Virus record (IMG/VR): IMGVR_UViG_3300045988_142996
Span: 3,868-67,867 of that record
Reading direction: 5' to 3' (one strand)
DNA: 64,000 bases
DNA from: a virus
Numbering within the stretch: position 1 is the first letter of the stretch; each line of letters opens with the position of its first letter. The notes beneath the pieces are model-generated. The model was given only the letters and a program-made list of their open reading frames with translations. It searched no databases and was not told the DNA's origin. The position numbers and the translations under genes were made by a program. This document shows positions 1-64,000 of the stretch, piece after piece.

Positions 1-139
1 GCCTGCCGTTTCTCGTGGCCTCCCCAATCGGCAGCCATCCGGCAATGATACCAGCTCTCACCCATGCCGGATCACGTCCGTAGACCTTTGCTGCCACCCT
101 CACTGGAACAGCACCCAATTTTAACCTAGCTTTGTCCAT
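1..139 (-). CDS. Window-truncated second copy of the 5' part of the HTH/excisionase-like gene 62013..62261
   Basis: Identical to 62123..62261 (MDKARLKLGAVPVRVAAKVYG...). Divergent from the integrase. Confidence 0.5.
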   Translation of the reverse strand, partial: MDKARLKLGAVPVRVAAKVYGRDPAWVRAGIIAGWLPIGEATRNGR

Positions 140-258
140 ACTATCGTACTCCTTTTATGTTACTCTAAGCATATCCAGATACGTCTTAGGCATGAAAAGA
201 TAATAATGGTAAAACCGGTCGACTGCGTGCTGTATTTTATTTAGTTTGCGGCGCAGCA

Positions 259-287
259 TTGACAAGTCTGTGAGAATGGTTTAACCT
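259..287 (+). promoter_or_regulatory. Possible sigma-A-type promoter for the integrase
   Basis: TTGACA (259..264), 17-nt spacer, TAACCT (282..287), about 90 nt upstream of the int ATG. The -10 element is weak. Confidence 0.25.
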
Positions 288-375
288 AGAATAGCTTTTC
301 AAACAGAAAAAGCCCGGGTTGACCGAGCTTTTGAGTGAAAATGGCAAATTTATACAATGATTGAAGGAGGTTTAC

Positions 376-1605
376 ATGCTAAAACTCTGTCCAGAGTGTT
401 GTCTACAAGTGAGCGATAAGGCAGCAACTTGTCCTCATTGTGGTTACCCGCTCGACCAAACACCCGTTCCAGTCCTGCAGCGCCCCGTTCCACAAAAGCG
501 GCGAATGCATCTTCCGAACGGTTTCGGCAGCATCACTGAAGTCCGAACGAAAAATCTTCGTAACCCGTTTTATGTCACTGTTCCTGCCGGAAAAACTCCA
601 GAAGGCCGTCCCATTCGTAAGCCGCTCAAGCCCAAATCATCTTTTAAGACATATAACGAGGCTTATCAAGCACTGGTGGAATATCACCGAAATCCTTATG
701 ACCCAGAAACGATCATCAGCTTTCAGGAGCTATATGATCTCTGGTATCAAGAGCGGGAAAAAGCTAATCCCGATAAGACAACGCTTTGCCGCTATCGGAG
801 CCTTTGGCGGTATTCCGCGCCAATCAAAGATATTCCAGTACGCAATCTTCGTGTCCACCATTTAAAAGAATGCGTACTTCATGGAACCGCGGTGAATAAT
901 GGAGCAACCGTCGAAATTTCGCCAATCACTGGTTCAAAGCTAAAATTCATGTACAACCAGCTGTTTGATTATGCTGTTGAAAATGAATACGTAGATAAGA
1001 ACATCGCCCGCATGTTTAATGTCAACTGCGAATTTGAAACGCAGCATGAGCACTTCCCTTATACTGATGAAGAGATCAATATTCTCTGGAAAAATGTAGG
1101 AATCTGCGACGTTGCTGACCTGATCCTCATTCAGTGCTATTCTGGCTGGCGGCCGCAGGAGTTAGTCAAGTTAAAAATAGCAGACGTTCATCTTGACAAG
1201 CGTTGGATTCAGGGTGGTATGAAAACAAAAAATGGCAAAAATCGCCAGGTGCCTATTCATATGAAAATTATGCCGCTCATTCAGCATCGCTATAAGGAAG
1301 CGCAGAGTATCGGTAGCGAATATCTTTTTAATCATCATTACAAGCGCTGGCCCGACAGGTGGACTAAATACTCCTATGATTACCTTTCCGATTCGTTTAT
1401 CGAAACGCTCCCCTTGTTGGGCATCAGCCCAGAGCATCGTGGACATGATGGCCGCGTGCATTTTGTCACGTTGGCCAAGAAAGCGGAGATGGACGAATAT
1501 GCTCTCAAGCGAATCGTTGGTCATAAAATCGATGACCTTACCGAGCGTGTTTACACTAGGCGTACCGTTGAATGGCTCATCAGCGAGCTTGATAAGATTC
1601 CCTGA
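376..1605 (+). CDS. int: Tyrosine recombinase (phage integrase) with an N-terminal zinc ribbon and an arm-type DNA-binding domain
   Basis: CPECC...CPHCG zinc ribbon; GWRPQEL (box I Arg); HDGRVHF (HxxR); GHKIDDLTERVYT (His and Tyr nucleophile). GGAGG lies 5 nt before the ATG at 376; the ORF-track start at 361 is a TTG. Confidence 0.9.
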   Translation: MLKLCPECCLQVSDKAATCPHCGYPLDQTPVPVLQRPVPQKRRMHLPNGFGSITEVRTKNLRNPFYVTVPAGKTPEGRPIRKPLKPKSSFKTYNEAYQALVEYHRNPYDPETIISFQELYDLWYQEREKANPDKTTLCRYRSLWRYSAPIKDIPVRNLRVHHLKECVLHGTAVNNGATVEISPITGSKLKFMYNQLFDYAVENEYVDKNIARMFNVNCEFETQHEHFPYTDEEINILWKNVGICDVADLILIQCYSGWRPQELVKLKIADVHLDKRWIQGGMKTKNGKNRQVPIHMKIMPLIQHRYKEAQSIGSEYLFNHHYKRWPDRWTKYSYDYLSDSFIETLPLLGISPEHRGHDGRVHFVTLAKKAEMDEYALKRIVGHKIDDLTERVYTRRTVEWLISELDKIP

Positions 1606-1763
1606 TGTTCTAGCACCAATCCAGCACCGGGTCAAAATATTACAATTCGAGCTACGTTTTCTTCCATATATTTCCATTTATAGTTATGCACTTTTCATTC
1701 ACGATTTTTCTTTTTTAAAATGCAGAAAGTTCCAGTCGGTTCGTGCATTTTTGCGTCAAAACG

Positions 1764-1804
1764 TAAAAAAGAGCCGTCCTCCCGATTCCTCGAGAGAACA
1801 GCTC
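1764..1804 (-). terminator. Rho-independent terminator (minus strand)
   Basis: Minus strand reads GAGCTGTTCTCTCG-AGGAAT-CGGGAGGACGGCTC followed by TTTTTTAC. It lies in the noncoding gap between the lysis genes and int. Confidence 0.5.
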
Positions 1805-2265
1805 CATGGTATTGGCTTTATAAAAATCAGATAGAAATGGTGTTGCAGACGTCGATCAGGACGGGGTCGAGGGTCTTGGTCAAAAATCGCCTGTCGTAAA
1901 ATATCGCAGCAGTTCGTCATATTTTGCACATCTATCTATCACCACTCCATTTCCGTTCTATATTTTTATACGTCGATACGCGTTTGCCTGCTTTTCTGCA
2001 AAAAAGTTTCTTTTTAATCACCAATGGAGAAATGCTGCGGCTCAAAAAATAAAAGTCCCTGCAACTTTCGCTCACAGCTCCCACTCAGAGCCATAAACGA
2101 TCGCTGCAGGGGCTTTCTTCATATTACCGGTCACTCCATTTTGAATTATATAGACAGTTCCTGCCTTCGGTGAGTGCCAGATGAAACTTTTTCAGGCGGC
2201 TTTGGAGAAACATTCAGGTTGGATTCGTATACGCATCCATTCTCCTTTCCCGCCCGGAATCTCAA

Positions 2266-2517
2266 TCAGTTCTTCTCCAGGGCCTTCAGGCGATCGTATT
2301 CCTTGTCCGCAGCGATGGCCGCCTTGCTGAAGGAGTTGTTCTTCCACCAGGCGATCAGCGCCGCAACAACGGTGATGCCGCTGGTCACGAGCTGATTGAC
2401 CGTCTCGCTCTCGATGGGCAGCGGACTCTTGCCAAGGGCGCACAGCACCTGATTCAGCAGAGCCAGCAGCAGACAGAGGGTGCGGGCAATGGTTCCTGCA
2501 GAGATGTTAAAATTCAT
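2266..2517 (-). CDS. Holin (phage_holin_1 / LL-H, phi LC3-like)
   Basis: 83 aa with two hydrophobic segments and ...AALIAWWKNNSFSKAA..., typical of this holin family. It lies in the lysis cassette 239 nt downstream of the endolysin, with one small membrane-protein gene between them. Confidence 0.8.
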   Translation of the reverse strand: MNFNISAGTIARTLCLLLALLNQVLCALGKSPLPIESETVNQLVTSGITVVAALIAWWKNNSFSKAAIAADKEYDRLKALEKN

Positions 2518-2521
2518 AGTA

Positions 2522-2749
2522 TTAGCTCCTTTCGTGTTCGTATGTTTCGATATCTGACACCCGATGGTTCAGCACCTGAATGTCTCTCTGGATCACAGGG
2601 ATTTTTTCGGCAAAGCCGTTGTGCTTGCGTACTTCGCGTGTCAGTTCTTCGATTTTGTATTCCATGACCGCATTCGATCTCGAATTTGCGATCAGGACGC
2701 CGATTAGGGTCACTACGCCGCTCAGGACTGCGGCGATAATCGTTTCCAT
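2522..2749 (-). CDS. Small membrane protein of the lysis cassette (N-terminal TM plus coiled coil)
   Basis: 75 aa; METIIAAVLSGVVTLIGVLIA is a TM segment followed by a charged helix. It sits between the endolysin and the holin. Confidence 0.65.
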   Translation of the reverse strand: METIIAAVLSGVVTLIGVLIANSRSNAVMEYKIEELTREVRKHNGFAEKIPVIQRDIQVLNHRVSDIETYEHERS

Positions 2750-2755
2750 CGGCGC

Positions 2756-3184
2756 TCACCCCTTCCAACGGCTCTTGTCTTTGCGCACATCCACGTGCAC
2801 CCAGCCGTTCGCACGGCCAAGACCAGCCGGATAGAGCCCGATGCCGCCACGGTTCACCAGCAGCGTCTCCGCATAGGCCGCCACGTTTTCCGGGCTGATG
2901 CCGGTCACGCGGATGTCCGCCGCTTTGCCGTAACAGTGCTGGCTGTAGGTCGCACCGCCAACGGCCTTGTTGTGGTTTGCCGTACGGAAGCCGCTCGTAA
3001 TGGTCAGCGGCTTGTCAAAATGGACCCGGATCTGCTCCAGAATATCCACCAGTTCCGTGTCGATGAACATAGGGTCGCTTCCATCCTGACACCGGAATTC
3101 CCGCACCTTAAAGTGTTCCGAGAGCTTCCGGTTTCCGTTCTTCAAAACGGAAAATGCTTCAATGCTCATTTTGATTCCTTTCAT
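2756..3184 (-). CDS. Endolysin, peptidase M15 family (zinc D-Ala-D-Ala carboxypeptidase-like)
   Basis: FKVREFRC, SGFRTANHNKAVGGATYSQHCYGKAADI and WVHVD match the M15 zinc-peptidase pattern. ATGA overlap with the upstream gene. Confidence 0.85.
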   Translation of the reverse strand: MKGIKMSIEAFSVLKNGNRKLSEHFKVREFRCQDGSDPMFIDTELVDILEQIRVHFDKPLTITSGFRTANHNKAVGGATYSQHCYGKAADIRVTGISPENVAAYAETLLVNRGGIGLYPAGLGRANGWVHVDVRKDKSRWKG

Positions 3185-5064
3185 ACGCCGAAACAGACTG
3201 CAAAGGCGAGGGTGTTCCGTCCGTTATAGTTTCCGCGTCCCGTATCTTCGTTGGTACGGCAGAAATATCCATCGTTGCTCGACGCTTTCGAGCGCATCCA
3301 CTGCGTACAATTGTTGTCGGGGCTATTGGGGTTAGCGCAATACTTCGAGCCGCCGTTTGCAAAGTATGCGTACTGTCTCTGGTAGCTTGCCTCGTCCGAG
3401 TACGAATATCTGGTCGAGCCGTGCATCTCGTACTCGCTCAACAGCCACAGATAGTCCGTCGTCTTGTCGATGCCGAAGGTGTTGCGGGTGTACTTCACAC
3501 AGGGCTTCATCACAGCACGCAGGTCGGCCGGCAGCGTACCAAGCTGGCTTCTTGCCAGAGGCTCCAGTGGAGTTCCATTGTTGCCGAGGATGGTGCCGCG
3601 CATATAGCTCATGTCCCATCCGCCGTCCGTCGCGTTGTTCATCGGGCCGCCGCTCAGGGTCGCCAGCTTGCCGTTCGGACACTTCAGGATGAAGTGGATG
3701 CCTGCCCCGCTCTCGTACCTTGTGTTGTGCTCAATGCCGAGGATCGTAGCATTCAGGTCCGTTGAATAATGCGCATCGTCGTAGCAATTCCCCTCCACAT
3801 GGATCGTCTTGGAATCTCCTGCCTTGAACATCGACGCCGCCAGCTTGTTCGAGCTGATGAAGTCAATGGCTTTCCAGCTGAAGTCATTCAGAGTTGGATC
3901 GACTTTGGCATCCATTTTGATGGAAATCGTCCCCTTCACGGTCACTTCTACCTTCACTTCCGAAAGGCTCGTGTATGACGTTCCGGCAGCCGAAACATCC
4001 TCCGTCCGGTTCGTTACGACCGCATTGTAGATGCTCATGCCACTCGTTGCCGTGCCGGTTATCGTCAGAATATCATTTGCCCTTGCACGCTTTGGTGCGC
4101 TGTCCAGTGTCACATTGCTAAGCGAATAGATCACATCGTACCATTTGCCCTGCACTGCAGATGCCGTTATTTTGATTTTTCCGGTCACAGTCTCCACATG
4201 GATGGAAGCCGACAGCTTATCGTCTGCGATGGCCACGGCGCTTTTCGTAATGTCCACGCCGCCCATCATCACCGTCACGGTCGAAATATCATACTCGTTG
4301 TCGGGTATGATTTTCGCCGTATACGAGGACTCCTCCAGAACCGCTTCATCCAGATTCTCGTTCCGGCAGTTCGCCAGCTCATTCTCCACCTTGCACAAGC
4401 CATAATTCTGCACTCGCACAGCGCATTCTGCAACCGTGCCGCCGAGTTCTGCCCGTATCGTACAGGCTCCATTTTTCAGCGCCGTGATCCGTCCGTCGTC
4501 GCCGATGCTCACAATGCCTCGCTGGGAAGTCGTCACCTGAAGCTTGCGGTAGAACGTATCGGCCGGCACAATGCCAACCAGCAGCGAGAAGCTCATGCCC
4601 TTCTCCAGTGTTACACTCGTCCGGTTCAGAACCAGCTGCTTCACGGGGCGGTCGATGCGATCCGGCTGCAGGTTGTACTCCAGCGTGATGGTGGAGTTGC
4701 CTTTCTGGCTCTTCCAGGTGTTCACCCAGAGCAGACCCTTGTAGCAGTGCGCAGGGTTGTCCTCCAGCGCCAGCTCTACACGTTTGCCCTGCAGAGCATC
4801 CAGAATCGTCGTATAGGCCGTTTCCCAGTTGTCCCACCAGTCGTTTTCAACGTAGAACTCAATCTTGCCGGTCCGGTTGTCAAAGATGGGCTTGTGGGTC
4901 AGGCTCTGGCTGTAGTCCAGACTGCCGCTCCGGCCGCCCACGGTCACGAACTTTGTGCGCTCGATCGGCGGCGCGATCACCGGACGGCTGGACGGGATCA
5001 GGTGCCAGTCGTCGTAGGTGTTGATAAACCGATCATCCACGCGGATGACCACACTGTGATACAT
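3181..5064 (-). CDS. Tail/receptor-binding protein with a Dit-like N-terminus, a Big_2-like Ig domain and a C-terminal DUF6273-like module
   Basis: MYHSVVIRVDDRFINTYDDWHLIPSSRPVIAPP...GGRSGSLDYS resembles the siphovirus distal-tail domain. LVLNRTSVTLEKG...ACTIRAEL is Ig-like. The C-terminus carries YLWLLSEYE...TQWMRS. Confidence 0.7.
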   Translation of the reverse strand: MYHSVVIRVDDRFINTYDDWHLIPSSRPVIAPPIERTKFVTVGGRSGSLDYSQSLTHKPIFDNRTGKIEFYVENDWWDNWETAYTTILDALQGKRVELALEDNPAHCYKGLLWVNTWKSQKGNSTITLEYNLQPDRIDRPVKQLVLNRTSVTLEKGMSFSLLVGIVPADTFYRKLQVTTSQRGIVSIGDDGRITALKNGACTIRAELGGTVAECAVRVQNYGLCKVENELANCRNENLDEAVLEESSYTAKIIPDNEYDISTVTVMMGGVDITKSAVAIADDKLSASIHVETVTGKIKITASAVQGKWYDVIYSLSNVTLDSAPKRARANDILTITGTATSGMSIYNAVVTNRTEDVSAAGTSYTSLSEVKVEVTVKGTISIKMDAKVDPTLNDFSWKAIDFISSNKLAASMFKAGDSKTIHVEGNCYDDAHYSTDLNATILGIEHNTRYESGAGIHFILKCPNGKLATLSGGPMNNATDGGWDMSYMRGTILGNNGTPLEPLARSQLGTLPADLRAVMKPCVKYTRNTFGIDKTTDYLWLLSEYEMHGSTRYSYSDEASYQRQYAYFANGGSKYCANPNSPDNNCTQWMRSKASSNDGYFCRTNEDTGRGNYNGRNTLAFAVCFGV

Positions 5065-5067
5065 GTC

Positions 5068-7191
5068 TCATCCTCCGTTCTTGATGTAACCGATGGCCGA
5101 TTGGACCGCATTCCAGGCTTTTCCAGCCGTGGTAGCACCCGCAGCCAGACTGGCCGTGATGTTCTCTGCCGTGTCGCCGAAGGTGAACTTCTTCTGGTCC
5201 AGCGCATCCAGCGGGATCTCTTCCTTTGTGCACAGCACCCAGTCGTCGATGCCGTGCGGCACACTCCGGATGCGGGTCTTGCGAAGGAATCCCAGCCGGT
5301 CCACGTCCACACCGGCGTCCACAAGGTCACCTGCGTTGATCTTGATGCCACCGGAAAGGCCGCTGTCCTGCTTGTTCAGCTCGGTCTGTGCCGCCTTTTT
5401 CAGTGAGTTCGTGTCCGACTTCTTGCCATCTACAATGATGCAGCGCTGGCTCAGGCCATACAGCTCAATGGACTTTTCGTTGTTCACGGTCACTTCGATG
5501 GGCTTCGTTTTCTCAAATATCCACCAGCCGGTGGTCGTGTAGCCGTATGCCTTCACCGAATTCACGATGGAATACGCCTTCATGTAGTACGAAAGGTCCA
5601 GCAGGTTCGAGCCGAACTCGATGGTCTGCTCCGTAATATCCGGCACATCGCTCAGATAGTCCAGATAGCGGTAATATACCTTCAGGCCGTTTTCCATTTT
5701 GAAAATCTTGCGCAGACGTAAGATCCCGTTGAACTTCTCGACCAGACAGGTATTCAGAGCATCCCAGCAGGTGGTATAGCTCGTCTCATCCTTGTCGTCC
5801 TTCTTGTCGTCCGGCTTCGTCACGGTCACATTTCCCTTCAGGAAAACACGTCCTTCCGTGCGGAAACGGCTGTCCGGACAGGTCGTGGCCAGCGTTACCA
5901 GCTCATCCACCGTGTACACCTTGTTTTCCACCTTGCACGGCATGTCTCCCAGGTACGAGAGTTCTCCGTCGCAGTAGATTTCAAGGTTCAGGTCGTAGTC
6001 CGGCGTCATCTCGGTCACATACCCGCACCAGATCTCCTGTCCGTCCTCTTCCACAGACACGATCGCTTTCTTCAGCTGAAACAGCTTCCGTGCAGGGTTT
6101 GTGACGGGCACTTTGAATGAGAAGCTCCCAGGATCGTTCTTTTCCAGAATCAGGTCGGGTTCCAGTACGAACCGGTCTTCCGTGTCGGCGGCATCGTGCA
6201 GCAGCTCACGCTTGCTCCAGTAATATCCGTTCCCTTTTCCGGTAATGGTACCAACGAATACACGGTAGCCGGAACTTACACTCTTATAAAAGGTATAAGT
6301 CCCAGTCACTTCCGAGCATCCGTCGGTCACTGTAACGGTCACGGTATGGTTTGCTTCGCCTTCCAGCTGGTCAAAGGCTTCCTTTGTCAGTTCAAAGGTG
6401 TACTTCTCGCCGGAATATCCTTCAAAGGTCCGCCATACGTTCCCATCCACACTCTCGGTCACGGTCATCACATCGCCGTACTTGTCTCGGATGCTGTATG
6501 GCAGCTTGAACGGACTCCGCTTTGCGATCACGCTCTTCATCTCGAAGTAGCTGCTGGTCAACTCAGGCACGCACTTGTCCCGCAGAATACCTTCCACGTC
6601 CAGTGTGCAGTCAGCTGAAATGCACAAACATGCCATGACGCCGCAGCTGTCGCGCATCGAACGGTTATCCAGACTGACATTTCCCTTGGTGTCGAGCGAA
6701 AAGTAATAGGCATAGCACTGGTGCGATTCACCATCGCTGTCCTCGTACATTGCTTCGACACGTGTCCAGTAAGTGCTTCCCATCCAGTTTTTCCAGATGG
6801 CGTAGCGTACCGTCGGTTCAAGGAGCGGCCCGGAATAACTGCTGCTGTCAGTATTTAGTTTGAAACCAAATTCCCGATAATGCAGCGCAAACACTTTGTG
6901 TGCTCCTGCATCTCCGAGATCCGTCGATTCCACAAGGTCACGCTGTTCAAGGCTTTGGAGATAGGTACCTTCCAGATAATCCGACAGAGCGCTGCCTGTG
7001 TATGTGTAGTCGCCATAGTAACCGGAATCATTTATGAACTGTCTTGCAGGAAGTCCACTTTGACGGACCAGCAAGGTTTTTCCGGCACTGCGATAGTTGT
7101 GCATCGCCACGATGAAGTTCACTGCCACGCCGCTTTCCCGCAGCTGGATGATGCTCCCGGGCTCCATATCGCCCACACGTCTCAATGTCAT
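5068..7191 (-). CDS. Tail-associated (Tal-like, prophage-tail N-terminal region) protein with an extra N-terminal DUF6273-like module
   Basis: Residues from about 330 onward (LEPDLILEKNDPGSFSFKVPV...IVSVEEDGQEIWCGYVTEM...LEIYCDGELSYLGD) look like a phage minor structural / Tal N-terminal domain. ATG at 7191 lies 4 nt after the TMP stop. Confidence 0.65.
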   Translation of the reverse strand: MTLRRVGDMEPGSIIQLRESGVAVNFIVAMHNYRSAGKTLLVRQSGLPARQFINDSGYYGDYTYTGSALSDYLEGTYLQSLEQRDLVESTDLGDAGAHKVFALHYREFGFKLNTDSSSYSGPLLEPTVRYAIWKNWMGSTYWTRVEAMYEDSDGESHQCYAYYFSLDTKGNVSLDNRSMRDSCGVMACLCISADCTLDVEGILRDKCVPELTSSYFEMKSVIAKRSPFKLPYSIRDKYGDVMTVTESVDGNVWRTFEGYSGEKYTFELTKEAFDQLEGEANHTVTVTVTDGCSEVTGTYTFYKSVSSGYRVFVGTITGKGNGYYWSKRELLHDAADTEDRFVLEPDLILEKNDPGSFSFKVPVTNPARKLFQLKKAIVSVEEDGQEIWCGYVTEMTPDYDLNLEIYCDGELSYLGDMPCKVENKVYTVDELVTLATTCPDSRFRTEGRVFLKGNVTVTKPDDKKDDKDETSYTTCWDALNTCLVEKFNGILRLRKIFKMENGLKVYYRYLDYLSDVPDITEQTIEFGSNLLDLSYYMKAYSIVNSVKAYGYTTTGWWIFEKTKPIEVTVNNEKSIELYGLSQRCIIVDGKKSDTNSLKKAAQTELNKQDSGLSGGIKINAGDLVDAGVDVDRLGFLRKTRIRSVPHGIDDWVLCTKEEIPLDALDQKKFTFGDTAENITASLAAGATTAGKAWNAVQSAIGYIKNGG

Positions 7192-7195
7192 GGTA

Positions 7196-10100
7196 TCACC
7201 TTGCCCTTCTTGCGGCTCTTGCGCCGAGCCCTGCATCAATCCACCCGATGGTGGTTTTGCCGTCCACTACCACGCTCATGCCGTGGATACTGTCCGCCAC
7301 GCCGTCCATCCGTCCGCCCAGTGCGTTCACCGCGTTCAACAGGTCGGCATTGGACTGGGCTTTCACTCCATTTTGAAGTTCTGCCGCAGCATCCACCTGA
7401 GCCGCCAGACGTTTCGTTGTGCCGCCGTCCAGACTGACATTGTCAAAGGCCCGGTTGATGATATCGGTGCTCTCGTCCACGTCGGTCAGGTCCACTACCG
7501 GGCTGATGGTGGGCGTGTACTCGTATTCATCATCTGTCACCCGCTTGATGGCACCAACCGCAGCGATCGCAATATTCGTAGCATCGTCGGTCATGTCCTT
7601 GATGGCGTCGTCCACGGTGTCCTTGCCGTCGGTAATGCCGTCCGCAAAGTCCTTGTCAAGGTCAGAACCGGCGTCCTTTGCCGCGTCGGACTGCTTTTTA
7701 TCCTTTGCATGCTTGATGGCAATGGCCGCAATGCCGCCCAGCAGCGCCAAAATGATGCCTCCCGCCAGAATAAAGGGCCAGATTTCCGGCAGCAGCCCGA
7801 TCAGACTGCTGAATGCCCCGCCAATGGTTCCAACCACGCCGGTTGCCACTTCAGAGATTCCGCCTGCTCCAGCCAGTAATCCGGTGATCTCGCCGCCTGC
7901 GTTCTGCACGATGCCTACGATCTGCCCAAAGCCCTGTTCCAATGCAGGCAGTGCTTTGTCAAAGAGCTGCCCGACGCCTTCCAGCATCTTCTTGCCCTCG
8001 TTGGTGCCCATAAAGTCCAGCGCCGCCGTCACAGCGGACACTGCCGCACCGGCCCAGTCTCCCTGCAGGGCCGAGACGATAGCTGAGGTGAACTCAGTTC
8101 CGATCTCAATGCCCTCGTCGCTGAAGGCCGCGCCAAATGCATTGGACAGGCCGGTCTTCACGTTTTCCGGCAGGTTCTGCGATGCCTTGTTCCATGCCTT
8201 GGTCAGACCCTCGCTCAGGGGTTTCCAGTTCTTCTGCACGGCATAGGCAAGTTTCACCACCATGGATTTGCCTTCATCTTCCAGATTAAAGGCCTCGGCC
8301 AGGTTGGATGCAAAGCCCAGGAAGGCGCTCTGGGAGGAGAGCAGGTTGTCCTGTGCGGCTTCTTTCTCCTCCCGGGTTGCATTCTCTGAGTTGAGGATCT
8401 CCTGATACTTCGCCGTCTCCTTGAGCTGGAAGTTCATGTTCTTCAGGGCCGTCACCACGCCCAGAATGGACGTCGTCGTGCCCTGGAACTGCGCCTTCTT
8501 TGCCTGCTCGCTGTCTTTGCCGTATTCCTCCACGGCAGACTTGTAGGCATCCTCCCGCTGAGAGAGGTCGCCGTCGCTGTACACCGTGTTCAGGATGTCC
8601 ATGCGGCTCTGCATCCGGCTCTGGGCAGTCGAAATGGCATCGATCTGTGCGTCGATCAGGTTCAGTTCCTGCTGTGCCAGATCATTTTGAAGTTCCTGTG
8701 CCTCGGTGCGGGCGTCCAGCAGATCGTTCCAGGCTTCCATGGTGCGCATGTCTTCTTCGCCATACTGAGCCTTCAGGGCGTCATACTGCTCCTGCGCTTT
8801 GGCCAGCTTTTTCTCCTTGATGGCCAGTTCCGCCGTCATGTACTCGGTTTCCCGGTTGATCTTGTCGGTTTGGGTGGCTGTTTTGTCGTTCTGTGCCGTC
8901 CACAGGCCATATTCCTTTTCCAGCGTGTCGAGGTCGGTGTCGTAGCGCTTCGTCACGTCGTCAAAGAGGCCCACATACTGCTCTGCCTTCAGGTCGGCCA
9001 GACTGGTCTTTTCCTCCAGCAGGTCGAGGTAGGCCTCTTTGGTCTCGGTCTTATCCTTGCCCCAGCGCTTGGCCAGCTCGTCGTACTTCGCCTGTGCAAT
9101 GGCCACCCGGTCGGTCTGGTGCTGGATGTCCGCTGCGGCATTCTCGGTCTTCTTGGCCAGCAGCTCGTCCACCGAGGCACTGTACTGGTTTTCCTTCAGC
9201 CACAGGTCGTACTCTTCGTCTACCGTGTCCTTCAGGGTCTTGTTGGCCGCCAGCTGGGTCTTGTACTTTTCCGTGATCTGTTCGGCTACGGTCTTCTGCT
9301 TGGTGGAAGATTTGGTTTTCTTCTTGCCCGTACCGGTTCCGCCGGAGCCATCAGTGTTTCCAGAATCCGCATCAGGATTTTCCCGGTTTCCGTACAGCGA
9401 CGTCCAGTCGAAGCCATCTGCTTTCTTTTTTGCAGGAATTGCGTTCAAACCGGAATCGCGAAGGTCCATCTGTAACTGGCGTCGTTCCTGCGGAGTCAGA
9501 GACGGATCATTTAGTGCATTGCTTAGCTCCTCCTGGAGACCTTCTTTATAGGCAGCACCAGTTCTCCTGCCAACATCTCTTGCTTCATCCTCAACATCTG
9601 ATGCCTTATTTTCAAGTCCTTCGATTACGCCACCATCGTAATACTCACCATTTTCGATTCCGTCATCTGCATTAGAATGGATACCAACTTCATCTCGGAA
9701 AGCATTGTCCATACTCCGAGCGAGAATGGACATCGCCGTTTCTGCGGCAGGGGTTCCATTTTGAATTCCCTCAACAAGACCGCTGACAATGTAACCTGCA
9801 TTTTCGATGGCAAGTCTAGCGGGAGAAGCAATCCCCCAATAGTCATTGAATGCATCATTTTGGGAATCAGCCAGCTCCTCAACAGCATCGACTGCTTTAT
9901 CTCCTTCTTTTTCGATGCCTTTGGCGTAGCCTTCAGCGACATACTCGCCACTGCTTTGAGGATCAACACCATGTTCACTCTTGAATGCACTCTGAATCTT
10001 TTCGCCAATCCACTTGCCAAGCGCTCCGAATTTCGACCCGATATAATTGAATATTGAGCCAATAACAGAATCAATTGTTTCCAAAATCTTAGGAGTACAA

Positions 10101-13100
10101 TTGATTAGCACATCGCACAAAGCATAAATCAGCGTTTCCAATGTAGTCTCGATTTTGGGCAAGCATGCAATGAGAACATCGCAAAGAGCTGTAATAACGG
10201 CAATAAGGACATTTCCAATTGCAGGTATAGCTTTAACAATGGCATTGCATACTGCCACAATAATTTCTGCAATACCAGTTGCAATACCACCGATAGCACT
10301 GCCAAGACCAGCAATAACTCCCGCAATGAAAACGCCAACAGCCGCACCAAGTGATGCAAGCGCGCCAATGAGTGCACTTATCTTTACCGGCATGAGACTT
10401 ACAGCGGCCATCGTTCCAAGTAGCAATGCAAAACTTCCAGCCAGCAGGCCAAGCGCAACAGATACTGCAACCACGATAGGACCCGCAAGTGAGAGCGCGC
10501 CAATTGCGATTGCAAAGGTTCCAAGTGCTCCACCAAGCGCCAACAAGCCATGACCAATTTCAGTAAGCGACATCTCACCGAGTGCTTTTATCGGAGGAAC
10601 CAAAGCGTTTAACACCACCGCCATAACCAGGAAGGATGCAGCGCTGCCCAACGAACCTTTTACGAAAGTCAAAGCGAGACCCATTTCAATCAGGCCGCCT
10701 GCCAATGCAGCTAATGCCAAACCGATTTGATCAATCGTCATGCTGCCAAGATTAGTCATTGCATTAGACAGTATCAGAATTCCACCTGATAATATTGTCA
10801 GTGCGACTGCCGTTGAGAGCATGTGCTCGGCAAGAGACGATATCACACCAAACACAGCAATCTCTGCCAACAATCCCCCGATGGCGGCAAGGCCCTTTTT
10901 GAGATTATCGACTGGCATTTCGCTAAATTTGGAAACCGATTTTTCCAAGACTGCTAAAGCTGTGGCGAGAATCAGAATTCCAGCCGCCTTCCCAAGCGAC
11001 AATCCGTTAAACTTGCTTAAAGCAGAAAATGTGACAATTTCTGCAAGTAATCCACCAGCCGCAGTGAGTCCTTTCCCTATTTGATCCCACTTGAGATTGC
11101 CAAGTTGCTCAACCGCTCCTGCTAAAACACGTACCGATGCGGCCATAATCAGCATACTGGTTGCGTGCTTGGTGCCATCTTTTGCCCACCTTGAAATTGC
11201 AATTTGAACTGTGACAAGTTCAGCCATCACAGCGCCAAGCACTATTACTGAACCGAGAAGTTTATCCGAATCAACAGCTGCAATCTTTTTCAACGCAACC
11301 GAAAGAATAAGAACCCCTGCGGCCATAGCGACCATCGCTGTAGTTCCTTTTCCAACCTTCTTCGTTTTTTTCGTTATTTCATCAAATATCGCAAGCGAAG
11401 TCAGAAGTTCCGCAAAAAGTGCTGTCATCGCAGCCACAGATGCTGCCAATCGCTCCGGTTTCACCAGAGATAGTACAACAAGAGATCCTGCCAAAATGGC
11501 CACCGCGGTTGAGATGGTCTTCAGTGTCTCGGCATTCTTATTATTTTTCCATGCAGATACAGCATCTCCGAGCTTGTTAAGAAGCTCTGCCACACTGCCA
11601 ATGGTGTCCTTTATTGTTGAACCGATATCCTTAAATGCGTTGAAGAATCCCTTGATCCCCGCAATAAGACCAACAATCATCCCTGTATTTGCGAATCCCC
11701 AGATGGTATTTCCATCCAGATTTTTAAATGCACCCGCCGCGCCACTTCCCAACTCTTTAAAAATTTCTCCGAGCTGGTCGGTCAGCCATTTTAACTTAGG
11801 TATCACGAAATCAATAAATCTTTTTATCCAGTCGCCCACAGTCTTAATCGGATCGAACACAATACTCGTCTTGGCGCCAAGCTCAGCAATCCATTCAATA
11901 ACCGATTTAATAGCGCCAGATATTGTTTCAAGAACCGGGGTGATAGCGCTTGCAATATTCCCAAATGTTTCCGTGATATGAGACGATTTTTCAAGTTCTA
12001 CGAAATAGTCTCCGAGACCAGCAGCGACTTTCATAACACTCTTGGCAACCGGTTCAAATGCTGACAGCACCGTCCAAAGGGTATTTCCTGCTCCTTTGAT
12101 CACAGTCAGACCCATTTTCAGAACTGCAAATACGCCGGAAAATGCACGTTGCAAATACTCCGAGGTACTTTTACTGATGCTCATTTTCTTCGTCAGCTGG
12201 TCAAACGATTTTAATGTATCGTAGATGCCACTGCCCGTCGGTGCCAAAATTCCATTAAAAGCCTCTTTTATTGGAGAAAGAACCGATCCGATTCCCTTTA
12301 AAATATTTAGAATTCCCCGAAAGAAATATTCGCGGCCAGAAGTCTGTGCCATCTGATTTGCAAATTCTTCGATTGAAGATTCACCGTCGTCAATTTTCTT
12401 CACATAATTGGCGAAGGCTTCATGGTTCTTTTCGACTTCGTCCCTGGTGTATCCGAGTTTTTTCAGTTCTGCATCACTTTTATCAAGAAGGATTTCATAT
12501 CCATCAGCAGCACCTCGAATAGCCTGCTCCAAGTTATCCGCATCAATCTTTCCCGTCCGTAATGCGACACTAAGCGCTTCCTGAAAAGATCCAGCTTTTT
12601 CGATATCGTCATCCGTAATGATTCCAGCCTTATTAAAGCCTTCCTGCAATCCTGATTCCAGAATATCTCCAACATCACCGAGGCCGCTTCTCAGCAGTTT
12701 CGTCCAGCCGCTATCAAATCCCTCATGGAGAATGCTATTTCTAAGATCCTTACCTTCAGCAAACAAGTCATAGAGTTCGTCTGCAAGGTCGCTCCAAAAG
12801 CCTTTTGCCTCTTCATAGTCACCAAATATAATTTCAAAGGTCTGCAGCCAACCCGTGCTCACCGCATCTTTTGTTGCATCGATAGCCTCACCGAAGCTCT
12901 TTGCTTCCTGTGCGGCTTTAAACGCTTTTACGGTGACGTCATCGTACTTATCGGCTAATTCGTCGATAGCCTTCGATGCCGTAGTATACTTATCAGGCTC
13001 ACGATCCATCAGATCTTTGACTGCCTGCGTGAATTCAGCCATCTTGCCAAAGGCCTGCTCCATGACTTCCTTATCCGCCCACTTCTTTGCAAGAGTGGTC

Positions 13101-13855
13101 TGAAAGGTGCCGACCGTCACTTCGCCTTCTTTAATTTTGCCTAGCTCCACACCAGTTGCAATGATCTGTCGCTTCAATTCTGCAGTAGCAACACCCGCCA
13201 GCTCAACCGATTTCCAGTCCATCAGGTTCAGATACCCCTGACTGTAGCTCTGGTTCAGATTGTAAATCACTCGGCTGAACTCACTGGCCCCTTTGCCGGC
13301 ATAGGCTGTGGCATTGGCAATGCCCATGATCATCGGAATCAGTTTGTCAACATCGCCGCCTGCTGCGGTAAGTTGTCCTAAAGATGCCGTCATGTCAGTG
13401 AAGCCATAGCTTGTCTCATCCGAGTACCACATCAGCTTATCGAGGTAAGAGTTCACTTTAGTAATCGACTTACCCGTTGCATTCATGATGGTCTGAACAC
13501 TTGCTGTCTTTTGCGCGTATTTATCCCAACCTGCGGATACCTGGTCAATCGACAGGTTTTTTACCAGCCGTTCACCCGCATCTACCACTTGGTTTGTAAT
13601 TTTGGTTAAGGCGGCTATTCCAGCAATTTCCAAAGCTGAGAATTTAGAATTTAGGGTCTCAAGTGCCGATGTCATCTGCCCAAAATCAACTTTTTCGGAG
13701 GCATTTTCAATCTTGTTGAAACCTTTTTCGGCTCCGTCGAAACGTAAGCTCTTATTCAGATTTGCCAAACTGGCAAGGGTTTTTTGCACGTTTTGCTCAA
13801 ATCGCGCATTGTTGAATTGCATTTCCACAACGCGCTGGTCCACTTCCTGGCTCAC
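7196..13855 (-). CDS. Tail tape measure protein (TP901-type core), about 2,219 aa
   Basis: N-terminal region ...SLGQLTAAGGDVDKLIPMIMGIANATAYAGKGASEFSRVIYNLNQ... matches the TMP core. A huge Ala/Gly/Leu-rich hydrophobic centre and coiled-coil Lys/Glu repeats follow. GTG at 13855 overlaps the upstream TGA (GTGA), with GGAGG 7 nt upstream. Confidence 0.9.
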   Translation of the reverse strand: MSQEVDQRVVEMQFNNARFEQNVQKTLASLANLNKSLRFDGAEKGFNKIENASEKVDFGQMTSALETLNSKFSALEIAGIAALTKITNQVVDAGERLVKNLSIDQVSAGWDKYAQKTASVQTIMNATGKSITKVNSYLDKLMWYSDETSYGFTDMTASLGQLTAAGGDVDKLIPMIMGIANATAYAGKGASEFSRVIYNLNQSYSQGYLNLMDWKSVELAGVATAELKRQIIATGVELGKIKEGEVTVGTFQTTLAKKWADKEVMEQAFGKMAEFTQAVKDLMDREPDKYTTASKAIDELADKYDDVTVKAFKAAQEAKSFGEAIDATKDAVSTGWLQTFEIIFGDYEEAKGFWSDLADELYDLFAEGKDLRNSILHEGFDSGWTKLLRSGLGDVGDILESGLQEGFNKAGIITDDDIEKAGSFQEALSVALRTGKIDADNLEQAIRGAADGYEILLDKSDAELKKLGYTRDEVEKNHEAFANYVKKIDDGESSIEEFANQMAQTSGREYFFRGILNILKGIGSVLSPIKEAFNGILAPTGSGIYDTLKSFDQLTKKMSISKSTSEYLQRAFSGVFAVLKMGLTVIKGAGNTLWTVLSAFEPVAKSVMKVAAGLGDYFVELEKSSHITETFGNIASAITPVLETISGAIKSVIEWIAELGAKTSIVFDPIKTVGDWIKRFIDFVIPKLKWLTDQLGEIFKELGSGAAGAFKNLDGNTIWGFANTGMIVGLIAGIKGFFNAFKDIGSTIKDTIGSVAELLNKLGDAVSAWKNNKNAETLKTISTAVAILAGSLVVLSLVKPERLAASVAAMTALFAELLTSLAIFDEITKKTKKVGKGTTAMVAMAAGVLILSVALKKIAAVDSDKLLGSVIVLGAVMAELVTVQIAISRWAKDGTKHATSMLIMAASVRVLAGAVEQLGNLKWDQIGKGLTAAGGLLAEIVTFSALSKFNGLSLGKAAGILILATALAVLEKSVSKFSEMPVDNLKKGLAAIGGLLAEIAVFGVISSLAEHMLSTAVALTILSGGILILSNAMTNLGSMTIDQIGLALAALAGGLIEMGLALTFVKGSLGSAASFLVMAVVLNALVPPIKALGEMSLTEIGHGLLALGGALGTFAIAIGALSLAGPIVVAVSVALGLLAGSFALLLGTMAAVSLMPVKISALIGALASLGAAVGVFIAGVIAGLGSAIGGIATGIAEIIVAVCNAIVKAIPAIGNVLIAVITALCDVLIACLPKIETTLETLIYALCDVLINCTPKILETIDSVIGSIFNYIGSKFGALGKWIGEKIQSAFKSEHGVDPQSSGEYVAEGYAKGIEKEGDKAVDAVEELADSQNDAFNDYWGIASPARLAIENAGYIVSGLVEGIQNGTPAAETAMSILARSMDNAFRDEVGIHSNADDGIENGEYYDGGVIEGLENKASDVEDEARDVGRRTGAAYKEGLQEELSNALNDPSLTPQERRQLQMDLRDSGLNAIPAKKKADGFDWTSLYGNRENPDADSGNTDGSGGTGTGKKKTKSSTKQKTVAEQITEKYKTQLAANKTLKDTVDEEYDLWLKENQYSASVDELLAKKTENAAADIQHQTDRVAIAQAKYDELAKRWGKDKTETKEAYLDLLEEKTSLADLKAEQYVGLFDDVTKRYDTDLDTLEKEYGLWTAQNDKTATQTDKINRETEYMTAELAIKEKKLAKAQEQYDALKAQYGEEDMRTMEAWNDLLDARTEAQELQNDLAQQELNLIDAQIDAISTAQSRMQSRMDILNTVYSDGDLSQREDAYKSAVEEYGKDSEQAKKAQFQGTTTSILGVVTALKNMNFQLKETAKYQEILNSENATREEKEAAQDNLLSSQSAFLGFASNLAEAFNLEDEGKSMVVKLAYAVQKNWKPLSEGLTKAWNKASQNLPENVKTGLSNAFGAAFSDEGIEIGTEFTSAIVSALQGDWAGAAVSAVTAALDFMGTNEGKKMLEGVGQLFDKALPALEQGFGQIVGIVQNAGGEITGLLAGAGGISEVATGVVGTIGGAFSSLIGLLPEIWPFILAGGIILALLGGIAAIAIKHAKDKKQSDAAKDAGSDLDKDFADGITDGKDTVDDAIKDMTDDATNIAIAAVGAIKRVTDDEYEYTPTISPVVDLTDVDESTDIINRAFDNVSLDGGTTKRLAAQVDAAAELQNGVKAQSNADLLNAVNALGGRMDGVADSIHGMSVVVDGKTTIGWIDAGLGARAARRAR

Positions 13856-14235
13856 TTCGTTACCTCCTTCCACAGTTCATCCCGGATGGCATCAAACACC
13901 GGTTTCATCGCTGGGTTGATGTAATCCACGCCCTGCACATACCCGCCGTTTCGGGTGCCGTGTCCGTATTGCAAAATCACCGCAATGGGCACGCCGTCCA
14001 CGATGTTTGCGTTTTTCCAGCAAAGGGTCGCCCCGGTTTTCTCCATTTTGATTTCGTAGCCCCAGCTGGCGGCGGTCTTTCCCGTTGCCTTCGGGGTGGC
14101 TTCTGCCAGCGCTTCCACGCCCTTTTGGCCGTACTTTTCCAAGATGGGCCGGATGTTTCTCGTCCGCAGATGGGTCAGAAAGGTCAGGCTTTTCTTAAAG
14201 TCACCGCTCTGCCGCATTTCGATCACTCTGCTCAT
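13852..14235 (-). CDS. HK97 gp10-like neck/tail-completion protein
   Basis: 127 aa. ...AEATPKATGKTAASWGYEI...ILQYGHGTRNGGYVQGVDYINPAMKP resembles the HK97-gp10 family. It lies immediately upstream of the TMP. Confidence 0.55.
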   Translation of the reverse strand: MSRVIEMRQSGDFKKSLTFLTHLRTRNIRPILEKYGQKGVEALAEATPKATGKTAASWGYEIKMEKTGATLCWKNANIVDGVPIAVILQYGHGTRNGGYVQGVDYINPAMKPVFDAIRDELWKEVTK

Positions 14236-14239
14236 TCCG

Positions 14240-14785
14240 TCACCCCTTCGTGTGGTACTTCGCTTTCCGCATGGCGTTCAGCTCCCGCTGCCGGGCCATC
14301 TGTTCCTGCCGTCCCATCTTTTCCCGGGGCATGTTCTCTTCGCTGCAGGCCCGGATCAGAGTCAAAAGCCGGTTCAAATGCCACTTTTCGCAGCTGAACG
14401 GGATGCCGTACTCGCACATCGAGGCGTAGATCGTCTCTGCGGTCTGGAATCGTGACCGCCGCTTTGCTCCTCTTCGTTCCTTGAAGGTGGTTGCGGTCAT
14501 CGGGTCGTTCATATATGTCTGAATGGCTGCCAGGTTCTCCTTCGTCAGCCGCCGGTAAACGTTCGGGTCCACGCCCTGCGTCACGGTCATACACCGGATG
14601 TAGTCGTAGAGCTCCGCCTGTGTCTTCGGCTTCGACGGGTCGAGCCACGGCTTATGCCACTTGCATTCCCATTTGGACAGGGCAAGCAGGCTGTGCTCCA
14701 ATCGCAGCACCGTAGGTTTTGTGTGCACGAACTCATTGGTTCGTTCATCCCAGTCTTCCAGGCCGGGTACTGTGATTTCCAGCAT
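14240..14785 (-). CDS. Putative tail assembly chaperone-like protein (Gp15-like)
   Basis: 181 aa in the slot between the tail tube / chaperone genes and the TMP. Basic C-terminal tail. Family assignment is from memory only. Confidence 0.45.
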   Translation of the reverse strand: MLEITVPGLEDWDERTNEFVHTKPTVLRLEHSLLALSKWECKWHKPWLDPSKPKTQAELYDYIRCMTVTQGVDPNVYRRLTKENLAAIQTYMNDPMTATTFKERRGAKRRSRFQTAETIYASMCEYGIPFSCEKWHLNRLLTLIRACSEENMPREKMGRQEQMARQRELNAMRKAKYHTKG

Positions 14786-14840
14786 CGCGCTGCCTCCCTG
14801 TTTTGTTCAAATGTGGCCCGGTCACCCGGGCAAATGATAG

Positions 14841-14876
14841 AAAAATAAAAAGATGCCCGTTTTTTACGCGGGCATC
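14841..14876 (-). terminator. Rho-independent terminator (minus strand)
   Basis: Minus strand reads GATGCCCG-CGTAAAAAA-CGGGCATC followed by TTTTTATTTTT, downstream of 14909..15340. Confidence 0.6.
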
Positions 14877-14908
14877 CTCGCCGCCAGAGCGGCAAAATCA
14901 AGTTTTTA

Positions 14909-15340
14909 TCAGCCCCGGGTCAGAGCAGGGGCTGCGCTGCCGGTTGCGGCCATCTCCAGAGCAGGGTTTGCGTTCTGGCGCAGGCTTGCAGGGATCACGC
15001 CGTTCATAAACTCGGCGCAATACTTCTCGTCGGTGAACATCTTCATGTAGATCTCGTCGTACACAGGGCTTGCCTCAAAGTCGGCGCGGATGGCATCGTT
15101 CTTGTAGAACTTGCGGCCGTCCGGGCTCTTCTCGCCATAGCTCTTCAGCAGGATCTCCTTGATGAGCTTCTCCAGCTCCTTCTGGCTCTTGGCCCTGATG
15201 ATGCCGTTGATCTTGTCATCCATGCCGCCGTCGGTGGTCAGATGCATCTCCATCAGCTCGGCGCGGGTCAGGTTGAAGTAGAAATCCTCGGTACGCTCCA
15301 CACCGTTGTAATCGGTGTAGGTAATGGTCTTCTTAAGCAT
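14909..15340 (-). CDS. Tail assembly chaperone (gpG-like)
   Basis: 143 aa directly after the major tail protein. MLKKTITYTDYNGVERTEDFYFNLTRAELMEM... is typical of Gram-positive siphophage tail chaperones. Confidence 0.6.
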   Translation of the reverse strand: MLKKTITYTDYNGVERTEDFYFNLTRAELMEMHLTTDGGMDDKINGIIRAKSQKELEKLIKEILLKSYGEKSPDGRKFYKNDAIRADFEASPVYDEIYMKMFTDEKYCAEFMNGVIPASLRQNANPALEMAATGSAAPALTRG

Positions 15341-15373
15341 AATGGGTTCTCCTTTGCTCCATTTTGATTTTCA

Positions 15374-16033
15374 TCAGGCGGCTTCCTTCGCCAAAGCGAT
15401 CAGCTCGTCCGGGGTGGGCAGAGTGGCCTCTGCGCTTGCGGAGCCGTACAGCTTCTCTTCGATCTTGGCCATCTTCTTGGCATCCAGAACGGTGCTGTCA
15501 AAGCTCATGCAGGCCACGGGCTTGTAGCCGGTCACAGTCACAGGCACAGTGCCGCACTCCCAGCTGAAGGTCTCAGCATCGGGGCTGTCATTCACGGTCT
15601 CGTGGGTGCGCTCGCTGGGCTGTGCAGTGGCGTTCCATACCACATGGATCACATAGCCGGCGTCGGGGTTCTGGTCGTTGCCCACCTTGGTCTGCCAGCT
15701 GAAGCCAAAGGCCTTGCGGGTCTGCTGACCCAGAGTCACGCCGGGCACCGGGCTGGCGGAGCCGTCGCAGGCTTCCCACTCATCGGGGTAGGTATAAGCC
15801 TCCACGGTAAAACCGTAGTCCTCGCCGGAGATCAGGCGGGCATACTTCTGGTTGTCGGCCCACAGGTCGGTGGGCTCTGCGCCGCTGGGGCTCTCGGTCA
15901 CGCCAGTCAGGCCATTCCAGGCAACGCCGTTGTCATAGCCGGAGCCGCCGTCGGCCTTGGGGTACAGCACGCCCTTTTCCACGCCCATGGAGAACTTCCG
16001 CGCACCATCAGCATCCCAAATCAGTTTAGGCAT
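15374..16033 (-). CDS. Major tail (tube) protein
   Basis: MPKLIWDADGARKFSMGVEKGVLYP...VAWNGLTGVTESPSGAEPTDLWADNQKYA...VEAYTYPDEWEACDG matches the major-tail-protein pattern. GGAGG 8 nt before the ATG at 16033. Confidence 0.8.
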   Translation of the reverse strand: MPKLIWDADGARKFSMGVEKGVLYPKADGGSGYDNGVAWNGLTGVTESPSGAEPTDLWADNQKYARLISGEDYGFTVEAYTYPDEWEACDGSASPVPGVTLGQQTRKAFGFSWQTKVGNDQNPDAGYVIHVVWNATAQPSERTHETVNDSPDAETFSWECGTVPVTVTGYKPVACMSFDSTVLDAKKMAKIEEKLYGSASAEATLPTPDELIALAKEAA

Positions 16034-16059
16034 AGTCATTTCCTCCTTTGAAAATGATG

Positions 16060-16392
16060 TCAGTACCACACGCTGAATACGTCGTGGTATAAGTTGTCCG
16101 AAACAAAATGGCGGTCGTGGGTGCTCTTCTCAAGCAAACTCACGGCCGCCGTCATTTCACTGTCCGGTTTCGGGTCGATCACGGTAATGGTGTAGTGGAC
16201 TGTCTGCCGGTACACCTTGTCATTTGCATGCAGGTTGCGCAGCTTGTTCAGCTCGTACCGGATGCAGGGATACTTCATCTGCAGGTTTGCCGGGGGCTGG
16301 TAGTACACATTCTCGCTGCCGCACCGCTGTTTCACGATGCTGCGCAGGTACTTGTCCAGCTCGGAGCGTCTCTCACTCAGCTTCACTGCCAT
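16060..16392 (-). CDS. Head-tail joining / tail terminator-like protein
   Basis: 110 aa in the neck-gene position between the capsid and tail tube genes. No firm family recognised. Confidence 0.55.
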   Translation of the reverse strand: MAVKLSERRSELDKYLRSIVKQRCGSENVYYQPPANLQMKYPCIRYELNKLRNLHANDKVYRQTVHYTITVIDPKPDSEMTAAVSLLEKSTHDRHFVSDNLYHDVFSVWY

Positions 16393-16699
16393 GATAAAGC
16401 CCTCCCAGCGTCAGCACGACACGCGGGTATTCCACCGCCGCATCGGTCACCTTCCACTTGCCGCCGTAAAGCGTCACATACCGGATATCGCAAAAGTGCT
16501 CGGTGATGTAAGGGTCTGCGATGACGCTCAGCGTGTTCGCAAGGCTGATATCATCGTTCACCTTGTCGCCGGACTGTAACCTGCGCGTGTTCCGTGTCAG
16601 GTCGCCGTAACAGTCACGCTCTGTTACGATCTCCGAGTAGACGCTCGGCTCTGTCTCCTGGGTCGTTACGAATCCCAGCTTCCCAAACCACTTGCTCAT
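16373..16699 (-). CDS. Head-tail adaptor / head-closure-like protein
   Basis: 108 aa. Neck-gene position; overlaps the next gene by 20 nt. Confidence 0.55.
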   Translation of the reverse strand: MSKWFGKLGFVTTQETEPSVYSEIVTERDCYGDLTRNTRRLQSGDKVNDDISLANTLSVIADPYITEHFCDIRYVTLYGGKWKVTDAAVEYPRVVLTLGGLYHGSEAE

Positions 16700-16786
16700 C
16701 TTGCACTTTCACTCCATTTTGAATTTTCTGCGGCGCTTATGCCAGTTCATCCTTGTTCAGGATAAATTGGTCAAGCACAGCGCCGC

Positions 16787-17062
16787 TCAGGTAGGGTCGC
16801 TTGCGGTCCAGGTCACAGCCTTCAGGGTCGAAGCGGTGTCCATGGTCACCACACCGGCGGTGCCAAAGGCCACGGGCACCAGGTAGTTTGCACCCTCCAC
16901 GATCACCAGACGGCCCTTCTTGAAGGCGTCCTCGATTTCAGCGGCAATCACGGTCTCCTTCAGAGCCTTGTCCGCGTACAGCTTGTGGTCAGCGGTCTTG
17001 CCGTAGACCATGTAAGTCGCAACGTGCAGATCCTTGCCATGCTCATAGAACTTCTTCAGCAT
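16787..17062 (-). CDS. Hypothetical structural protein downstream of the capsid gene
   Basis: 91 aa ORF co-directional with and immediately after the capsid gene. Confidence 0.55.
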   Translation of the reverse strand: MLKKFYEHGKDLHVATYMVYGKTADHKLYADKALKETVIAAEIEDAFKKGRLVIVEGANYLVPVAFGTAGVVTMDTASTLKAVTWTASDPT

Positions 17063-17079
17063 ATGGTTCTTCCTCCTTC

Positions 17080-18843
17080 TCAGGCAACCTTGTACTCGAT
17101 GGCCATTGCGCTGAAGGGCACAGTCAGTGCGCCGGAGCAGCGGGTCTCGATCAGATACTTCTGCTGGTTGTAGTCGATGTCAAAGTCATCGAACATGTTC
17201 ACGGCACCGCCCTTGTCAGCACCCACGGTGTAGTCGGTCAGGTTGACCACAATGCCAAACAGCTCGCCGCCCTTGGCACCCTTCAGGCCGGCCATCTGGG
17301 GCACGGTCACGATCTCCTTCACACGCATGGCCTGTGCAACCTCTGCCTCGTTCTTGTACAGGCGGTGGCCGATTTTGTCCTCCAGCAGGAGCATGTCGGT
17401 CAGGTTGTCCTCAGTGGTGAACAGGGTCGGGTTGCCGCTGCCCTTGTAGTCCTTGCGGGCCTTCAGGGAAGCATTCATGGCAGCCTTGATCTTGGTCTCG
17501 GTGTCTGCGCCGGAAGCGACCTGGGCCTCCACCTTGATGGTGTAGAAGTCGTCATCGCTCACAATGGGGCGGATGTTGCCCTCGTTGATCTTGTCATCGG
17601 AAGCAGCGTTGCGGCCATCGCCGATCAGGTAGGCACGAGCCAGCTCCTCGTTCAGCTTGGTGCGCATCTCCTGCTTCAGCCAGGCGATCACGTCAAAGCC
17701 GGTGATGTCTGCAATGTCATCGCGGTCCATCTTCTGCTTCTTGTAAACGGTGGTGGGGCTGGTGGAGCGCTTCAGCAGGCCGAACACCTGTTCCTTCTTG
17801 AAGTTGCCCTTGATGTAGCCCTTGGCGCGTGCGTCCTCCTCGGTCAGGTCAGCGGCCATGCTCTTGACGCGGCTGAAGGGAATATGGTGCACACCGCCCA
17901 TGACCTTTGCGACCCAGCTCTGGTCGTTGTCAATGATGCGGGGCGGGTTGTCCAGCAGGTGATCCTCCGGGAACAGCCATTCCACATCCTCGATGCCGTG
18001 GGCGATAAAGGCATCCTTCATACTGCCGCAGCGCTTGCCGTCTGCCATGGCAGCGTTGACCTCATCCATACTGTGCTTCAGCACGCCCTTCTCGTTGTCA
18101 TTGTCGAAAACATTACGCTTCACGGTTTCTTCCTCCTTGTCTGTTTCTGCTGCATCGTCAGTGTCAGAGCCCTTGTTCTTCTTGGTTGCACCGATGATAG
18201 CGTAAACCACATTCTTCTGTTCATCAGTCATACTGTCGAAGACTTCCTTAACGGTCTTCTCATTACCCTGATTTTCAGTAGCATCTGCCATTTTTTCTTC
18301 CTCCTTTTCGTCAGAATGAGTGATCTTTTCTCCCTCATCCAAAGGGTTGTCGTCCGGGTCCAGGCCATGGGTCAGGCTCAGACCACTGTCGGTATAGATC
18401 ATGGCTTCGTAGCCATCATCTTCGTTGTAGTCGGCGCTGTGCTCCACGATCTCGTCGATCAGAGCACCCGGGTTGCATCCGGTCAGCACCAGACTCAGCT
18501 CCCGGATTACGCCATGCATCACCGTATTGCCGGCTTTCTTCAGGCCGTTTGCAAAGATGCTCATGGCATCAATGTCGCCGCAGCGCACCGCTTCCAGGGC
18601 CGTCTTGCCGCTTTTGGTGTCGTTCAGCTTCACATAGGCGTACACGCCATCCTTGCCGCGGTTCTGCAAAAGGGCATGGCCGAGTACATATTCCGGGCCG
18701 GAGTGATTGTGGTTCCACACCACGGGCACCTTCTTGCCGTTGTCGCCTGCAAAGGCGTTCGGCGCAATGGTCAGCCCGTCGTAGCACTTGGTGTTCGCCC
18801 TGGTCGCCCAGCCGGAAAAGTCATAGTCGAACGTCATATTCAT
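17080..18843 (-). CDS. Fusion of HK97-type prohead serine protease (S78) and HK97-fold major capsid protein
   Basis: N-terminus (VPVVWNHNHSGPEYVLGHA...DAMSIFANG...RELSLVLTGCNPGA) is protease-like. An acidic linker follows. The C-terminus (KGYIKGNFKKEQVF...LNEELARAYLIGDGR...TVPFSAMAIEYKVA) is capsid-like. Confidence 0.8.
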   Translation of the reverse strand: MNMTFDYDFSGWATRANTKCYDGLTIAPNAFAGDNGKKVPVVWNHNHSGPEYVLGHALLQNRGKDGVYAYVKLNDTKSGKTALEAVRCGDIDAMSIFANGLKKAGNTVMHGVIRELSLVLTGCNPGALIDEIVEHSADYNEDDGYEAMIYTDSGLSLTHGLDPDDNPLDEGEKITHSDEKEEEKMADATENQGNEKTVKEVFDSMTDEQKNVVYAIIGATKKNKGSDTDDAAETDKEEETVKRNVFDNDNEKGVLKHSMDEVNAAMADGKRCGSMKDAFIAHGIEDVEWLFPEDHLLDNPPRIIDNDQSWVAKVMGGVHHIPFSRVKSMAADLTEEDARAKGYIKGNFKKEQVFGLLKRSTSPTTVYKKQKMDRDDIADITGFDVIAWLKQEMRTKLNEELARAYLIGDGRNAASDDKINEGNIRPIVSDDDFYTIKVEAQVASGADTETKIKAAMNASLKARKDYKGSGNPTLFTTEDNLTDMLLLEDKIGHRLYKNEAEVAQAMRVKEIVTVPQMAGLKGAKGGELFGIVVNLTDYTVGADKGGAVNMFDDFDIDYNQQKYLIETRCSGALTVPFSAMAIEYKVA

Positions 18844-18894
18844 TCCTTTCTGTGGAGCACGGGTTGCGGCTCCCAGCGTCTATCTCGCTTCCGC

Positions 18895-20163
18895 TCATAT
18901 CCTGCTGGCCGCGGCCCGAGCCAGAAGCCGGTCCACCGTTTCCTTGCCGCCTGCCATGGCGGTATTCTGCGCCTCTTCCGGGCTCTGGTTCAGGTTCTTG
19001 TTGCTCAACTCATCCGCACGCGGGTCTTTCGAGGGCTTCAGCCCGATCACCTGCCGGAACTCGTTGGAGCTCATGATCTCGTTGCGGGTAAACTTGTCCG
19101 CCATCTCGGCCACCGTACCAATGGGTGCCAGCTTGAACGGGTCACGGAAGAACAGGATGCTCTGGCCTTGACTTCTTGCGGTCTTGGTCAGGAACTTCCG
19201 CTTCATCTCGTCCACGATCGCGCTGATGATAGGCTCCACGATGCGGTTGTAGTAGTTGGTCATCGCCGCCTCGTCCGCTGTCCCGTTCATGATCTCGATG
19301 GTAATACCCAATTGACTGTAAAACATGTTCGTCAGGTATTCGATCTGCTTCAGAAGGTTGTTTTCGAGGCTGCGATTCAACTGCGTCACCCGCTCGGTGC
19401 CGTCCGTCCACGCAATGCCGTATTTCGAGTCCCGGAGCTGCTCTTCGATCTCCCGCCGGCGCTTGTTTGCCTGCTCTCTGCGGGCTTCACTCTTCACCAC
19501 ATAGGGCAGCTGAATGATCAGGTCCAGCTTTCCGGCACCGGCCTGCTCGTCTACCACGTCCAGAAGGCTCAGCTTCCGGATCAGGCGCTGCATCGTGCTG
19601 TTCGGCTCGTTCATAATGGCGTAGAACGGGTTCTCGATCAGCGCCACGGTCTTTTTCGGCAGAACCAGTTCTTCCTTCTGGCCGGTCCGGTCGTTGTAAA
19701 GCCGCACCCGTACGTGTTCGGGGTACCATTCCAGCACCTTACCCACCCGCATGGAGTAGATCTTGTAGCCACTGCTCTTGCTGGGGTCGTAGTCCGCTTC
19801 CACCGGCACCACGGCCACCACACCCTCGTCCAGCATGCTCATCACAATGTCCTGAATGAGCCCCCGCCCGGTCTGGTCGATGTTGGCTTCTAAATTCAGG
19901 CAAGAATTAAGGCCCGAATCGATGACCGAATCAAACCGGCCATTGTCATCGAGCCTTACATGCTGTATCGTGATGGCGCTGCAGTCCATCGAAATGCGGT
20001 TGTATACGCTGGTCACAAAAGTGCGTTCGTTGCCACGCGTCAGCCGCACCCGGTCAGGCCGGTAGCTGTACCCGCCTGCATATCCTCCAAAGTTCGGGGG
20101 AGGGTCCCGGTTCAGAAAAGCGTTCCAGGCGTGCTTCAGCCGGGAACCAAGATTCATTTCCAT
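18895..20163 (-). CDS. Portal protein
   Basis: About 422 aa, between the terminase region and the protease-capsid gene. ATG at 20163 (MEMNLGSRLKHAWNAF...). Portal family not determined. Confidence 0.7.
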   Translation of the reverse strand: MEMNLGSRLKHAWNAFLNRDPPPNFGGYAGGYSYRPDRVRLTRGNERTFVTSVYNRISMDCSAITIQHVRLDDNGRFDSVIDSGLNSCLNLEANIDQTGRGLIQDIVMSMLDEGVVAVVPVEADYDPSKSSGYKIYSMRVGKVLEWYPEHVRVRLYNDRTGQKEELVLPKKTVALIENPFYAIMNEPNSTMQRLIRKLSLLDVVDEQAGAGKLDLIIQLPYVVKSEARREQANKRRREIEEQLRDSKYGIAWTDGTERVTQLNRSLENNLLKQIEYLTNMFYSQLGITIEIMNGTADEAAMTNYYNRIVEPIISAIVDEMKRKFLTKTARSQGQSILFFRDPFKLAPIGTVAEMADKFTRNEIMSSNEFRQVIGLKPSKDPRADELSNKNLNQSPEEAQNTAMAGGKETVDRLLARAAASRI

Positions 20164-20198
20164 TTTGAATTTTCCCTTCCTCAAAAGCGCAGGAGTGG

Positions 20199-20657
20199 TT
20201 AAACCAGCATGCTACGATCATAGCGTTCGCTGGTTACTTTCATAACTGCCGAGATTGCTGTAGCGGCCATTCCTTTTTGAATCACTTGAGAATCAACAAT
20301 GTTTTTTCCAATTTTTGTCACGGCTCCATAGTTATTGTAGAGCGTATTGATGGTTCCAAGTGCCGTTGCTGCTGTTCCTGCAATCCCGATTGCCTGCTTA
20401 ATCCTATCTGGTTTTGCAATCAAGGATTCATACTGTTTTTCTTTTTGCAAACGGTTGATTTTTGCATTAAGCTCCGAATCGCTCAATTCTCTGACGCTCT
20501 TTTTCTCGTGTGCGTGGGTATAGTCAGGGTGGTCATTCTGCTGATATCTCTTTTTGCCTTCTGCTGTTAAGCTGCCATCCTTATTCTGATAGCGTCGGGC
20601 ACCCCACTTCTGACCTTTGATGCCCCAATGATAAAGTTCATCATTATATATGGTCAT
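20199..20657 (-). CDS. Small protein with an N-terminal ELYHWGIKGQKWGARR motif and a C-terminal glycine-zipper hydrophobic segment
   Basis: AAAGGAGG lies 6 nt before the ATG at 20657. Motif at residues 6-22; LSDSELNAKINRLQKEKQYESL helix; IGIAGTAATALGTINTL hydrophobic stretch. Confidence 0.7.
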   Translation of the reverse strand: MTIYNDELYHWGIKGQKWGARRYQNKDGSLTAEGKKRYQQNDHPDYTHAHEKKSVRELSDSELNAKINRLQKEKQYESLIAKPDRIKQAIGIAGTAATALGTINTLYNNYGAVTKIGKNIVDSQVIQKGMAATAISAVMKVTSERYDRSMLV

Positions 20658-20726
20658 ATTCCACCTCCTTTGCCGATAAACAAAAAGCGCACCAGCAATG
20701 AAGCTGATGCGCTCTGTCAAAAGTAT

Positions 20727-20933
20727 TTACGGGATAATATCCAAAATGGACTCGCACATTTTTCCGATTTCGTTCGGGAAATAATTGTCATCCAGACCTC
20801 GGTATTCAAGTTCGTCGCCGACCCGCTCTTCGATATCCGCCCATTCATCAGAAAAATCATTGATTTTAGTATAATCGTAGTTGAGCCCCAAACTTCTTAA
20901 AAACTCAATCTGTTTCTCGGTAAGCATACTCAA
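20727..20933 (-). CDS. Small acidic protein, candidate immunity/antitoxin for the upstream toxin-like gene
   Basis: 68 aa with about 17 D/E versus 6 K/R by my count. Its start abuts the stop of 20934..21422. Confidence 0.55.
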   Translation of the reverse strand: MSMLTEKQIEFLRSLGLNYDYTKINDFSDEWADIEERVGDELEYRGLDDNYFPNEIGKMCESILDIIP

Positions 20934-21422
20934 TCACCTTTTCGTGTATTTTCGGATTGCGTCATGCCCTGTTTTCCAAACAGTTGTGATGCACCCGTTC
21001 TCTGGATTTACATTTACCGTTGCGTACTGTCCAATGAATCGCTGGCTTGGCTGGCCTTTTTCATTGTAGCGTACTTTTATTTTATCAGCATTTAATGGCT
21101 TTTGCAATGCATCCAGCATACCGTCAAGAGTAACCTGTCGTGTTTTATCCTGTGTGCGAGCCAAGGCATGAATCGAGAGTCCTTTTACAAGTACACCATT
21201 TGATGTATAGAACGGTTTTCGGAATTTCCGTGCCGCTCGAGCCTCAATTGAATACCGATCATGCTCAAGCTGCTCTTTCGTTCTCCGCACACCCCACTTC
21301 ATACCCTTAATGCCGTAGTGCCACAGCTCTTGAGTACCATCAGTCCATCTCCACATTTGGTGGCATCCTCTTTCTATCTGTTCTATTGCGTTTGTAACCA
21401 TCCACGTGTTATACTTATTCAA
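20934..21422 (-). CDS. Toxin-like protein: N-terminal ELWHYGIKGMKWGVRR motif plus a C-terminal DUF4258/RelE-like (BECR-fold) domain
   Basis: C-terminus LSIHALARTQDKTRQVTLDGMLDALQKP...GQPSQRFIGQYATVNVNPENGCITTVWKT follows the H-x3-R-x3-R ... G-x-(I/V)-T-(V/W) pattern of DUF4258-type RNase toxins. The start codon is uncertain (TTG at 21422 or ATG at 21401). Confidence 0.55.
   Translation of the reverse strand: MNKYNTWMVTNAIEQIERGCHQMWRWTDGTQELWHYGIKGMKWGVRRTKEQLEHDRYSIEARAARKFRKPFYTSNGVLVKGLSIHALARTQDKTRQVTLDGMLDALQKPLNADKIKVRYNEKGQPSQRFIGQYATVNVNPENGCITTVWKTGHDAIRKYTKR
21386..21415 (+). promoter_or_regulatory. Sigma-A-type promoter for the plus-strand two-gene cassette
   Basis: TTGCGT (21386..21391), 18-nt spacer, TATACT (21410..21415), about 45 nt upstream of the ATG at 21463, which has a GAGGAGG RBS. 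Confidence 0.45.
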
Positions 21423-21462
21423 ACCACTTTTTGCGATTATTTAACTCGAGGAGGTTCAGATC

Positions 21463-22518
21463 ATGTCCGATTCCGAAATGCTTTCCACTCAGTCTTCCAG
21501 CTGCGAGATCACATTATGTGATATTCCACTGGACTTCGGCGATGCAATGCGATTCCATAAAATTGAATTTCCTGAGCAAGCCGGACTTGCGGCCAACTTG
21601 CTTCTTCGGCTTGTTCCTGCTGAACTCGCAGTGGGGGCAGCATCGAGCACCTATGTTCTTCGGTTTCCAAAAGGTATTCAGGGTTCTCTTATGAACTTGC
21701 ATCAGGGTGGACAGTCTACCGTTATGAAGGATGCTACCGGACATTTTGTAGGAACTGCATCGTTATATCGCACTGATCCGGTATCACTGGCAACTTTCCA
21801 GGTGTTTAGCATTGCATCTTTTGCGACAGGACAGTATTTTCTTGCAGACATCAGCTCAAAACTCACCGAAGTCAATAAGAAGCTAGATGACCTTCTTGCA
21901 TTTCTGCAGACCTCAAAGCGCACAGAACTTCTCTCCGAGCTGACGTTTGTGAAATATGCATTGGCAAATTATTCAACGATTATGCTTAATGATGCTCAGT
22001 GCATTGCAACGATTGGAAATCTTCAGCGTGCAAAAACCAAAGCGATTGCTGATATAGAGTTTTATACCGAGCAGCTCGAGAGTGCAGTCGCTGGCAAGTC
22101 GAATGAGAGCCAAGCTCAAATTGTTTTGCAGAATAAGCAGGGGGTTGATCTCGCCTCTCAACTTTATGCTATCAGCGGAATTATGGAAACCTACTATTCA
22201 CAAAATTGGAACGAGTCCTATCTTGCAAATATCAAAGCGGATGCCAAACCTCTTTTCGCTCTTACGCAAAACCGCATGATTGGTGCTTTGAGAACATTCT
22301 CTGATAAGGTGACCAAAGAGCTTGAGGCCCGGAAGAAAAATCCTCTTACTAAAAACGAGGTTTCCAAAAAAGAGTGCGAAGTTCTGCGAGTATGTGACGC
22401 TCTAAATTCTCAAGCTGAATCTCCGCTTCTTATTTTGATGACGGATGCTCTGAATAAGCCTTCAAGGGAAACAGAGCTTTATCTTCGTCCAGACGGTAGT
22501 GTCTACCAAAAGATTTAA
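21463..22518 (+). CDS. Hypothetical 351-aa protein, gene A of the plus-strand moron (helical, one hydrophobic helix)
   Basis: Strong RBS. It runs opposite to the whole structural operon. N-terminal LVPAELAVGAASSTYVLRFPKGIQGSLMNL...; hydrophobic FQVFSIASFATGQYFL; long helical remainder. No family recognised. Confidence 0.75.
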   Translation: MSDSEMLSTQSSSCEITLCDIPLDFGDAMRFHKIEFPEQAGLAANLLLRLVPAELAVGAASSTYVLRFPKGIQGSLMNLHQGGQSTVMKDATGHFVGTASLYRTDPVSLATFQVFSIASFATGQYFLADISSKLTEVNKKLDDLLAFLQTSKRTELLSELTFVKYALANYSTIMLNDAQCIATIGNLQRAKTKAIADIEFYTEQLESAVAGKSNESQAQIVLQNKQGVDLASQLYAISGIMETYYSQNWNESYLANIKADAKPLFALTQNRMIGALRTFSDKVTKELEARKKNPLTKNEVSKKECEVLRVCDALNSQAESPLLILMTDALNKPSRETELYLRPDGSVYQKI

Positions 22519-22550
22519 TCATCGTGAGGAAAAATAGAAAGGAGCATTTC

Positions 22551-23084
22551 ATGACTGTCGTTTGTCCCAGCTGCGGAAAGAAACTTCAAGTTCTCGATGA
22601 CAAACCAACGAATGGAAAATGCGGAAGTTGCGGTGTCTCTTTCACCGTTGAGTACACGGCTGACGAAACCGCCATTGTTTCAGTCAAGACAGAAAAGACA
22701 TTTTGGGAAAAACATCCTAAAATAGCTAAGGGCTTCGCAGCTGTATTGGGAGTTGGCTTTTTAGCCGGTGTGACTTGGCTTGCCGTCAAACCTAAAATCG
22801 ACGAGTTCGCCAATGATTCTCCCATAGTAGAAGACAATCAGTCTGATACAGCCCCCACTGCCACTTGCGTTGAAGTTAATAATGACAAGGCGCAGGATGA
22901 TGCCACTTATGAGCAAAAAGAAATTCCTGTAAGCGGTGGCAAAGTGAAACTATCCGGAAATCGTCATGCATCTCAAAAGAAACGTGAAACAGCTGCTGAA
23001 AATGGTTATGCAGATTTAGCACCCGATGAAACCTGGCGTGTTCCGTCAACGAGGGTTATTGAAACCCCAGTCAAAGAATCTTGA
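22551..23084 (+). CDS. Zinc-ribbon plus single-TM membrane protein, gene B of the plus-strand moron
   Basis: CPSCGKK...CGSCG zinc ribbon; TM segment GFAAVLGVGFLAGVTWLAV; low-complexity C-terminal tail. AAAGGAG 7 nt before the ATG at 22551. Its stop abuts the TerL stop. Confidence 0.7.
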   Translation: MTVVCPSCGKKLQVLDDKPTNGKCGSCGVSFTVEYTADETAIVSVKTEKTFWEKHPKIAKGFAAVLGVGFLAGVTWLAVKPKIDEFANDSPIVEDNQSDTAPTATCVEVNNDKAQDDATYEQKEIPVSGGKVKLSGNRHASQKKRETAAENGYADLAPDETWRVPSTRVIETPVKES

Positions 23085-24830
23085 TCACTCAAACGCATCC
23101 CGGTTATTCTTATAAGCTACATACGCATCCATCATAGCGGCAACCGCATCGATCTTCTGATCATACCTCTGTTTCAGAAGCTTGCGGTTGCCGTTTGTGT
23201 CTTCCAGGGTAATGCAGTTGCCCATAGCAAATTGCATCAGTTGCTCGTCAAACAGCAGTTTTCGCTGTTCGCTCAGCTTCTTCAGCTCGCCCAGCGGCAC
23301 GCTCTCTGTCTTTGCGCCCTGGATCACCTTCTCGATGGCATACTCGCCGTTCTCTCTGGCCCATCGTTCCACAAAGTCCTTTGCGTTATAGGGGTCGTAG
23401 CCGAAAGACCGTACGTCGTACCCGCTGTTCTCGATAAAGTGGTCAAGGTCGTCGTACACTTCCATCATGTCCAGCACGGTGCCTTCCAGCACCACAAGTG
23501 TTCCCTCCCGCATGAACTCGTCATACTTCTGCCGCATTGCAATGGGCAGCTTCGAGAGGGTGTAGCTCGTAATGTAGTCCCTCGTCTTCACGCCGAAATA
23601 TCCGTGCTCCATCGGGAACAGGAAGGTAAACGCGCAAAAGTCGTCGCCCTGGCTGAGGTCTGCGCCCATGCTGCACGCCATCTGCCAGAAGTCCCGGTGC
23701 CGGTGCGGCAGGGTCTCCTCGTAGGGGAAGAAGTAGGTGTAACCCTCCATCGGGATGCCGAAGCGCTTTGCCAGGATGTCATTCCGGCTGGCAGGAGCCT
23801 TCTCGGCGCGTTCAACGTCCAGCTGGTAGGCTTCGTAGCTCACTGTGGCTCCCAGGTTCGGGTTCGCCTTCACCCACATGCTGGGGTCATTTACCTCGTC
23901 GATGCTGTCCAGCTTGTAGTACCAGATGGACACATGCGGGTTCACATAGTCGCCCTTCAGGATGCTCATCAATTCCATTTTGATGTCGTCACCGCAGCCG
24001 TTGCGCACCGTGCCCTCGCTGCTGGTGGCTACGATCAGGTAATCCTCCACCTTGCAGCTACCCTGCTCGATAGCGCCAATGGGGTCTTCCCGGATGGGGC
24101 ACGAGAGCCATTCATCCACTGTGGCCACCTTGTCTCTCCGTCCCTGCAGCTTGTCGATGCTCATGGGGCGGATTTCCAAAAGGCTGTTGGTCAGGAAGTT
24201 CTCGATGCCCTTCTTCGTGCTGGCCAGCTTCACCCGCGCCGACTGGGAGCCGGTAGTGTTCTGCATGCTGCCTTCGGTCATAAAACGGTACAGCGGACCG
24301 CGGCTCCGCGCCAGTGCCGTGCGGATGGGGCTCAGCACCTCTTCCGCCTGCTTCATGGTGGGAGCCGTCGTGATCTGTTGCGTCGTGTGTCCGTCCACTG
24401 CAAGGAAGTATTGCTGGATGCAGCTGTCGTAGATGCTCTTTGCCGCGCCTCGTGCCACGATCAGATACTGCTTGCGGACAAGGCGGTGCTTGATGCGCTT
24501 CTGGATGTACCTGCCGCCATGGCCGTCGGGGTTGGGCTTGTAGATGGTGCGTTCTTCAAAGTAGTACCATCCGAAGATTTCCTCCGCCCATAGCTTGAAG
24601 GTGTCCAGCAACTTCATGTCACTGCCGTCGGTCAGGGTCAGTTCCCGTTCACAGAACTTCACAAAGCCATCCATGGCCTTGTCGTCGTAGTAGATACCCG
24701 GATTTGCGATAAGATCATCGATCCGGTTCATCTCCATGGAGATTTCCCTGCAGACAGGAATTTCGCCTCGCAGCACGGCCTCCCGGAAACGGCCGTAATA
24801 TTTTGGCGTAGCCGTGTTCGAGAGTGCCAT
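23085..24830 (-). CDS. terL: Terminase large subunit (Terminase_1-like)
   Basis: 581 aa. ...RKQYLIVARGAAKS (Walker A-like)... and a C-terminal nuclease-like half. Typical size and position. Confidence 0.85.
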   Translation of the reverse strand: MALSNTATPKYYGRFREAVLRGEIPVCREISMEMNRIDDLIANPGIYYDDKAMDGFVKFCERELTLTDGSDMKLLDTFKLWAEEIFGWYYFEERTIYKPNPDGHGGRYIQKRIKHRLVRKQYLIVARGAAKSIYDSCIQQYFLAVDGHTTQQITTAPTMKQAEEVLSPIRTALARSRGPLYRFMTEGSMQNTTGSQSARVKLASTKKGIENFLTNSLLEIRPMSIDKLQGRRDKVATVDEWLSCPIREDPIGAIEQGSCKVEDYLIVATSSEGTVRNGCGDDIKMELMSILKGDYVNPHVSIWYYKLDSIDEVNDPSMWVKANPNLGATVSYEAYQLDVERAEKAPASRNDILAKRFGIPMEGYTYFFPYEETLPHRHRDFWQMACSMGADLSQGDDFCAFTFLFPMEHGYFGVKTRDYITSYTLSKLPIAMRQKYDEFMREGTLVVLEGTVLDMMEVYDDLDHFIENSGYDVRSFGYDPYNAKDFVERWARENGEYAIEKVIQGAKTESVPLGELKKLSEQRKLLFDEQLMQFAMGNCITLEDTNGNRKLLKQRYDQKIDAVAAMMDAYVAYKNNRDAFE

Positions 24831-24918
24831 GGTTTATGCTCCTATCAGATTTTCCCGATCATCCACCAATGCCGATTAAGATACACCGGCTTTAGTCCGT
24901 CATGCTTAGCCTCCTAGC

Positions 24919-26046
24919 TTACCGCTTGTCCTGCTGGGCCAGCAGCTGGGTCTCGGTCAGCAGTTCGGCAAGGGTGGGGTAGTGGTAGCCGGTGAGCCAG
25001 ATCTCTACGGTGTAGCCGCCGGTCGACGTTTCTGTTGCAAAGTGCAGGGTCCCGTTTGTCTGGAAAGTCGTGTTGGATGCGAAAATTCCAGTGCCATTTC
25101 CGTAGTTATGATTGGCGGTGCAGCCTTTTGCAATGTCTACTTCCTCGCCGTACCCGCCGGTACTGCTGTTATATTTCGTCTTGACGTGCACGTAGTCCAG
25201 GCCGTCTGGCATTTTGATATCGTAGGTCTTCCACCTTTTTCCGGTTTCTTCGTAGTGGTTCCACACCAGCCGGGGCTCCGACTTTACCGCCACGGCGGCA
25301 GCGATCTTATCATTGAGGGTCTTGCCGCTGAGGGTGCCGTCCGGGGCAATGTCCAGATAGTCGCCCACCTTGACGCCGCCCAGCTGGGCCGCCGTGGCGG
25401 CAGGCAGGGCGCACTGCTCTGCTGCAGACAGCGTGCCGTCAGGGGCAATATTCAAGCCAGTTCCTACTTTAACGCCGCCCAGCGTGGTTGCCGTGGCGGC
25501 AGGCAGGGCGTACTGCTCTGCTGCAGACAGCGTGCCGTCAGGGGCAATATTCAAGCCAGTTCCTACTTTAACGCCGCCAAGCGTGGTTGCCGTGGCCGGC
25601 GGCAAGGTGTAGGGCGTAGTACCCACGGCCAATGGTCCAAATGCCATTAAAAGGTCCTCCCTTATGATGTAATAGTATGCAGCCAACGCCGCCGTGGGGA
25701 TATGCTTTGCTCGCAAACGGAGCACGCCGGGCAGACTTTCAGAGCTAGAGAGAAAACATGCTGTCTCTGCGACATTTTGACCTGCCGGAGTAATTTCGAC
25801 TGCCACCACATCGTTCTCCGTCAGACCAGAGACAGGGATGTCCACATAATATGGATAACCATAATCCCCGTCTTGCTGCCAGCCTGTGGTCGGGATGGTG
25901 AAAGCAGTAAGTGCAACCTTATCTGCCTTGGCCTTGTCCAATGCTGAAACTGCACCAGACACAGTGACCGTCAGCGTGCTCAACTCCTGCAGCACTCGCT
26001 CCGAAACATCTCGCAGGCCGGCCAGAATGGTCTGAAAGCTACTCAT
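24919..26046 (-). CDS. Fibre protein with three LGGVKVG-x-GL-x-IAPDGTLS repeats
   Basis: 375 aa. The tandem 33-aa repeats (LPAATATTLGGVKVGTGLNIAPDGTLSAAEQ) are typical of phage fibre proteins. Confidence 0.75.
   Translation of the reverse strand: MSSFQTILAGLRDVSERVLQELSTLTVTVSGAVSALDKAKADKVALTAFTIPTTGWQQDGDYGYPYYVDIPVSGLTENDVVAVEITPAGQNVAETACFLSSSESLPGVLRLRAKHIPTAALAAYYYIIREDLLMAFGPLAVGTTPYTLPPATATTLGGVKVGTGLNIAPDGTLSAAEQYALPAATATTLGGVKVGTGLNIAPDGTLSAAEQCALPAATAAQLGGVKVGDYLDIAPDGTLSGKTLNDKIAAAVAVKSEPRLVWNHYEETGKRWKTYDIKMPDGLDYVHVKTKYNSSTGGYGEEVDIAKGCTANHNYGNGTGIFASNTTFQTNGTLHFATETSTGGYTVEIWLTGYHYPTLAELLTETQLLAQQDKR
25327..25611. repeat. Tandem 99-bp repeat, about 3 copies (two nearly identical), inside the fibre gene
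   Basis: ctgctctgctgcagacagcgtgccgtcaggggcaatattcaagccagttcctactttaacgccgcc recurs at 25414 and 25513 (period 99). Confidence 0.9.
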
Positions 26047-26049
26047 TGA

Positions 26050-26994
26050 TTATGCCTCCGCAAATACCTCGTCCAGCATGGCCTTCACCTCGGCGGAAGT
26101 TGCCAGGACCAGGCCATCGAGCTTGGTCTTATCGGCGGCAGACATCAGACCTGCATTGGTAGCAGTAGCCTCGCCATAGGAAACGAGAGGCTGCCAGGTG
26201 CCATCGCCACGCAGGAACTTACCCTGTGCCCCGGCAGGAGGTGCGGGTACCAGACCGTTTGTGCCAGCAGCAGAAGACGTTGCACCGCTCATGGGAGAAT
26301 AGGTAGTATTGGTGCCAGGAATGCCCAGACCTGTAATATCCTCCTTCGTCACCGGCGCAACTTCGGTAACATGACCGTAGGCATCCACCGTCACCTTGTA
26401 CAGGCCGCTGCTTCGTGCCGTATAAGTCGGATGGGTGTACTTGTTTGCACCCTCGGCAATCCCGGCCAGCTTGGCACTCTCAGCATCGGTCATCAGACGC
26501 TTGCCGTTTTCTTTCTGCACATAACCGCTCAGGTCAACGGTGGTGTCGTCCAGCTGCTCCATGGTGTAGCTACCGTTTGTGCCCTTGATCTTGGCGTAGA
26601 TGTCGTAGTGCTTGGTCTTGGGGTTCAGCACCAGGTACATCACGTTTTCGGTGGCACTGTCCACACCGGGTACGGTATCAACCTTCTGGAAGCTGGCATG
26701 GCCAGTCTTGGCGATGGCCGTCTGAATAGCAGATGCCACCTGTGCGCTGGTCTGCCAAGAGCTATCATTGGTCAGCTGACTGGTCTTGGTGGGCACGGTA
26801 ATATCCACAGCCTTGGCGTTGACTGCCTGTGCCTGACCATTGACCTTGATGGTCTCGATGACGTTTGCCTGACCACCTTTGTTTTCCAGAGCCTTCACGC
26901 GTGCCTTCAGTGCTTCGTCTCTTGCTTTCTGGCGATTTGCCAGGTCCTGAAGGTCACGCAGTTCAGGAATATGCGATAAATCGTAAGTTGCCAT
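26050..26994 (-). CDS. Fibre / head-fibre-like structural protein
   Basis: 314 aa. N-terminal coiled coil, SQLTNDSSW motif, GLVPAPP...KFLRGDGTWQ, NAGLMSAADKTKLD. C-terminal ATSAEVKAMLDEVFAEA tail. Confidence 0.7.
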   Translation of the reverse strand: MATYDLSHIPELRDLQDLANRQKARDEALKARVKALENKGGQANVIETIKVNGQAQAVNAKAVDITVPTKTSQLTNDSSWQTSAQVASAIQTAIAKTGHASFQKVDTVPGVDSATENVMYLVLNPKTKHYDIYAKIKGTNGSYTMEQLDDTTVDLSGYVQKENGKRLMTDAESAKLAGIAEGANKYTHPTYTARSSGLYKVTVDAYGHVTEVAPVTKEDITGLGIPGTNTTYSPMSGATSSAAGTNGLVPAPPAGAQGKFLRGDGTWQPLVSYGEATATNAGLMSAADKTKLDGLVLATSAEVKAMLDEVFAEA

Positions 26995-27470
26995 TAGTCT
27001 TCCTCCTTAAAAATCTCATCCAACATTTCTTTTACTTCTTCGGCACTTGCAACCCGGATGTTGATTCCGGCCACTTCTCTCACAAATGCCTCCCACGCCG
27101 GTGTTCCGGGCCGAGGAAGCTGTCCATCTTCTGTTCCACTATTTGCAGCAACAATATACATGAGGTCCGCACTGGTGATCGTCACACCGTCACCATCGGT
27201 CCCCTCGAAAGTGCATACGCCCTTTCCTGCATTTTGTGTCACGATATCCGGAACGTCAACGAACCCATCCTTTACCAGGGATGTCCCCAGCGTTTTCCCA
27301 CATGCAGTATGCCAACAGACCCGCACAGTAAGGTTCTCCCATTCACCACGAGGGTCTATGGCAAGACGGTAAACTCCACGATTTCCGGCGTATCCGAGTG
27401 CCAAAGCAATCGTATTGCCGGGCGGTTGGGCCGTCCCATTTGAGCGCAGCGTGACAGCAAGATCTATCAT
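26994..27470 (-). CDS. Hypothetical structural protein sharing the C-terminal SAEEVKxMLDExF tail
   Basis: The ATG at 27470 follows the upstream TGA by 4 nt. Ends ...RVASAEEVKEMLDEIFKEED. The longer ORF-track start (27707) overlaps the upstream gene. Confidence 0.6.
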   Translation of the reverse strand: MIDLAVTLRSNGTAQPPGNTIALALGYAGNRGVYRLAIDPRGEWENLTVRVCWHTACGKTLGTSLVKDGFVDVPDIVTQNAGKGVCTFEGTDGDGVTITSADLMYIVAANSGTEDGQLPRPGTPAWEAFVREVAGINIRVASAEEVKEMLDEIFKEED

Positions 27471-27474
27471 GTCG

Positions 27475-28791
27475 TCACCCCTTTTGCTTAATATCCGGTT
27501 CCAACAAGACAACGGCGATCGTAAGCTCCTTTGTCGGTTTTGTTTTCGACCAGAACTTAAGTGCGCCATCCAACGCCTGACAGGTCCCATATAGGCCTGC
27601 TGCGATCGCAGATGGGACATCGTCCGGCTCGACAGTTGCGATCGGAACCAGAAACGCCGTGCATTCCGCTTTTTCGAGCGTACAGGAATATGCGGCATCC
27701 GAATCACTTTTGCTCCACCTCGTCACGGGGATCTTCACAAGTTGTGAACCGATAACCCCTCCGTTATAGGAGGTTGTGATGCTGTCCAGCAGTTTGACTA
27801 CGTTCGTTTCGCTGGTCTTTGCAGCATTTGCGCTGGTGGCGGCTCCCGACTCACTCGCCTTTGCGGCGGTTGCGCTAGATGCAGCCTCGGCGGCACTGCT
27901 CTGAGATGCCGTGGCACTGGAATTTGCTTTTGTCGCACTGCCAGCGGCATTTGTCTCGCTGACTTTAGCCGCATCGGCACTGGTAGCCGACTCTGTTGCC
28001 GAGTTCTTTGCGTTCTTCTCTGACGACTCCGCAGCGGTTGCGGCTTCGGTAGCAGCATTGGCGCTGGTAGCAGCATTTGACTCGCTAACTTTAGCGGCTT
28101 GCTCACTACTCGAAGCGGCAGTTTGACTGACCTTTGCCGCACGGGCACTGGTTGCCGCTGCTTCTGCGCTTGTGCCGGACGAATCTGCGTAGGATTTTGC
28201 GTTCCGCTCGGCATTGGCGGCTTCGGCAGCACTTCGTGAAGCAGCCGCTGCTGCATCTTCTGCCCCGGTCACCAGCGTACCGGAATAGATCATCAGGTCG
28301 TTCTTCAGATGCGTCAGATAATCCACAATCTCCGGTATATCCCCACCTTCGTAGGGTTCCAAACCTTCAAGCACAGTTCCTGCGCCGAGGGTGGTGTGGT
28401 AAGCCTTCTGGACGACCCCGTCGACATCCGTCATAAAGCAGTTCACCACGAACAGAACGGTTCCTTTAACCATCGTAGCATCTGCGGCCACGGTCCAGAT
28501 AAAGCAGAAGCTGTCAGTCTCCACGGTCTTTTCCGTTACCGTAAAATAATTGATGTCGCCGTCCGCATTCTGGTAGTTGATCCTGATGCAAAATTCGGAC
28601 AAGTCAGACCCATGATAAAAGCGATTCATCCGGAACCGCACGCGGTTCACATCCTTGTCTCCTTCTACGCCCAGAACAACGCCTCGTTCAGGAACGGTGA
28701 TGATACGCAAATGCTCGTCAATGATGAACGAAAGCTCGTCATCGCATCCTGCCTGATTTGCTGATTCCAGCAGCTCGTCAATACTCGCCAT
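27475..28791 (-). CDS. Fibre/baseplate protein: BppU-N-like N-domain plus a long Ala/Ser-rich coiled coil
   Basis: N-terminus LRIITVPERGVVLGVEGDKDVNRVRFRMNRFY.... About 150 aa of (A/S)xxAxxSxxxA repeats follow. ATG at 28791. Confidence 0.7.
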   Translation of the reverse strand: MASIDELLESANQAGCDDELSFIIDEHLRIITVPERGVVLGVEGDKDVNRVRFRMNRFYHGSDLSEFCIRINYQNADGDINYFTVTEKTVETDSFCFIWTVAADATMVKGTVLFVVNCFMTDVDGVVQKAYHTTLGAGTVLEGLEPYEGGDIPEIVDYLTHLKNDLMIYSGTLVTGAEDAAAAASRSAAEAANAERNAKSYADSSGTSAEAAATSARAAKVSQTAASSSEQAAKVSESNAATSANAATEAATAAESSEKNAKNSATESATSADAAKVSETNAAGSATKANSSATASQSSAAEAASSATAAKASESGAATSANAAKTSETNVVKLLDSITTSYNGGVIGSQLVKIPVTRWSKSDSDAAYSCTLEKAECTAFLVPIATVEPDDVPSAIAAGLYGTCQALDGALKFWSKTKPTKELTIAVVLLEPDIKQKG

Positions 28792-28805
28792 TCGTTCACT
28801 TCCTT

Positions 28806-29258
28806 TCAAAGATTATCGTTTACAAGCCCTTCCAGACTCACACCATTTCCGATAGTGGTCCCAAATGCCTGTTCGATTTTTCCGTTTGCTCCTCTTTTCA
28901 CGCAATAGACAGTGAATTGCACAGTGCCTTTGTAGGAGACCACGTCTTTCCCCACGATCCACGTGAAGCTGATTGCATCATCAGTGACCGTTTTGTCCAC
29001 CGCATCAAAGCCGCCACGCTCATTCTCGGCATTATCGTAAAGAACTTGGATCTCAAAGTCCGAAAGATCGGTTCCACGATAATACCGTGACATCCGGAAC
29101 CGGACGAGATTCACGTCTTTGTCTCCCTCTACGCCCAGAACAACGCCTCGTTCGGGAACTGAGATCAGTCGAAGGTCTTTGTCGATCACAAAGCACAGTT
29201 CTTCTTCATCCCGATTCGGCTCGACCATGGCTGCCAGAACTTCTTCCACACTCGCCAT
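28806..29258 (-). CDS. Paralogue of the N-terminal domain of 27475..28791 (BppU-N-like)
   Basis: LRLISVPERGVVLGVEGDKDVNLVRFRMSRYYRGTDLSDFEIQV aligns closely with the neighbouring gene's N-terminus. Confidence 0.7.
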   Translation of the reverse strand: MASVEEVLAAMVEPNRDEEELCFVIDKDLRLISVPERGVVLGVEGDKDVNLVRFRMSRYYRGTDLSDFEIQVLYDNAENERGGFDAVDKTVTDDAISFTWIVGKDVVSYKGTVQFTVYCVKRGANGKIEQAFGTTIGNGVSLEGLVNDNL

Positions 29259-29560
29259 CACGCCACCTGCTCAACCAACACCGGATTTGTCTTCATCCGG
29301 GTCTTGCCGGTCTGACCGATCAGTTGTACTTTAAAGCTTCTGCCGTCGGTCACATCATCGGGCACAGTGCACTCAAAGTCGGCATTCAGCGCAACAGCGT
29401 ATTCGTCATTGAACACCATGACTTTCTTTGCATAGAGCCAATCATTGTCTCTCAATTGCACATGGCAGCACAGATACCCTTTGCTTCCGGCCATGATGCC
29501 GGAAAAATCGCCCTGCTTGGAAAGTTTCTGTCCTTCCACTGCAAACATCAGTTTCCGCAT
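29258..29560 (-). CDS. Hypothetical structural-module protein
   Basis: 100-aa ORF, translationally coupled on both sides (overlaps). Confidence 0.55.
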   Translation of the reverse strand: MRKLMFAVEGQKLSKQGDFSGIMAGSKGYLCCHVQLRDNDWLYAKKVMVFNDEYAVALNADFECTVPDDVTDGRSFKVQLIGQTGKTRMKTNPVLVEQVA

Positions 29561-29901
29561 CTAACTTCCTCCTTATCGCATTCGGTGTACAGCCGCCATT
29601 CCAGCTCGCTGATCATGCTCTTGGTCGCATCCATCACGCTGCTGGACTGAGGAGGATCGAACAGCAGACGAACTTTCATTGCCACGTAGCTTTTCACAGC
29701 TTCGATGTCAGCTTTGTTCTTACAGAAATCACTCCAGGTCGCCGTGGCGTCAACGATACCAAAACCCTCCTGCGGTCCTACGCCCATTTGACGAAGGATC
29801 ATCAGCACGCTGTTGATGTGCATGATAAGGTCGGTATCAAAGGCCGTGTACTCCTCGGTCAGCCCGAGCAGCTTCTTCACTGAGGTCAGGATACTGTCCA
29901 T
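29548..29901 (-). CDS. gp6-like head-tail connector protein
   Basis: MDSILTSVKKLLGLTEEYTAFDTDLIMHINSVLMILRQMG... resembles Phage_connect_1 (DNA-packaging / head-tail connector). Confidence 0.5.
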   Translation of the reverse strand: MDSILTSVKKLLGLTEEYTAFDTDLIMHINSVLMILRQMGVGPQEGFGIVDATATWSDFCKNKADIEAVKSYVAMKVRLLFDPPQSSSVMDATKSMISELEWRLYTECDKEEVRCGN

Positions 29902-29916
29902 TTTGATTTATCTCCT

Positions 29917-30180
29917 TTAGTCTGCGATGCGCTGGTTGTCCCACTTCTTGTAGGCATCCAGATAGGTCTCACACTTGTCGCCGTTGTGCGTGACCTCGTA
30001 ATACATCCCGTCGGATACAGTGGTGCTCACAAGCGCCTTCCAGTTCTGCAGGGTTTTGCTGAACCATACGATGAACACGTCCTCCATCGTCAGCTTCTTG
30101 CCGTCGGTCACGTCCACATGGGCGTTAAAGTAGTCCACCACCAGCTGCTTTGCGCGGTTCATCATAGCTTCGTTGTTCAT
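29917..30180 (-). CDS. Hypothetical protein
   Basis: 87-aa ORF in the co-directional array. Confidence 0.55.
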   Translation of the reverse strand: MNNEAMMNRAKQLVVDYFNAHVDVTDGKKLTMEDVFIVWFSKTLQNWKALVSTTVSDGMYYEVTHNGDKCETYLDAYKKWDNQRIAD

Positions 30181-30198
30181 TTTGTTTTCCTCCTTTTA

Positions 30199-30399
30199 TC
30201 ATTCCTCATGGTCCATTACACCTTCGGATGCAATGGCTGCATTTGCCCAGAACAATGCCTCATCCAACTTCGTCAGCGCCAGACTGCGCTCACGGCTCGG
30301 TGCAATACACTGCACCATGTGTTCTGCCTCCTGCATCTTCAGCCGCAGGTTCGTGCTGTATGCTGCTTCCGCAACATTAAACTTTCGTACCGGATACAT
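30199..30399 (-). CDS. Small helical protein with an SRERSLALTKLDEALFWANAAI motif (possibly Acb2/Tad1-hairpin-like)
   Basis: GGAGG 7 nt before the ATG at 30399; 66 aa. The motif resembles the conserved R-x-x-SLA-x-TKLEEA-x-(M/F)WA helix I recall from that family. Unverified. Confidence 0.5.
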   Translation of the reverse strand: MYPVRKFNVAEAAYSTNLRLKMQEAEHMVQCIAPSRERSLALTKLDEALFWANAAIASEGVMDHEE

Positions 30400-30400
30400 C

Positions 30401-30853
30401 TCATTTCCTCCAAGGACAGGTATCGCCCGGGCGTCTCTCTGCAAATGCAGGCTTTAAGATCGTGTCATCTCCGTAGTGGATGGCTTTGTGAGTGCGGTCG
30501 CTCACGCAGATCACATTCTCCGGATCGAGCAGCGCATCTGTATGACCAATCACGTCTTCTTTCGTCAGCGGGTTCAGATGGTGGATAATAATGCGCGGCC
30601 GGACGGGTTTGCCGTTTTGTATCACCCAATCTGTGATCTCGCGGTCAGGACAGCCAAGGTCACATCCCGCATCCCGTACAATGATCTTGTCCCGGAACTG
30701 CCGCCATTCTCTCGACTGGTAAAAGCTCTGGTTCAGATATCGGTCAAAGCCGAATGTGTCATAGCCCACCGTTCCATGCAACTGCAGGTAATGGAACCGA
30801 TCATCAAATGTCTGTAAGCGGATGAGCTCTGAGTATCTTTTAAGTGTACTCAT
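30401..30853 (-). CDS. HNH endonuclease (packaging-associated)
   Basis: ...RIIIHHLNPLTKEDV...DRTHKAIH... is an H-N-H pattern. It sits next to the putative small terminase gene. ATG at 30853. Confidence 0.75.
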   Translation of the reverse strand: MSTLKRYSELIRLQTFDDRFHYLQLHGTVGYDTFGFDRYLNQSFYQSREWRQFRDKIIVRDAGCDLGCPDREITDWVIQNGKPVRPRIIIHHLNPLTKEDVIGHTDALLDPENVICVSDRTHKAIHYGDDTILKPAFAERRPGDTCPWRK

Positions 30854-31181
30854 CGGGTTCTTCCTCATCCTGCCCGTTGTAGATACGCATTGCCCGGATG
30901 GCCTCTGCATACATTTCTTCGGTATTCTTGGCTGCCTGCAGCGCTTCGGTCTTTGCACGCAGGAGCTTGTTTTCTTCTTCCAGTTTTTCTTTTTCCAGCT
31001 CGGACTTGAACGTAGCCAGTTTCAGAAAATGTGTCGTCTCTGCTGAAGATGCAGTGCCTTCCCGCAGCCGCTTCTCCACCAGATCCATCGCCAGAGATAT
31101 CATCTGGTTTTCTCGTGCTTCTGGAGACAACGCCGGCCGCATTCCGACATCCTCGCCAGATGAGACCTTTCTTGTCTTCAT
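30840..31181 (-). CDS. Putative terminase small subunit / DNA-binding coiled-coil protein
   Basis: 113 aa. ...REGTASSAETTHFLKLATFKSELEKEKLEEENKLLRAKTEAL.... It is the first gene after a 410-bp noncoding region and is adjacent to the HNH. Function inferred from position. Confidence 0.35.
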   Translation of the reverse strand: MKTRKVSSGEDVGMRPALSPEARENQMISLAMDLVEKRLREGTASSAETTHFLKLATFKSELEKEKLEEENKLLRAKTEALQAAKNTEEMYAEAIRAMRIYNGQDEEEPDEYT

Positions 31182-31265
31182 GGGTTTTCATTCCTTTCGC
31201 AAGGGTTTTGGGCCGAACTGCCCTTGATTCTGTTTTGTTATGGCGGCTTCTACAGCACTTATAGA

Positions 31266-31422
31266 GCTTTTGTAAGGGCTTATGAGAGCTGCTTGAGAAA
31301 ATCTGTGAAAACGATGCCTGCAAAGCATTGAAAGGAGAAATTTTGTTAAGCAAAAGGAGGTTAAAGTCTGAGAACCCATCATAGGAGGTTGTGTCCACTA
31401 TCTCATAAGCCCTTACAAAAGC
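31266..31422. repeat. Perfect 22-bp inverted repeat flanking a 113-bp segment
   Basis: gcttttgtaagggcttatgaga (31266..31287) is the reverse complement of tctcataagcccttacaaaagc (31401..31422). Confidence 0.95.
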
Positions 31423-31543
31423 CCTGATTGCTCAGCAATCAAAGCCTTTTATCCCCGGAGATTGATGCTGAGCCTTGGTCTACACCCCAAAGCCCAAATA
31501 TCAATTTTACCCCCGGGGAAATATTAAAGACCGGCGCGATTTA

Positions 31544-31575
31544 GGGAGGGGGTGTGTTTTTCGGGACCCCCTCCC
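31544..31575 (-). terminator. GC-rich 10-bp stem-loop downstream of 31593..31862 (possible terminator or packaging-site element)
   Basis: gggagggggt-12 nt-accccctccc. No clear U-tract follows on either strand. Confidence 0.35.
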
Positions 31576-31592
31576 CTGTCTAATGGATAGAT

Positions 31593-31862
31593 TTACGCCG
31601 CAGTCGTGTCATTTTCTGCATCGGGGAGGGTCTTTTTGACCTTCCGGTACAGGTTTAAAGGATCATCACGAATGATCTGATCGATTGTACGCTCAATTTC
31701 ATAGGCGTTTTCGTTATCCGTGAGCTGATCCGAGGTATAAGAGAGCCGTGCGAGGAGTCCACAGGAGTTATAACCGTGGTCGCAGTCAAAACGATACCAC
31801 TGATCGAACTGGTCGTGCGGATCGTAAGGATTATCGACCGTGGTAATGAAACAACGAACCAT
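31593..31862 (-). CDS. Hypothetical protein
   Basis: 89-aa ORF (MVRCFITTVDNPYDPHDQFDQWYRFDCDHGYN...) directly after the polymerase-like gene. Confidence 0.6.
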   Translation of the reverse strand: MVRCFITTVDNPYDPHDQFDQWYRFDCDHGYNSCGLLARLSYTSDQLTDNENAYEIERTIDQIIRDDPLNLYRKVKKTLPDAENDTTAA

Positions 31863-31883
31863 AATTTTCGCTTCCTTTCGACC

Positions 31884-34646
31884 TTATTTCTTCAGTGCAT
31901 CATAAATCGTGGATTTCGGAACATTACAGGCTTCAGCAACTTCGGCATAGCTGTAACCCATGTCAAGCATTGCTCGTGCTTTGCTCAATTTGGCATTAGA
32001 AAGCGTTGTCGATGCTTTCGGCATTGCGCGTTTGATGATTTCAGAAGAATCAGAACTGTTCAGAAACTTCGTCAACATCGAATCCGAAATTGCATGATTC
32101 TGAACAGCTTCCCATTCCTTGTCCGTAAAGACGATCTTGGAGTTCCGACCGCTTGCACCAACAGAATCTCGTGCACGCTGCATCTCAACAGCAGAGATCT
32201 TCTTGATCTCTTTCTTGTCGGCTTTGCGATCAAGGCCTTGTGCTTCGATTTTTGCATTGATGTTGGCGTTTGCAATAATCATGGCACGCCGTTCTTTTGG
32301 CTTGTTGGTCAGAACTGCCTGATACTTTGCTTTCAAGGACTCAACCTCTGCCGCATACTTCTTGGCCGCTGCCGGATCACGCCGGATGCCCTTCATATTG
32401 ACGGCTTCCTTGCGTGCCTGATTAGTCAGAGCCTTCAGGCCATTGGCAAAGTCTGCGTACAACTCCTCCTGCTTTGTGCCAGAGGACAAGGTATGGACAT
32501 CTTTGATCATAGAGATGCGACTTACCTCATCTTCAGCCACATGCACATTACCCTTCTCGTCCTTGTAGGTACGGCCACTCTCCTTGTAGATGAGTTCGCC
32601 GGTCTCCTTGTCGATACGTGTGCTGCCACGACGCTCAGGAACACGGACGGTCTGCTTGCGACGGGACAGCAGCGTGGATGCACCACCGTACTTCGTATTG
32701 CCGTCTTCATCCACCCGGATCTGGTACTTCTGCTTCAGCTCCTGGATGCCGTTTTCACGCTCAGACCTCTTGTAGTCCAGGCCATGCTTCTCAGCATCAA
32801 TGACAACCATAGAGTGGCGCACTGCTCGCTCCAGATCTTCTGGCGTTGCACCACGCAAGGTCATGTCCGTAATCAGGTTCGAGATAATTCCCATCTCTTT
32901 CTGCTTCTCATCCTTCTTCATGAGACGAACATTGTTGGGGTTGCCTTCCGGAACAGAGTAGGCAGTCTTGGGGTCGAAGTTCTTCAGACCAGGAAGCGGA
33001 TTCGTTGAGTTGATACGAACCTTATCGCTCATCGGGATAGCCATAACGGTATCGCCATCAAAGTCTGCACCAGACAGCCGCTCTGCGACCTTCGCGTTGA
33101 TGCCGATGGCGTCCTGAATCGCGCCCAAATTGCGCTTACCACTGAGGTTCTTGTTGTTGACAGTCACAACGGGAATCTCAAATGTGCCTGCATGCGGATA
33201 ACGAATCAGTGCAAGCTGTGTTCCGTTCTCGTATGTAGGGCAATAGGCTTCTTTCTCACTGATGTTATTCAGCGGAAGGATGACCTTCGTTGACTGACCG
33301 GGAAATGCAGACGCTTTCAGGGTCATGGACGTGCCTTCACACTGGTCAGCAAAGTCCATCAGCATTTTTTTCTTGACAGTCGGGTTCGTGTAATGCATGA
33401 TCTCATCGTACTCGGCCTTATAGTCAGCCATAGTGAGGTCAAGCTGGCGTTTGATGAGCGGAACGGGCTGCTTGGACAGGAACTGCGAAGAAACATTCTT
33501 CGACATCGTGTCCCAGTCGCCTTCTTCTTTCAGCTTATTGATGGGAGAAAGATGCTCTTTGCCGTCGGCACCAATATAAGTGCTCTGGCCGTTCGCTTTG
33601 ATGGCTGCACCGAACGGGTTATCCGGATCATCCTTGATGGGCTTGAAGACCTTCATCTTGGGTGTACCAGAAGGCTTATTGGTATTAAAGACAATATCAA
33701 CACCCTTCGGCAGGTCATCAGAATATACGGCCATGCCCTTCAGGTAGTGGCTGTCATCCACCATGATACGAACCTGCGCATAATGGGAATTGCCCAAATC
33801 CAAATCAGGAACGCCGCGGCGAATCTCCATAACACCGTCTTTTGCAAGGCCGCCTTCGTCGCCATAGCGCACCGCCACACGATCAGAGCTCATGCTCACA
33901 GGACGCTGTAGTTTTTTGAAGCTGTCTCCACCATCGTCGGAATGATAGTCGCCAAGGGACTGAATCTCACTCTGATGCTTGTAGGCATAGCTCTGATCGA
34001 ACTCAGGCTTGCCCAGAACGGTGATATTTGTCTGCTGACGAGGATTGGTCGGCTGCTTGATGCCGACACCATAGCGCTTATAGCCGTATTCCGCTTCCAG
34101 AATATAAACAGCCTCATCCAGCTTGCCTTCCGAGACGCCAAGCGTAAGGTTGGAACCTTCGGAAATATCAATCATGCCTTTCTTGTCAACTTCCTTCTTC
34201 AGGACGTCAGCAATCTTTTCAGCCTGATCTTTCTTGGTTCCAACGCCATTCTGGTACATGGAGCGGACCGTCGATTCGGACAGGTTCAACTTCTGGCCGA
34301 TTTCAGTCCAGCCTTTGCCATCTTCTTTCAGTGCACGAATCTGATCCCACTGCAGCGCTTTACGGTCATGGCCGGCTTTGGCTCTTGCCACACGAAACTC
34401 GCTGGCACCCAGCTTGTACTCATCGGGCAGAGTCGCATTGATGGCCTCAAGGATCTCATTTTCACTCATGCCCTGAGTCTTCAGCTTATCGATTCGAGAA
34501 ATAAAATCGCCCGAATGCTGGTAAGGCGTCTCGCCACTACCCCAGGGATAACGGCCAGAATGACGCTTGGTGCCGTAATGCTCCAGCGTATCGCCGCCGT
34601 ATTCAATACCAAAATAGCTCGAAATATCTTTTTCAACTGGATTCAT
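31884..34646 (-). CDS. YonO-like single-subunit two-barrel RNA polymerase candidate with HTH modules
   Basis: LIRYPHAGTFEIPVV...ERLSGADFDGDTVMAIPM is an RxP strand followed about 45 aa later by the DxDGD metal loop (compare beta-prime NADFDGDQMAVH). HTH-like GKGWTEIGQKLNLSESTVRSMY and C-terminal GYSYAEVAEACNVPKSTIYDALKK. Confidence 0.6.
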   Translation of the reverse strand: MNPVEKDISSYFGIEYGGDTLEHYGTKRHSGRYPWGSGETPYQHSGDFISRIDKLKTQGMSENEILEAINATLPDEYKLGASEFRVARAKAGHDRKALQWDQIRALKEDGKGWTEIGQKLNLSESTVRSMYQNGVGTKKDQAEKIADVLKKEVDKKGMIDISEGSNLTLGVSEGKLDEAVYILEAEYGYKRYGVGIKQPTNPRQQTNITVLGKPEFDQSYAYKHQSEIQSLGDYHSDDGGDSFKKLQRPVSMSSDRVAVRYGDEGGLAKDGVMEIRRGVPDLDLGNSHYAQVRIMVDDSHYLKGMAVYSDDLPKGVDIVFNTNKPSGTPKMKVFKPIKDDPDNPFGAAIKANGQSTYIGADGKEHLSPINKLKEEGDWDTMSKNVSSQFLSKQPVPLIKRQLDLTMADYKAEYDEIMHYTNPTVKKKMLMDFADQCEGTSMTLKASAFPGQSTKVILPLNNISEKEAYCPTYENGTQLALIRYPHAGTFEIPVVTVNNKNLSGKRNLGAIQDAIGINAKVAERLSGADFDGDTVMAIPMSDKVRINSTNPLPGLKNFDPKTAYSVPEGNPNNVRLMKKDEKQKEMGIISNLITDMTLRGATPEDLERAVRHSMVVIDAEKHGLDYKRSERENGIQELKQKYQIRVDEDGNTKYGGASTLLSRRKQTVRVPERRGSTRIDKETGELIYKESGRTYKDEKGNVHVAEDEVSRISMIKDVHTLSSGTKQEELYADFANGLKALTNQARKEAVNMKGIRRDPAAAKKYAAEVESLKAKYQAVLTNKPKERRAMIIANANINAKIEAQGLDRKADKKEIKKISAVEMQRARDSVGASGRNSKIVFTDKEWEAVQNHAISDSMLTKFLNSSDSSEIIKRAMPKASTTLSNAKLSKARAMLDMGYSYAEVAEACNVPKSTIYDALKK

Positions 34647-34647
34647 G

Positions 34648-35202
34648 TCAGCACCCCATCTTCAGCTTTGCAATAATCGGATCAAACTCACGGATCTTCT
34701 CCATCACAACGTTGACATCATCCGCCTCAGGTGTGGCGATAATAATATCATCAGACTGATAGATGCGATTCTCGATCTGAATTTTCTCCGGCTTCACACG
34801 ATATTCCAGACAGAACAGAGCATCGTAAATCAGCAGCTGTTCCATATGCGCCGGAATCACCCCCGTTTTAAGGTCGTGGATCCGAAGAATATCATCGCGG
34901 AAACAAATCGAGTCTGCTGTCCCAAAGCAATTCTCAGAATAATAGAGCACCTGCTCAGGGGTCATGCGGAATCCAATGGCGTCGTTGACATAACTGTTCA
35001 ACGTCTTCTTCGAGCGCGGCAGCTTCTGGCCAAGAGAAATGCACTTTGCTGCAAACTCGTGCAGTTCGGTGCCTTTCTGCGCAGCCATGAAGCTGGTATA
35101 GGCCGCTGCAATTTTCTCGGGATCGTAATTGATCCAATGATACTTACTAGCGCCGAGAAATGCGTGTTGGCCTGTCAGACGCGAATGATCGTTGAAGGTC
35201 AT
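34648..35202 (-). CDS. PD-(D/E)XK nuclease (Cas4/RecB-like exonuclease)
   Basis: GTADSICF...ILRIHDLKTG gives a D...D-x-K motif. 184 aa, in the replication/recombination block. Confidence 0.6.
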   Translation of the reverse strand: MTFNDHSRLTGQHAFLGASKYHWINYDPEKIAAAYTSFMAAQKGTELHEFAAKCISLGQKLPRSKKTLNSYVNDAIGFRMTPEQVLYYSENCFGTADSICFRDDILRIHDLKTGVIPAHMEQLLIYDALFCLEYRVKPEKIQIENRIYQSDDIIIATPEADDVNVVMEKIREFDPIIAKLKMGC

Positions 35203-35464
35203 CCAAAATCTCCTCCTTATTTTCCGGGTAAATGAACGCAGCGTAGCTCATCCGGTTCATGAGATCAACGTAGTAATCTTGATTCGGACGATGCGGTGCA
35301 TTTGCAGAGCGTTTGCCTTCAAGCGCTGCCCACTTGTCTCCGCACAAAACCAAGAGATCAGGCATTCCCTGAATCTCGTTTGGATCAATGTGCAGAACAA
35401 TGCAGCCCGGAAAGCGCTCTTTGAGTTCTCTTACCAGGTTTGTTTTGAATCGGTTCTCCAGCAT
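35147..35464 (-). CDS. VRR-NUC / Holliday-junction-resolvase-like nuclease
   Basis: GMPDLLVLCGDKWAALEGKR gives a D...E-x-K motif. GGAGGAG RBS before the ATG at 35464. Confidence 0.55.
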   Translation of the reverse strand: MLENRFKTNLVRELKERFPGCIVLHIDPNEIQGMPDLLVLCGDKWAALEGKRSANAPHRPNQDYYVDLMNRMSYAAFIYPENKEEILDDLQRSFASDRPTRISRR

Positions 35465-35516
35465 AAAATCTCCTCCAAAAAGAAAAAGAGCAGCGTGCAA
35501 AGACACACTCTCTCCT

Positions 35517-35545
35517 CTTCATAAAAGAGCATGTATTTTACGCGT
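35517..35545 (-). promoter_or_regulatory. Copy 1 (variant) of the conserved 29-nt motif
   Basis: Minus strand reads ACGCGTAAAATACATGCTCTTTTATGAAG. 21 nt from the A of ACGCG to TTATG. Upstream of 35147..35464. Confidence 0.5.
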
Positions 35546-35588
35546 TTGTTTTTGTCGGTAGATGTCGGTTTTTGTCGGAAAACTTGCA

Positions 35589-35617
35589 AAAGAAAAAGAC
35601 GCAGATTGCTCTGCGTC
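35589..35617 (-). terminator. Rho-independent terminator (minus strand)
   Basis: Minus strand reads GACGCAGAGCAATCTGCGTC followed by TTTTTCTTTT, downstream of 35641..36003. Confidence 0.7.
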
Positions 35618-35640
35618 TTCGTCGTGTTTATTTGAGAATA

Positions 35641-36003
35641 TCAATCCTCATGGGTATGTTCTGCATAGAAATAGTACCAATCCGGAACACCAGCCAGAAG
35701 CCGTCTTCCATCATCGTACTCAAACTTACCGTAGTCTTCGTTCAGTTCAAGGTTAGCGGACTCGTATTCATCAAGCTCGATGACCTGATCGATTTCGTCC
35801 TCCGTTTTCGTGATGTTGCAGGGCGGACAAGCCCAATATCCGGGAACTTCTTCTATCATGTTTCGTCCGCAGGTGCACACCGGAACCTTTGTGTGAATCT
35901 CGCGGTACCGGTTCGCATAACAGTGGACAACATTCCCTGCTGCATCAGTGGTGGTCCATTCTTCAAAGCCATTGTCATTGATAAAGCGGTCCATGTAAGC
36001 CAT
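35641..36003 (-). CDS. Cys-rich hypothetical protein (putative zinc-binding)
   Basis: 120 aa. ...VPVCTCGRNMIEEVPGYWACPPCN... followed by an acidic C-terminal half. Confidence 0.6.
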   Translation of the reverse strand: MAYMDRFINDNGFEEWTTTDAAGNVVHCYANRYREIHTKVPVCTCGRNMIEEVPGYWACPPCNITKTEDEIDQVIELDEYESANLELNEDYGKFEYDDGRRLLAGVPDWYYFYAEHTHED

Positions 36004-36051
36004 CTTTACTACCTCATAAGCATCTAATCGGTGTGTGCATCATTTAAATCA

Positions 36052-36080
36052 AGTATACAACGCTGGTTGGGTTCTTACAA
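36052..36080 (-). promoter_or_regulatory. Sigma-A-type promoter (minus strand)
   Basis: Minus strand reads TTGTAA (36080..36075), 17-nt spacer, TATACT (36057..36052), about 45 nt upstream of the ATG at 36003. Confidence 0.45.
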
Positions 36081-36135
36081 GATTTTCGCCTTGAACTTTT
36101 CGTTAATTTGGGTCGTTTTTCGTCTCTGCCCAAAA

Positions 36136-36433
36136 GCCCACTTTTATTTTCTACTTATATATATTTTTTTCATTTTTAATAAATAAATAAGAAAAAAAGT
36201 GGGCAAGTGGGCAAAATGGCTTTTTCTTCCAAAAATATAACGTATTTACGCAATATTTTATCCAAAATTCGTGCCCACTTTTGGTTTTAAAAGTGGGCAG
36301 AAAGTGGGCTTTTGGCCAGAAATTGTGAATATTTTGTGAACAAACGGTCATTTTCGTCTATTCTAGAATAGAATTTCACGTCTCTGACACACAAAACCCA
36401 AAACAAAAGTGGGCACGAATTTCAAAAGTGGGC
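36136..36433. repeat. Cluster of eight AAGTGGGC repeats (six direct, two inverted) next to an AT-rich tract: iteron/operator array
   Basis: Copies at 36197, 36205, 36291, 36302, 36407 and 36426 (direct) and 36136 and 36273 (complement), mostly in the context AAAAGTGGGCA. AT-rich 36141..36196. No credible ORF. Confidence 0.85.
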
Positions 36434-36470
36434 AAAAGAAAAAGGCCCTGAATTTTACTCCAGAGCCTTT
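36434..36470 (-). terminator. Rho-independent terminator (minus strand)
   Basis: Minus strand reads AAAGGCTCTG-GAGTAAAATT-CAGGGCCTTT followed by TTCTTTT, downstream of 36476..36823. Confidence 0.65.
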
Positions 36471-36475
36471 ATTAT

Positions 36476-36823
36476 TTATTCGCCGCGCCATTCCATGATG
36501 ATATTGGATGGGTGACTATAATAGCCTTTATTTTTCCCTTCCGTTTGAAAGGTAATACTAGCATATCCCTTTGCTGGATAGTAGCGGTAGGAGTCGACAT
36601 AGCCCTCCATGATAAGGTTTCCCCCGGGAGTATAAAGCCAGGCATAATATGGAGATTGTTTTCCAGAATCGCAGAAGAACCCATTGTCCTCCAGCATTCC
36701 CCAGGATGTTATTGTTCCGTTTGTCGCTTCATCCAAAACGTCCACGGTTTCCGCATAACAAGGAACTGTCACGGAAAACATTAGGAGCGCTGCGATTACG
36801 GCCACCATAATATTCTTTTTCAT
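36476..36823 (-). CDS. Secreted protein (signal peptide)
   Basis: MKKNIMVAVIAALLMFSVTVPCYA-ETVD signal-peptide pattern. GGAGGG RBS before the ATG at 36823. Confidence 0.7.
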   Translation of the reverse strand: MKKNIMVAVIAALLMFSVTVPCYAETVDVLDEATNGTITSWGMLEDNGFFCDSGKQSPYYAWLYTPGGNLIMEGYVDSYRYYPAKGYASITFQTEGKNKGYYSHPSNIIMEWRGE

Positions 36824-36891
36824 TAAACGTCCCTCCTTTTTGTCTAAAAATAACATAAATTCTAACTGCTGTCAATGCCAATTTTCATCAG

Positions 36892-37230
36892 TTATTTCTC
36901 CAAACCCATCAAATATTCCGCACTCCGATAGACAAAATATCGCGGTGCAGGCGGTCGAACAAGTGCTTTTCTCGTGACATCTTCCATGCCAGATTGCTTT
37001 GTCCGCCACCCAATCGAGATGCAATGCCGGATATTCCGCTCCATTCTTTCCGGATTTGCCGCGTATTTTTGCCCGAGTTGTTCGTAATAAATGTACATGT
37101 GCGCCGGCTGTTCATCCTCCAGCAAAGCATCCGTGACCATGTCGATCAGCTCACCAAGCGGATTAAATCCCATCAACCATGGTTCAATGCCGACGCTTTT
37201 CAGATAATCATAGGTTCGAGGTCGCATCAA
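36892..37230 (-). CDS. Spo0A C-terminal-domain-like DNA-binding protein
   Basis: ...YEQLGQKYAANPERMERNIRHCISIGWRT... parallels the Spo0A_C signature (...tt.s.VERAIRHAIEvAW...). There is no receiver domain. Confidence 0.6.
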   Translation of the reverse strand: MMRPRTYDYLKSVGIEPWLMGFNPLGELIDMVTDALLEDEQPAHMYIYYEQLGQKYAANPERMERNIRHCISIGWRTKQSGMEDVTRKALVRPPAPRYFVYRSAEYLMGLEK

Positions 37231-37239
37231 ATCACCACC

Positions 37240-37431
37240 TCACAGATGAATCACACAGGCCGTCAGAGCCGAGCAGCCAAGCATGACAATGATCCAGAAA
37301 ATATCTTTCGGATGCACAATGATATGTACTTCTCCATCGATTTTCCTGAGATGAGTGCCGATTTTAAATCCCATACTGAGTCCATGCCAGTAGAGACAGC
37401 ACATCAAAGCAAAGAGTAGAAATCTCATCAT
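37240..37431 (-). CDS. Small two-TM membrane protein
   Basis: 63 aa with hydrophobic N- and C-terminal segments. Confidence 0.55.
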   Translation of the reverse strand: MMRFLLFALMCCLYWHGLSMGFKIGTHLRKIDGEVHIIVHPKDIFWIIVMLGCSALTACVIHL

Positions 37432-37637
37432 GTGGGCATCTCCAATCCTTCTCGGATGTCGTTTTTGATATACTCAGTCTCGCCAAGGGTCTTACGCCAC
37501 TGAATAATTGCCCTATCCAAAGCAGCTTTTGATACACCGTCATTCCTTGCAAAGATTAGTGACTGAGAATATGACCAACTCCCATCGACATAACGTCCTG
37601 CCAAAATATTAGCAGCATCGGCCTCGTCAATCTTCAT
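37428..37637 (-). CDS. Hypothetical protein
   Basis: 69-aa ORF overlapping both neighbours by 4 nt (coupled). Confidence 0.55.
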   Translation of the reverse strand: MKIDEADAANILAGRYVDGSWSYSQSLIFARNDGVSKAALDRAIIQWRKTLGETEYIKNDIREGLEMPT

Positions 37638-38020
37638 GAACGAACCTCCACGTCCGGCAGAATATCCGTATGGAAATAGAGCTTGTAGTGGTACGGATCA
37701 GTATGGGTGCCGGTAATATCCTCAACAACATACATCGTGTATTCATTCAAATACACATAGTTCTTCTTGTATTCGTTCGGGCCGGTCTTCACGGTGCAAA
37801 CCAATTCGCTGTGGCCGTTGTTTGAGATGGACATAGCACCTTCCATCTCAAGAACAACTTTGTCCGTACGCGCGTTATAGACCGTGATTCGGCGCTCCGC
37901 TTCAAAGTAGTCAGCCTGTTTCGAGAGGTTCTGGTTCACCTTGTCGGCTTCAGAGCACCCGCACAGGCACCCCACCAGCATCATCAGACATACAAAGACA
38001 CAAATAATACGGTTTTTCAT
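37634..38020 (-). CDS. Lipoprotein
   Basis: MKNRIICVFVCLMMLVGCLCGCS is a signal peptide with lipobox-like Cys residues. The rest is a beta-rich domain. Confidence 0.7.
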   Translation of the reverse strand: MKNRIICVFVCLMMLVGCLCGCSEADKVNQNLSKQADYFEAERRITVYNARTDKVVLEMEGAMSISNNGHSELVCTVKTGPNEYKKNYVYLNEYTMYVVEDITGTHTDPYHYKLYFHTDILPDVEVRS

Positions 38021-38027
38021 TGTTACT

Positions 38028-38171
38028 TCACCTCAATATCAAATAAACCAGAAGCAAGAGCCATCCGATATATATGATGGTTCTCTGCTTTTCTTCGCTA
38101 ATGTTCTCAGCGAAAGACATTCCAATGGCAATGGCCTGCCAAATAATGCTTATAAGCAGCACAGTTCGCAT
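38028..38171 (-). CDS. Small two-TM peptide (47 aa, below the ORF-track cutoff)
   Basis: MRTVLLISIIWQAIAIGMSFAENISEEKQRTIIYIGWLLLLVYLILR. Its ATG overlaps the ThyX stop (TGATG) and it fills an otherwise empty 150-nt gap. Confidence 0.5.
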   Translation of the reverse strand: MRTVLLISIIWQAIAIGMSFAENISEEKQRTIIYIGWLLLLVYLILR

Positions 38172-38887
38172 CACTTCACTGCACTGCCTTTCCGTGTCTG
38201 TTCATCCTCGGGCCAGTACGTGTAAATATCATCGAAGACCACCGGGATCTTCTTCTGTACCTCTTTCAGCAGCGGGCACATAAGCTCCCGCATCTGAGGA
38301 TGGGCCGCCACAAGAGTACGCAGTTTGAAGATGTTGCGCCACTCACGGTAGTTGGCAGTCACCACAATCTCAGTTTTCAGGCACAGCGGCAGCACGCAGC
38401 GGGCCTGTTCGGGACGCATACCGAGTGCAATCATATCCTTATAAAGGATTTCCGCAGATTCGCAGGAATCAAGCCAAGTGCTGCCAGGCGTATATTCTGC
38501 GCTTTCACAGTTCTTGTCAGTGTCGGTCACATCAATATAAAACGGCCGAATAAAGCTCAGCTCCCCGCCAAACTTTTCCTTCGAGTAGTTGCAGTACCGG
38601 GTGCTCTCCTGTGCAAAGCTCGCAATGCGATGCCGCACCAGCTCATTCGCCACACCACGGTCGCACGTAAACAGCACGCTCAGCTGAGAATGCTCCAGCA
38701 TAGCCTCATGCCCCTGCTTCACCAGAAAGCCCACCAGCTTCTTTGCCGACTCACCGTCCGGCGTGATCTTGTCCTCGCTCTTGTAGCAGACCCGCGCCAC
38801 TCGCTCGATCTGCTGCAGCTCCTTGATGCCGCCCTCAGAAATATCAGTGAGGATTTCGTACTTAGGTTCAACGATTTTCATAATCAA
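38171..38887 (-). CDS. thyX: FAD-dependent thymidylate synthase ThyX
   Basis: RHRIASFAQESTRY matches the ThyX signature RHR-x7-S-x-RY. 238 aa. Confidence 0.9.
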   Translation of the reverse strand: MIMKIVEPKYEILTDISEGGIKELQQIERVARVCYKSEDKITPDGESAKKLVGFLVKQGHEAMLEHSQLSVLFTCDRGVANELVRHRIASFAQESTRYCNYSKEKFGGELSFIRPFYIDVTDTDKNCESAEYTPGSTWLDSCESAEILYKDMIALGMRPEQARCVLPLCLKTEIVVTANYREWRNIFKLRTLVAAHPQMRELMCPLLKEVQKKIPVVFDDIYTYWPEDEQTRKGSAVK

Positions 38888-39243
38888 TTCTTCTCCTTTT
38901 TTGTCAAATAATCAAATGCTTCAGCCTCAAGGCCGTGCAACCAGCTTTTTTCCTCTGTAAGCCAGCCCAGTACGCCTTTTGCGAGAACCTCAGGCTTCCG
39001 TTCGCACAAGCGGCAGGGCCCCATGCACCAGGGTTCCCCGCAACCGCTTTTCTTGTGCTTTCGGTCAGGCGAAATCGCCCAAGTTTCGCCGTTCCAATAA
39101 TTTATGATGCCCCCGTAAAATACGGGATCGTTGACGGTTGGGTCTGCAGGCACAAAAGCCGACGTGAACCCAGGGATCTTATCAGCCTTGTCAAGACCGA
39201 GCAATTCGATTCGCCGAAGGTATTCTTCCTTAGAAATTCTCAC
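38884..39243 (-). CDS. Hypothetical Cys-containing protein
   Basis: 119-aa ORF coupled to thyX (4-nt overlap). Confidence 0.6.
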   Translation of the reverse strand: MRISKEEYLRRIELLGLDKADKIPGFTSAFVPADPTVNDPVFYGGIINYWNGETWAISPDRKHKKSGCGEPWCMGPCRLCERKPEVLAKGVLGWLTEEKSWLHGLEAEAFDYLTKKEKN

Positions 39244-39294
39244 AGTAAATTTTCCTTTCTTACGTCCAAACTTCTTCTGTAGGATTCCAGCACT

Positions 39295-39438
39295 TCACAC
39301 CAAAATCCTGAACATCGTAAACCAAATCACCTTCAGCGTAACCGTAACGATGATCAGCCACGCGCAGATAACTATGGTCATAGCCAGCATATGGCCGAGG
39401 AACACTCCGAGCTTCGTCCAAATATCATTCATTTCCAT
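39295..39438 (-). CDS. Small membrane peptide (start uncertain)
   Basis: ...WTKLGVFLGHMLAMTIVICAWLIIVTVTLKVIWFTMF is hydrophobic. The ATG at 39438 or 39432 lies near the upstream stop. Confidence 0.4.
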   Translation of the reverse strand: MEMNDIWTKLGVFLGHMLAMTIVICAWLIIVTVTLKVIWFTMFRILV

Positions 39439-39625
39439 CAACCCTTTCAAAGCCCGCAAAGTCTCCAAAGCCGATATTCCCATGTTCGCAGTGATGAACC
39501 GGTTTATATTTTTCCAATTCAGGTACATGATTTAGGGCATCTCCTAACCCCACATAGCATAAACCATCATTGAATTTTTCCCCACACAAACTGCATTTGT
39601 AGGCTGAAAAATAGAATGTTGTCAC
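39425..39625 (-). CDS. Small Cys/His-rich protein
   Basis: The GTG at 39625 overlaps the upstream TGA (GTGA), with GAGGAGG upstream. ...YKCSLCGEKF...HHCEHG. Confidence 0.5.
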   Translation of the reverse strand: MTTFYFSAYKCSLCGEKFNDGLCYVGLGDALNHVPELEKYKPVHHCEHGNIGFGDFAGFERVDGNE

Positions 39626-39831
39626 CCAACACGCCTCCTCACAGCATCCACCCGGCACTCCGCCGCGTTCAGCTCAAAGATGGCTGCCGTGACGAATTCC
39701 GGGTCGCAGTTTTCAAAGTGATTCCGCGCCACCTCCAGGTCACGCAAAGCCTCTCGCAGCGTGTTAACCGTTGCCGGAATCGGCTCCATGCGGAATATCT
39801 TTTTGACATACTCAGCGATTTTTCGCAGCAT
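39622..39831 (-). CDS. DUF2508 (YaaL)-like small protein
   Basis: ...LREALRDLEVARNHFENCDPEFVTAAIFELNAAECRVD follows the W/A-x-x-x-F-E-x-x-x-DP-x-x-(I/V)-x-x-AI-(Y/F)-E-L pattern. GGAGG before the ATG at 39831. Confidence 0.5.
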   Translation of the reverse strand: MLRKIAEYVKKIFRMEPIPATVNTLREALRDLEVARNHFENCDPEFVTAAIFELNAAECRVDAVRRRVG

Positions 39832-40189
39832 TTCTACACCTCCACATCTTTGTGACTTGACGAGCCGTGAGCCAGCCCTCAACATCATCATGACCAAGCA
39901 GCTGCGCACCCATCACCTCGATAAGCCCCTGCTCAAAGCCATAGGAACCCCAACCCCAAACACCATCCCAGATACGATTTCCCGAAGCATCATATGCAAC
40001 AATTTGCTCACCACCATCGTGCCGTCCGCCCGGAAGAAACTCCTGATTGTCCGGTCTATCCATCTCAGGCCAACGACGTCCATAAGTATGCAGAACCTTA
40101 GCGTGCTTCAGCAGAATATCCAGTTTCTGCATCTCGGTCATGTGGTTCCAAACCCGGAGTTTCCAGGTTTTCTTAGACATGTTTCTCAT
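39812..40189 (-). CDS. Hypothetical protein
   Basis: About 125 aa from the ATG at 40189 (MRNMSKKTWKLRVWNH...WGWGSYGFEQGLIEVMG...). Confidence 0.55.
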   Translation of the reverse strand: MRNMSKKTWKLRVWNHMTEMQKLDILLKHAKVLHTYGRRWPEMDRPDNQEFLPGGRHDGGEQIVAYDASGNRIWDGVWGWGSYGFEQGLIEVMGAQLLGHDDVEGWLTARQVTKMWRCRNAAKNR

Positions 40190-40344
40190 TTCTGCATTTC
40201 CTTTCGTCAGCCTCCATGGTCTTTGCGATTTTATGCTGAATATAAAGCACGCAGCCAGCCTGGCTATCACACCCGAATGAAGCCAACAGTCCAGCAATAG
40301 CATTCAGAGAGTTCAAATCCTCTTCAGTAAATATCATTTAGCGT

Positions 40345-40572
40345 TCACTGTTCCTCCTGATACTCTATGATTTTGGTCACTTCACTCTGAACCTGGCGTA
40401 AGAAATCACACGCAACCGAACAACCACATTCCCCCAATGCCTCAGCGATATTGCCCAAACTATCCATATCGGTTCTTGTGAGATTAACTTTAGGAATAAC
40501 TTCGATGTTCTCTTCTGTGATGAACGGTGTATAGTCTCCACAATGGCAACATTTAATGTTCATGCGTTGCAT
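40345..40572 (-). CDS. Cys-rich hypothetical protein
   Basis: MQRMNIKCCHCGDYTPF...GECGCSVACDF. AGGGAG RBS before the ATG at 40572. Confidence 0.55.
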   Translation of the reverse strand: MQRMNIKCCHCGDYTPFITEENIEVIPKVNLTRTDMDSLGNIAEALGECGCSVACDFLRQVQSEVTKIIEYQEEQ

Positions 40573-40879
40573 ACAAACATCTCCCTTCAATGGTAAAAAC
40601 AAAGAGCCGCATATTTCTCCACGGCTCGATACCTTTAGATTTTTTCACCAACTCATCATGTTCCTTTCTTGTGATATACCCATTAAAATAAGCTGAGGTC
40701 AGTCCATCCCAACGGCCCTGACGGTGTCCGCTTTTGTATCCGGCATCCCAAGTGGCCTTCCATTTCTTGTATCCCATCGTGTTAATCTTCAACTTGATGT
40801 AATCCACTTCAGCCAGCACCAAGCCAATAGCGGCACACATACCGACCATTTTGACAACAACTTTAAATGCTTTTTTCAT
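40553..40879 (-). CDS. Membrane-anchored hypothetical protein whose ORF reads through a terminator-like hairpin
   Basis: N-terminal TM segment (VGMCAAIGLVLA). The last ~20 codons (IEPWRNMRLFVF...) are the translation of the hairpin at 40604..40627 plus its T-run. Confidence 0.6.
   Translation of the reverse strand: MKKAFKVVVKMVGMCAAIGLVLAEVDYIKLKINTMGYKKWKATWDAGYKSGHRQGRWDGLTSAYFNGYITRKEHDELVKKSKGIEPWRNMRLFVFTIEGRCLYATHEH
40595..40627 (-). terminator. Member of the GAGCCG..CGGCTC hairpin family, located inside the 3' end of ORF 40553..40879
   Basis: Minus strand reads GAGCCGTGGAGAAATATGCGGCTC followed by TTTGTTTTT, one mismatch from the copies at 44004, 53736 and 61198. Confidence 0.4.
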
Positions 40880-40909
40880 AGTAAATATCTCCTTTCAAAT
40901 ATGAGTTCA

Positions 40910-40938
40910 CCTCATAAAGGAGACTGTTATTTTCGCGT
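40910..40938 (-). promoter_or_regulatory. Copy 2 of the conserved 29-nt motif
   Basis: Minus strand reads ACGCGAAAATAACAGTCTCCTTTATGAGG. It overlaps the last codons (TRK*) of 40927..41088. 32 nt upstream of the ATG at 40879. Confidence 0.55.
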
Positions 40939-41088
40939 TTTCTCCTCAAACTTCACGGGCTTTACCGTACCCTCCCGTGCATACTCCGTCAGGCACTCGT
41001 TGCAAGGCTCGTCCGTCTCCAGCACCTTGAAGTTCTTGCACTTCGGGCAGTAGGACGCATAATTTACTTCGCGCATCCAGTCATTCAT
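40927..41088 (-). CDS. Small zinc-ribbon protein (53 aa, below the ORF-track cutoff)
   Basis: MNDWMREVNYASYCPKCKNFKVLETDEPCNECLTEYAREGTVKPVKFEEKTRK. Its ATG overlaps the upstream TGA (ATGA). Confidence 0.55.
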   Translation of the reverse strand: MNDWMREVNYASYCPKCKNFKVLETDEPCNECLTEYAREGTVKPVKFEEKTRK

Positions 41089-41798
41089 TTTTTCGCCTCC
41101 TCAATCGCAAAATGTGCAGTCTTTTCACGGCAGCAAGGGCACATCGCGATTTTAACGTCGCTTTCATAAAGGTACGGTATATCATCCCATGCCTGCTTGT
41201 AAAACTTATGTACGTCGCCGCACTTCAGGCATCTGGTGCGTACAGCGAGCTTGTCCAACGACTCTTGCTTAACTTCTGTCGAAAACCTATAATCCTCCTC
41301 CGGTACCATAGAATATTCACGGCAGTTTGGACATTGAATTAAGGCTGTCGGGCATTCGCGCATCAGGTCGTCATATGCACGCTTAGGGTGTGTCTCCCGT
41401 GCGCCACAAATTTTGCAAATAAGCGTAACTTTAGGCTTCACATTTTTATCTTTCCGGGCCTCTTCCACCTTCACCGCAAACCTATCATCCAACTCCGGGT
41501 GAGTCTCCCGCTGGTTCAATGCCCAGAGCAGGTTCCAGCAGGCAGCGCGCAGGTGGTCCTCATCGTTCATACCGACCATGTACTTTGCCAGATGCCGAGA
41601 AGCACTGTCCAGAAGCGAATGCAGCGGGATACCCTTATCCACGTTGTGCTCGCCGTACTTCAGCGCACCTTCCTCGCAGTGCTTGCTGACCTCCATGATG
41701 CCATACCAAGGTAAGAGATCCATTCTGCCCTTCCCTGCATGCATATCACGCTTGGCACCGGTTTCAAATTCGGTGCGGTCTCCAGAATCCTTAATCAT
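41085..41798 (-). CDS. MazZ-like dATP/dGTP pyrophosphohydrolase N-domain (DUF5664) fused to multiple zinc ribbons
   Basis: KDSGDRTEFETGAKRDMHAGKGRMDLLP...GALKYGEHNVDKGIP...DSASRHLAKYMVG.NDEDHLRAACWNLLWAL matches the DUF5664 pattern. The C-terminal half has four CxxC pairs. Confidence 0.65.
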   Translation of the reverse strand: MIKDSGDRTEFETGAKRDMHAGKGRMDLLPWYGIMEVSKHCEEGALKYGEHNVDKGIPLHSLLDSASRHLAKYMVGMNDEDHLRAACWNLLWALNQRETHPELDDRFAVKVEEARKDKNVKPKVTLICKICGARETHPKRAYDDLMRECPTALIQCPNCREYSMVPEEDYRFSTEVKQESLDKLAVRTRCLKCGDVHKFYKQAWDDIPYLYESDVKIAMCPCCREKTAHFAIEEAKK

Positions 41799-42138
41799 TT
41801 TTTAACCCTCCAAAGTTTTTCACAAATTCGTCGATGCTTGACGTGGCATCCAAAAGCGCAGCTCCTAAATCTGCGAGTCCTGCGTTTAGGAAATAACCGC
41901 TCTTAACAAGGCCTTCGTATCTCAGAGCTACTTTTTTACCCCGTTTAATTTTTTCTCCCGGAATCATGTAGCGAACATTTGTGCACATGCTCCAGCGCCA
42001 GTCCATCATTTTATTGTAATCTGCCCGGTTGTTCGGAGCGGCACGAAAGAACTTGCTTAACATAACGGTAGTTCCGCCAAAGCCGTTCCTGCGCCTGTAA
42101 ATCTGCTTCAGATGCTTCTTAGACAGGTTTTTCATCAA
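41791..42138 (-). CDS. Hypothetical protein
   Basis: 115-aa basic ORF, coupled to its neighbours. Confidence 0.55.
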   Translation of the reverse strand: MMKNLSKKHLKQIYRRRNGFGGTTVMLSKFFRAAPNNRADYNKMMDWRWSMCTNVRYMIPGEKIKRGKKVALRYEGLVKSGYFLNAGLADLGAALLDATSSIDEFVKNFGGLKND

Positions 42139-42380
42139 GTAACCTCCAATACCTGCTCCGGCGAATAAATGCCGAAGAAATTATACGCACCAAGCTCCTC
42201 CAGTGAGACTCCGATAAAATATCCATCCTTACCGCAGAATGTCACATAGTCTAAGCCAATTTCCGTTGGATTGCGAAAAATGTACATTTTTAGTGCATTT
42301 CCAAATGTTCTATATTCCTTGCACCTGCTTTTCAGCATCCGGTCGATTCGCTTGATTGTTTTCTTCGATGGGTTGCACAT
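42135..42380 (-). CDS. Hypothetical protein
   Basis: 81-aa ORF with overlapping stop/start codons on both sides. Confidence 0.55.
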   Translation of the reverse strand: MCNPSKKTIKRIDRMLKSRCKEYRTFGNALKMYIFRNPTEIGLDYVTFCGKDGYFIGVSLEELGAYNFFGIYSPEQVLEVT

Positions 42381-42595
42381 TACTTGACACGCCCCTTCAA
42401 AATATCCATCACCTTCATAATCAGATCGCAGTATTCGGTGCCATAGATCTTTGCGTCATTTCCTTCATGATGGCGCTCTTCTTCCTCGAAGTGATCCGCG
42501 CAAGGGATTTCGATGTTCTTTTCATCAAGCAAATCCTCGAAAGCGTCCACAACTGCATAGGCGAGTTCTCTTTCGATGTCCATTTTAAATTCCAT
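42380..42595 (-). CDS. Small acidic protein
   Basis: 71 aa, rich in D/E (…DAFEDLLDEKNIEIPCADHFEEEERHHEGND…). Confidence 0.55.
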   Translation of the reverse strand: MEFKMDIERELAYAVVDAFEDLLDEKNIEIPCADHFEEEERHHEGNDAKIYGTEYCDLIMKVMDILKGRVK

Positions 42596-43802
42596 AAAAT
42601 TTCCTTTCGTTGAACTTTTTCTTTTCCATCAGGGCTCTGCCGATTGCAAGATCAATACCAGCCCTGCTCTTCAAGTGATAGAAATACAAATCGGTATACG
42701 GCGTGTTCAGCCTGTCAATACGCCCAGATGCTTGCTCCATCACCTTGTAGGAGTAATTTTGGCTGTAAAATATAATGGTGTCCGTCTTGATGCAGTTCCA
42801 GCCTTCTGCCCCGGCATTATACTGCACAAGATAGACCCACTTCTTACCATCCGGTATCGGCTGATGCTTGTGTCCATTCCACTGCGCCACCTCAACATCT
42901 TTGTCATATGCCAGATTCAGCAGAATATCCAGCTCATAGTCAAAGTTGTAGAAGACGATAGCTCGCGGATGTGTCTTGCAAATATCCAGCATTGCATCTG
43001 CCCTGCTCGGATCGGTGTTCACAAGTTTGCGCAGCAGATAACAGAACTCGCTGGCAGTTTCGATTGGCCGGTTCTCATACGGGTTCCAGCGGGATTTGTG
43101 AATCTCCTTGTACTTCAGCCGGTCAAAGCCCACATACACTGTCTCATGGTGCTGCACGGTATGCCGCTTGAAGTCCATATCCACCAGAATTCGATCACGC
43201 AGCCTGACAAGCCGGGTTGTGTTGATGTATCGATCAATTTTCGGGAACTTCGAGAACCGCGAGTAGACGATATGCTCGTTTTTGAACTGTGTCCTATTCT
43301 TGTAGAATCCGTTTGCAACGAATACCGGAATATAATCTGTCCAGCAATCGCCTGGCGTAGCACTCAGAAGGATCCAGTCATTCTCTTTTGTGATCTTCAA
43401 GAATGACTTGACCCACTGTCCATCGCCAACCACACGCTGTTCATCAAATATAAAGAAGGCATCTTTTGCTCCGACATACTTATGAACATTGTTCCAGGAA
43501 TCGACTACAACTTTGTGCTTATACATCCGCGCGCTCTCGTCCGTAGTCATCATGAAAGGGATCATCTCTTCTTCCCATTCCAAGGTATCTCGCTTGCGGG
43601 CAGTCGTGATGATATACAAATCTTGCGGAGGATCATGCATTTTTACATACCGCTTGGTATTCACCCGACCGCCGTTCTTGATATAGTAGTAAGCCAGTCC
43701 AGTCCGGCTCTTTCCGCTGCCGACACCACCGCACAGAATGCAGCCATTTTTCATTCGGTTGACTGCATCCAGCTGGTAGTCGTAGAGATTTACTCCAGAC
43801 AA
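42585..43802 (-). CDS. SF2 (SNF2/DEAD-like) helicase
   Basis: YDYQLDAVNRM...LCGGVGSGKSRTGL (motif I), FFIFDEQRVVG (motif II, DEQR), a C-terminal helicase lobe ...AGAEGWN... and QASGRIDR (motif VI). Confidence 0.8.
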   Translation of the reverse strand: MSGVNLYDYQLDAVNRMKNGCILCGGVGSGKSRTGLAYYYIKNGGRVNTKRYVKMHDPPQDLYIITTARKRDTLEWEEEMIPFMMTTDESARMYKHKVVVDSWNNVHKYVGAKDAFFIFDEQRVVGDGQWVKSFLKITKENDWILLSATPGDCWTDYIPVFVANGFYKNRTQFKNEHIVYSRFSKFPKIDRYINTTRLVRLRDRILVDMDFKRHTVQHHETVYVGFDRLKYKEIHKSRWNPYENRPIETASEFCYLLRKLVNTDPSRADAMLDICKTHPRAIVFYNFDYELDILLNLAYDKDVEVAQWNGHKHQPIPDGKKWVYLVQYNAGAEGWNCIKTDTIIFYSQNYSYKVMEQASGRIDRLNTPYTDLYFYHLKSRAGIDLAIGRALMEKKKFNERKFYGI

Positions 43803-43809
43803 ATATCTT

Positions 43810-43980
43810 TCACCTCAGTTCCATATGCACATGAATGGAAGCCGGACTACAGCGATTCTCGTATGCCAGCAACGCAATTGTGGCTTCCTCTTCTTCCTCG
43901 CCCTCACCGAACAACGTATAGGCAAATAGTTCTTTTCCGTTATACTCAAAGACCTTCCAAGTGCACCATTTTTCTTTCAT
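43810..43980 (-). CDS. Small acidic hypothetical protein
   Basis: MKEKWCTWKVFEYNGKELFAYTLFGEGEEEEEATIALL.... The ATG at 43980 lies after the terminator and GGAGG. Confidence 0.5.
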   Translation of the reverse strand: MKEKWCTWKVFEYNGKELFAYTLFGEGEEEEEATIALLAYENRCSPASIHVHMELR

Positions 43981-43994
43981 TTCTGCGCCTCCAT

Positions 43995-44027
43995 AAAAAG
44001 AAAGAGCCGCAGATTTCTCCACAGCTC
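43995..44027 (-). terminator. Rho-independent terminator, GAGCCG..CGGCTC hairpin family
   Basis: Minus strand reads GAGCTGTGGAGAAATCTGCGGCTC followed by TTTCTTTTT. Confidence 0.65.
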
Positions 44028-44036
44028 AATGCCTTG

Positions 44037-44315
44037 TCAGTAAAGTTGAATGCCTTGTGTTTCCAGTATGTTCTTGAAAATAGCGCAGTTTTCGATTGTG
44101 CTCCGATACATACTCGCCTTAAAGTCATTACGCAGTCCGTGATAATTATCAATCGCGTACACCGTTTCCACGCTGGGATTTCTCATCTTCAGCATGGAAG
44201 CCTGATATACGATATTGGTAATCGTAATCTCTTCCTCAGTAATGAAATGGTAGGCAAGCACCTTGTACATCTTGTCTGCTCCACCAAGTCCATAAATATA
44301 AACCTGTCTGGTCAT
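44037..44315 (-). CDS. Hypothetical protein
   Basis: 92-aa ORF. AAAGGAG RBS immediately after motif copy 3. Confidence 0.6.
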   Translation of the reverse strand: MTRQVYIYGLGGADKMYKVLAYHFITEEEITITNIVYQASMLKMRNPSVETVYAIDNYHGLRNDFKASMYRSTIENCAIFKNILETQGIQLY

Positions 44316-44328
44316 TCAAACCATCTCC

Positions 44329-44357
44329 TTTCATAAAAGACTATGATTTTTTCGCGT
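44329..44357 (-). promoter_or_regulatory. Copy 3 of the conserved 29-nt motif
   Basis: Minus strand reads ACGCGAAAAAATCATAGTCTTTTATGAAA. It overlaps the last codons (DAKKS*) of 44341..44505. Confidence 0.55.
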
Positions 44358-44505
44358 CAGTAGGGCAATATTTCATCTTGAGCATTGACAGTTCAATGAT
44401 AGTGTCGATATCTTCCAGCTCGTCTTTCATTGAAAAAGACTTTCTCAACTTGCCGTTTTCGATCACAATGTTCTGCGCTGCAGTGAGCGCTTCGTAGATA
44501 GTCAT
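44341..44505 (-). CDS. Small hypothetical protein
   Basis: MTIYEALTAAQNIVIENGKLRKSF.... GAGGGG RBS before the ATG at 44505. Confidence 0.5.
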   Translation of the reverse strand: MTIYEALTAAQNIVIENGKLRKSFSMKDELEDIDTIIELSMLKMKYCPTDAKKS

Positions 44506-44509
44506 GTTT

Positions 44510-44791
44510 TCACCCCTCTTCATCATAGAGATTCGGGCAGAAGCTGGTGTAGAAGTAGATGCTGAAGAGATGCACGCCCTTCTCCATATCCTCATCCACA
44601 GCTGCAACCTCTTCGCGGCCAATGAGCTCGTCATAGATATCATTGTAGTGCTCCATCAGCCACTCATTGGGCATCTCCGAGAACGCGGCAAGATCATCCT
44701 CCACACCGAAAATCCAGTTGCCATAGTTGGTGCTCTCAGTGCCATGCTCAACCATATAATCCACGATTTCTTTCACTTTCAGTTCGTCCAT
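44510..44791 (-). CDS. Highly acidic small protein (candidate DNA mimic / anti-restriction)
   Basis: 93 aa, D/E-rich throughout (MDELKVKEIVDYMVEHGTES...EEVAAVDEDMEKG...). Function is inferred only from composition. Confidence 0.55.
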   Translation of the reverse strand: MDELKVKEIVDYMVEHGTESTNYGNWIFGVEDDLAAFSEMPNEWLMEHYNDIYDELIGREEVAAVDEDMEKGVHLFSIYFYTSFCPNLYDEEG

Positions 44792-44832
44792 AATGTTTTC
44801 TCCTTACATTATTATAATAGGGCTCTCGCCCA

Positions 44833-44911
44833 TGGTGGGTCAGGCAGGATTTGAACCCGCGATCAAGCAGTTATGAGCTGCCAGCTTTTAACCCGGCTAA
44901 GCTACTGACCC
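44833..44911 (-). tRNA. tRNA with a CAT anticodon (elongator Met or lysidine-type Ile2), CCA encoded
   Basis: Minus strand reads GGGTCAG-TAGCTTAGCCGGGTTAAAAGCT-GGCAG-CTCATAA-CTGCT-TGATC-GCGGG-TTCAAAT-CCTGC-CTGACCC-A-CCA. 7-bp acceptor stem, canonical T-loop, G1-C72, so not an initiator. Confidence 0.85.
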
Positions 44912-44948
44912 AAATAAAAAGAGAGCCTGCGCTACACCGCAAGCTCTC
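44912..44948 (-). terminator. Rho-independent terminator directly 5' of the tRNA
   Basis: Minus strand reads GAGAGCTTGCG-GTGTAG-CGCAGGCTCTC followed by TTTTTATTT, which runs straight into the tRNA 5' end. Confidence 0.6.
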
Positions 44949-45057
44949 TCGAAAATATAAAACCGAGCCGTCACCTCAGAGAACGCCATTTGCGACGTGG
45001 GCACTCACCGTCTGGAGCATTCAACCGAGGACCGACCCCGGCACTCGGAAATATCAA

Positions 45058-45420
45058 TTAGACAAAGCGCTTCATACGCTTCTTAACAACATCAGGCGCG
45101 ACATAGGCAATGTCAACCAGATACTGCGGAATGTTATAGGTCTTTGCCGTGTAGTTCTCGACGATGCAGCCATCGAACTCCTTGTCCTTATCATAGATAC
45201 CGATAAATGCATCCGCATCGGCCATCTTCTTGACGGACTCTCCCAGATACCACAGGCGCTGGCTTGCACATTCGGGAGCATCCTCTTCGATAAAAGTCGG
45301 GATAACCTCGAACTCCGTATCGAAAACAGCTTCCGCGATTCTGTGCATCTGCTCCATCGTTGCTTTGATTTCTGCATCCGAGCGACCGCGCATCGGGCAG
45401 CTGATAAACAGTTTTTCCAT
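45058..45420 (-). CDS. Nucleoside 2-deoxyribosyltransferase-like (DUF4406-type) protein
   Basis: MEKLFISCPMRGRSDAEI...ADAFIGIYD...FDGCIVENYTAKTYNIP fits the Rossmann-like NDT/DUF4406 pattern. Assignment is tentative. Confidence 0.4.
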   Translation of the reverse strand: MEKLFISCPMRGRSDAEIKATMEQMHRIAEAVFDTEFEVIPTFIEEDAPECASQRLWYLGESVKKMADADAFIGIYDKDKEFDGCIVENYTAKTYNIPQYLVDIAYVAPDVVKKRMKRFV

Positions 45421-45429
45421 GTATCCTCC

Positions 45430-45963
45430 TTAGAACGGCATATCGTTCGGGTCGTTGGGCTCGGCCATATCTGCGTCTGGTGCTGCATTCACATGTGCAT
45501 AACGCTCTGCGTAAGGATCCGGGTCGGCATCCTGCTCAACGTACATCACATCGGCGTACAGGGTGAACTCGCCAGGAGCGTTGCGTTTCTCAACAAGGTT
45601 TGCCTGACAGCAGACATTTTTGACACGAATGAAGTCCAGCTGACCGATAGTTTCAGGTGTGCACAGCAGACGCTTACCCTGCAGAGTGATCCAGTAGACG
45701 TGCGGCGGCCACTTGGAGTCCATGTTGACCGTGACGGGAACATAGTAGGTAGGCGTAAAGCCGTCGTCATAGGTACGTTCCGGATTCGGATGGGTCTCCT
45801 TGACGTTGATGCCCATCGCCCGCATATCCATGGCCTGCTCGACCGTGGGAATCACGATATTGACCCGGCGCTTGTCCGAGCCAAAGCGGTCCCGGGTGGG
45901 GTCACCGGAGAAGTTGGTATCGAAAATGAAACGGGTATCGTCAATGTTAACCTTCTGACGCAT
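45430..45963 (-). CDS. Phage single-stranded DNA-binding protein (DUF2815-like) with an acidic C-terminal tip
   Basis: Ends ...DADMAEPNDPNDMPF, resembling the SSB D-D-D-I-P-F protein-interaction tip. It lies next to the replicase. Confidence 0.6.
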   Translation of the reverse strand: MRQKVNIDDTRFIFDTNFSGDPTRDRFGSDKRRVNIVIPTVEQAMDMRAMGINVKETHPNPERTYDDGFTPTYYVPVTVNMDSKWPPHVYWITLQGKRLLCTPETIGQLDFIRVKNVCCQANLVEKRNAPGEFTLYADVMYVEQDADPDPYAERYAHVNAAPDADMAEPNDPNDMPF

Positions 45964-46006
45964 AAATATAAGTCTCCTTACTTATTTATAATGTGTGTTT
46001 TGCCTT

Positions 46007-46435
46007 TTACTCTCCGCGCTCAGCTTTGCTGGCGACAATATGGGCAAGCTCATGCACGGTCTTGGTCGCGATTGCTGCCTCCTTCTTTTTCTTCTTGGGG
46101 TACTGCTTGAAAACCTTATGGAAGTGGTTGTCATTGCCCGCCATCTTCTTCACGATGGCCATGGCGAGACCTTTCTCCATATCGTAGCTGTCTTCCGGGC
46201 CGCACTTCACAACGGTCTTGGTGCCATCTGACCACAGAACAATGGTTGCTGGGTCATTGAAGATGACCTTGCGGATGCTGACACGGCACATGCCGAACAG
46301 CACGATATCATTCTTCTTGGCCAGTTCCGTGGACTGGCGGCCATAGTCAACCGCCATTGCGATTGTTCTGTCATTTACAAACATCGCCGTGGACAGATCA
46401 TTGCACATATTCCAATTCCAGTAATTCTTTCTCAT
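46007..46435 (-). CDS. Hypothetical protein
   Basis: 142 aa (…TIVLWSDGTKTVVKCGPEDSYDMEKGLAMAIVKKMAGN…), directly after the replicase gene. Confidence 0.6.
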   Translation of the reverse strand: MRKNYWNWNMCNDLSTAMFVNDRTIAMAVDYGRQSTELAKKNDIVLFGMCRVSIRKVIFNDPATIVLWSDGTKTVVKCGPEDSYDMEKGLAMAIVKKMAGNDNHFHKVFKQYPKKKKKEAAIATKTVHELAHIVASKAERGE

Positions 46436-49400
46436 TTATCTCACCTCGAAATTTCTTGCTGCTTCGTCCTGAATATCAGTCCAGGGCATATCGGGTTTCT
46501 GCCAAGGCGGCTCACCAGCGTCATCTGCTACGAACCACTCGAAGTTCCCATGTTTAGCGATGGCATCCGCAGCATCATCCGCCATCTTGTCAAAGTAGGA
46601 ACGATCCACCATGTCCTCCATCTGGAGTTCATGAACCATCTCACTTTCCAGCCAGCGATAGCCTTTCGTCCCCGTCACCGCTGCATATGTCTTCTCTCCA
46701 GCATCATTGACACCAGATTCCCGGACAAGTAAAGCGCCACCAGAGCCAGGCTTTACAGGGCAGAACGAGCCAACACGGCCAACGAAAATATAATTGTGCT
46801 CGCCTTCCGGGAGGTCTTCGTTTTTGTCCAGATAGATTGCGCCTTTGGAAACAGTTTTCGTCTGGCACAAATCTGCAAACACAATCGGCTCATGCGAGAA
46901 GAGCGTCTTGAACACATACGGAATCTGGAACTGCGTGCCGGTCGCCGTCCATTCCTTGCTGTGCTCTCCGTTCTTCTCGGGAGTATAGCCATACTGACTC
47001 TGACACTGATCCGCATCCAGATACCGGGCAATGTACACTGCGTCGTTCACCAGGCACATCTTTTCGTAGGTGGCCTCATGCTCGAAGGTGTAGCCGTATT
47101 TCTCGGCAAACTTCGTGCAGAAATCAATGATTTCCGGTGTTGCATCAGGGATCTTGATAGAATCCGTCTTGATGTGCGCCACCGTGAAGCCACGCTGCTG
47201 GACCTCATCCTGCAAAGTGCGCATGAACAAAGCACCGCGCAGCGCAACGATGTTGTTGGCGTTCTTGCGATTCCGGAACGGATTCTCAAAGGTTGCCGAC
47301 GTTAAGCCGTACACCGAGTTGATGGCGATTTTCAGCGCCTGCGACAATGCTTTTGCCTGCTTCGGGTCGTCCAGATACTTTGCCAGCTTTCCATTGAAGA
47401 GCTTCTTTGCCTTGTCGTACTCCTTGTGCTTAACGTAGATACGAACATCCATCAGGTCGTTGAAGTTTTTGGTGTACTCACCGAAGTAATTCAGAGCGAC
47501 AGCAGAATGCGGGTGCAGGGACGCAACATCCAGCAGCGCAACATTCCAGTACATACCGGGTTCAGCATAGACATAGCCACCCAAACCCAAGTCCGTACCA
47601 CGGAACATGTTGTGCATCCGACCATCCTCACCGCGCACCCACTCATAGCCCGGAAAGGCATTGAGATAGGGATTCTTGGTGAGAATATCAGGTTCCACTT
47701 CGACCAGGTCATCCGATTCGCCAGTGGCCAGATCCGTATACACCAGCCGAGGATTCTTCTCCTTTCCAAAGATGATACGGGTGGTCAGACTGTTGGTGGT
47801 GTCATTGACCGTCATACCAGCCACGTCTGCCAGAATCTCACGAGCGATGAAATCTGCATGGCGCGCATTGAAGACAGCTTCCGTCGCCAGAACGTCATTG
47901 TCGCAATACCGTGCAACCTCTTCCCATTTTTCTTCCGGCACAGGCTGATCCCAAGGAAGTCCAAGTTCCTGATGGTGAATGCCAAGCTCGATCTCGAACT
48001 TCTTCAGGCTCTGCTTCTTGGCACTGAAATCATAAATATCAGTGTAGGAGAAGTTATACGCCTCGCCAAAGAAGCCCGTATGCTGGTTGATGATCTGCTG
48101 AGACAAGTCATAAATTGCCTCGACGGACCACCCAATCATACGGGCATAGAGAATATGGTTGTCGTACTTGCGGTTGTTGAAGCCAATCAGACGATACTGC
48201 GAGAGTTTTGCAATATCATCCGCACTGGGATTGATCATGCGATAGACCGTAGTGTTTTCTTTTTCCGGTGTACTCTGGAACTTCCAGTTGACCAGAAGCA
48301 GGTTTGGGAACACTTCACAGTCAAAGAAGACGATCGGTGCTTCGCATGTAACAGTTTCTGTCGGCTCCTTGGATTTGAAATGCATCTTAGACACGATTTT
48401 CAGGCACGCATCCGCCTGATTCGAGCTGGATGCCGCAAAGCCCAGGATCGCATTGCGCATATCGTCCACATCATAGGTAAGGTCGCTGTTATAAGCATCC
48501 TCCAGAATTTTGTAGATGAAGTCGATGGACGGCTTGGTATAGGGATGAATTTCTTTGTTGAGATTGCGCATGATGAGGATTCGCAGCGCTTTCTCACTCT
48601 GGACACGATCGGTGCTAACCATTTTTTCTCCCTTCACTGGTAATCCGGAGCTGATGGGTGCTACCGGAATATCATTGCATTTTGAGAGCTTTCTCCGCAG
48701 TGAGCTCTTGCCCGTGAACACTTTGACCTCGATGTGCTCGTCGTAGATCCGGCTGAGTTTGGATGCGTCACCGGAGTAAATATAATGCAGGTGAATGCCC
48801 GCACCCGATTTGCTCAGCTCAGCATAGGTTCTCGGCCATTTGCTGGCGGCTTCGAGATTCCGCTCAAAGGACTTCTTGCCATCCTCTCCCGGAATATCAA
48901 AGTCAATGACGATGTGGTTCTCTGGTACTTTCACATAGTGCAGTCGGCTGGTGTCTAAATCCGACAGCTTTGTACGAACCTTCTCCCAGTAGTCCGTCGG
49001 AGTGCCGTTTTCCTTGGCATACTGAGCCGGGCAGTCCTTGCAAATATCATCCAAAACTGAATGCTGTATCTTGAAATTGATCCAAGATGCCTGCTTCTCG
49101 GGCTCGACCGTTCCAAAAGCAGACTTCTTCTCGAACTTTTCCGTCTTGAATCCGCTGTAGTAGCTTCGGATGCGCTCGCCACTGTCAGTATTGACACGCT
49201 CCTTATACTCACGGAAGTAGTTCATAAGTTCTTCCTTGAACACCCGCCGAGAGCTCATATACGGAACGTTCGTGCTGGTACAGAAGTTCTTGTACATCTC
49301 CCATGCCACCTGCAGGGATACGCCATCTTCCTTTTTGAAGACGTAGTAGCTGTCCTCCACAAAGTTGTACATGTCGTTGGAAGCACTCAGCATGCGAATT

Positions 49401-50431
49401 GGAATATAATCGTCATAGGCATGCTTATTGTTCTCGTAGACATTCCGACAGTACCAAGCGATGGCACCCAGTTCAAAGTCGATTTGAGAGACCAGTTCCT
49501 CATACTTTTTGGCAGGCACTTTATTGCCGGTAGGCTCTACGTCGATCAGGCGTCGAACAATACCCGACTTCGCATTGGTGATTTTCACAGGACTGTTCGT
49601 ACCAAGAATCAGGAAGCATTTGAATCGGTTCTCATAGGCGGACTTGAACTTCTCGTTGACCGTCATAGATTCGTGAGAAACCAACGAGTTGATGCGGGTG
49701 TTGTCTTCAATGCGGCTCAGATCACCATCGTGCTGGATTGCAATCAGCGGGTTCGAGCGAAAGGCTTCCAGCGCAAATGCGTTTGAGGATGAACCCAGGA
49801 CTTTCGCATCGAAGGGCGCAAAATATCCAGCGAACAGCTTCTGAATGACATTGATGACGGTAGATTTACCTGTACCCGGAGCACCATACATGACAAGGAA
49901 CTTCTGAATCTTCTTAGAGTCACCATTTACGATTGCTCCGATGGCCCATTCGATCTTCATCCGCTCCGTCGGTGCATACAGTACGCTCAACAGCTCGTCC
50001 CAGGCTTTGATACTCCCCTGCTCCAGTGGATAAGGAAGCCGCTTGGATGCGTAATCTTCCTTTCGCACTTCAGTGTTGGAGAATATCAATTTCTCGTCGA
50101 GCATGGTAAAAGAGTCCCGCATCTGACGCTGACAGTATTTGTGCCAGAGATCGATCATTCCGGACTCTGCATCCCACATGTGAAGCACCCGGTAATTATC
50201 AAAGTCACACTTGTGCTCTTCCGCATAGTTGTCCAGCTCCCGGTCAATCAGCTGGAGCGCGTCCTGCTCATCCGTAGACCACAAGCCACGCTCCTCCAGC
50301 CAAATCGCATAGAAGTCCCCGCCTCGAATCATCAAGTCCTTAGAATGCTTGATGATCAGTTTGGGATAGATTTCAATCACCCCGTGTTTGCCCGTTCTGC
50401 GAGCAATGAAAAGGAAATCAATCATTGGCAA
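46436..50431 (-). CDS. Replicase fusion: SF3/D5-like helicase + AEP primase-polymerase + family-B DNA polymerase (1331 aa)
   Basis: Walker A MYGAPGTGKST. AEP motifs HIVIDFDIP and SGAGIHLHYIY. PolB ExoI FFDCEVFPN, ExoII GFNNRKYDNHIL, ExoIII YCDNDVLATEAVF, motif A DVASLHPHS, motif B KIAINSVYGLT, motif C HIKTDSIKI. Confidence 0.85.
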   Translation of the reverse strand: MPMIDFLFIARRTGKHGVIEIYPKLIIKHSKDLMIRGGDFYAIWLEERGLWSTDEQDALQLIDRELDNYAEEHKCDFDNYRVLHMWDAESGMIDLWHKYCQRQMRDSFTMLDEKLIFSNTEVRKEDYASKRLPYPLEQGSIKAWDELLSVLYAPTERMKIEWAIGAIVNGDSKKIQKFLVMYGAPGTGKSTVINVIQKLFAGYFAPFDAKVLGSSSNAFALEAFRSNPLIAIQHDGDLSRIEDNTRINSLVSHESMTVNEKFKSAYENRFKCFLILGTNSPVKITNAKSGIVRRLIDVEPTGNKVPAKKYEELVSQIDFELGAIAWYCRNVYENNKHAYDDYIPIRMLSASNDMYNFVEDSYYVFKKEDGVSLQVAWEMYKNFCTSTNVPYMSSRRVFKEELMNYFREYKERVNTDSGERIRSYYSGFKTEKFEKKSAFGTVEPEKQASWINFKIQHSVLDDICKDCPAQYAKENGTPTDYWEKVRTKLSDLDTSRLHYVKVPENHIVIDFDIPGEDGKKSFERNLEAASKWPRTYAELSKSGAGIHLHYIYSGDASKLSRIYDEHIEVKVFTGKSSLRRKLSKCNDIPVAPISSGLPVKGEKMVSTDRVQSEKALRILIMRNLNKEIHPYTKPSIDFIYKILEDAYNSDLTYDVDDMRNAILGFAASSSNQADACLKIVSKMHFKSKEPTETVTCEAPIVFFDCEVFPNLLLVNWKFQSTPEKENTTVYRMINPSADDIAKLSQYRLIGFNNRKYDNHILYARMIGWSVEAIYDLSQQIINQHTGFFGEAYNFSYTDIYDFSAKKQSLKKFEIELGIHHQELGLPWDQPVPEEKWEEVARYCDNDVLATEAVFNARHADFIAREILADVAGMTVNDTTNSLTTRIIFGKEKNPRLVYTDLATGESDDLVEVEPDILTKNPYLNAFPGYEWVRGEDGRMHNMFRGTDLGLGGYVYAEPGMYWNVALLDVASLHPHSAVALNYFGEYTKNFNDLMDVRIYVKHKEYDKAKKLFNGKLAKYLDDPKQAKALSQALKIAINSVYGLTSATFENPFRNRKNANNIVALRGALFMRTLQDEVQQRGFTVAHIKTDSIKIPDATPEIIDFCTKFAEKYGYTFEHEATYEKMCLVNDAVYIARYLDADQCQSQYGYTPEKNGEHSKEWTATGTQFQIPYVFKTLFSHEPIVFADLCQTKTVSKGAIYLDKNEDLPEGEHNYIFVGRVGSFCPVKPGSGGALLVRESGVNDAGEKTYAAVTGTKGYRWLESEMVHELQMEDMVDRSYFDKMADDAADAIAKHGNFEWFVADDAGEPPWQKPDMPWTDIQDEAARNFEVR

Positions 50432-50460
50432 TCAATTTCCTCCTTTCTTCGAGGCAAATA

Positions 50461-50760
50461 TCAATCGTTGGGCTTCTCGTTGGACAGCTTCGCATGGCCA
50501 TCGCAATGGACGGTCTTCTCAGCCTCCGCCTGCTTCATCTTGTTTAGTTCGGCAAGCGTGGCGTCATGTTTCTCAGCCAGGTCATCACGATCCTTCTTTG
50601 CTTCAACGCACTTCTTGCACTCCATGCCCAGTGTCTTCACCAGCAGGTAGACAATGCCTGCCATACCGAGGAGAGCCAGGTTCTTCTTGAAGAGCTTAGC
50701 CTTGTAACGGTCGAGTGCGCATTCGGTCTGAGCCAGCTGATAGTAGATGTTGCTTTCCAT
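50461..50760 (-). CDS. Single-TM membrane protein with a coiled coil
   Basis: ALLGMAGIVYLLV is a TM segment. GAGGAGG RBS before the ATG at 50760. Confidence 0.55.
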   Translation of the reverse strand: MESNIYYQLAQTECALDRYKAKLFKKNLALLGMAGIVYLLVKTLGMECKKCVEAKKDRDDLAEKHDATLAELNKMKQAEAEKTVHCDGHAKLSNEKPND

Positions 50761-50773
50761 AATAAAGTCCTCC

Positions 50774-51340
50774 TCAAATATCATTTTCATTGATGTACGC
50801 CATCATCTGATACCAGATGTCCAGCGTACGCATATCTTCTTTCGGGTTTTGCAGGGTGAACAGACCGCCTGCACCGTTGGGCTGGTAGTCTCTGCGACGG
50901 AAACGTTCCATCACAAACTCTGCACGGCTGCGATGAAAACGGTTATCATCCATAGCGGCAAGACCAAGGCTCACCACCATATTCCAGAACCACTGCCCAG
51001 CACGATAGCCGGCGTTCGGGTCTTCCATGATCTGCTCCTCGCAACGAAGTGCCAGAGCAACCATCATTTCGAGCATACTGCACTCTTTACCCCGAAGTGC
51101 AATATTGACGTTGTTACCCGGAATATCAGGGTGCTCGTCCATAAAGCGACCACGCAGGTTTGTTCCGTCTACTGCACGGTTTTCGTCCATCTCGTTGTCC
51201 GGGAGGAAGTCCGTGTCGTAGAGAAATTGGAGCAAATATCGAAACGAAAGGTTGCGGGGCTCCCATTTCCCGCAAACCAGTTCATAGAGCCAGTCGAAAT
51301 ATCTCTTTTCGACGTCGGCTCGCAGTTCATCAATCGTCAT
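50774..51340 (-). CDS. Hypothetical protein
   Basis: 188-aa ORF (MTIDELRADVEKRYFDWLYELVCGKWE...). No family recognised. Confidence 0.6.
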   Translation of the reverse strand: MTIDELRADVEKRYFDWLYELVCGKWEPRNLSFRYLLQFLYDTDFLPDNEMDENRAVDGTNLRGRFMDEHPDIPGNNVNIALRGKECSMLEMMVALALRCEEQIMEDPNAGYRAGQWFWNMVVSLGLAAMDDNRFHRSRAEFVMERFRRRDYQPNGAGGLFTLQNPKEDMRTLDIWYQMMAYINENDI

Positions 51341-51878
51341 AGTCCTCCTCTTCCCGCTCCGGATATACGTCTGCGTAATTCTGGAGCGCCTTCACTACTT
51401 CAAAGTCCTTGTGATAGGTGTGGTTGCGCACATGAATCCCGTCCGGCATGAACTTACCCATAGAATCCAGCGCCTTCTGACCGACAACAGCTTCGATATT
51501 GTCCACCTTGGTGCCGTCACTGTCGTAAGCCAGCACCCCATCTGCAAAAAGGGTCAGGAAGCTGCTTTCGTAGTCGTCATCCGCACCGAACTCATCCGGC
51601 TCGATAATCTCGATTGGCTCCAGCGGCGGCTTATCTGGCTTTTCCGGGTCATCCACCTGGCGATACGGCCCGGAAATCAGCTCAACAGCCTTTTTCTGAG
51701 CCTCCTCCTTCACACGCTCGTCCATGGTCTGCTCCCTCTTTTTGTAGTGCTCGCGAACATCGGCGATCTGCTCATCTGCAAACGCCTGATACTTCTTGCG
51801 CATCGCACAATGCATGAAAAAAGCACCAGCCGCAAAGCCAGTGCTAACCAGAAAAATATCACGAATCCAGCTTTTCAT
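51330..51878 (-). CDS. N-terminally membrane-anchored hypothetical protein
   Basis: IFLVSTGFAAGAFFM is a TM segment, followed by a charged linker and an acidic globular domain. Confidence 0.6.
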   Translation of the reverse strand: MKSWIRDIFLVSTGFAAGAFFMHCAMRKKYQAFADEQIADVREHYKKREQTMDERVKEEAQKKAVELISGPYRQVDDPEKPDKPPLEPIEIIEPDEFGADDDYESSFLTLFADGVLAYDSDGTKVDNIEAVVGQKALDSMGKFMPDGIHVRNHTYHKDFEVVKALQNYADVYPEREEEDYDD

Positions 51879-52029
51879 TGGAATCTCCTTCTTTGACGGT
51901 CATCATAGTGAACGCAAGTCCTCCGAAAAAGAGAGACACGCTCATCAGAACGCCGCCAATAATGTGTCTTTTGCGTTGGGTATCGGTCAGGTAGTCCAGA
52001 AACAGGAACATGTTTTCCAAACTGCTCAT
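51859..52029 (-). CDS. Small membrane protein
   Basis: MSSLENMFLFLDYLTDTQRKRHIIGGVLMSVSLFFGGLAFTMM.... GAGGA RBS before the ATG at 52029. Confidence 0.5.
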   Translation of the reverse strand: MSSLENMFLFLDYLTDTQRKRHIIGGVLMSVSLFFGGLAFTMMTVKEGDSNEKLDS

Positions 52030-52039
52030 ACAAATATCC

Positions 52040-52129
52040 TCAATTAGAAAGGACGGCCAGACCAGATAAGAAGCATACTCCGGCCATGGCTGCGAACACA
52101 TAAGACAAAGTCCTTACAACTCTGGTCAT
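52040..52129 (-). CDS. 29-aa hydrophobic peptide (below the ORF-track cutoff)
   Basis: MTRVVRTLSYVFAAMAGVCFLSGLAVLSN. AAAGGAGG RBS 7 nt upstream of the ATG at 52129. Confidence 0.45.
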   Translation of the reverse strand: MTRVVRTLSYVFAAMAGVCFLSGLAVLSN

Positions 52130-52153
52130 AGCGAATCCTCCTTTAAATATCCA

Positions 52154-53077
52154 TCAGATCTTATTGACAATTGGGCCATCAACATTGAAATGCAGCACGA
52201 CCGAGCGGTCACCCTGCATCTTGTCCAGACCGAACTTCACACAGTTGGACAGTTCTTCATTGTTGGGATCATAGACCCAGCCAACGAGCTGACCGTTGGG
52301 CTTATAGATCTGCTGGCCATTGTTGTAGCGACCGATCATGCGGTAAACTTCGTTCAGGAAAAGATAACCGCGCATCCGAAGCTGGTTGTTTGCATGCGTC
52401 TCCACCATGCTCAGAAATGCTTTGTTCAGCTGCGCGTCCGGTTCCCAGGTATCGACCATCTCATCAAAAATCAGGTCGTACGGCGAGTGTTCGCCATCGG
52501 TTTCATCAATGTAGGACTTGACAACCTCCTCGGTGCCATCTTCGTTGATGACCTTAGACTCAACTTCAACTGCCTTAACGCCATGCTCGATCTCGTGCTG
52601 GACACGCTCACCAAAGCGCTCCGACACACGACCCTTGTACTCGTTGAATGCCTTGTCCAGCGTAACATAAGCTGCGGTCAGAGCAGCATTGCGCTTCTGC
52701 AGGATATGATTCGAGCCAACCATGCAGCCGAGAGACAGAGTACCCAGGATGACTGCCGGCGCATAGAGCTTTACCAGCTTCACGCCGGTCTGCACATAAA
52801 CCGTGGTCAGATCCTTCTTGGCGTCCTCTTCAGTGTACTCGGCACCTTCCTTGACCTCAACCTTGCCATCCTTCACATCGTGGATGGTTGCAACGCTGGA
52901 CTGGTGCGCAGACATAATATCATTGACCTTCAGAGTTGCCTTGCAGGCCATGACAGCGCTGGTCACAGCACCAACGGCACCGCAGACCATCAGAATCTCA
53001 GGGCTATGCTTGCCCAGCTTGAACTTTGCTTTTGCTGCAAAACGGCTTGCTTTGACCATAATATCGTTCATTTTCAT
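52154..53077 (-). CDS. Membrane-hairpin protein, paralogue 1 of 3 (DUF6353-like)
   Basis: KHSPEILMVCGAVGAVTSAVMACKAT...ILGTLSLGCMVGSNHILQKRNAALTAAYVTL is shared with 54186..54941 and 55540..56289. Confidence 0.7.
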   Translation of the reverse strand: MKMNDIMVKASRFAAKAKFKLGKHSPEILMVCGAVGAVTSAVMACKATLKVNDIMSAHQSSVATIHDVKDGKVEVKEGAEYTEEDAKKDLTTVYVQTGVKLVKLYAPAVILGTLSLGCMVGSNHILQKRNAALTAAYVTLDKAFNEYKGRVSERFGERVQHEIEHGVKAVEVESKVINEDGTEEVVKSYIDETDGEHSPYDLIFDEMVDTWEPDAQLNKAFLSMVETHANNQLRMRGYLFLNEVYRMIGRYNNGQQIYKPNGQLVGWVYDPNNEELSNCVKFGLDKMQGDRSVVLHFNVDGPIVNKI

Positions 53078-53093
53078 AAATATCTTTCCTTTC

Positions 53094-53705
53094 TCAGTTG
53101 TTAAAAGCGACGGGCTTCGGCAGCCGGATAATATAACCGCCGCTCACGGGCTGCACATAGGCACGGCCCTGAATCTCGTACCAGCCGTACTTATTATCCG
53201 TATAGTTCGAGGTCATGCCGACCAGATCATAGAAGTCAGCGACCGACACGCTTCCGTACGTAGCGACCGCATCGGCCATCTGACTCAGGACTTCCTCCGC
53301 ATCGCCCCGTGAGGAGAAAATCACATCCTGATAGTTGATGGGCGTGGCAACAGCCGGCCGTGCAGTGTTGTTCCGGTTGGAATACTGGTTATAAGAAACC
53401 CGGCTGGGGGTTGCATAGCTCGTGCCAGAAGGTGCTCTGGGATGGTCATCACCGAACATCACCATATTGATCGTCTTCCAGACCAGATCTACAATGACAT
53501 TTTTCAGCGAAGGAATCGCAACATCTTTGACGATATGATCCCGAACGGTCTTCAGGTCCTCCGCGATGAACATACCTGCGACCTTCTGAATATCATTTTT
53601 CTCCTTGGTCACAACTTTGCCAGTGGTTACCTTCTCGAACTTTTTCTCATGCTTTTCGGCATTTCCGGTCGTAATGGAGTTCTTCGGCAATTCAATATTT
53701 GCCAT
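53094..53705 (-). CDS. Hypothetical protein
   Basis: About 203 aa from the ATG at 53705. The C-terminus ...SVSVADFYDLVGMTSNYTDNKYGWYEIQGRAYVQPVSGGYIIRLPKP looks like a conserved phage domain of unknown function. Confidence 0.6.
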   Translation of the reverse strand: MANIELPKNSITTGNAEKHEKKFEKVTTGKVVTKEKNDIQKVAGMFIAEDLKTVRDHIVKDVAIPSLKNVIVDLVWKTINMVMFGDDHPRAPSGTSYATPSRVSYNQYSNRNNTARPAVATPINYQDVIFSSRGDAEEVLSQMADAVATYGSVSVADFYDLVGMTSNYTDNKYGWYEIQGRAYVQPVSGGYIIRLPKPVAFNN

Positions 53706-53719
53706 TGGATTCACCTCTC

Positions 53720-53759
53720 AAAAATAAAAAGGTAAGAGCCGCAGATTTCTCCACGGCTC
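53720..53759 (-). terminator. Rho-independent terminator, GAGCCG..CGGCTC hairpin family
   Basis: Minus strand reads GAGCCGTGGAGAAATCTGCGGCTC followed by TTACCTTTTTATTTTT. Confidence 0.65.
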
Positions 53760-53777
53760 TCGCCCGAACCATTCACA

Positions 53778-54110
53778 TTAGTTTTCTTCTTCAGTCTCTT
53801 CGACCTCGTTGAAGTCAGCATCCTCGATCTCTTCCGGTTCGTCCTTCACGATCTTCACCGGGCACTGGAACTTGATGTGCTTCTTCGGCTTCTTCTCCTT
53901 CTCAACCTTCTTCTCGCCCTTGCGATTCTTCAGTTTGTTTGCAGCCCATACAACGCCGCCAACAACTGCCGCACCGCCAAGAACGAACAAGGGGTTGATG
54001 CCAGAGTTCTCAACCTCTGCCTGCACCTCATTGTTCTCTGTAACCACGGGAGTCACTTCGTTAGAAGTTTCCTCGGTAGTAACCTCGTTCATGTTGTTCA
54101 TTTCGTCCAT
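53778..54110 (-). CDS. Bitopic membrane protein (acidic N-terminus, TM, basic/acidic C-terminus)
   Basis: INPLFVLGGAAVVGGVVWAA is a TM segment flanked by Glu-rich and Lys-rich tracts. Confidence 0.6.
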   Translation of the reverse strand: MDEMNNMNEVTTEETSNEVTPVVTENNEVQAEVENSGINPLFVLGGAAVVGGVVWAANKLKNRKGEKKVEKEKKPKKHIKFQCPVKIVKDEPEEIEDADFNEVEETEEEN

Positions 54111-54155
54111 AGTAATAATCTCCTTTCAAGATTTGTCCAATGTAAACCTTATTGG

Positions 54156-54184
54156 TTCCATAAAGCAGGGTGAATTTTTCGCGT
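54156..54184 (-). promoter_or_regulatory. Copy 4 of the conserved 29-nt motif
   Basis: Minus strand reads ACGCGAAAAATTCACCCTGCTTTATGGAA, 1 nt after the stop of 54186..54941 and 45 nt upstream of the ATG at 54110. Confidence 0.6.
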
Positions 54185-54185
54185 C

Positions 54186-54941
54186 TCACACGCCAAAATA
54201 GTGCGGCATTTCAACGTAATTGACAACCAGGCAGGGCTGCCCTTCTTCGTCCAGGCGAGAAGCATAGCAGGTTTCGATGTAACCGCGATCAATGTCCCAG
54301 CCCATCGTATCGCCGAGCTTCATCTCATCGAGGCCGATCAGGTCATACCACTCATTCAGACTCATACGCATATCATCCCGCAGTTGACGGTTGAAGTCAT
54401 TGACCGCCTTGTCGATCTGGTTCTTCGTGGCAACAAAATATCTGCTGCTCAGCGAGTCAAAGCACTTGATCTGACCGGCAGCATTGTTCACAACCAGTGA
54501 CTTCGGCTCCGGCACCTTCTGCTGCTGTTCGATGGCCACCGACTGTCGAATCTCGCGCTCCTTATCCTCGCCAATGGTCTCCAGAACTTTATCGCGGTAG
54601 GAACGCATCGTGCTCTCGCTCAGAGTATAAGCTGCAGTCAAAGCAGCATTGCGACGTGCATTCACACCGCTGGCACCGATGATGCAGGCAGTCGATACGG
54701 CGAAGCTGACCACCGTCGGAATATAAACCGGCGCTGCCGTCTTGATGATCTCCTTTGCTTCCAGCTTTTCAACACCCAGTTCCTGCTTCTTATCCTCCAG
54801 CAGGATTATGGCTTTCGGCGTCGCCTTGATGGCAAAAATCACGGAGGATGCTGCCCCCGCGATGCCTAGGCCCACAAGAATCTCCGGGCTGTGCTGTTTT
54901 GCGCCCTTCCAGAGTGCGTTTGCAAATGCTTTGAGTTTCAT
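54186..54941 (-). CDS. Membrane-hairpin protein, paralogue 2 of 3 (DUF6353-like)
   Basis: KQHSPEILVGLGIAGAASSVIFAIKATPKA...STACIIGASGVNARRNAALTAAYTLS. ATG at 54941 after GGAGG. Confidence 0.7.
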   Translation of the reverse strand: MKLKAFANALWKGAKQHSPEILVGLGIAGAASSVIFAIKATPKAIILLEDKKQELGVEKLEAKEIIKTAAPVYIPTVVSFAVSTACIIGASGVNARRNAALTAAYTLSESTMRSYRDKVLETIGEDKEREIRQSVAIEQQQKVPEPKSLVVNNAAGQIKCFDSLSSRYFVATKNQIDKAVNDFNRQLRDDMRMSLNEWYDLIGLDEMKLGDTMGWDIDRGYIETCYASRLDEEGQPCLVVNYVEMPHYFGV

Positions 54942-54963
54942 TGTTGTTCTTACCTCCTGAAAA

Positions 54964-54999
54964 TATAAAAGAAAAGAGCCGCAGCTTTCGCCACGACTC
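54964..54999 (-). terminator. Rho-independent terminator (hairpin subfamily shared with 60198)
   Basis: Minus strand reads GAGTCGTGGCGAAAGCTGCGGCTC followed by TTTTCTTTTATATTTT. Confidence 0.6.
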
Positions 55000-55010
55000 T
55001 CGTCTTGCAC

Positions 55011-55253
55011 TTAAATGTGCCCGGTCTCCACCATATTCTTGAACCGGATCTCGCTTTCCTGTTCGATCATGATTTCATCCTTGTGAAGGATGTCCCAACG
55101 ATACCGAACATACTCATACAGTCGAACCGGCTGTAAAGCAATCGTAATCGCCAACCCCATCAGGGTATAGATCACCTGCTTTGCACACCGCTTCAACTGA
55201 TTCCATGTCAGTTTGTCGATTTCCTTCCAGAACTCGTAATCATAATTGTGCAT
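55011..55253 (-). CDS. Small membrane protein
   Basis: MHNYDYEFWKEIDKLTWNQLKRCAKQVIYTLMGLAITIALQPV.... AAAGGAG RBS before the ATG at 55253. Confidence 0.55.
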   Translation of the reverse strand: MHNYDYEFWKEIDKLTWNQLKRCAKQVIYTLMGLAITIALQPVRLYEYVRYRWDILHKDEIMIEQESEIRFKNMVETGHI

Positions 55254-55282
55254 AATAAAATCTCCTTTCAATTTGTGGATTC

Positions 55283-55311
55283 TTCCATAATGCAGAGAGA
55301 TTTTTTCGCGT
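55283..55311 (-). promoter_or_regulatory. Copy 5 of the conserved 29-nt motif
   Basis: Minus strand reads ACGCGAAAAAATCTCTCTGCATTATGGAA, directly after terminator 55317..55346. Confidence 0.6.
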
Positions 55312-55316
55312 CTTGA

Positions 55317-55346
55317 CGAAAAGAAAGAGAGGCATCACTGCCCCTC
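55317..55346 (-). terminator. Rho-independent terminator overlapping the stop of 55335..55499
   Basis: Minus strand reads GAGGGGCA-GTGA-TGCCTCTC followed by TTTCTTTTC. Confidence 0.55.
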
Positions 55347-55499
55347 AGACTTTTTGCTCTCGGCGAGCTTCTTATCGACTGCTTCGTCGATTCGTGCATC
55401 CAGGTCTTTGTCCTCGGCATAATCCTGCAGTATCGTGCCGATAAAGCCTACGACCATGCCTGCCATGCCCAGAATTCTCCAAATGTTCGTCTTATTCAC
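55335..55499 (-). CDS. Small membrane protein (start uncertain: GTG 55499 with GGAGG, or the ATG at 55517 inside the motif)
   Basis: ...NKTNIWRILGMAGMVVGFIGTILQDYAEDKD.... GGAGG 7 nt before the GTG. Confidence 0.5.
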   Translation of the reverse strand: MNKTNIWRILGMAGMVVGFIGTILQDYAEDKDLDARIDEAVDKKLAESKKSEGQ

Positions 55500-55511
55500 A
55501 AGTCTCACCTC

Positions 55512-55540
55512 CTTCATAATGGCCCTGGTATTTTTCGCGT
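55512..55540 (-). promoter_or_regulatory. Copy 6 of the conserved 29-nt motif
   Basis: Minus strand reads ACGCGAAAAATACCAGGGCCATTATGAAG. The preceding TGA is the stop of 55540..56289, and the SD follows TTATG directly. Confidence 0.6.
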
Positions 55541-56289
55541 CAGAACGGCTGTCCCGGCTCATAATTTTCCCAATCCTTCACAGGATCGGCCCAAGGGCTG
55601 AAGTAATATACTGTCAGGCCATCGTCTGTTTTCTGTTCATCGCATTCCACATCCAGCCAGAAGTATTCCCATTCATCCACCATCTGGTCGATGCACCAGC
55701 CACGCGATTCCGGATCTGGCTGATAATCAAGACCCAGCAATTCGCACCATGCTTCAAGCGAAACACCACCGTCCAGAGCCAACTTCTTGTTCAACATATA
55801 GGCAGCTTCATAAACTTGAGCCATCGTTGCATTGAAATATCTTTTCGTGTACGGCTCGTAAAAGAGCTTTATCGCATCGCCATTTTTGTCAAGAGGCATT
55901 TCTTCGACTTTTCGATGAATATCATGCTCCATCTCTTCGCCGACCTGCTCTGCTACCTTTTTGCGATAGGCACTGTAGGTCTGCTGAACCGCAATGTATG
56001 CCGCCATGAGCTCTTTCTGGGTCTTTTTGTTCAGGCAGTTCGAGCCCATAATGCAGGCAATCGTGCCAACGCCCACGACAGCGGCCAGAATATAATAACG
56101 CCAGCATGTCTCGACCGTTTCCTTCCTGGTCATGGGTTCATTTTGGTTCAGGTCGATCAGGCTTTGTGCCTTCGTAGTAGCTTTTGCCGTCTCAACAGCC
56201 GTCACCACCACGCCTGCAGCAGCGACCACAGACAGGATCGTTGCGCCGTGCTTGCTGATGTACGAGACAATCTTTTTGCTCAGTTTCAT
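55540..56289 (-). CDS. Membrane-hairpin protein, paralogue 3 of 3 (DUF6353-like)
   Basis: SKHGATILSVVAAAGVVVTAVETAKATTKA...GTIACIMGSNCLNKKTQKELMAAYIAVQ. ATG at 56289. Confidence 0.7.
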   Translation of the reverse strand: MKLSKKIVSYISKHGATILSVVAAAGVVVTAVETAKATTKAQSLIDLNQNEPMTRKETVETCWRYYILAAVVGVGTIACIMGSNCLNKKTQKELMAAYIAVQQTYSAYRKKVAEQVGEEMEHDIHRKVEEMPLDKNGDAIKLFYEPYTKRYFNATMAQVYEAAYMLNKKLALDGGVSLEAWCELLGLDYQPDPESRGWCIDQMVDEWEYFWLDVECDEQKTDDGLTVYYFSPWADPVKDWENYEPGQPF

Positions 56290-56305
56290 TGTTGTTCTCC
56301 TTTTA

Positions 56306-56656
56306 TCAATGATGGGTTCTCCAACGGTTTCGGTTTGATGCATTCACAATGCCTCTCGGATATCCAACCATAAGACAGGCCGGCACAGCGTCATTGCGCA
56401 GAAATATCCGTCCCGCCCTCTCATGAACTCCGAGGGCGAGCTTGTTGGCATCAATAAAATCCCGGATGCCTGCAACGATCGCGCGGCTGTTGGGCCGATC
56501 CTGTTCATTCAGTACAACTTCCATAATGAACGCTCCACTGTAAACAAATTCGCTGACAATGCTGCGAACATCCACCTTGTCAACTTTTTGCTTTGGCTCA
56601 TAGGAAGCATTGTACATTGCCGTGAATTCTTCCGAGCTGATGCTTTTCAGTTCCAT
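56306..56656 (-). CDS. Hypothetical protein
   Basis: MELKSISSEEFTAMYNASYEPKQ.... AAAGGAG RBS before the ATG at 56656. Confidence 0.55.
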   Translation of the reverse strand: MELKSISSEEFTAMYNASYEPKQKVDKVDVRSIVSEFVYSGAFIMEVVLNEQDRPNSRAIVAGIRDFIDANKLALGVHERAGRIFLRNDAVPACLMVGYPRGIVNASNRNRWRTHH

Positions 56657-56667
56657 GATTGCTCCTT

Positions 56668-56892
56668 TCACAGCACACCGGCCTTCGACAAAATATCAAT
56701 CAGGGCTTCCTGGGTCATTTCGGCGTCGATATCCAAGTGTACTCTGACCATTTTAGTTTTGTCTGTGTAGTTTACCCGAAGGTCGTTCAGCTGAACGAGG
56801 GCGTCGATTCCCTGCTTTTTGATTGCTTTGCCTACTGCTGCCGAAACCAGCCGGCGCAAAAATCCAGATTGAATGTGCATAATGTCCTCCAT
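56668..56892 (-). CDS. Hypothetical protein
   Basis: 74-aa ORF with an AAAGGAG RBS. Confidence 0.55.
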   Translation of the reverse strand: MEDIMHIQSGFLRRLVSAAVGKAIKKQGIDALVQLNDLRVNYTDKTKMVRVHLDIDAEMTQEALIDILSKAGVL

Positions 56893-56943
56893 GATGGTTC
56901 TCCTTTCAAAGTTAAAAATAAAAAAGGCAGAGGGCGAATCTTT

Positions 56944-57129
56944 TTAGAATTCGTACTCTTCCTGATTTGCTTTCTGAATTTTCTTCAGTTCCTTGCGCTC
57001 CTTCCACTTCTCCCATGCCACAATGCCGCCGATGAGTGCGCAATACACTCCGGCGACAACGCCACACAGTTTGAAGTAAGTACCCCAAGTCCACTGCTTG
57101 TTCATAAAGTTCTTAATTGCTTTCATCAT
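56944..57129 (-). CDS. Small membrane protein
   Basis: MMKAIKNFMNKQWTWGTYFKLCGVVAGVYCALIGGIVAW.... AAAGGAG RBS. Confidence 0.55.
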   Translation of the reverse strand: MMKAIKNFMNKQWTWGTYFKLCGVVAGVYCALIGGIVAWEKWKERKELKKIQKANQEEYEF

Positions 57130-57162
57130 AGTAATTTCTCCTTTCAATGTAAGCCCTCTTAC

Positions 57163-57191
57163 CTTCATAAAGCATCGTGATTTTTTCGCGT
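57163..57191 (-). promoter_or_regulatory. Copy 7 of the conserved 29-nt motif
   Basis: Minus strand reads ACGCGAAAAAATCACGATGCTTTATGAAG, directly after terminator 57197..57230. Confidence 0.6.
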
Positions 57192-57196
57192 TTGGT

Positions 57197-57230
57197 AAAA
57201 AGAAAAGAGCCTACGATTTCTCGTAAGCTC
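57197..57230 (-). terminator. Rho-independent terminator
   Basis: Minus strand reads GAGCTTACGAGAAATCGTAGGCTC followed by TTTTCTTTTT. Confidence 0.65.
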
Positions 57231-57279
57231 TTTGAGATAAGGCTAAATATCAATTCGTGTACCGGTTTCCGTTAAATCC

Positions 57280-57411
57280 TTAGTTCTTCGACGGCCGGAA
57301 CAGTCCCACCAGAACCCAGATGACCAGACCAATTGTCAGTCCGATCACTGCGGTCACAATGACCTGCCCAACCGTTACGCTCGTATTCCAGATTTTCTTC
57401 AAAATATCCAT
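57280..57411 (-). CDS. 43-aa TM peptide (below the ORF-track cutoff; the listed ORF 57272..57508 is in another frame)
   Basis: MDILKKIWNTSVTVGQVIVTAVIGLTIGLVIWVLVGLFRPSKN. AAAGGAG RBS 8 nt before the ATG at 57411. Confidence 0.55.
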   Translation of the reverse strand: MDILKKIWNTSVTVGQVIVTAVIGLTIGLVIWVLVGLFRPSKN

Positions 57412-57438
57412 CGTACTTCTCCTTTTGCTTGGGCCTTA

Positions 57439-57467
57439 TCCCATAAGACGAGGAGAATTTTTCGCGT
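57439..57467 (-). promoter_or_regulatory. Copy 8 of the conserved 29-nt motif
   Basis: Minus strand reads ACGCGAAAAATTCTCCTCGTCTTATGGGA, directly after terminator 57468..57502. Confidence 0.6.
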
Positions 57468-57502
57468 AAAAGAAAAAAGAGCCTGTGATTCCTCACAAGC
57501 TC
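57468..57502 (-). terminator. Rho-independent terminator
   Basis: Minus strand reads GAGCTTGTGAGGAATCACAGGCTC followed by TTTTTTCTTTT. Confidence 0.65.
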
Positions 57503-57511
57503 TCTCAAATA

Positions 57512-57850
57512 TCAATTGTCCATTGCTGCTTTAAATTCCTCCACGGTCATTTCCACACGCGGTGCAGCATCTTCTGCTTTCAGGAGGCCATCCCGCACAA
57601 GACCAGTCAAAATATCAATCTCAACCTTGTGCTTGGCGATTTTCTCCTGCGCTTTCTTTTGCTCACGCTCAATCCAGTCTTTATCAACAGGGCACCATGA
57701 GCGACAATCGGGATATCTTTCGTTTCCACACTTGTTGCACATCATACGATGACGCCCCAAATCCGGGATCTCTTCCTGATATTCTTTAATATAAGTTGTC
57801 CACTTTCCGTTTTTCTTCACAGGAACGATCATGTGAGATGTCACTTGCAT
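57512..57850 (-). CDS. Cys-containing hypothetical protein
   Basis: MQVTSHMIVPVKKNGKWTTYIKEYQ...MMCNKCGNERYPDCRSWCPV.... GGGAGG RBS before the ATG at 57850. Confidence 0.55.
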   Translation of the reverse strand: MQVTSHMIVPVKKNGKWTTYIKEYQEEIPDLGRHRMMCNKCGNERYPDCRSWCPVDKDWIEREQKKAQEKIAKHKVEIDILTGLVRDGLLKAEDAAPRVEMTVEEFKAAMDN

Positions 57851-57939
57851 GTATTTCGCCTCCCTTTGTTTCATTATAGCATGACCGAAACAAAAGCAAA
57901 AGACCATGTTTCAGATCTTTTGCTCTTCCAGAGTTGAAA

Positions 57940-58134
57940 TTAGGAAATCAACGTCTGGTAACGTGCGTTCAGACGCTCCATGGTATCTGCATCAGTGTCA
58001 ACATAGATGTGGAACTCCATTCGGTTCTTGGCGTTTATCACGCTTTCAATAACCAACTTGTTGTATCCTTCATCATGCAACATTCTCATGCCAATGCCGA
58101 GTTGTCTGTCGCTCTTTGCCAGAAGGCATTCCAT
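57940..58134 (-). CDS. Hypothetical protein, separated from motif copy 9 by the IS element
   Basis: MECLLAKSDRQLGIGMRMLHDEGYNKLVIESV.... GGAGG 8 nt before the ATG at 58134. Confidence 0.55.
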   Translation of the reverse strand: MECLLAKSDRQLGIGMRMLHDEGYNKLVIESVINAKNRMEFHIYVDTDADTMERLNARYQTLIS

Positions 58135-58389
58135 AACTCTCACCTCCTCGTATTATAAAAGAGTAGTATTTATAGACCGCTCTCCAGCGGTATGCTACAC
58201 TGTATGGGATGCTGTGGATTGGTGAACACCTCCTACCGCAAAGACGGTTTGACGAAGGCTCCAACCACAGCTTCTTTGTTGAAATGTTAATCAGTTAGAT
58301 ACCGCCAGACGGTTTATTTAGAACGAGGTTACAAGAGCAAAGAAGTCTGTGGTCCTAAGCAGCATTGAATAATATAACGGAGGTATAAA

Positions 58390-59565
58390 ATGGTCTGTGT
58401 CGGAATTGATGTTGCCAAAGATAAGCATGACTGTTGCATTCTCGATTCGGAAGGAACGACCCTTGTCGATTGCTTTACCATTCCCAACAACATGGATGGT
58501 TTCAAAAGTCTGCTACAAACAATCCAAGACTGTTCTCAAAAATCAGACAAAATAAAAGTAGGGCTTGAGGCTACCGGACATTATAGCTACAACATCCTTG
58601 GGTTTCTTCTTGACAATGATCTGCCCGTCTATGTCATGAATCCCTTGCATACCAACCTGTATCGAAAGAGCCTCAGTCTTCGCAAAACTAAAACCGATCG
58701 TGTGGATGCAAAAACGATTGCAACTATGCTGTTGTCCGATGTAGACCTCAAGTCCTACACAGATACAGCATATCACAACGAAGAACTAAAGTCACTCACG
58801 AGATACCGATTTGATAAAGTTCAGGAACGCGCTAAACTAAAGCAGTCGGTGTCCAGATTGGTTACAATCCTGTTTCCGGAATTGGAACAGCTTGTTTCGT
58901 CTATCCACGGCACTTCAATCTACGCACTTCTCAGTGAGTATCCCGGTGCAAAGCAGATTTCAGAAGCTCATCTGACCAGATTAGCTAATATTCTCGTGAA
59001 AACATCCAGAGGCCATTACCGAAAAGATAAAGCTACTCATATCCGAGATGCAGCCAGAATATCCATTGGTTCTGTTATGCCTGCTAAGTCTTTGGAATTA
59101 AAGCACACCATTAAGCTCATTCAAGAACTTACCTCCGAAATCAATGAAATTGAAGATGCCATTCGGAAAATCATGGATGAATTGAAACCGCCGATCCTTT
59201 CGATTCCCGGAATGGGATTTCATTCTGCTGCGATGATTCTTGCAGAGGTAGGGGATTTTTCGAATTTTAACTCTCCTGACAAAGTTTTGGCTTATGCTGG
59301 ATGTTCTCCCTCCACATACCAGTCAGGAAAACTCACAAACTGCTATGCACACATGGAAAAGCGTGGCTCTCGTTATCTTCGATACGCTCTTTACACTGCA
59401 ACCAAATACGTCTGTTACTGGAATCCTGTTTTTACTGAATACCTTACCAAAAAGCAAGCTGAAGGCAAGCACTACAATGTTGCCCTATCTCATGCCACAA
59501 AGAAACTCGTACGACTGATTTACGCTTTGCAGAAGTCCGGTAAAGCATATCTTGCCGTCACTTGA
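58390..59565 (+). CDS. IS110-family (DEDD / RuvC-like) transposase
   Basis: MVCVGIDVAKDKHDCCILD... (DEDD_Tnp_IS110 N-terminus) and ...IPGMGFHSAAMILAEVGDFSNFNSPDKVLAYAGCSPSTYQSGK (Transposase_20 domain). Confidence 0.9.
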   Translation: MVCVGIDVAKDKHDCCILDSEGTTLVDCFTIPNNMDGFKSLLQTIQDCSQKSDKIKVGLEATGHYSYNILGFLLDNDLPVYVMNPLHTNLYRKSLSLRKTKTDRVDAKTIATMLLSDVDLKSYTDTAYHNEELKSLTRYRFDKVQERAKLKQSVSRLVTILFPELEQLVSSIHGTSIYALLSEYPGAKQISEAHLTRLANILVKTSRGHYRKDKATHIRDAARISIGSVMPAKSLELKHTIKLIQELTSEINEIEDAIRKIMDELKPPILSIPGMGFHSAAMILAEVGDFSNFNSPDKVLAYAGCSPSTYQSGKLTNCYAHMEKRGSRYLRYALYTATKYVCYWNPVFTEYLTKKQAEGKHYNVALSHATKKLVRLIYALQKSGKAYLAVT

Positions 59566-59617
59566 TTTTCTCCAGAGCCTGAGTTAAACCTAAGAACAAC
59601 TTAGCTGGCGCAGCGAA

Positions 59618-59742
59618 CCCTTGACAAACCGAAACATTCAAATGCTATTCTGTTTTTGCGAGGGTTGGCTGGGCTTGCTTTGCTGTTCTCTCCGTCACCC
59701 TCGCTACTCCAAGGCCAGCATTTGAATGATGTTTGTCAGGGG
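59618..59742 (+). ncRNA. Candidate IS110/IS1111-type guide (bridge/seek) RNA: nested long inverted repeats 3' of the transposase
   Basis: Outer arms cccttgacaaac..acattcaaatgct / agcatttgaatg..gtttgtcagggg. Inner stem gcgagggt (59658) / accctcgc (59697). Strand and extent are not established. Confidence 0.3.
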
Positions 59743-59797
59743 CAGCGGATGGTTGGCGGATTTTTTCATTTTAGGGCTTGACTTTTAATAGTTAGTC

Positions 59798-59826
59798 TTC
59801 CATAATAGAGCAAGGTATTTTCGCGT
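59798..59826 (-). promoter_or_regulatory. Copy 9 of the conserved 29-nt motif (now facing the IS element)
   Basis: Minus strand reads ACGCGAAAATACCTTGCTCTATTATGGAA. The preceding TAG is the stop of 59827..60189. Confidence 0.6.
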
Positions 59827-60189
59827 CTACACCTCTTTCCGATCAAACACCGTCTCCCACCTCTCTTTCTTCATCGGTTTCATCCTGATGGCCCACATCA
59901 GCTGCCGGACAGTCACCGTCGGATAAAATCCATTTTGATTTTTCTTTTTGGCGTGTTCGATAAAATACTCCCGGAATCCTTCGTGCATATAGATTTTGTC
60001 CGTCAGCCATGGGTCGATGGGGCCCCAGAAAGTCGCTCGGCTCTTCTCATTGAATCTTTGCTGGATGACACACAGGCCTTTCCCATGCTCTGCATACAGC
60101 GTACAAGTCTGGTACACCGGGTGATTGCATCGGTAGGTCACGCCGTAGTAATGCGTCCACTCTTCGGACGGCTCGGTATAATATCTCAT
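59827..60189 (-). CDS. Hypothetical protein (no SD; the ATG abuts the terminator T-run)
   Basis: 120-aa ORF (MRYYTEPSEEWTHYYGVTYRCNHPVYQTC...). The upstream sequence is ...GGCCTCTTTTTTTTATG. Confidence 0.55.
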   Translation of the reverse strand: MRYYTEPSEEWTHYYGVTYRCNHPVYQTCTLYAEHGKGLCVIQQRFNEKSRATFWGPIDPWLTDKIYMHEGFREYFIEHAKKKNQNGFYPTVTVRQLMWAIRMKPMKKERWETVFDRKEV

Positions 60190-60223
60190 AAAAAAAAGAG
60201 GCCGCAGCTTTCGCCACGACCTC
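60190..60223 (-). terminator. Terminator-like hairpin plus U-tract immediately 5' of a start codon
   Basis: Minus strand reads GAGGTCGTGGCGAAAGCTGCGGCCTC followed by TTTTTTTT, then the ATG of 59827..60189. Confidence 0.55.
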
Positions 60224-60235
60224 CACGGTTCCTCC

Positions 60236-60643
60236 TTACTTTGTCTTCGTCCAGGTTCCTCTCAGGATCTCACGGCCTTCTTTCCGTCTCTGACTCAGCG
60301 GCATAATACCACCAGCGTCATTCACGCCCTCGAACACATCGTTCCAGATATACAGCGCCATAGTTCCCACAACGCCTGCGATCGATGCGCCGACCTTCCA
60401 CCATTCAATCTTGCGAGCCTTCTCCGCATTCTCCACGTCCAATTCCACCTGCCGCTTCTTCAGCTGCAGCTCGTCCTCTTTCGCTTCCTTTGCTTCCCGG
60501 CTCTCACGATCCTTCAGACTGGTCTCCTGCATCTTCGCAATGCTGTTCACCGTTGCCGTATACTCCTCTGTGCCCGGCTTCATCGTTTTCAACGCATCAT
60601 ATGCCATCTCCAGAGCTTCATTTGCCATTTTTTCATTGTCCAT
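60236..60643 (-). CDS. Coiled-coil protein with a C-terminal TM segment
   Basis: Glu/Lys-rich helix followed by WWKVGASIAGVVGTMALYIW (TM). Confidence 0.6.
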   Translation of the reverse strand: MDNEKMANEALEMAYDALKTMKPGTEEYTATVNSIAKMQETSLKDRESREAKEAKEDELQLKKRQVELDVENAEKARKIEWWKVGASIAGVVGTMALYIWNDVFEGVNDAGGIMPLSQRRKEGREILRGTWTKTK

Positions 60644-60679
60644 TTTGATTTCTCCTTTGCAAAATAAATTCGGAGTTTC

Positions 60680-60708
60680 CTCCGTAAAGCAGCGAGTTAT
60701 TTTCGCGA
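60680..60708 (-). promoter_or_regulatory. Copy 10 (variant) of the conserved 29-nt motif
   Basis: Minus strand reads TCGCGAAAATAACTCGCTGCTTTACGGAG. It overlaps the last codons (SRK*) of 60697..60936. Confidence 0.5.
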
Positions 60709-60936
60709 TTTGACCTTCTGGACGCGGAGGATCACATAATCGTTCGTTTCCAAATTGTCCGGGGACTCGTCCAGATTCAGGAACAGGTGTGCACCATCGT
60801 CCTCTTCACCGGTATAGCCAACGATGATCGTCCCGACGGATTCTCGGCTCAGATCACGTCGGATGCCCAGTACAACACCAAGGCAGAACCCCAGCACCAC
60901 GGCAATTCCCGTAAGGATCCAGATCAGATAGCTCAT
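60697..60936 (-). CDS. N-terminally anchored small membrane protein
   Basis: MSYLIWILTGIAVVLGFCLGVVLGI is a TM segment followed by a short soluble domain. AAAGGAG RBS. Confidence 0.6.
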   Translation of the reverse strand: MSYLIWILTGIAVVLGFCLGVVLGIRRDLSRESVGTIIVGYTGEEDDGAHLFLNLDESPDNLETNDYVILRVQKVKSRK

Positions 60937-60989
60937 AAGACACAACTCCTTTTAAAAATATAAGTGAATGAATGGCTGACTGCGTGATG

Positions 60990-61020
60990 AAAAAATAAGA
61001 GCCGATGTTTCCATCAGCTC
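60990..61020 (-). terminator. Rho-independent terminator
   Basis: Minus strand reads GAGCTGATGGAAACATCGGCTC followed by TTATTTTTT. Confidence 0.65.
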
Positions 61021-61032
61021 CATTTTGAAATG

Positions 61033-61140
61033 TTATTTCTTTTTGTTTCTTTTGTGTTCTCCTTTCCGTTTCTCGATCAGGAGCTTTAAAACCTCCCATA
61101 AAATCAATAATACAAAAAGCTGCACTACAAAATTGTACAT
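61033..61140 (-). CDS. 35-aa TM peptide with a Lys-rich tail (below the ORF-track cutoff; listed ORF 60854..61216 is probably spurious)
   Basis: MYNFVVQLFVLLILWEVLKLLIEKRKGEHKRNKKK. AAGGTGG lies 9 nt before the ATG at 61140. It sits between a motif copy and a terminator. Confidence 0.45.
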   Translation of the reverse strand: MYNFVVQLFVLLILWEVLKLLIEKRKGEHKRNKKK

Positions 61141-61153
61141 CAGTCATACCACC

Positions 61154-61182
61154 TTTCATAAAGGTAGCTGAATTTTTCGCGT
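61154..61182 (-). promoter_or_regulatory. Copy 11 of the conserved 29-nt motif
   Basis: Minus strand reads ACGCGAAAAATTCAGCTACCTTTATGAAA, directly after terminator 61189..61221. Confidence 0.6.
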
Positions 61183-61188
61183 CAGCGC

Positions 61189-61221
61189 AAAAAGAAAGAG
61201 CCGCAGATTTCTCCACGGCTC
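61189..61221 (-). terminator. Rho-independent terminator, GAGCCG..CGGCTC hairpin family
   Basis: Minus strand reads GAGCCGTGGAGAAATCTGCGGCTC followed by TTTCTTTTT. The hairpin is identical to the one at 53736. Confidence 0.7.
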
Positions 61222-61228
61222 TTAGCCT

Positions 61229-61537
61229 TTAGTAAACGATATACTTCGTATACTGTTTCTTTTCCACTTGCTTGATTACACCTGCTTTCTTCAGCAGTTC
61301 AAAATCACGGATAATCCCGCCCATGTCAAACGCTTCAAATTCAACATTGAAGTCGCTGCGCTTCAGCTTTCCGTCCTCGTAGTCTCTGATTCGATAGATT
61401 CCCTGGCCAATCAGCCTCGGGTCCATCTTGCAGTTCCGACGAACGACTTCCATCATCAGCTCGCGCCCTTCAATGCCGTCATCTCTGACGCCCTTGACGA
61501 TAACGGTCATGTGATTCACTTTGTTGCTCTTAAACAT
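61229..61537 (-). CDS. Hypothetical protein
   Basis: 102-aa ORF with an AAAGGAG RBS, about 40 nt after motif copy 12. Confidence 0.6.
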   Translation of the reverse strand: MFKSNKVNHMTVIVKGVRDDGIEGRELMMEVVRRNCKMDPRLIGQGIYRIRDYEDGKLKRSDFNVEFEAFDMGGIIRDFELLKKAGVIKQVEKKQYTKYIVY

Positions 61538-61574
61538 ATTGTGTTCTCCTTTGCATTAAAACAGTGAATATTCG

Positions 61575-61603
61575 TTCCATAAAGGTATCTGAATTTTTCG
61601 CGT
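61575..61603 (-). promoter_or_regulatory. Copy 12 of the conserved 29-nt motif
   Basis: Minus strand reads ACGCGAAAAATTCAGATACCTTTATGGAA. The preceding TGA is the stop of 61603..62016. Confidence 0.6.
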
Positions 61604-62016
61604 CACTGTCGCTCTTTGCTCAGGAGCCAGAAGAAATATCGGTAGTGTTCGTAGTAAACTTCTCTGCAGCACGGGCAGCCTTTGTTCCTTAAAATATCAT
61701 ACCCGATTCCCTGTGTTACGCCTTCCAGTATGTAAGGAGCCAGCACGGTGTCCAGATCGGCAATGCATTTGTCCACAATATCAATGTGGCTGGAGTAGTA
61801 AACTCGTGCCAACGCCTGCCGTTCCGTCGGGCTTTCGGGTGGTACGCCTTTGATGACGCCCGAAATGTTATGCGGTGACGTCTGCCAACCGTCGATCAGG
61901 TTCAGAGCTTTATTCCACTCCGGGTACTGCATACAGAAGTGCTTCAGTTCATAGTAGCGTTGTTTCGGAATATGATAGGGGTTCTTTTTTGAAAGCTCAG
62001 GACGTTCTCTTTTCAT
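61603..62016 (-). CDS. Putative RinA/ArpU-like (sigma-70 region-4-like) transcriptional regulator
   Basis: MKRERPELSKKNPYHIPKQRYYELKHFCMQYPEW...PTERQALARV...ILEGVTQGIGYDIL... resembles phage late-activator / sigma-like proteins. ATGA overlap with the upstream gene. Tentative. Confidence 0.4.
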   Translation of the reverse strand: MKRERPELSKKNPYHIPKQRYYELKHFCMQYPEWNKALNLIDGWQTSPHNISGVIKGVPPESPTERQALARVYYSSHIDIVDKCIADLDTVLAPYILEGVTQGIGYDILRNKGCPCCREVYYEHYRYFFWLLSKERQ

Positions 62017-62261
62017 TCTTCGCCCCTCCATTCGTAGCCTGTCTGCTCGAAAAGAAGCTTCGGCGAAATATAATAATTGATTCTCCCGTATTTTGAGCTC
62101 ATTTCCTTGAGATCGGTCACGCGCCTGCCGTTTCTCGTGGCCTCCCCAATCGGCAGCCATCCGGCAATGATACCAGCTCTCACCCATGCCGGATCACGTC
62201 CGTAGACCTTTGCTGCCACCCTCACTGGAACAGCACCCAATTTTAACCTAGCTTTGTCCAT
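62013..62261 (-). CDS. HTH DNA-binding protein (excisionase/Xis-like or early regulator), first gene of the minus-strand array
   Basis: 82 aa. ...VPVRVAAKVYGRDPAWVRAGIIAGWLPIGEA... is an HTH_17/Xis-like pattern. Divergent from the integrase. Confidence 0.45.
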   Translation of the reverse strand: MDKARLKLGAVPVRVAAKVYGRDPAWVRAGIIAGWLPIGEATRNGRRVTDLKEMSSKYGRINYYISPKLLFEQTGYEWRGEE

Positions 62262-64000
62262 ACTATCGTACTCCTTTTATGTTACTCTAAGCATATCCAG
62301 ATACGTCTTAGGCATGAAAAGATAATAATGGTAAAACCGGTCGACTGCGTGCTGTATTTTATTTAGTTTGCGGCGCAGCATTGACAAGTCTGTGAGAATG
62401 GTTTAACCTAGAATAGCTTTTCAAACAGAAAAAGCCCGGGTTGACCGAGCTTTTGAGTGAAAATGGCAAATTTATACAATGATTGAAGGAGGTTTACATG
62501 CTAAAACTCTGTCCAGAGTGTTGTCTACAAGTGAGCGATAAGGCAGCAACTTGTCCTCATTGTGGTTACCCGCTCGACCAAACACCCGTTCCAGTCCTGC
62601 AGCGCCCCGTTCCACAAAAGCGGCGAATGCATCTTCCGAACGGTTTCGGCAGCATCACTGAAGTCCGAACGAAAAATCTTCGTAACCCGTTTTATGTCAC
62701 TGTTCCTGCCGGAAAAACTCCAGAAGGCCGTCCCATTCGTAAGCCGCTCAAGCCCAAATCATCTTTTAAGACATATAACGAGGCTTATCAAGCACTGGTG
62801 GAATATCACCGAAATCCTTATGACCCAGAAACGATCATCAGCTTTCAGGAGCTATATGATCTCTGGTATCAAGAGCGGGAAAAAGCTAATCCCGATAAGA
62901 CAACGCTTTGCCGCTATCGGAGCCTTTGGCGGTATTCCGCGCCAATCAAAGATATTCCAGTACGCAATCTTCGTGTCCACCATTTAAAAGAATGCGTACT
63001 TCATGGAACCGCGGTGAATAATGGAGCAACCGTCGAAATTTCGCCAATCACTGGTTCAAAGCTAAAATTCATGTACAACCAGCTGTTTGATTATGCTGTT
63101 GAAAATGAATACGTAGATAAGAACATCGCCCGCATGTTTAATGTCAACTGCGAATTTGAAACGCAGCATGAGCACTTCCCTTATACTGATGAAGAGATCA
63201 ATATTCTCTGGAAAAATGTAGGAATCTGCGACGTTGCTGACCTGATCCTCATTCAGTGCTATTCTGGCTGGCGGCCGCAGGAGTTAGTCAAGTTAAAAAT
63301 AGCAGACGTTCATCTTGACAAGCGTTGGATTCAGGGTGGTATGAAAACAAAAAATGGCAAAAATCGCCAGGTGCCTATTCATATGAAAATTATGCCGCTC
63401 ATTCAGCATCGCTATAAGGAAGCGCAGAGTATCGGTAGCGAATATCTTTTTAATCATCATTACAAGCGCTGGCCCGACAGGTGGACTAAATACTCCTATG
63501 ATTACCTTTCCGATTCGTTTATCGAAACGCTCCCCTTGTTGGGCATCAGCCCAGAGCATCGTGGACATGATGGCCGCGTGCATTTTGTCACGTTGGCCAA
63601 GAAAGCGGAGATGGACGAATATGCTCTCAAGCGAATCGTTGGTCATAAAATCGATGACCTTACCGAGCGTGTTTACACTAGGCGTACCGTTGAATGGCTC
63701 ATCAGCGAGCTTGATAAGATTCCCTGATGTTCTAGCACCAATCCAGCACCGGGTCAAAATATTACAATTCGAGCTACGTTTTCTTCCATATATTTCCATT
63801 TATAGTTATGCACTTTTCATTCACGATTTTTCTTTTTTAAAATGCAGAAAGTTCCAGTCGGTTCGTGCATTTTTGCGTCAAAACGTAAAAAAGAGCCGTC
63901 CTCCCGATTCCTCGAGAGAACAGCTCCATGGTATTGGCTTTATAAAAATCAGATAGAAATGGTGTTGCAGACGTCGATCAGGACGGGGTCGAGGGTCTTG
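62123..64000. repeat. Right copy of the 1,878-bp terminal direct repeat
   Basis: Identical to 1..1878. Confidence 0.97.
62498..63727 (+). CDS. int: Integrase (the same gene as 376..1605, seen again because of the wrap-around)
   Basis: Identical sequence at offset 62122. Confidence 0.9.
   Translation: MLKLCPECCLQVSDKAATCPHCGYPLDQTPVPVLQRPVPQKRRMHLPNGFGSITEVRTKNLRNPFYVTVPAGKTPEGRPIRKPLKPKSSFKTYNEAYQALVEYHRNPYDPETIISFQELYDLWYQEREKANPDKTTLCRYRSLWRYSAPIKDIPVRNLRVHHLKECVLHGTAVNNGATVEISPITGSKLKFMYNQLFDYAVENEYVDKNIARMFNVNCEFETQHEHFPYTDEEINILWKNVGICDVADLILIQCYSGWRPQELVKLKIADVHLDKRWIQGGMKTKNGKNRQVPIHMKIMPLIQHRYKEAQSIGSEYLFNHHYKRWPDRWTKYSYDYLSDSFIETLPLLGISPEHRGHDGRVHFVTLAKKAEMDEYALKRIVGHKIDDLTERVYTRRTVEWLISELDKIP

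Follow-up and report, generated by a model that had tools for sequence, protein, structure and literature searches.

A predicted two-barrel RNA polymerase with fused helix-turn-helix modules beside the late genes of a temperate siphophage

The Thermus phage proteins P23-45 gp64 and P74-26 gp62 and gp66 of phi14:2, a crAss-like phage, are phage-encoded, single-subunit, two-barrel DNA-dependent RNA polymerases. The phi14:2 protein is a virion enzyme. P23-45 gp64, a protein of about 600 aa that serves the early genes of a lytic phage, is absent from virions and transcribes phage genes directly; its paper does not mention helix-turn-helix (HTH) domains. In the temperate siphovirus SPbeta, the late structural operon has yonO directly upstream, and the product of this gene, a single-chain two-barrel enzyme of about 100 kDa, works as a DNA-dependent RNA polymerase (RNAP) that transcribes that operon (Forrest et al. 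2017, PMC5467207). The eukaryotic RNAi enzymes QDE-1 and plant RDR2, which have no HTH modules, act on RNA or single-stranded DNA in silencing. Ruprich-Robert and Thuriaux (2010, PMC2919709) listed eight universally conserved two-barrel residues and placed the phage 1706 family among the YonO-like proteins. Koert et al. (bioRxiv 10.1101/842583) then described homology of this family to RdRP (an HHpred match to Pfam RdRP with a probability of 95.7%), a DxDGD motif, and HTH domains at both termini, so that neither the polymerase family nor its dual-end HTH architecture is new. In the literature searched, no biochemical or genetic data were found on any member of the family, PHROG 4291.

In this paper we analyse a member of this family encoded in a 64,000-nucleotide stretch of viral DNA, here called the window. 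Positions 1-1878 are identical to 62123-64000, so that the window represents a 62,122-bp phage genome that is circular or terminally redundant. The dsDNA phage encodes its own primase-polymerase and an IS110-family transposase, and its terminase, portal, capsid and tape-measure genes were identified by synteny with FP_oengus, the genome of which is about 3.7 kb shorter. That this is a temperate siphophage, as first read from the sequence, agrees with a tyrosine integrase gene and with a closest relative that is a prophage-derived siphovirus. The genes relevant here are as follows.

361..1605: tyrosine integrase
30401..30958, minus strand: HNH endonuclease of the packaging block (PHROG 4321 HNH endonuclease, 4.3e-60)
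30840..31181, minus strand: 113-aa coiled-coil protein, first gene of the late (HNH-terminase-structural) block (PHROG 4259, 4.5e-42)
31593..31862, minus strand: 89-aa conserved small gene, last before the predicted genome end (PHROG 4303, 1.3e-31)
31884..34646, minus strand: predicted two-barrel RNA polymerase, 920-aa ORF (PHROG 4291; phage 1706 / FP_oengus / actinophage family)
34648..35202, minus strand: Cas4-like PD-(D/E)XK exonuclease (PHROG 3953 exonuclease, 5.7e-79; Pfam DUF2800)
35147..35506, minus strand: small endonuclease, upstream in the same co-directional block (PHROG 93 endonuclease, 4.2e-14)

The polymerase ORF begins with ATG, and the stop codon of the Cas4-like exonuclease gene directly upstream lies 1 nt ahead of it. 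This exonuclease also adjoins the polymerase gene in FP_oengus, Mudcat and Gordonia phages, and FP_oengus, Mudcat and 1706 have in common a gene order in which endonuclease and Cas4-like exonuclease are followed by the polymerase, the small gene and then the genome end; the Mudcat gp92 'endonuclease' holds the position of the small endonuclease of the window. On the other side, the 89-aa gene is syntenic with FP_oengus AUV56549, Mudcat gp95 and 1706 orf76, and the 113-aa gene with FP_oengus AUV56550. Mudcat gp3 occupies the equivalent place ahead of the HNH gene. The 113-aa protein had no match in a Pfam search, and it is a guess that it is the small terminase. The HNH endonuclease belongs to the conserved left-end module listed by Koert et al. 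(bioRxiv 10.1101/842583); as the HMM match does not start until aa 40, translation probably begins at an internal site. The polymerase gene sits, as had been noticed earlier, at the boundary between replication and nuclease genes and the HNH-terminase-structural block, and synteny with FP_oengus, Mudcat and 1706 confirms its position at the right genome end.

Judged by its sequence, the window protein is a further member of the known phage 1706 / FP_oengus / actinophage family. It matches PHROG 4291 end to end (1180 bits, residues 19-919 of 920), is 77% identical to FP_oengus AUV56548.1 (GenBank 'putative RNA polymerase') and shares 36-44% identity with actinophage and lactococcal members; of 251 phage records, all but two (249) span 80% or more of the query. 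The architecture common to the family is an N-terminal peptide, an N-terminal HTH, two barrels and a C-terminal HTH, and in the window protein, read from the N-terminus, the parts are:

34506..34598, minus strand: N-terminal hallmark peptide HYG..RHSGRYPWGSG..PYQH (aa 17-47)
34179..34505, minus strand: N-terminal helical region with two HTH-like units, aa 48-72 and aa 113-133 (aa 48-156)
33522..33884, minus strand: first, beta-like double-psi beta-barrel, a beta-strand block in the model, with D270, R293, K303-G304 and D317 (aa about 255-375)
33027..33299, minus strand: second, catalytic, beta-prime-like double-psi beta-barrel with R482-x-P484-H485 and D528-x-D530-G-D532 (aa about 450-540)
32784..32915, minus strand: helical pair after the catalytic barrel, model helices 578-597 and 602-621 (aa 578-621)
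31887..32123, minus strand: C-terminal pair of three-helix bundles with a terminal HTH, model helices 842-874 and 884-919 (aa 842-920)

The AF2 model of the 920-aa protein has a pLDDT of 88 and a pTM of 0.80. When it was compared with the PDB by Foldseek, all 20 matches with E <= 1e-3 were two-barrel RNA polymerases, led by QDE-1 (PDB 2J7N, 1.3e-9), P74-26 gp62 (1.8e-7), P23-45 gp64 (3.2e-7) and RDR2 (PDB 7W82, 1.3e-6), followed by Rpb1-type subunits; fold matches in the viral structure library (BFVD) agree. QDE-1 and RDR2 have the same barrel order within one chain, at 10-12% sequence identity to the window protein and global TM-scores of about 0.27, and the Thermus proteins (PDB 8F72, 8F5M; about 2e-7) are the best fold matches from phages. 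The window protein itself reached none of the Pfam polymerase models, but PF05183 RdRP is matched by 12 of 50 family members (E <= 1e-3, best 2.9e-6). No signal of a Ca-binding-type loop or of a relaxase, either of which would have spoken against a polymerase, appeared in Pfam, in the PDB profile or in the fold.

Conservation was measured across 98 homologues sharing 42-58% identity with the query. In the second barrel, LIRYPHAGTFEIPVV begins with residue 480 and the DFDGD loop with residue 528, and R482, P484, H485, S525, G526, A527, D528, D530, G531 and D532 are invariant (98/98). We took as characteristic of two-barrel enzymes an R-x-P that precedes the metal loop by about 35-46 residues. 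From R482 to D528 there are 46 residues (45 in QDE-1), close to the 45 or so of the sequence-only reading, which had also given about 33 aa between its two quoted motif strings where the actual gap is 27 aa. The R-x-P has counterparts in R446/P448 of Rpb1 and R962/P964 of QDE-1. In the first barrel R293, K303, G304 and D317 are invariant in all 98 sequences and D270 in 97. The basic residues of the beta-like barrel are K979/K987 in Rpb2 and R738/K743 in QDE-1, and the one-to-one assignment of R293 to such a residue is a probable one. For the acidic residue of this barrel (D837 in Rpb2, D709 in QDE-1), the fourth of the active site, either D270, which stands in a D-G motif resembling D249-G250 of YonO, or D317 is a candidate. 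The candidates for the eight universal two-barrel residues are all invariant or nearly so. The helical pair at aa 578-621, with invariant M585, G586, N590, L591, D594, M595, D617, K620 and H621, would by its position correspond to the bridge helix. Column identity is 0.6-0.75 over aa 241-640, compared with 0.40-0.45 for aa 1-160 and 0.41-0.56 for aa 801-920.

The motif order, K-G, R-x-P-H, DxDGD and G-x-x-S-N-x-I-T, is identical in YonO. The catalytic segment matches R492/P494/H495 and D535/D537/D539 of YonO without a shift in register (local P 3e-4), hYlKGMAv of the first barrel aligns with YonO PwiKGlLv so that K303-G304 pairs with K271-G272 (local P 0.036), and eMGiSNLITDM aligns with YonO NIGeiSNnITKI (P 0.009); the distance from the first catalytic Asp to the last of these motifs is 58 residues in both families. 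The name 'YonO-like' that had been given to the protein therefore holds at the level of the clade and not as membership of the YonO family, since the short motif matches are non-significant alone. With hhalign, the family profile found nothing in YonO, and against a 37-sequence YonO profile it gave 84 columns at E 0.019 and a probability of 2.5%. YonO ends in a Cys4 zinc ribbon (C799, C802, C816 and C819 are invariant in YonO) and has no HTH modules, whereas the window protein lacks a Cys cluster and has an HTH at its C-terminus. We regard the window family as a sister family to YonO in the same clade. The single-subunit two-barrel polymerase call made from the sequence stands on the fold, the invariant catalytic residues, the three colinear matches to YonO motifs and the RdRP matches in 12 of 50 members, and on the predicted model the 920-aa product is very probably a single-chain RNA polymerase with the two-barrel fold common to cellular RNA polymerases.

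The two HTH-like segments that had been read by eye, GKGWTEIGQKLNLSESTVRSMY (aa 110-131) and GYSYAEVAEACNVPKSTIYDALKK (aa 897-920), are each covered by Pfam HTH matches above the curated cut-offs, and these are the sole Pfam matches of the window protein. Sigma70_r4_2 was found at 109-133 (28.6 bits, cut-off 25.7) and HTH_23 at 891-919 (34.9 bits, cut-off 24.6), with HTH_23, HTH_38, HTH_7 and HTH_28 all above cut-off at 885-920; Sigma70_r4_2 and HTH_23 are each present in 46 of 50 divergent family members. This fusion had been thought undescribed, but Koert et al. had reported an HTH domain at either end for PHROG 4291. Modelled in isolation, the N-terminal domain has a pLDDT of 89.5 and superposes locally on GerE/NarL/LuxR (0.7-2 A over about 35 residues); its local structural matches, HTH domains of GerE/NarL/LuxR, IstA and DeoR, are individually non-significant (best E 0.19). 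Although the N-terminal HTH reaches the cut-off for sigma-70 region 4, only a region-4-type HTH was detected with Pfam, and NCBIfam sigma70-ECF scored 19.5 bits against a cut-off of 42.9. There is no sign of a sigma factor as such because regions 2 and 3 are both absent, and promoter recognition by the HTH modules is a conjecture. The hallmark peptide ahead of them is, outside the active site, the most conserved part of the protein (G25, S30, G31 and R32 are invariant), and residues 13-45 are predicted to be disordered (pLDDT < 50). Used alone as a query it brought back this same set of 250 phage records, at 57-90% identity, and no further protein; no SPbeta record was among the matches, and YonO lacks the peptide.

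The non-coding DNA downstream of the gene contains three elements.

31544..31575, minus strand: G+C-rich hairpin GGGAGGGGGT..ACCCCCTCCC, a 10-bp perfect inverted repeat
31488..31543, minus strand: predicted cos site, homologous to the physical genome ends, when joined, of Mudcat and of phage 1706
31263..31425: inverted-repeat element, 113 nt between two 25-nt arms (31263-31287 and 31401-31425)

The hairpin stands directly after the 89-aa gene and directly before cos, is conserved in FP_oengus and has an evident counterpart in Mudcat, while 1706 shows only a G/C-rich stretch; it may be an operon terminator or a cos accessory. The cos block is about 95% identical to FP_oengus, is present in 79 of 81 related loci and is unique in the genome. 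It aligns with Mudcat ...GCATCGCCGGCCT|CCCCAAAAAATCCCCGGGGG and with phage 1706 ...GCATCGCCCTGTCT|CTCTAAAATTTCCCCG, which places the predicted junction, in minus-strand reading, between 31528 and 31527. On this alignment the block is better explained as cos than as a promoter motif. No motif that recurs in the genome emerged as a promoter candidate, and the conserved non-coding elements beside the gene are single-copy.

An inverted repeat had been noticed near 31266..31422, and the element indeed exists, with arms that are 96% complementary and unique in the genome. Between its end and the first late-block gene, which lies downstream, there are 82 nt. Among 81 close loci, 79 have both arms, and these change in concert. 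In 41 of 58 divergent loci an inverted repeat with arms of at least 15 nt lies downstream of the polymerase gene, as against 0/58 and 2/58 in coding controls; their arm sequences differ and their spans are 115-135 nt. The architecture therefore recurs across divergent relatives and the sequence does not. The arms are unlikely to be the HTH target because the HTH recognition helices are conserved in the family and the arms are lineage-specific.

Four other explanations of the protein were considered. The enzyme could be packaged in the virion and injected together with the DNA for transcription of the first genes, as are N4 vRNAP, phi14:2 gp66 and the tape-measure-fused vRNAP of P23-45 (gp96), with the conserved disordered N-terminal peptide serving as a capsid-targeting or ejection signal. 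An injected early enzyme would fit because GenBank labels the 1706 homologue, orf75, 'structural protein', the sole lead for presence in virions. The peptide is also invariant, unstructured and found only in PHROG 4291, the gene is penultimate at the right end of the packaged genome, and other single-subunit two-barrel phage RNA polymerases are virion enzymes. We nevertheless consider this unlikely: the gene belongs to the replication/nuclease module and not to the structural one, many carriers are temperate prophages, in which an injected constitutive polymerase would poorly suit the lysogeny decision, and SPbeta YonO is a late-gene enzyme while P23-45 gp64, which does not enter virions, is among the closest phage structural matches.

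Template preference is not readable from the fold, because its closest neighbours in structure, QDE-1 and RDR2, use RNA templates or both kinds of template. These matches, together with the HHpred and PF05183 matches to RdRP, would also suit an enzyme that works on RNA or single-stranded templates, either as an RNA-dependent RNA polymerase or as a maker of replication primers or of regulatory or anti-defence RNAs, in cooperation with the adjacent nucleases, and Ruprich-Robert and Thuriaux (PMC2919709) allowed a non-transcriptional role for YonO-like proteins. Such an activity seems improbable to us, as the experimentally tested phage members of the clade considered here, YonO and P23-45 gp64, both depend on DNA, the genome of the phage is dsDNA and encodes a primase-polymerase, the fused HTH modules are of the dsDNA-binding type, and the 'RNA-dependent' of the RefSeq/PHROG name comes from the Pfam family name and not from an assay.

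Most GenBank (actinophage) records name the family 'helix-turn-helix DNA-binding domain protein', in keeping with the HTH-only Pfam matches of the window protein, and it could be a DNA-binding regulator with a decayed, non-catalytic barrel core. This is very improbable, since the core and not the HTH ends is most conserved, and across 98 divergent sequences none of the catalytic-site candidates varies (except D270, in one of them), implying that catalysis is under selection.

A conjugative relaxase of the MobA/MobL type that would nick the inverted repeat 31263-31425 as its oriT, the alternative that was to be excluded first, is circumstantially suggested by a large HTH-bearing protein beside a long inverted repeat and is dismissed with near certainty, because the significant fold matches are exclusively RNA polymerases and Pfam, PHROGs, NCBIfam, the PDB profile search and the Foldseek matches contain no relaxase family or domain. 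The identification of the repeat as oriT is likewise rejected; it lies in the cos-proximal region upstream of the late operon of a tailed phage with terminase, portal, capsid and tape-measure genes, and is conserved in phages with defined linear ends.

The best explanation overall, and in our judgement a likely one, is that the protein is a PHROG 4291 two-barrel RNA polymerase with fused HTH modules that is DNA-dependent and would transcribe the late operon. Its active site would be formed by the beta-like barrel (R293, K303 and D270 or D317) opposite the beta-prime-like barrel (R482-x-P484 and the D528/D530/D532 metal loop), and to this core would be added the disordered conserved N-terminal peptide, both HTH units of the N-terminal region, a long coiled coil and the C-terminal HTH pair. 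The activity and late-gene role of YonO were shown by experiment; those of the window protein, including its dependence on DNA, we infer. Once the cos ends join, the gene is directly upstream of the late block, as yonO is of its late operon. More tentatively, and by analogy with YonO, late-operon transcription with HTH-mediated promoter recognition may be the task of the enzyme: produced from the end of the early/replication block, the polymerase would, after cos joining, transcribe the co-directional late operon next to it, which holds the HNH, terminase, head, tail and lysis genes, with the fused HTH modules standing in for a sigma factor in binding DNA or the promoter. Late transcription in this phage would then be independent of the host RNA polymerase, as it is with YonO in SPbeta.

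The open reading frame at 31884..34646 on the minus strand is genuine, begins with ATG and encodes 920 aa. Its core motifs were found where the sequence-only reading had placed them, that is, LIRYPHAGTFEIPVV from residue 480 and the DFDGD loop from residue 528, with R482 and D528 spaced 46 residues apart; the gap of about 33 residues claimed between the quoted core strings, however, measured 27. The two HTH-like strings reported there, at residues 110-131 and 897-920, are both covered by Pfam HTH models above curated cut-offs (Sigma70_r4_2 at 109-133; HTH_23, HTH_38, HTH_7 and HTH_28 at 885-920).

With Pfam and NCBIfam the protein gave HTH domains only and no polymerase model, and PDB sequence searches, made both with the protein and with the family profile, likewise returned HTH domains and no polymerase. 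In PHROGs, phrog_4291 ('RNA-dependent RNA polymerase') was matched end to end at 1180 bits, and an exhaustive search of 1.84 billion cluster representatives yielded 825 relatives at E <= 1e-30 (clusters at 50% identity), most of them spanning approximately residues 19 to 919. An alignment was made of 98 relatives, each sharing 42-58% identity with the query, and it also served as input for AlphaFold2, which produced a model with a mean pLDDT of 88 and a pTM of 0.80. All 20 PDB fold matches at E <= 1e-3 were two-barrel RNA polymerases. The top match, at E 1.3e-9, was the eukaryotic RNAi polymerase QDE-1; two non-virion RNAPs of Thermus phages, P74-26 gp62 and P23-45 gp64, matched at about 2e-7. 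Further down came RDR2 from maize and Arabidopsis and, after it, Rpb1-type subunits from Pol II and Pol IV and from the RNAPs of archaea and African swine fever virus. Matches in a viral structure library were consistent with the PDB result. Neither collection returned a relaxase, a Ca-binding protein or any other fold, and with this the two alternatives raised beforehand, a MobL/MobA relaxase and a Ca-binding loop at DFDGD, fall away.

Ruprich-Robert and Thuriaux (PMC2919709) list eight residues common to all two-barrel polymerases, which in QDE-1 are D709, R738, K743, R962, P964, D1007, D1009 and D1011. In the 98-sequence alignment R482, P484, D528, D530 and D532 are invariant, and within the beta-barrel block upstream of them the same holds for R293 and K303-G304; the candidates for the fourth aspartate are D270 (97 of 98 sequences) and D317 (98 of 98). 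A decayed, purely DNA-binding protein was considered and rejected, since conservation is highest in the core (residues 241-640) and lower in the HTH ends. Structure prediction, fold matches and invariant residues all uphold the original call, and we regard the 920-aa protein as very probably a two-barrel RNA polymerase.

The enzyme had been called YonO-like, which holds for the clade and not for the family. YonO was taken from the record of the Bacillus prophage SPbeta, its homologues were gathered, and a profile of 37 sequences was built. When the two profiles were compared, the catalytic barrel was the sole aligned segment, and the match was statistically weak (E 0.019, probability 2.5%); the register in that segment is correct, R482/P484/H485 falling on R492/P494/H495 of YonO and D528/530/532 on D535/537/539. 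Compared locally, the catalytic barrel scored P 3e-4 and the first-barrel K-G motif, in which K303 pairs with K271, P 0.036. A third motif, G-x-x-S-N-x-I-T, scored P 0.009 and lies exactly 58 residues past the first catalytic Asp in both families. Alignment by hhalign to the single YonO sequence found no match, and forcing the two cores into a global alignment was unsuccessful. Pfam RdRP is matched directly by 12 of 50 family members and also by some YonO homologues. The polymerase thus belongs to YonO's clade as a separate family, and the two differ in their accessory parts: YonO has an invariant Cys4 zinc ribbon at its C-terminus, whereas the present family has HTH modules.

The family was already known from two papers, from PHROGs and from annotation in GenBank, and our finding brings no new family. 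The protein of the Faecalibacterium phage FP_oengus (AUV56548.1), 77% identical, has been a 'putative RNA polymerase' in GenBank since its deposition in 2018. The RefSeq family name is 'RNA-dependent RNA polymerase', of which 'RNA-dependent' is probably a misnomer, and most actinophage records have the label 'HTH DNA-binding protein' only. The protein of the Lactococcus phage 1706 is among five YonO-like families of Ruprich-Robert and Thuriaux (2010, PMC2919709). Koert et al. (bioRxiv 10.1101/842583) examined the same family, proposed it as a signature gene of an actinophage-Firmicutes phage supergroup, and reported both the polymerase homology and the terminal HTH domains, so the belief that the HTH fusion was undescribed was mistaken. 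The literature searched contained no biochemical or genetic study of the family. In six loci (L084, L085, L088, L090, L108, L147) a near-identical Faecalibacterium-type polymerase gene lies on contigs binned as Bacteroides, Oxalobacter or Parabacteroides, most likely phage contigs mis-binned in metagenome-assembled genomes.

Helical bundles are present in the model at residues 48-72, 113-133, 842-874 and 884-919, so that each end probably has two predicted HTH units and not one. Among 50 divergent family members, HTH_23 and Sigma70_r4_2 were each found in 46. Modelled in isolation, the N-terminal region (pLDDT 89.5) gave local superpositions on the HTH domains of GerE/NarL/LuxR, IstA, DeoR and resolvase and no significant whole-domain fold match; the modules are predicted to be of a generic dsDNA-binding type. 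Likeness to sigma factors in Pfam and NCBIfam is limited to a region-4-type fold, region 2 being absent. Ahead of these units the peptide HYG..RHSGRYPWGSG..PYQH (residues 17-47; window 34506-34598) has several invariant positions and 57-90% identity across phyla, is predicted to be disordered and occurs in no other phage protein, and the literature searched describes no role for it.

The first 1,878 bases of the window (1-1878) are identical to the last 1,878 (62123-64000), and the window therefore represents a phage genome of 62,122 bp, circular or terminally redundant, with no flanking host DNA. A longest-ORF map is unusable in this G+C-rich genome because of long antisense ORFs, and the gene map was instead drawn from synteny with FP_oengus, the nearest named relative and a prophage-derived siphovirus with a tyrosine integrase. 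The features, those on the minus strand in gene order, are:

361..1605: tyrosine integrase
minus strand: primase-polymerase
minus strand: small endonuclease
minus strand: Cas4-like exonuclease
minus strand: the two-barrel polymerase
minus strand: conserved gene of 89 aa
410 nt, non-coding
minus strand: HNH-terminase-structural block

The integrase, the kinship with FP_oengus and this gene order bear out both earlier statements, that the phage is a temperate siphophage and that the polymerase gene sits where the early block meets the packaging block. YonO is a processive DNA-dependent RNAP, and it is the enzyme by which the late operon of SPbeta is transcribed from a single start site (Forrest et al., PMC5467207). 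The arrangement in the two genomes is alike, yonO lying just upstream of the SPbeta late operon and the present gene directly upstream of a long co-directional late block.

Several other regions of the genome were noted. Upstream of the polymerase operon, the A+T-rich intergenic region 36125-36445 contains all seven exact genome copies of GCCCACTTT (0.6 expected by chance), which stand in both orientations and form several inverted repeats; the region resembles an array of iterons or operators and is a candidate origin or regulatory region. At 36892-37230 (minus strand) a 112-aa protein consists of a C-terminal DNA-binding domain of Spo0A (E 1e-9, a score above the cut-off), so that the phage has a stand-alone version of the sporulation master regulator's effector domain. 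Within the late block, an 81-aa ORF at 30199-30444 (minus strand) scores above the Pfam cut-off for the Acb2/Tad1 hairpin domain (E 8.8e-12), the fold of the sponge proteins with which phages sequester CBASS/Thoeris signalling nucleotides. A 391-aa IS110-family transposase (DEDD_Tnp_IS110 1e-46, plus Transposase_20) is encoded at 58390-59565 on the plus strand, opposite to most genes, and is probably an insertion sequence.

The non-coding region past the polymerase has three conserved elements, listed here with the features compared in other genomes:

directly after the 89-aa gene: G+C-rich hairpin
31488-31543, minus strand: 55-nt block, approximately 95% identical to FP_oengus
31263-31425: inverted repeat with 25-nt arms, 113 nt apart
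loci L094-L163, and L164 at 501-697: further instances of the inverted-repeat element
SPbeta (L003), 9185-9303 and 9409-9474: features of the late leader

The 55-nt block is conserved more strongly than coding DNA, was found at 79 of 81 related loci and has a single copy in the genome. It is homologous to the joined ends of 1706 and of Mudcat, an Arthrobacter phage, which marks it as the predicted cos site, the junction being placed at 31528|31527. In the packaged genome one gene separates the polymerase gene from the right end, and the same holds for Mudcat and 1706.

The inverted repeat claimed in this region does exist, and its arms co-vary among close relatives. Of 58 distinct prophage loci that are more divergent, with polymerases 48-56% identical, 41 have an inverted repeat with arms of at least 15 nt at 390-580 nt past the polymerase stop, compared with 0/58 and 2/58 for control coding stretches of equal length; the spans cluster at 115-135 nt and the arm sequences are lineage-specific. 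A stem-closed element of about 120 nt directly upstream of the late block recurs across prophages of Clostridia, and actinophages have at least one example in Mudcat, where it lies 500 nt inside the left end yet 38 nt ahead of the first late-block gene, and this placement indicates that the element follows the late operon more than cos. Contrary to the earlier suggestion, the repeat is not an oriT: it lies close to cos and upstream of the late operon, and is conserved across phages with defined linear ends. It is a putative conserved structured element or paired binding site, and may act as a cosB-like site or as the leader or promoter of the late genes. Although it folds well as RNA (z -4.5), mismatches in the arms have no consistent G-U strand bias, so RNA and DNA are not discriminated. 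Rfam gave no match in the downstream non-coding region or in the left ends of Mudcat and 1706, a scan for sigma-70 promoters and terminators around the polymerase gene did no better than on shuffled sequence, and the literature searched has no description of the element. A repeat of the same geometry at 36265-36422 was rejected as a second copy, being a different motif in the iteron-like array. In SPbeta the untranslated yonN-yonK leader, upstream of the YonO-dependent late operon, has an inverted repeat (16-nt arms, 119-nt span) ending 33 nt before yonK, and an Rfam DUF3800-VIII RNA match above the gathering score. We did not equate the two elements; their geometry is similar, but the SPbeta leader carries the separate DUF3800-VIII motif.

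Our analysis tentatively favors, at a little under an even chance, a DNA-dependent polymerase which, encoded by the phage, would transcribe its late genes, the HTH modules supplying DNA or promoter binding. P23-45 gp64, among the nearest phage structural matches, transcribes phage DNA directly. Two other functions are less likely alternatives. The polymerase may be a virion enzyme that is injected, for the 1706 homologue is labelled 'structural protein' and the N-terminal peptide is invariant yet predicted to be disordered, and is confined to the family. It may also have a non-transcriptional role on RNA or ssDNA templates alongside the adjoining nucleases. If the late-gene polymerase is taken a step further, it is conceivable, though rather unlikely, that the family is a self-contained, sigma-independent transcription system in which the HTH modules, and perhaps the N-terminal peptide, target a single site heading the late operon, the stem-closed element being part of that site or of the resulting leader.

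All cellular genomes are transcribed by an enzyme to which single-chain two-barrel polymerases are minimal relatives, and how promoters are found without sigma or general factors is explicitly an open question for YonO (Forrest et al., PMC5467207). The family is present in 310 species-representative bacterial genomes, chiefly gut Clostridia, its Faecalibacterium phage relative is found in as many as 40% of human gut viromes, and members also occur in easily grown phage-host pairs of Arthrobacter, Gordonia, Streptomyces and Lactococcus. The interest of the finding lies in the biochemistry of this HTH-fused family, which offers a handle on sigma-free promoter finding: together with the conserved element that heads the late operon, the HTH modules may, if the proposal is true, constitute self-contained promoter recognition.

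Follow-up and report, generated by a model that had tools for sequence, protein, structure and literature searches.

A 920-residue protein resembling an RNA polymerase and two small proteins, all encoded by the same viral genome, begin with what looks like the same short peptide. Do they share a signal, and what would it be for? The window, by which we mean the whole 64,000-nt stretch of DNA analysed, is a single 62-kb circular genome. It is a relative of Faecalibacterium phage FP_oengus and is placed in the Lactococcus phage 1706 / actinophage supercluster. This lineage (1706 / FP_oengus relatives) includes the actinophage clusters AM, AU, AW, DJ, BI, CC and EL. The FP_oengus genome carries an integrase, and the phage is treated as temperate. 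The first-pass annotation had reported three strings in a common H-Y-G-x-K ... W-G frame, one on each protein. Each of the three was recovered letter for letter, on the minus strand in every case (Table 1). Its entry covered positions 34515-34646, corresponding to residues 1-44 of the 920-aa protein.

Table 1 Features of the motif-bearing genes and of the packaging and head genes in the window.
Feature	Position	Strand	Basis or remark
Prohead protease (S78) + HK97-type major capsid fusion	17080..18843	-	Pfam Peptidase_S78 + Phage_capsid; FP_oengus gp71 homologue annotated
Portal protein	18895..20184	-	Pfam Phage_portal, E 6.7e-16; directly downstream of tagged genes
152-aa DUF7211 protein	20199..20657	-	phrog_32444, E 6e-54; Pfam DUF7211, 27.5 bits, E 2e-6
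DUF7211 motif ELYHWGIKGQKWGARR	20592-20639	-	In ORF 20199-20657; Pfam DUF7211 match
66-aa acidic ORF, candidate immunity protein	20727..20927	-	Directly downstream of toxin-like gene
DUF7211 tag + DUF4258/RelE-like toxin-like domain, 162 aa from TTG	20934..21422	-	Pfam DUF7211, 40.4 bits, E 1.9e-10; homologues; AF2
DUF7211 motif ELWHYGIKGMKWGVRR	21282-21329	-	In ORF 20934-21422; Pfam DUF7211 match
Terminase large subunit	23085..24830	-	ORF; synteny with FP_oengus gp67
Phage_connect_2 connector protein, 1706 ORF6-like	29548..29901	-	Pfam, E 2.6e-39
920-aa predicted single-subunit two-barrel (QDE-1/YonO-like) RNA polymerase	31884..34646	-	phrog_4291; AF2/Foldseek
Catalytic loop SGADFDGD	33051..33074	-	Residues 525-532; DxDGD metal-binding signature of two-barrel RNA polymerases
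Polymerase N-terminal motif LEHYGTKRHSGRYPWGSGE	34530-34586	-	Residues 21-39 of ORF 31884-34646

The sharing of the motif is far above chance expectation. The pattern L.H[YW]G[ITV]K, defined post hoc after inspection of the data, occurred three times among the 63 predicted proteins, always in the first 60 residues, with 0.0015 occurrences expected from residue shuffles. On the two small proteins the motif belongs to the Pfam family DUF7211 (PF23847), a 25-position profile with a gathering score of 27 bits. Both proteins passed this score at full length and as isolated 26-mers (41.2 bits for the 162-aa and 30.9 bits for the 152-aa protein), and 83 of 83 other tagged proteins scanned exceeded it. 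Pfam annotates DUF7211 merely as “unknown function”, and in a literature search neither the family nor the motif strings were mentioned in any paper found. By BLASTP the two small proteins have just the 16-residue motif in common, in agreement with their earlier description as otherwise unrelated. The Pfam scan recognized DUF7211 alone in them, and no MuF domain (PF04233 or PF06152). A T7SS WXG-type signal was rejected, because the motif has W-G and not W-x-G in a helical hairpin, and because an RNA polymerase also bears it. A nucleotide-level element was rejected as well, because the conservation is at the amino-acid level, across hosts as distant as Lactococcus and actinobacteria.

The DUF7211 motif is modular. 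In 256 ORFs from IMG/VR loci and phage genomes, the median distance of the conserved His from the start was 12 residues; it lay within 40 residues in 238 ORFs and more than 100 residues away in eight. A Ser/Gly/Lys-rich linker often followed the motif. The C-terminal regions formed about 70 unrelated clusters. Polymorphic-toxin domains found among them were DUF4258, Ntox50 (E 1e-19) and the glutamine deamidase Gln_amidase (E 2e-10), and the non-toxin enzymes were GNAT and 2H phosphoesterase domains. The first-pass proposal of a common N-terminal tag joined to varied C-terminal effectors is supported by this range of attached domains. A search with the motif profile in a collection of 5.8 billion proteins, in which short sequences score best, returned only mini-proteins of 34-85 aa.

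In the window, one of the tagged proteins has a toxin-like domain. Its homologues begin at MWRW and bear PF14076, and the true start is likely the MWRW at 21356, which would give a length of 140 aa. One homologue (P0111) matched DUF4258 (E 1.3e-6), and in another (P0119) the same toxin domain was fused to the MuF-type minor capsid domain Phage_min_cap2 (MuF2/PF06152). In the AF2 model the pLDDT was 46-48 for the tag, which is nearly invariant in sequence despite these low values, and above 90 for the domain. Foldseek gave weak matches of the domain to the toxin RNases CdiA-CT, RelE and HigB, and to a sequence-specific ribonuclease C-terminal domain (3ao9). The acidic ORF downstream matched no Pfam family. 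In 19 of 19 loci it lay ~10 nt downstream of the toxin homologue, with an identity of 41-91% in step with the divergence of the toxin, and we consider it a candidate immunity protein of the toxin-like gene. PADLOC gave no matches among the tagged proteins, nor in the opposite-strand insert.

The 152-aa protein matched ORF7 of phage 1706 by BLASTP (E 3e-6), over the tag and a second motif, LSxxEL..RLQxEKQY. Its C-terminal cluster had 73 members in 73 of 90 genomes, and the gene belongs to the single-copy core of the lineage. ORF7, with two DUF7211 motifs, and ORF75, the homologue of the polymerase, are both deposited as “structural protein” in the 1706 record (GenBank EU081845.1), this being the depositor's product name. 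The “structural” labels in the ReqiPepy6 record are copied from 1706 and are not independent virion data.

The tagged genes belong to the packaging/head module, where they occupy two slots flanking the terminase. From the IMG/VR loci, 187 of 215 DUF7211 ORFs (87%) were located in one of these slots, which run from TerL to portal and from connector to TerL. The toxin-like and 152-aa genes of the window sit between terminase and portal. Every gene between TerL and portal bears the motif in ReqiPoco6 and Arthrobacter phage Gordon, and a DUF7211 gene directly follows the connector in most relatives (1706, ReqiPoco6, Gordon, Bing, Fazel and metagenomic loci). Outside the head module, DUF7211 was found in the early region (P0203) and among tail genes (D_HF5_2C genes).

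Both DUF7211 and the polymerase are lineage-specific, and the phages that have one are those that have the other. Against 50,697 phage records, tblastn gave matches in 240 for the motif and 251 for the polymerase, with the same host breakdown (Arthrobacter 95, Gordonia 55, Streptomyces 54, Curtobacterium 7, Microbacterium 4 and Faecalibacterium 2). The TerL, connector, portal or S78-capsid genes of the lineage were present in 77 of 80 IMG/VR DUF7211 loci. On inspection of the table of these loci, the polymerase was present in every one that extends some 7 kb or more upstream of the connector.

From its structural model, the 920-aa protein is a QDE-1/YonO-like two-barrel RNA polymerase, with predicted activity. 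It was matched over its full length by phrog_4291 (E=0), and it had 77% identity with the FP_oengus “RNA polymerase”. Matches to HTH_23 and Sigma70_r4_2 in Pfam placed helix-turn-helix domains near both ends. The AF2 model (pLDDT 84, pTM 0.75) gave Foldseek hits to QDE-1 (E 5e-9), P74-26 gp62, a non-virion RNAP (3.6e-7), RDR2 (1.6e-6) and the largest subunits of multisubunit RNAPs (~2e-3), and the sequence had no match in the PDB at E<=1. In the catalytic loop, S525, G526, A527, D528, D530, G531 and D532 were invariant in an alignment of 75 homologues. The polymerase is a stand-alone ORF, neither giant nor fused to a tape measure, and the tape-measure-sized ORF of the window lies separately at 7196-13822. 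An earlier comparison of its family with YonO-like and crAss motifs is that of Koert et al. (bioRxiv 10.1101/842583). With the polymerase as query, tblastn failed to reach YonO, which is too distant.

Does the polymerase carry the same peptide? Its N-terminal motif was present in 149 of 150 cluster representatives, and H23, G25, S30, G31, R32, G36 and G38 were invariant in the 75 homologues. The half shared with DUF7211 is the first, [DE]-x-L-x-H-Y-G-[VT]-K. Over 13-15 columns of this half, hhalign aligned the two families with a probability of 93.5-93.7% and P ~2e-7, in two independent data sets. The second half reads SGR[YFW]x[WYQLK]G[ST]G in 149 representatives (SGRYxWGSG type), and the canonical GMKWG half of DUF7211, searched as G[MQ][KRH]W[GKH], was found in 0 of 150. 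The Pfam DUF7211 model matched neither polymerase residues 1-70 nor the 27-mer, even at E<=10, and membership of the polymerase in DUF7211 was rejected on this ground. The claim of one motif on three proteins thus holds for the two small proteins, as DUF7211, and for the first half of the polymerase motif, whose alignment is significant, and fails for the second half. The “W-G frame with an insertion” proposed for the polymerase had no homology support, the Trp not being conserved among the 149 representatives.

In both families the motif is conserved yet predicted to be disordered, which is typical of a docking peptide. We give an even chance to the reading that DUF7211 is a head-docking tag that loads ejected cargo, and that the polymerase uses a diverged version of it on the same or an overlapping route. 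The 20-25-residue DUF7211 peptide ([DE]-x-L-x-H-Y-G-[VI]-K-G-M-K-W-G-x-R-R) would act as a short linear docking motif, most likely binding a conserved inner component of the assembling head, such as the portal, the connector or the protease/capsid fusion. In the window, the portal protein is one candidate receptor and the S78 protease/capsid fusion is a second, or else a candidate processing enzyme for the tag. Binding to the head, we infer, would recruit the attached protein into the virion, from which it would be ejected with the DNA. The 152-aa protein, as a relative of 1706 ORF7, would be the single-copy core component, and the other tagged proteins would be interchangeable cargo. This putative cargo would comprise, in the window, the DUF4258 RelE-like toxin domain with its cognate immunity gene and, in relatives, also Ntox50, glutamine deamidase, GNAT and 2H-phosphoesterase domains. 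The polymerase, beginning with a diverged peptide that has the common first half and a second half of its own (SGRYxWGSG), would probably take the same loading route or one that overlaps with it, and the next host would thereby receive a ready-made enzyme.

A bolder version, toward which we lean slightly less than not, has one disordered “load me” label of ~10-25 residues that packs and co-injects the polymerase, the core ejection protein and a whole arsenal. This arsenal would consist of toxins with immunity genes and of candidate anti-defence enzymes (2H phosphodiesterase, GNAT, deamidase). That the injected polymerase fires early promoters is speculative. The idea sits awkwardly with a temperate phage, because FP_oengus has an integrase, and an injected polymerase would not be strictly required for early transcription, because a prophage starts lytic growth without virion proteins.

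The polymerase variant differs from DUF7211 and was seen on polymerases only, so the two motifs could bind different partners. DUF7211 would then still be a virion-loading or trafficking tag, and the polymerase motif would do a polymerase-specific job, for which autoinhibition, binding of a transcription factor or DNA, and regulated turnover are candidates. The shared first half would in that case go back to an ancient common origin or to recombination among members of the lineage, and not to a shared receptor. We consider this rather unlikely. The near-identical residue preferences of the two families from positions -5 to +4 around the His speak against it, as do the extreme N-terminal position and predicted disorder of both motifs (polymerase residues 12-45 had a pLDDT <50, with the rest of the model confidently folded) and the “structural” label of the 1706 homologue. 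On its side are the invariant second half (SGRYxWGSGxNPYQ), unlike that of DUF7211, the lack of a match to the Pfam model, and the loop of 3 to 10 residues that separates the two half-motifs. The within-genome covariation of the polymerase and DUF7211 half-motifs was also a weak excess (1.51 vs 1.33 +/- 0.09, p = 0.023, with phylogeny ignored).

We further regard it as unlikely that the motif docks a common partner unrelated to encapsidation, for example the S78 prohead protease, which would process or degrade the tagged protein, a phage-encoded chaperone, a host protease or the host RNA polymerase. Conservation together with disorder says merely that the peptide binds something, the motif is also found on the 34-85-aa mini-proteins and on an early-region gene, and the protease-capsid fusion is distinctive of the lineage. 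Loading into the head accounts better for the 87% of tagged genes inside the packaging/head module and for the two motif-bearing 1706 proteins labelled structural, and a toxin domain paired with an immunity gene has a rationale only where it is delivered to another cell.

A chance likeness of short strings between the polymerase N-terminus and the two small proteins is very improbable: only about nine residues align, the Pfam model misses the polymerase and the search pattern was set after seeing the data, but the hhalign score of 30.2, against 7.8 +/- 2.2 (maximum 19.8) in column-shuffled controls, and its reproduction with independent sequences argue strongly against it, as do an HMM of the polymerase half-motif alone, which among 2,736 ORFs ranked all DUF7211 ORFs right behind the polymerases, and the N-terminal position of both motifs within one and the same lineage.

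If DUF7211 is a head-docking tag, as we prefer, it would represent a new variant of capsid-targeting and MuF-toxin logic. MuF polymorphic toxins, in which Ntox50 has been named, are known from temperate phages (SPP1 gp7 / Mu GpF family; Jamet et al. 2017, PMC5576092). As in these, a constant and putatively head-associated N-terminal module is followed by variable toxin C-termini that also occur in other polymorphic-toxin systems. The tagged genes lie in the packaging module beside the portal gene, a putative small immunity-like ORF directly follows the toxin gene in all 19 loci, and the DUF4258-type domain is itself found on MuF2/PF06152, in P0119. However, the constant module here is a disordered peptide of 20-25 residues and not a folded MuF domain of ~200-300 residues, and the tagged proteins of the window are devoid of the MuF domain. 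Besides toxins, DUF7211 tags non-toxin enzymes and a core protein of the structural module, and an RNA polymerase bears a diverged form of the peptide.

In phage T4, a short N-terminal capsid-targeting sequence directs unrelated internal proteins (IPI-III, Alt) into the prohead, by way of the scaffolding core and gp21 cleavage. Enzymes and anti-defence proteins are among this cargo, which leaves the head together with the DNA. The putative role of DUF7211, a short terminal peptide on unrelated proteins, would be analogous. The head of the DUF7211 lineage differs in being HK97-like, with an S78 protease-capsid fusion, and we know of no sequence similarity between the two peptides. Encapsulins, which are not viruses, also dock diverse enzymes inside an HK97-fold shell by short, conserved, disordered terminal peptides, usually at the C-terminus. 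Their sequences are unrelated to DUF7211, for which docking to the shell is putative.

Virion RNAPs such as N4 gp50, crAss-like phi14:2 gp66 and P23-45 gp96 are carried in the particle, whereas for the polymerase described here only the 1706 deposition label points that way. Its modelled two-barrel catalytic core resembles those of gp66 and gp96. However, virion RNAPs are domains of giant proteins (~2,000-5,000 residues) or fused to the tape measure, unlike the stand-alone 920-aa polymerase with its HTH domains, and we know of no short loading signal reported for any of them. How vRNAPs are packaged is, according to PMC10770324, still to be worked out in detail. With YonO of the Bacillus prophage SPbeta and with QDE-1, the polymerase shares a single-chain two-barrel architecture and the DxDGD loop. 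YonO is not a virion enzyme and serves in the transcription of late genes.

A loading signal would assign a role to a so far uncharacterized Pfam family, account for a stand-alone ~100 kDa polymerase as a virion protein, and extend the phage polymorphic-toxin idea from the folded MuF domain to a minimal peptide. In the bolder version, the label would amount to a minimal virion cargo tag that can be transplanted, and no smaller delivery route for a virion RNA polymerase would be known. A 20-residue tag that loads arbitrary proteins would be useful for engineering protein-delivering phages. Hundreds of sequenced phages infecting Firmicutes and Actinobacteria have several DUF7211 copies in each genome, and common Faecalibacterium prophages of the human gut are among them.

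The first-pass annotation had linked the 920-aa polymerase-like protein, a 162-aa toxin-like protein and a 152-aa protein by a shared N-terminal peptide, and its three quoted strings were all found in the window, letter for letter. The pattern L.H[YW]G[ITV]K, picked post hoc, occurred three times in 63 proteins, each time inside the first 60 residues, against 0.0015 expected by shuffling. The motif is the sole common part of the two small proteins, both of which match DUF7211 (PF23847), a 25-position Pfam family of unknown function.

The DUF7211 profile did not match the polymerase N-terminus. Of 150 cluster representatives (50% identity, drawn from a family with 2,301 detectable representatives), 149 had the polymerase motif, with the His at median residue 14. 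In a 75-sequence alignment H23, G25, S30, G31, R32, G36 and G38 were invariant, and the motif reached the conservation level of the catalytic SGADFDGD. Profile-profile comparison aligned the first halves of the polymerase and DUF7211 motifs, first in a small set collected by hand (probability 93.5%, P 2.3e-7) and again when 149 polymerases were compared with 120 DUF7211 mini-proteins, both sets independent of the first (93.7%, P 2e-7). The observed score was 30.2, versus a maximum of 19.8 for column-shuffled controls. From five residues before the His to four after it, the two families show almost identical preferences (D/E/N, D/N, E/Y, L, x, H, Y, G, V/T/I, K). With an HMM from the polymerase half-motif alone, DUF7211 ORFs ranked right behind the polymerases among 2,736 six-frame ORFs. 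A chance resemblance between the polymerase and the small proteins is effectively excluded. The second halves are unlike, with GMKWGxRR in DUF7211 versus a loop of 3-10 residues and then SGR[YFW]x[WYQLK]G[ST]GxxPxQ in the polymerase, where the Trp is not conserved. Thus, the link between the three proteins held, but not the proposed common W-G frame with an insertion.

Sequence and structure prediction point to a two-barrel RNA polymerase for the 920-aa protein. It matched phrog_4291 over its full length and has a DxDGD loop. A confident AF2 model (pLDDT 84) matched QDE-1 (E 5e-9), the non-virion RNAP P74-26 gp62 (3.6e-7) and RDR2, and more weakly the large subunits of multisubunit RNAPs. Near both ends there are HTH domains, sigma-region-4-like and resolvase-like. 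The RdRP/YonO-like motifs of this protein and its confinement to one phage supercluster were recognised earlier (Koert et al., bioRxiv 10.1101/842583).

A tblastn search of 50,697 phage genomes with the DUF7211 27-mer gave 864 places in 240 records, with the same host spread as the 251 records of the polymerase. The polymerase-type variant was found on polymerases only. Genomes such as BitterVaud1 and D_HF5_2C, which at first seemed to break this pattern, turned out to encode the polymerase as well. Terminase, connector, portal or S78-capsid genes of the lineage were found in 77 of 80 IMG/VR DUF7211 loci, and by inspection of the table the polymerase appears in all loci with enough upstream sequence. 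Genomes carried one to seven tagged genes, and two slots flanking the terminase gene held 87% of them. In the oral phage Caudovirus D_HF5_2C three DUF7211 genes are flanked by the major tail and tape measure genes, away from the portal, showing that the position is not fixed. One 62-aa mini-protein (P0203) lies in the early/replication region of same-lineage phages, outside the head module.

The motif was N-terminal in 238 of 256 DUF7211 ORFs, often followed by a Ser/Gly/Lys-rich linker. Tabulating the attached C-terminal parts, as the first-pass annotation had proposed, gave ~70 clusters. Among the attached domains were DUF4258 (homologue P0111, E 1.3e-6), Ntox50 (E 1.4e-19), the papain-fold toxin Gln_amidase (E 2e-10), GNAT acetyltransferases (three clusters) and, with an internal motif, 2H phosphoesterases (three proteins). 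The first-pass interpretation was supported in part: comparative sequence data support well the suggested modular cargo-tag logic, and the polymerase has a diverged half-tag, not a full one. In the polymerase and the toxin-like protein alike, few parts are better conserved than the motif, yet AlphaFold predicts it to be disordered, a combination that is the hallmark of a peptide folding on a partner.

Actinophage fusions encoded upstream of the terminase start with a 2H phosphoesterase (LigT-like) domain, carry the DUF7211 motif internally and have an ORF7-like C-terminus; they could be packaged cyclic-nucleotide or 2'-5' phosphodiesterases. Some proteins, including ORF7 of Lactococcus phage 1706 (GenBank EU081845.1), have two motifs, each ahead of a separate domain (in locus L054 the order is tag, unknown domain, tag, DUF4258), and look like concatenated cargo units. 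Thousands of mini-proteins of 34-85 aa (e.g., P0121-P0240) have little beyond the motif.

The 162-aa ORF probably starts at MWRW, giving 140 aa, and consists of the tag and one folded domain, whose homologues match DUF4258. The best matches of its predicted fold were weak and were toxin RNases: CdiA-CT, RelE, a sequence-specific ribonuclease C-terminal domain (3ao9) and HigB. In P0119 the same domain is joined to a MuF-type minor-capsid domain. All 19 loci compared keep the 66-aa acidic ORF 3' of the toxin homologue, and its divergence tracks that of the toxin. By sequence, the pair has the layout of a putative toxin/immunity module, for which this gene order is classic (PMC5576092). The 152-aa family is a single-copy core, with 73 members in 73 of 90 genomes, and is homologous to 1706 ORF7 over the tag and a second motif, LSxxEL..RLxxE(Q/K)QY. 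In the core ORF7-like family this motif, in fuller form LSxxEL...RLxxE(Q/K)QYxxL, lies 40-100 residues past the tag and precedes a hydrophobic stretch rich in Gly, Ala and Thr.

The depositors of the 1706 GenBank record gave the name "structural protein" to the polymerase homologue ORF75 and to ORF7, which has 462 aa and two DUF7211 motifs; connector ORF6 and the expected proteins of head and tail bear it too. These labels reportedly derive from SDS-PAGE/LC-MS/MS of virions, in the 2008 work of Garneau et al. Beyond this record, we found no further independent virion data. The reading with the best support has the peptide docking on a head component that is conserved and specific to the lineage: the portal, the connector or the protease-capsid fusion. 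Through this docking, the ORF7-like core protein, the variable cargo proteins and the polymerase would all enter the particle, from which they would be ejected; from head-component binding onward, we infer every step. There are two main alternatives. The polymerase motif, with its aligned first half and unlike second half, may have its own, different partner, or the partner may be common but not a head component, for example a protease, chaperone or host factor.

Loading by head docking would be similar in logic to the T4 capsid-targeting sequence, MuF toxins and encapsulin loading peptides, but the address label here is different and much smaller. In the known virion RNA polymerases, those of N4, crAss-like phages and P23-45, the enzyme is instead part of a giant protein or of one fused to the tape measure, and how these proteins are packaged has yet to be explained (PMC10770324). 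If true, peptide loading would be a new way of carrying a virion RNA polymerase. Pfam already lists the motif family, as a DUF; its context and its link to the polymerase are absent from the searchable literature.

With respect to transcription, the first-pass annotation had placed a DNA motif in the early half, and we recovered it as ACGCGAAAAAW-N10-YTTTATGRA, with 11 promoter-like sites within 35.5-61.6 kb and none in 1-34 kb, preceding early genes only. In Faecalibacterium phage FP_oengus the same motif occurs 12-13 times (2285-27683), always upstream of the polymerase gene. FP_oengus also encodes an integrase. Lytic growth from a prophage has to begin with no virion proteins at hand, so early transcription must have some route besides an injected polymerase. 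A family of GC-rich hairpins often lies directly ahead of the promoter-like motif, a pairing which suggests many short early transcription units.

Window bases 1-1878 are identical to 62123-64000 (offset 62,122), indicating that the window wraps a circular phage genome of 62,122 bp, slightly over one copy; a 409-aa recombinase-like ORF is present twice through the wrap. The genome is related to FP_oengus (polymerase 77% protein identity), with the same gene order, but reversed. Almost all genes are on the minus strand.

Features of the window, in transcription order, and of the compared loci
Feature	Position	Strand	Remark
Recombinase-like ORF, 409 aa	376-1605; 62498-63727
Early and replication genes	~62 kb down to 35 kb	-	first in transcription order
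Promoter-like sites (starts)	35545, 40938, 44357, 54184, 55311, 55540, 57191, 57467, 59826, 61182, 61603	-
GC-rich hairpins, GAGCCGCAG...CGGCTC then T-run	40593-40625, 43993-44025, 53725-53757, 54965-54997, 60188-60220, 61187-61219, others	-
Cas4-like nuclease			between early/replication genes and polymerase gene
920-aa polymerase	34646-31884	-	after Cas4-like nuclease
Small genes incl. HNH gene			between polymerase gene and connector
Phage_connect_2 connector	29901-29548	-
Head-fibre-like genes			between connector and terminase
375-aa protein	24919-26046	-	Phage_head_fibr match, E 9e-10; upstream of terminase
Terminase	24830-23085	-
Two-gene insert	21463-22518; 22551-23084	+	opposite strand; between terminase and toxin-like gene
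162-aa toxin-like protein	21422-20934	-	then 66-aa ORF
66-aa acidic ORF			directly downstream of toxin-like gene
152-aa protein	20657-20199	-	after 66-aa ORF; second motif at residues ~55-83
Portal	20184-18895	-	after 152-aa gene
S78 protease/HK97 capsid fusion	18843-17080	-	has an acidic linker; tail genes next
1706 ORF7, second motif	residues ~80-106
2H phosphoesterase fusions	L010 14111-15727; L014 7513-9186; L016 2163-3269		ReqiPoco6 gp015; Fazel gp13, annotated "RNA ligase"; ClubPenguin gp5
Two-motif proteins	L054 9452-10381; L091 5881-6900; L098 1515-3074		also 1706 ORF7
Mini-proteins	L018-L021 10001-10189
D_HF5_2C tagged genes	L013 7307-9333

The 375-aa protein matches the phi29-type head fibre family; the genome is siphovirus-like. 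From the opposite-strand insert, one gene encodes a 351-aa homologue of FP_oengus gp68, and the other a protein of 177 aa that matches a zinc ribbon weakly and has what looks like a hydrophobic segment. Neither protein had a hit above the Pfam gathering score or a PADLOC match. The insert could be a moron or a defence cassette.
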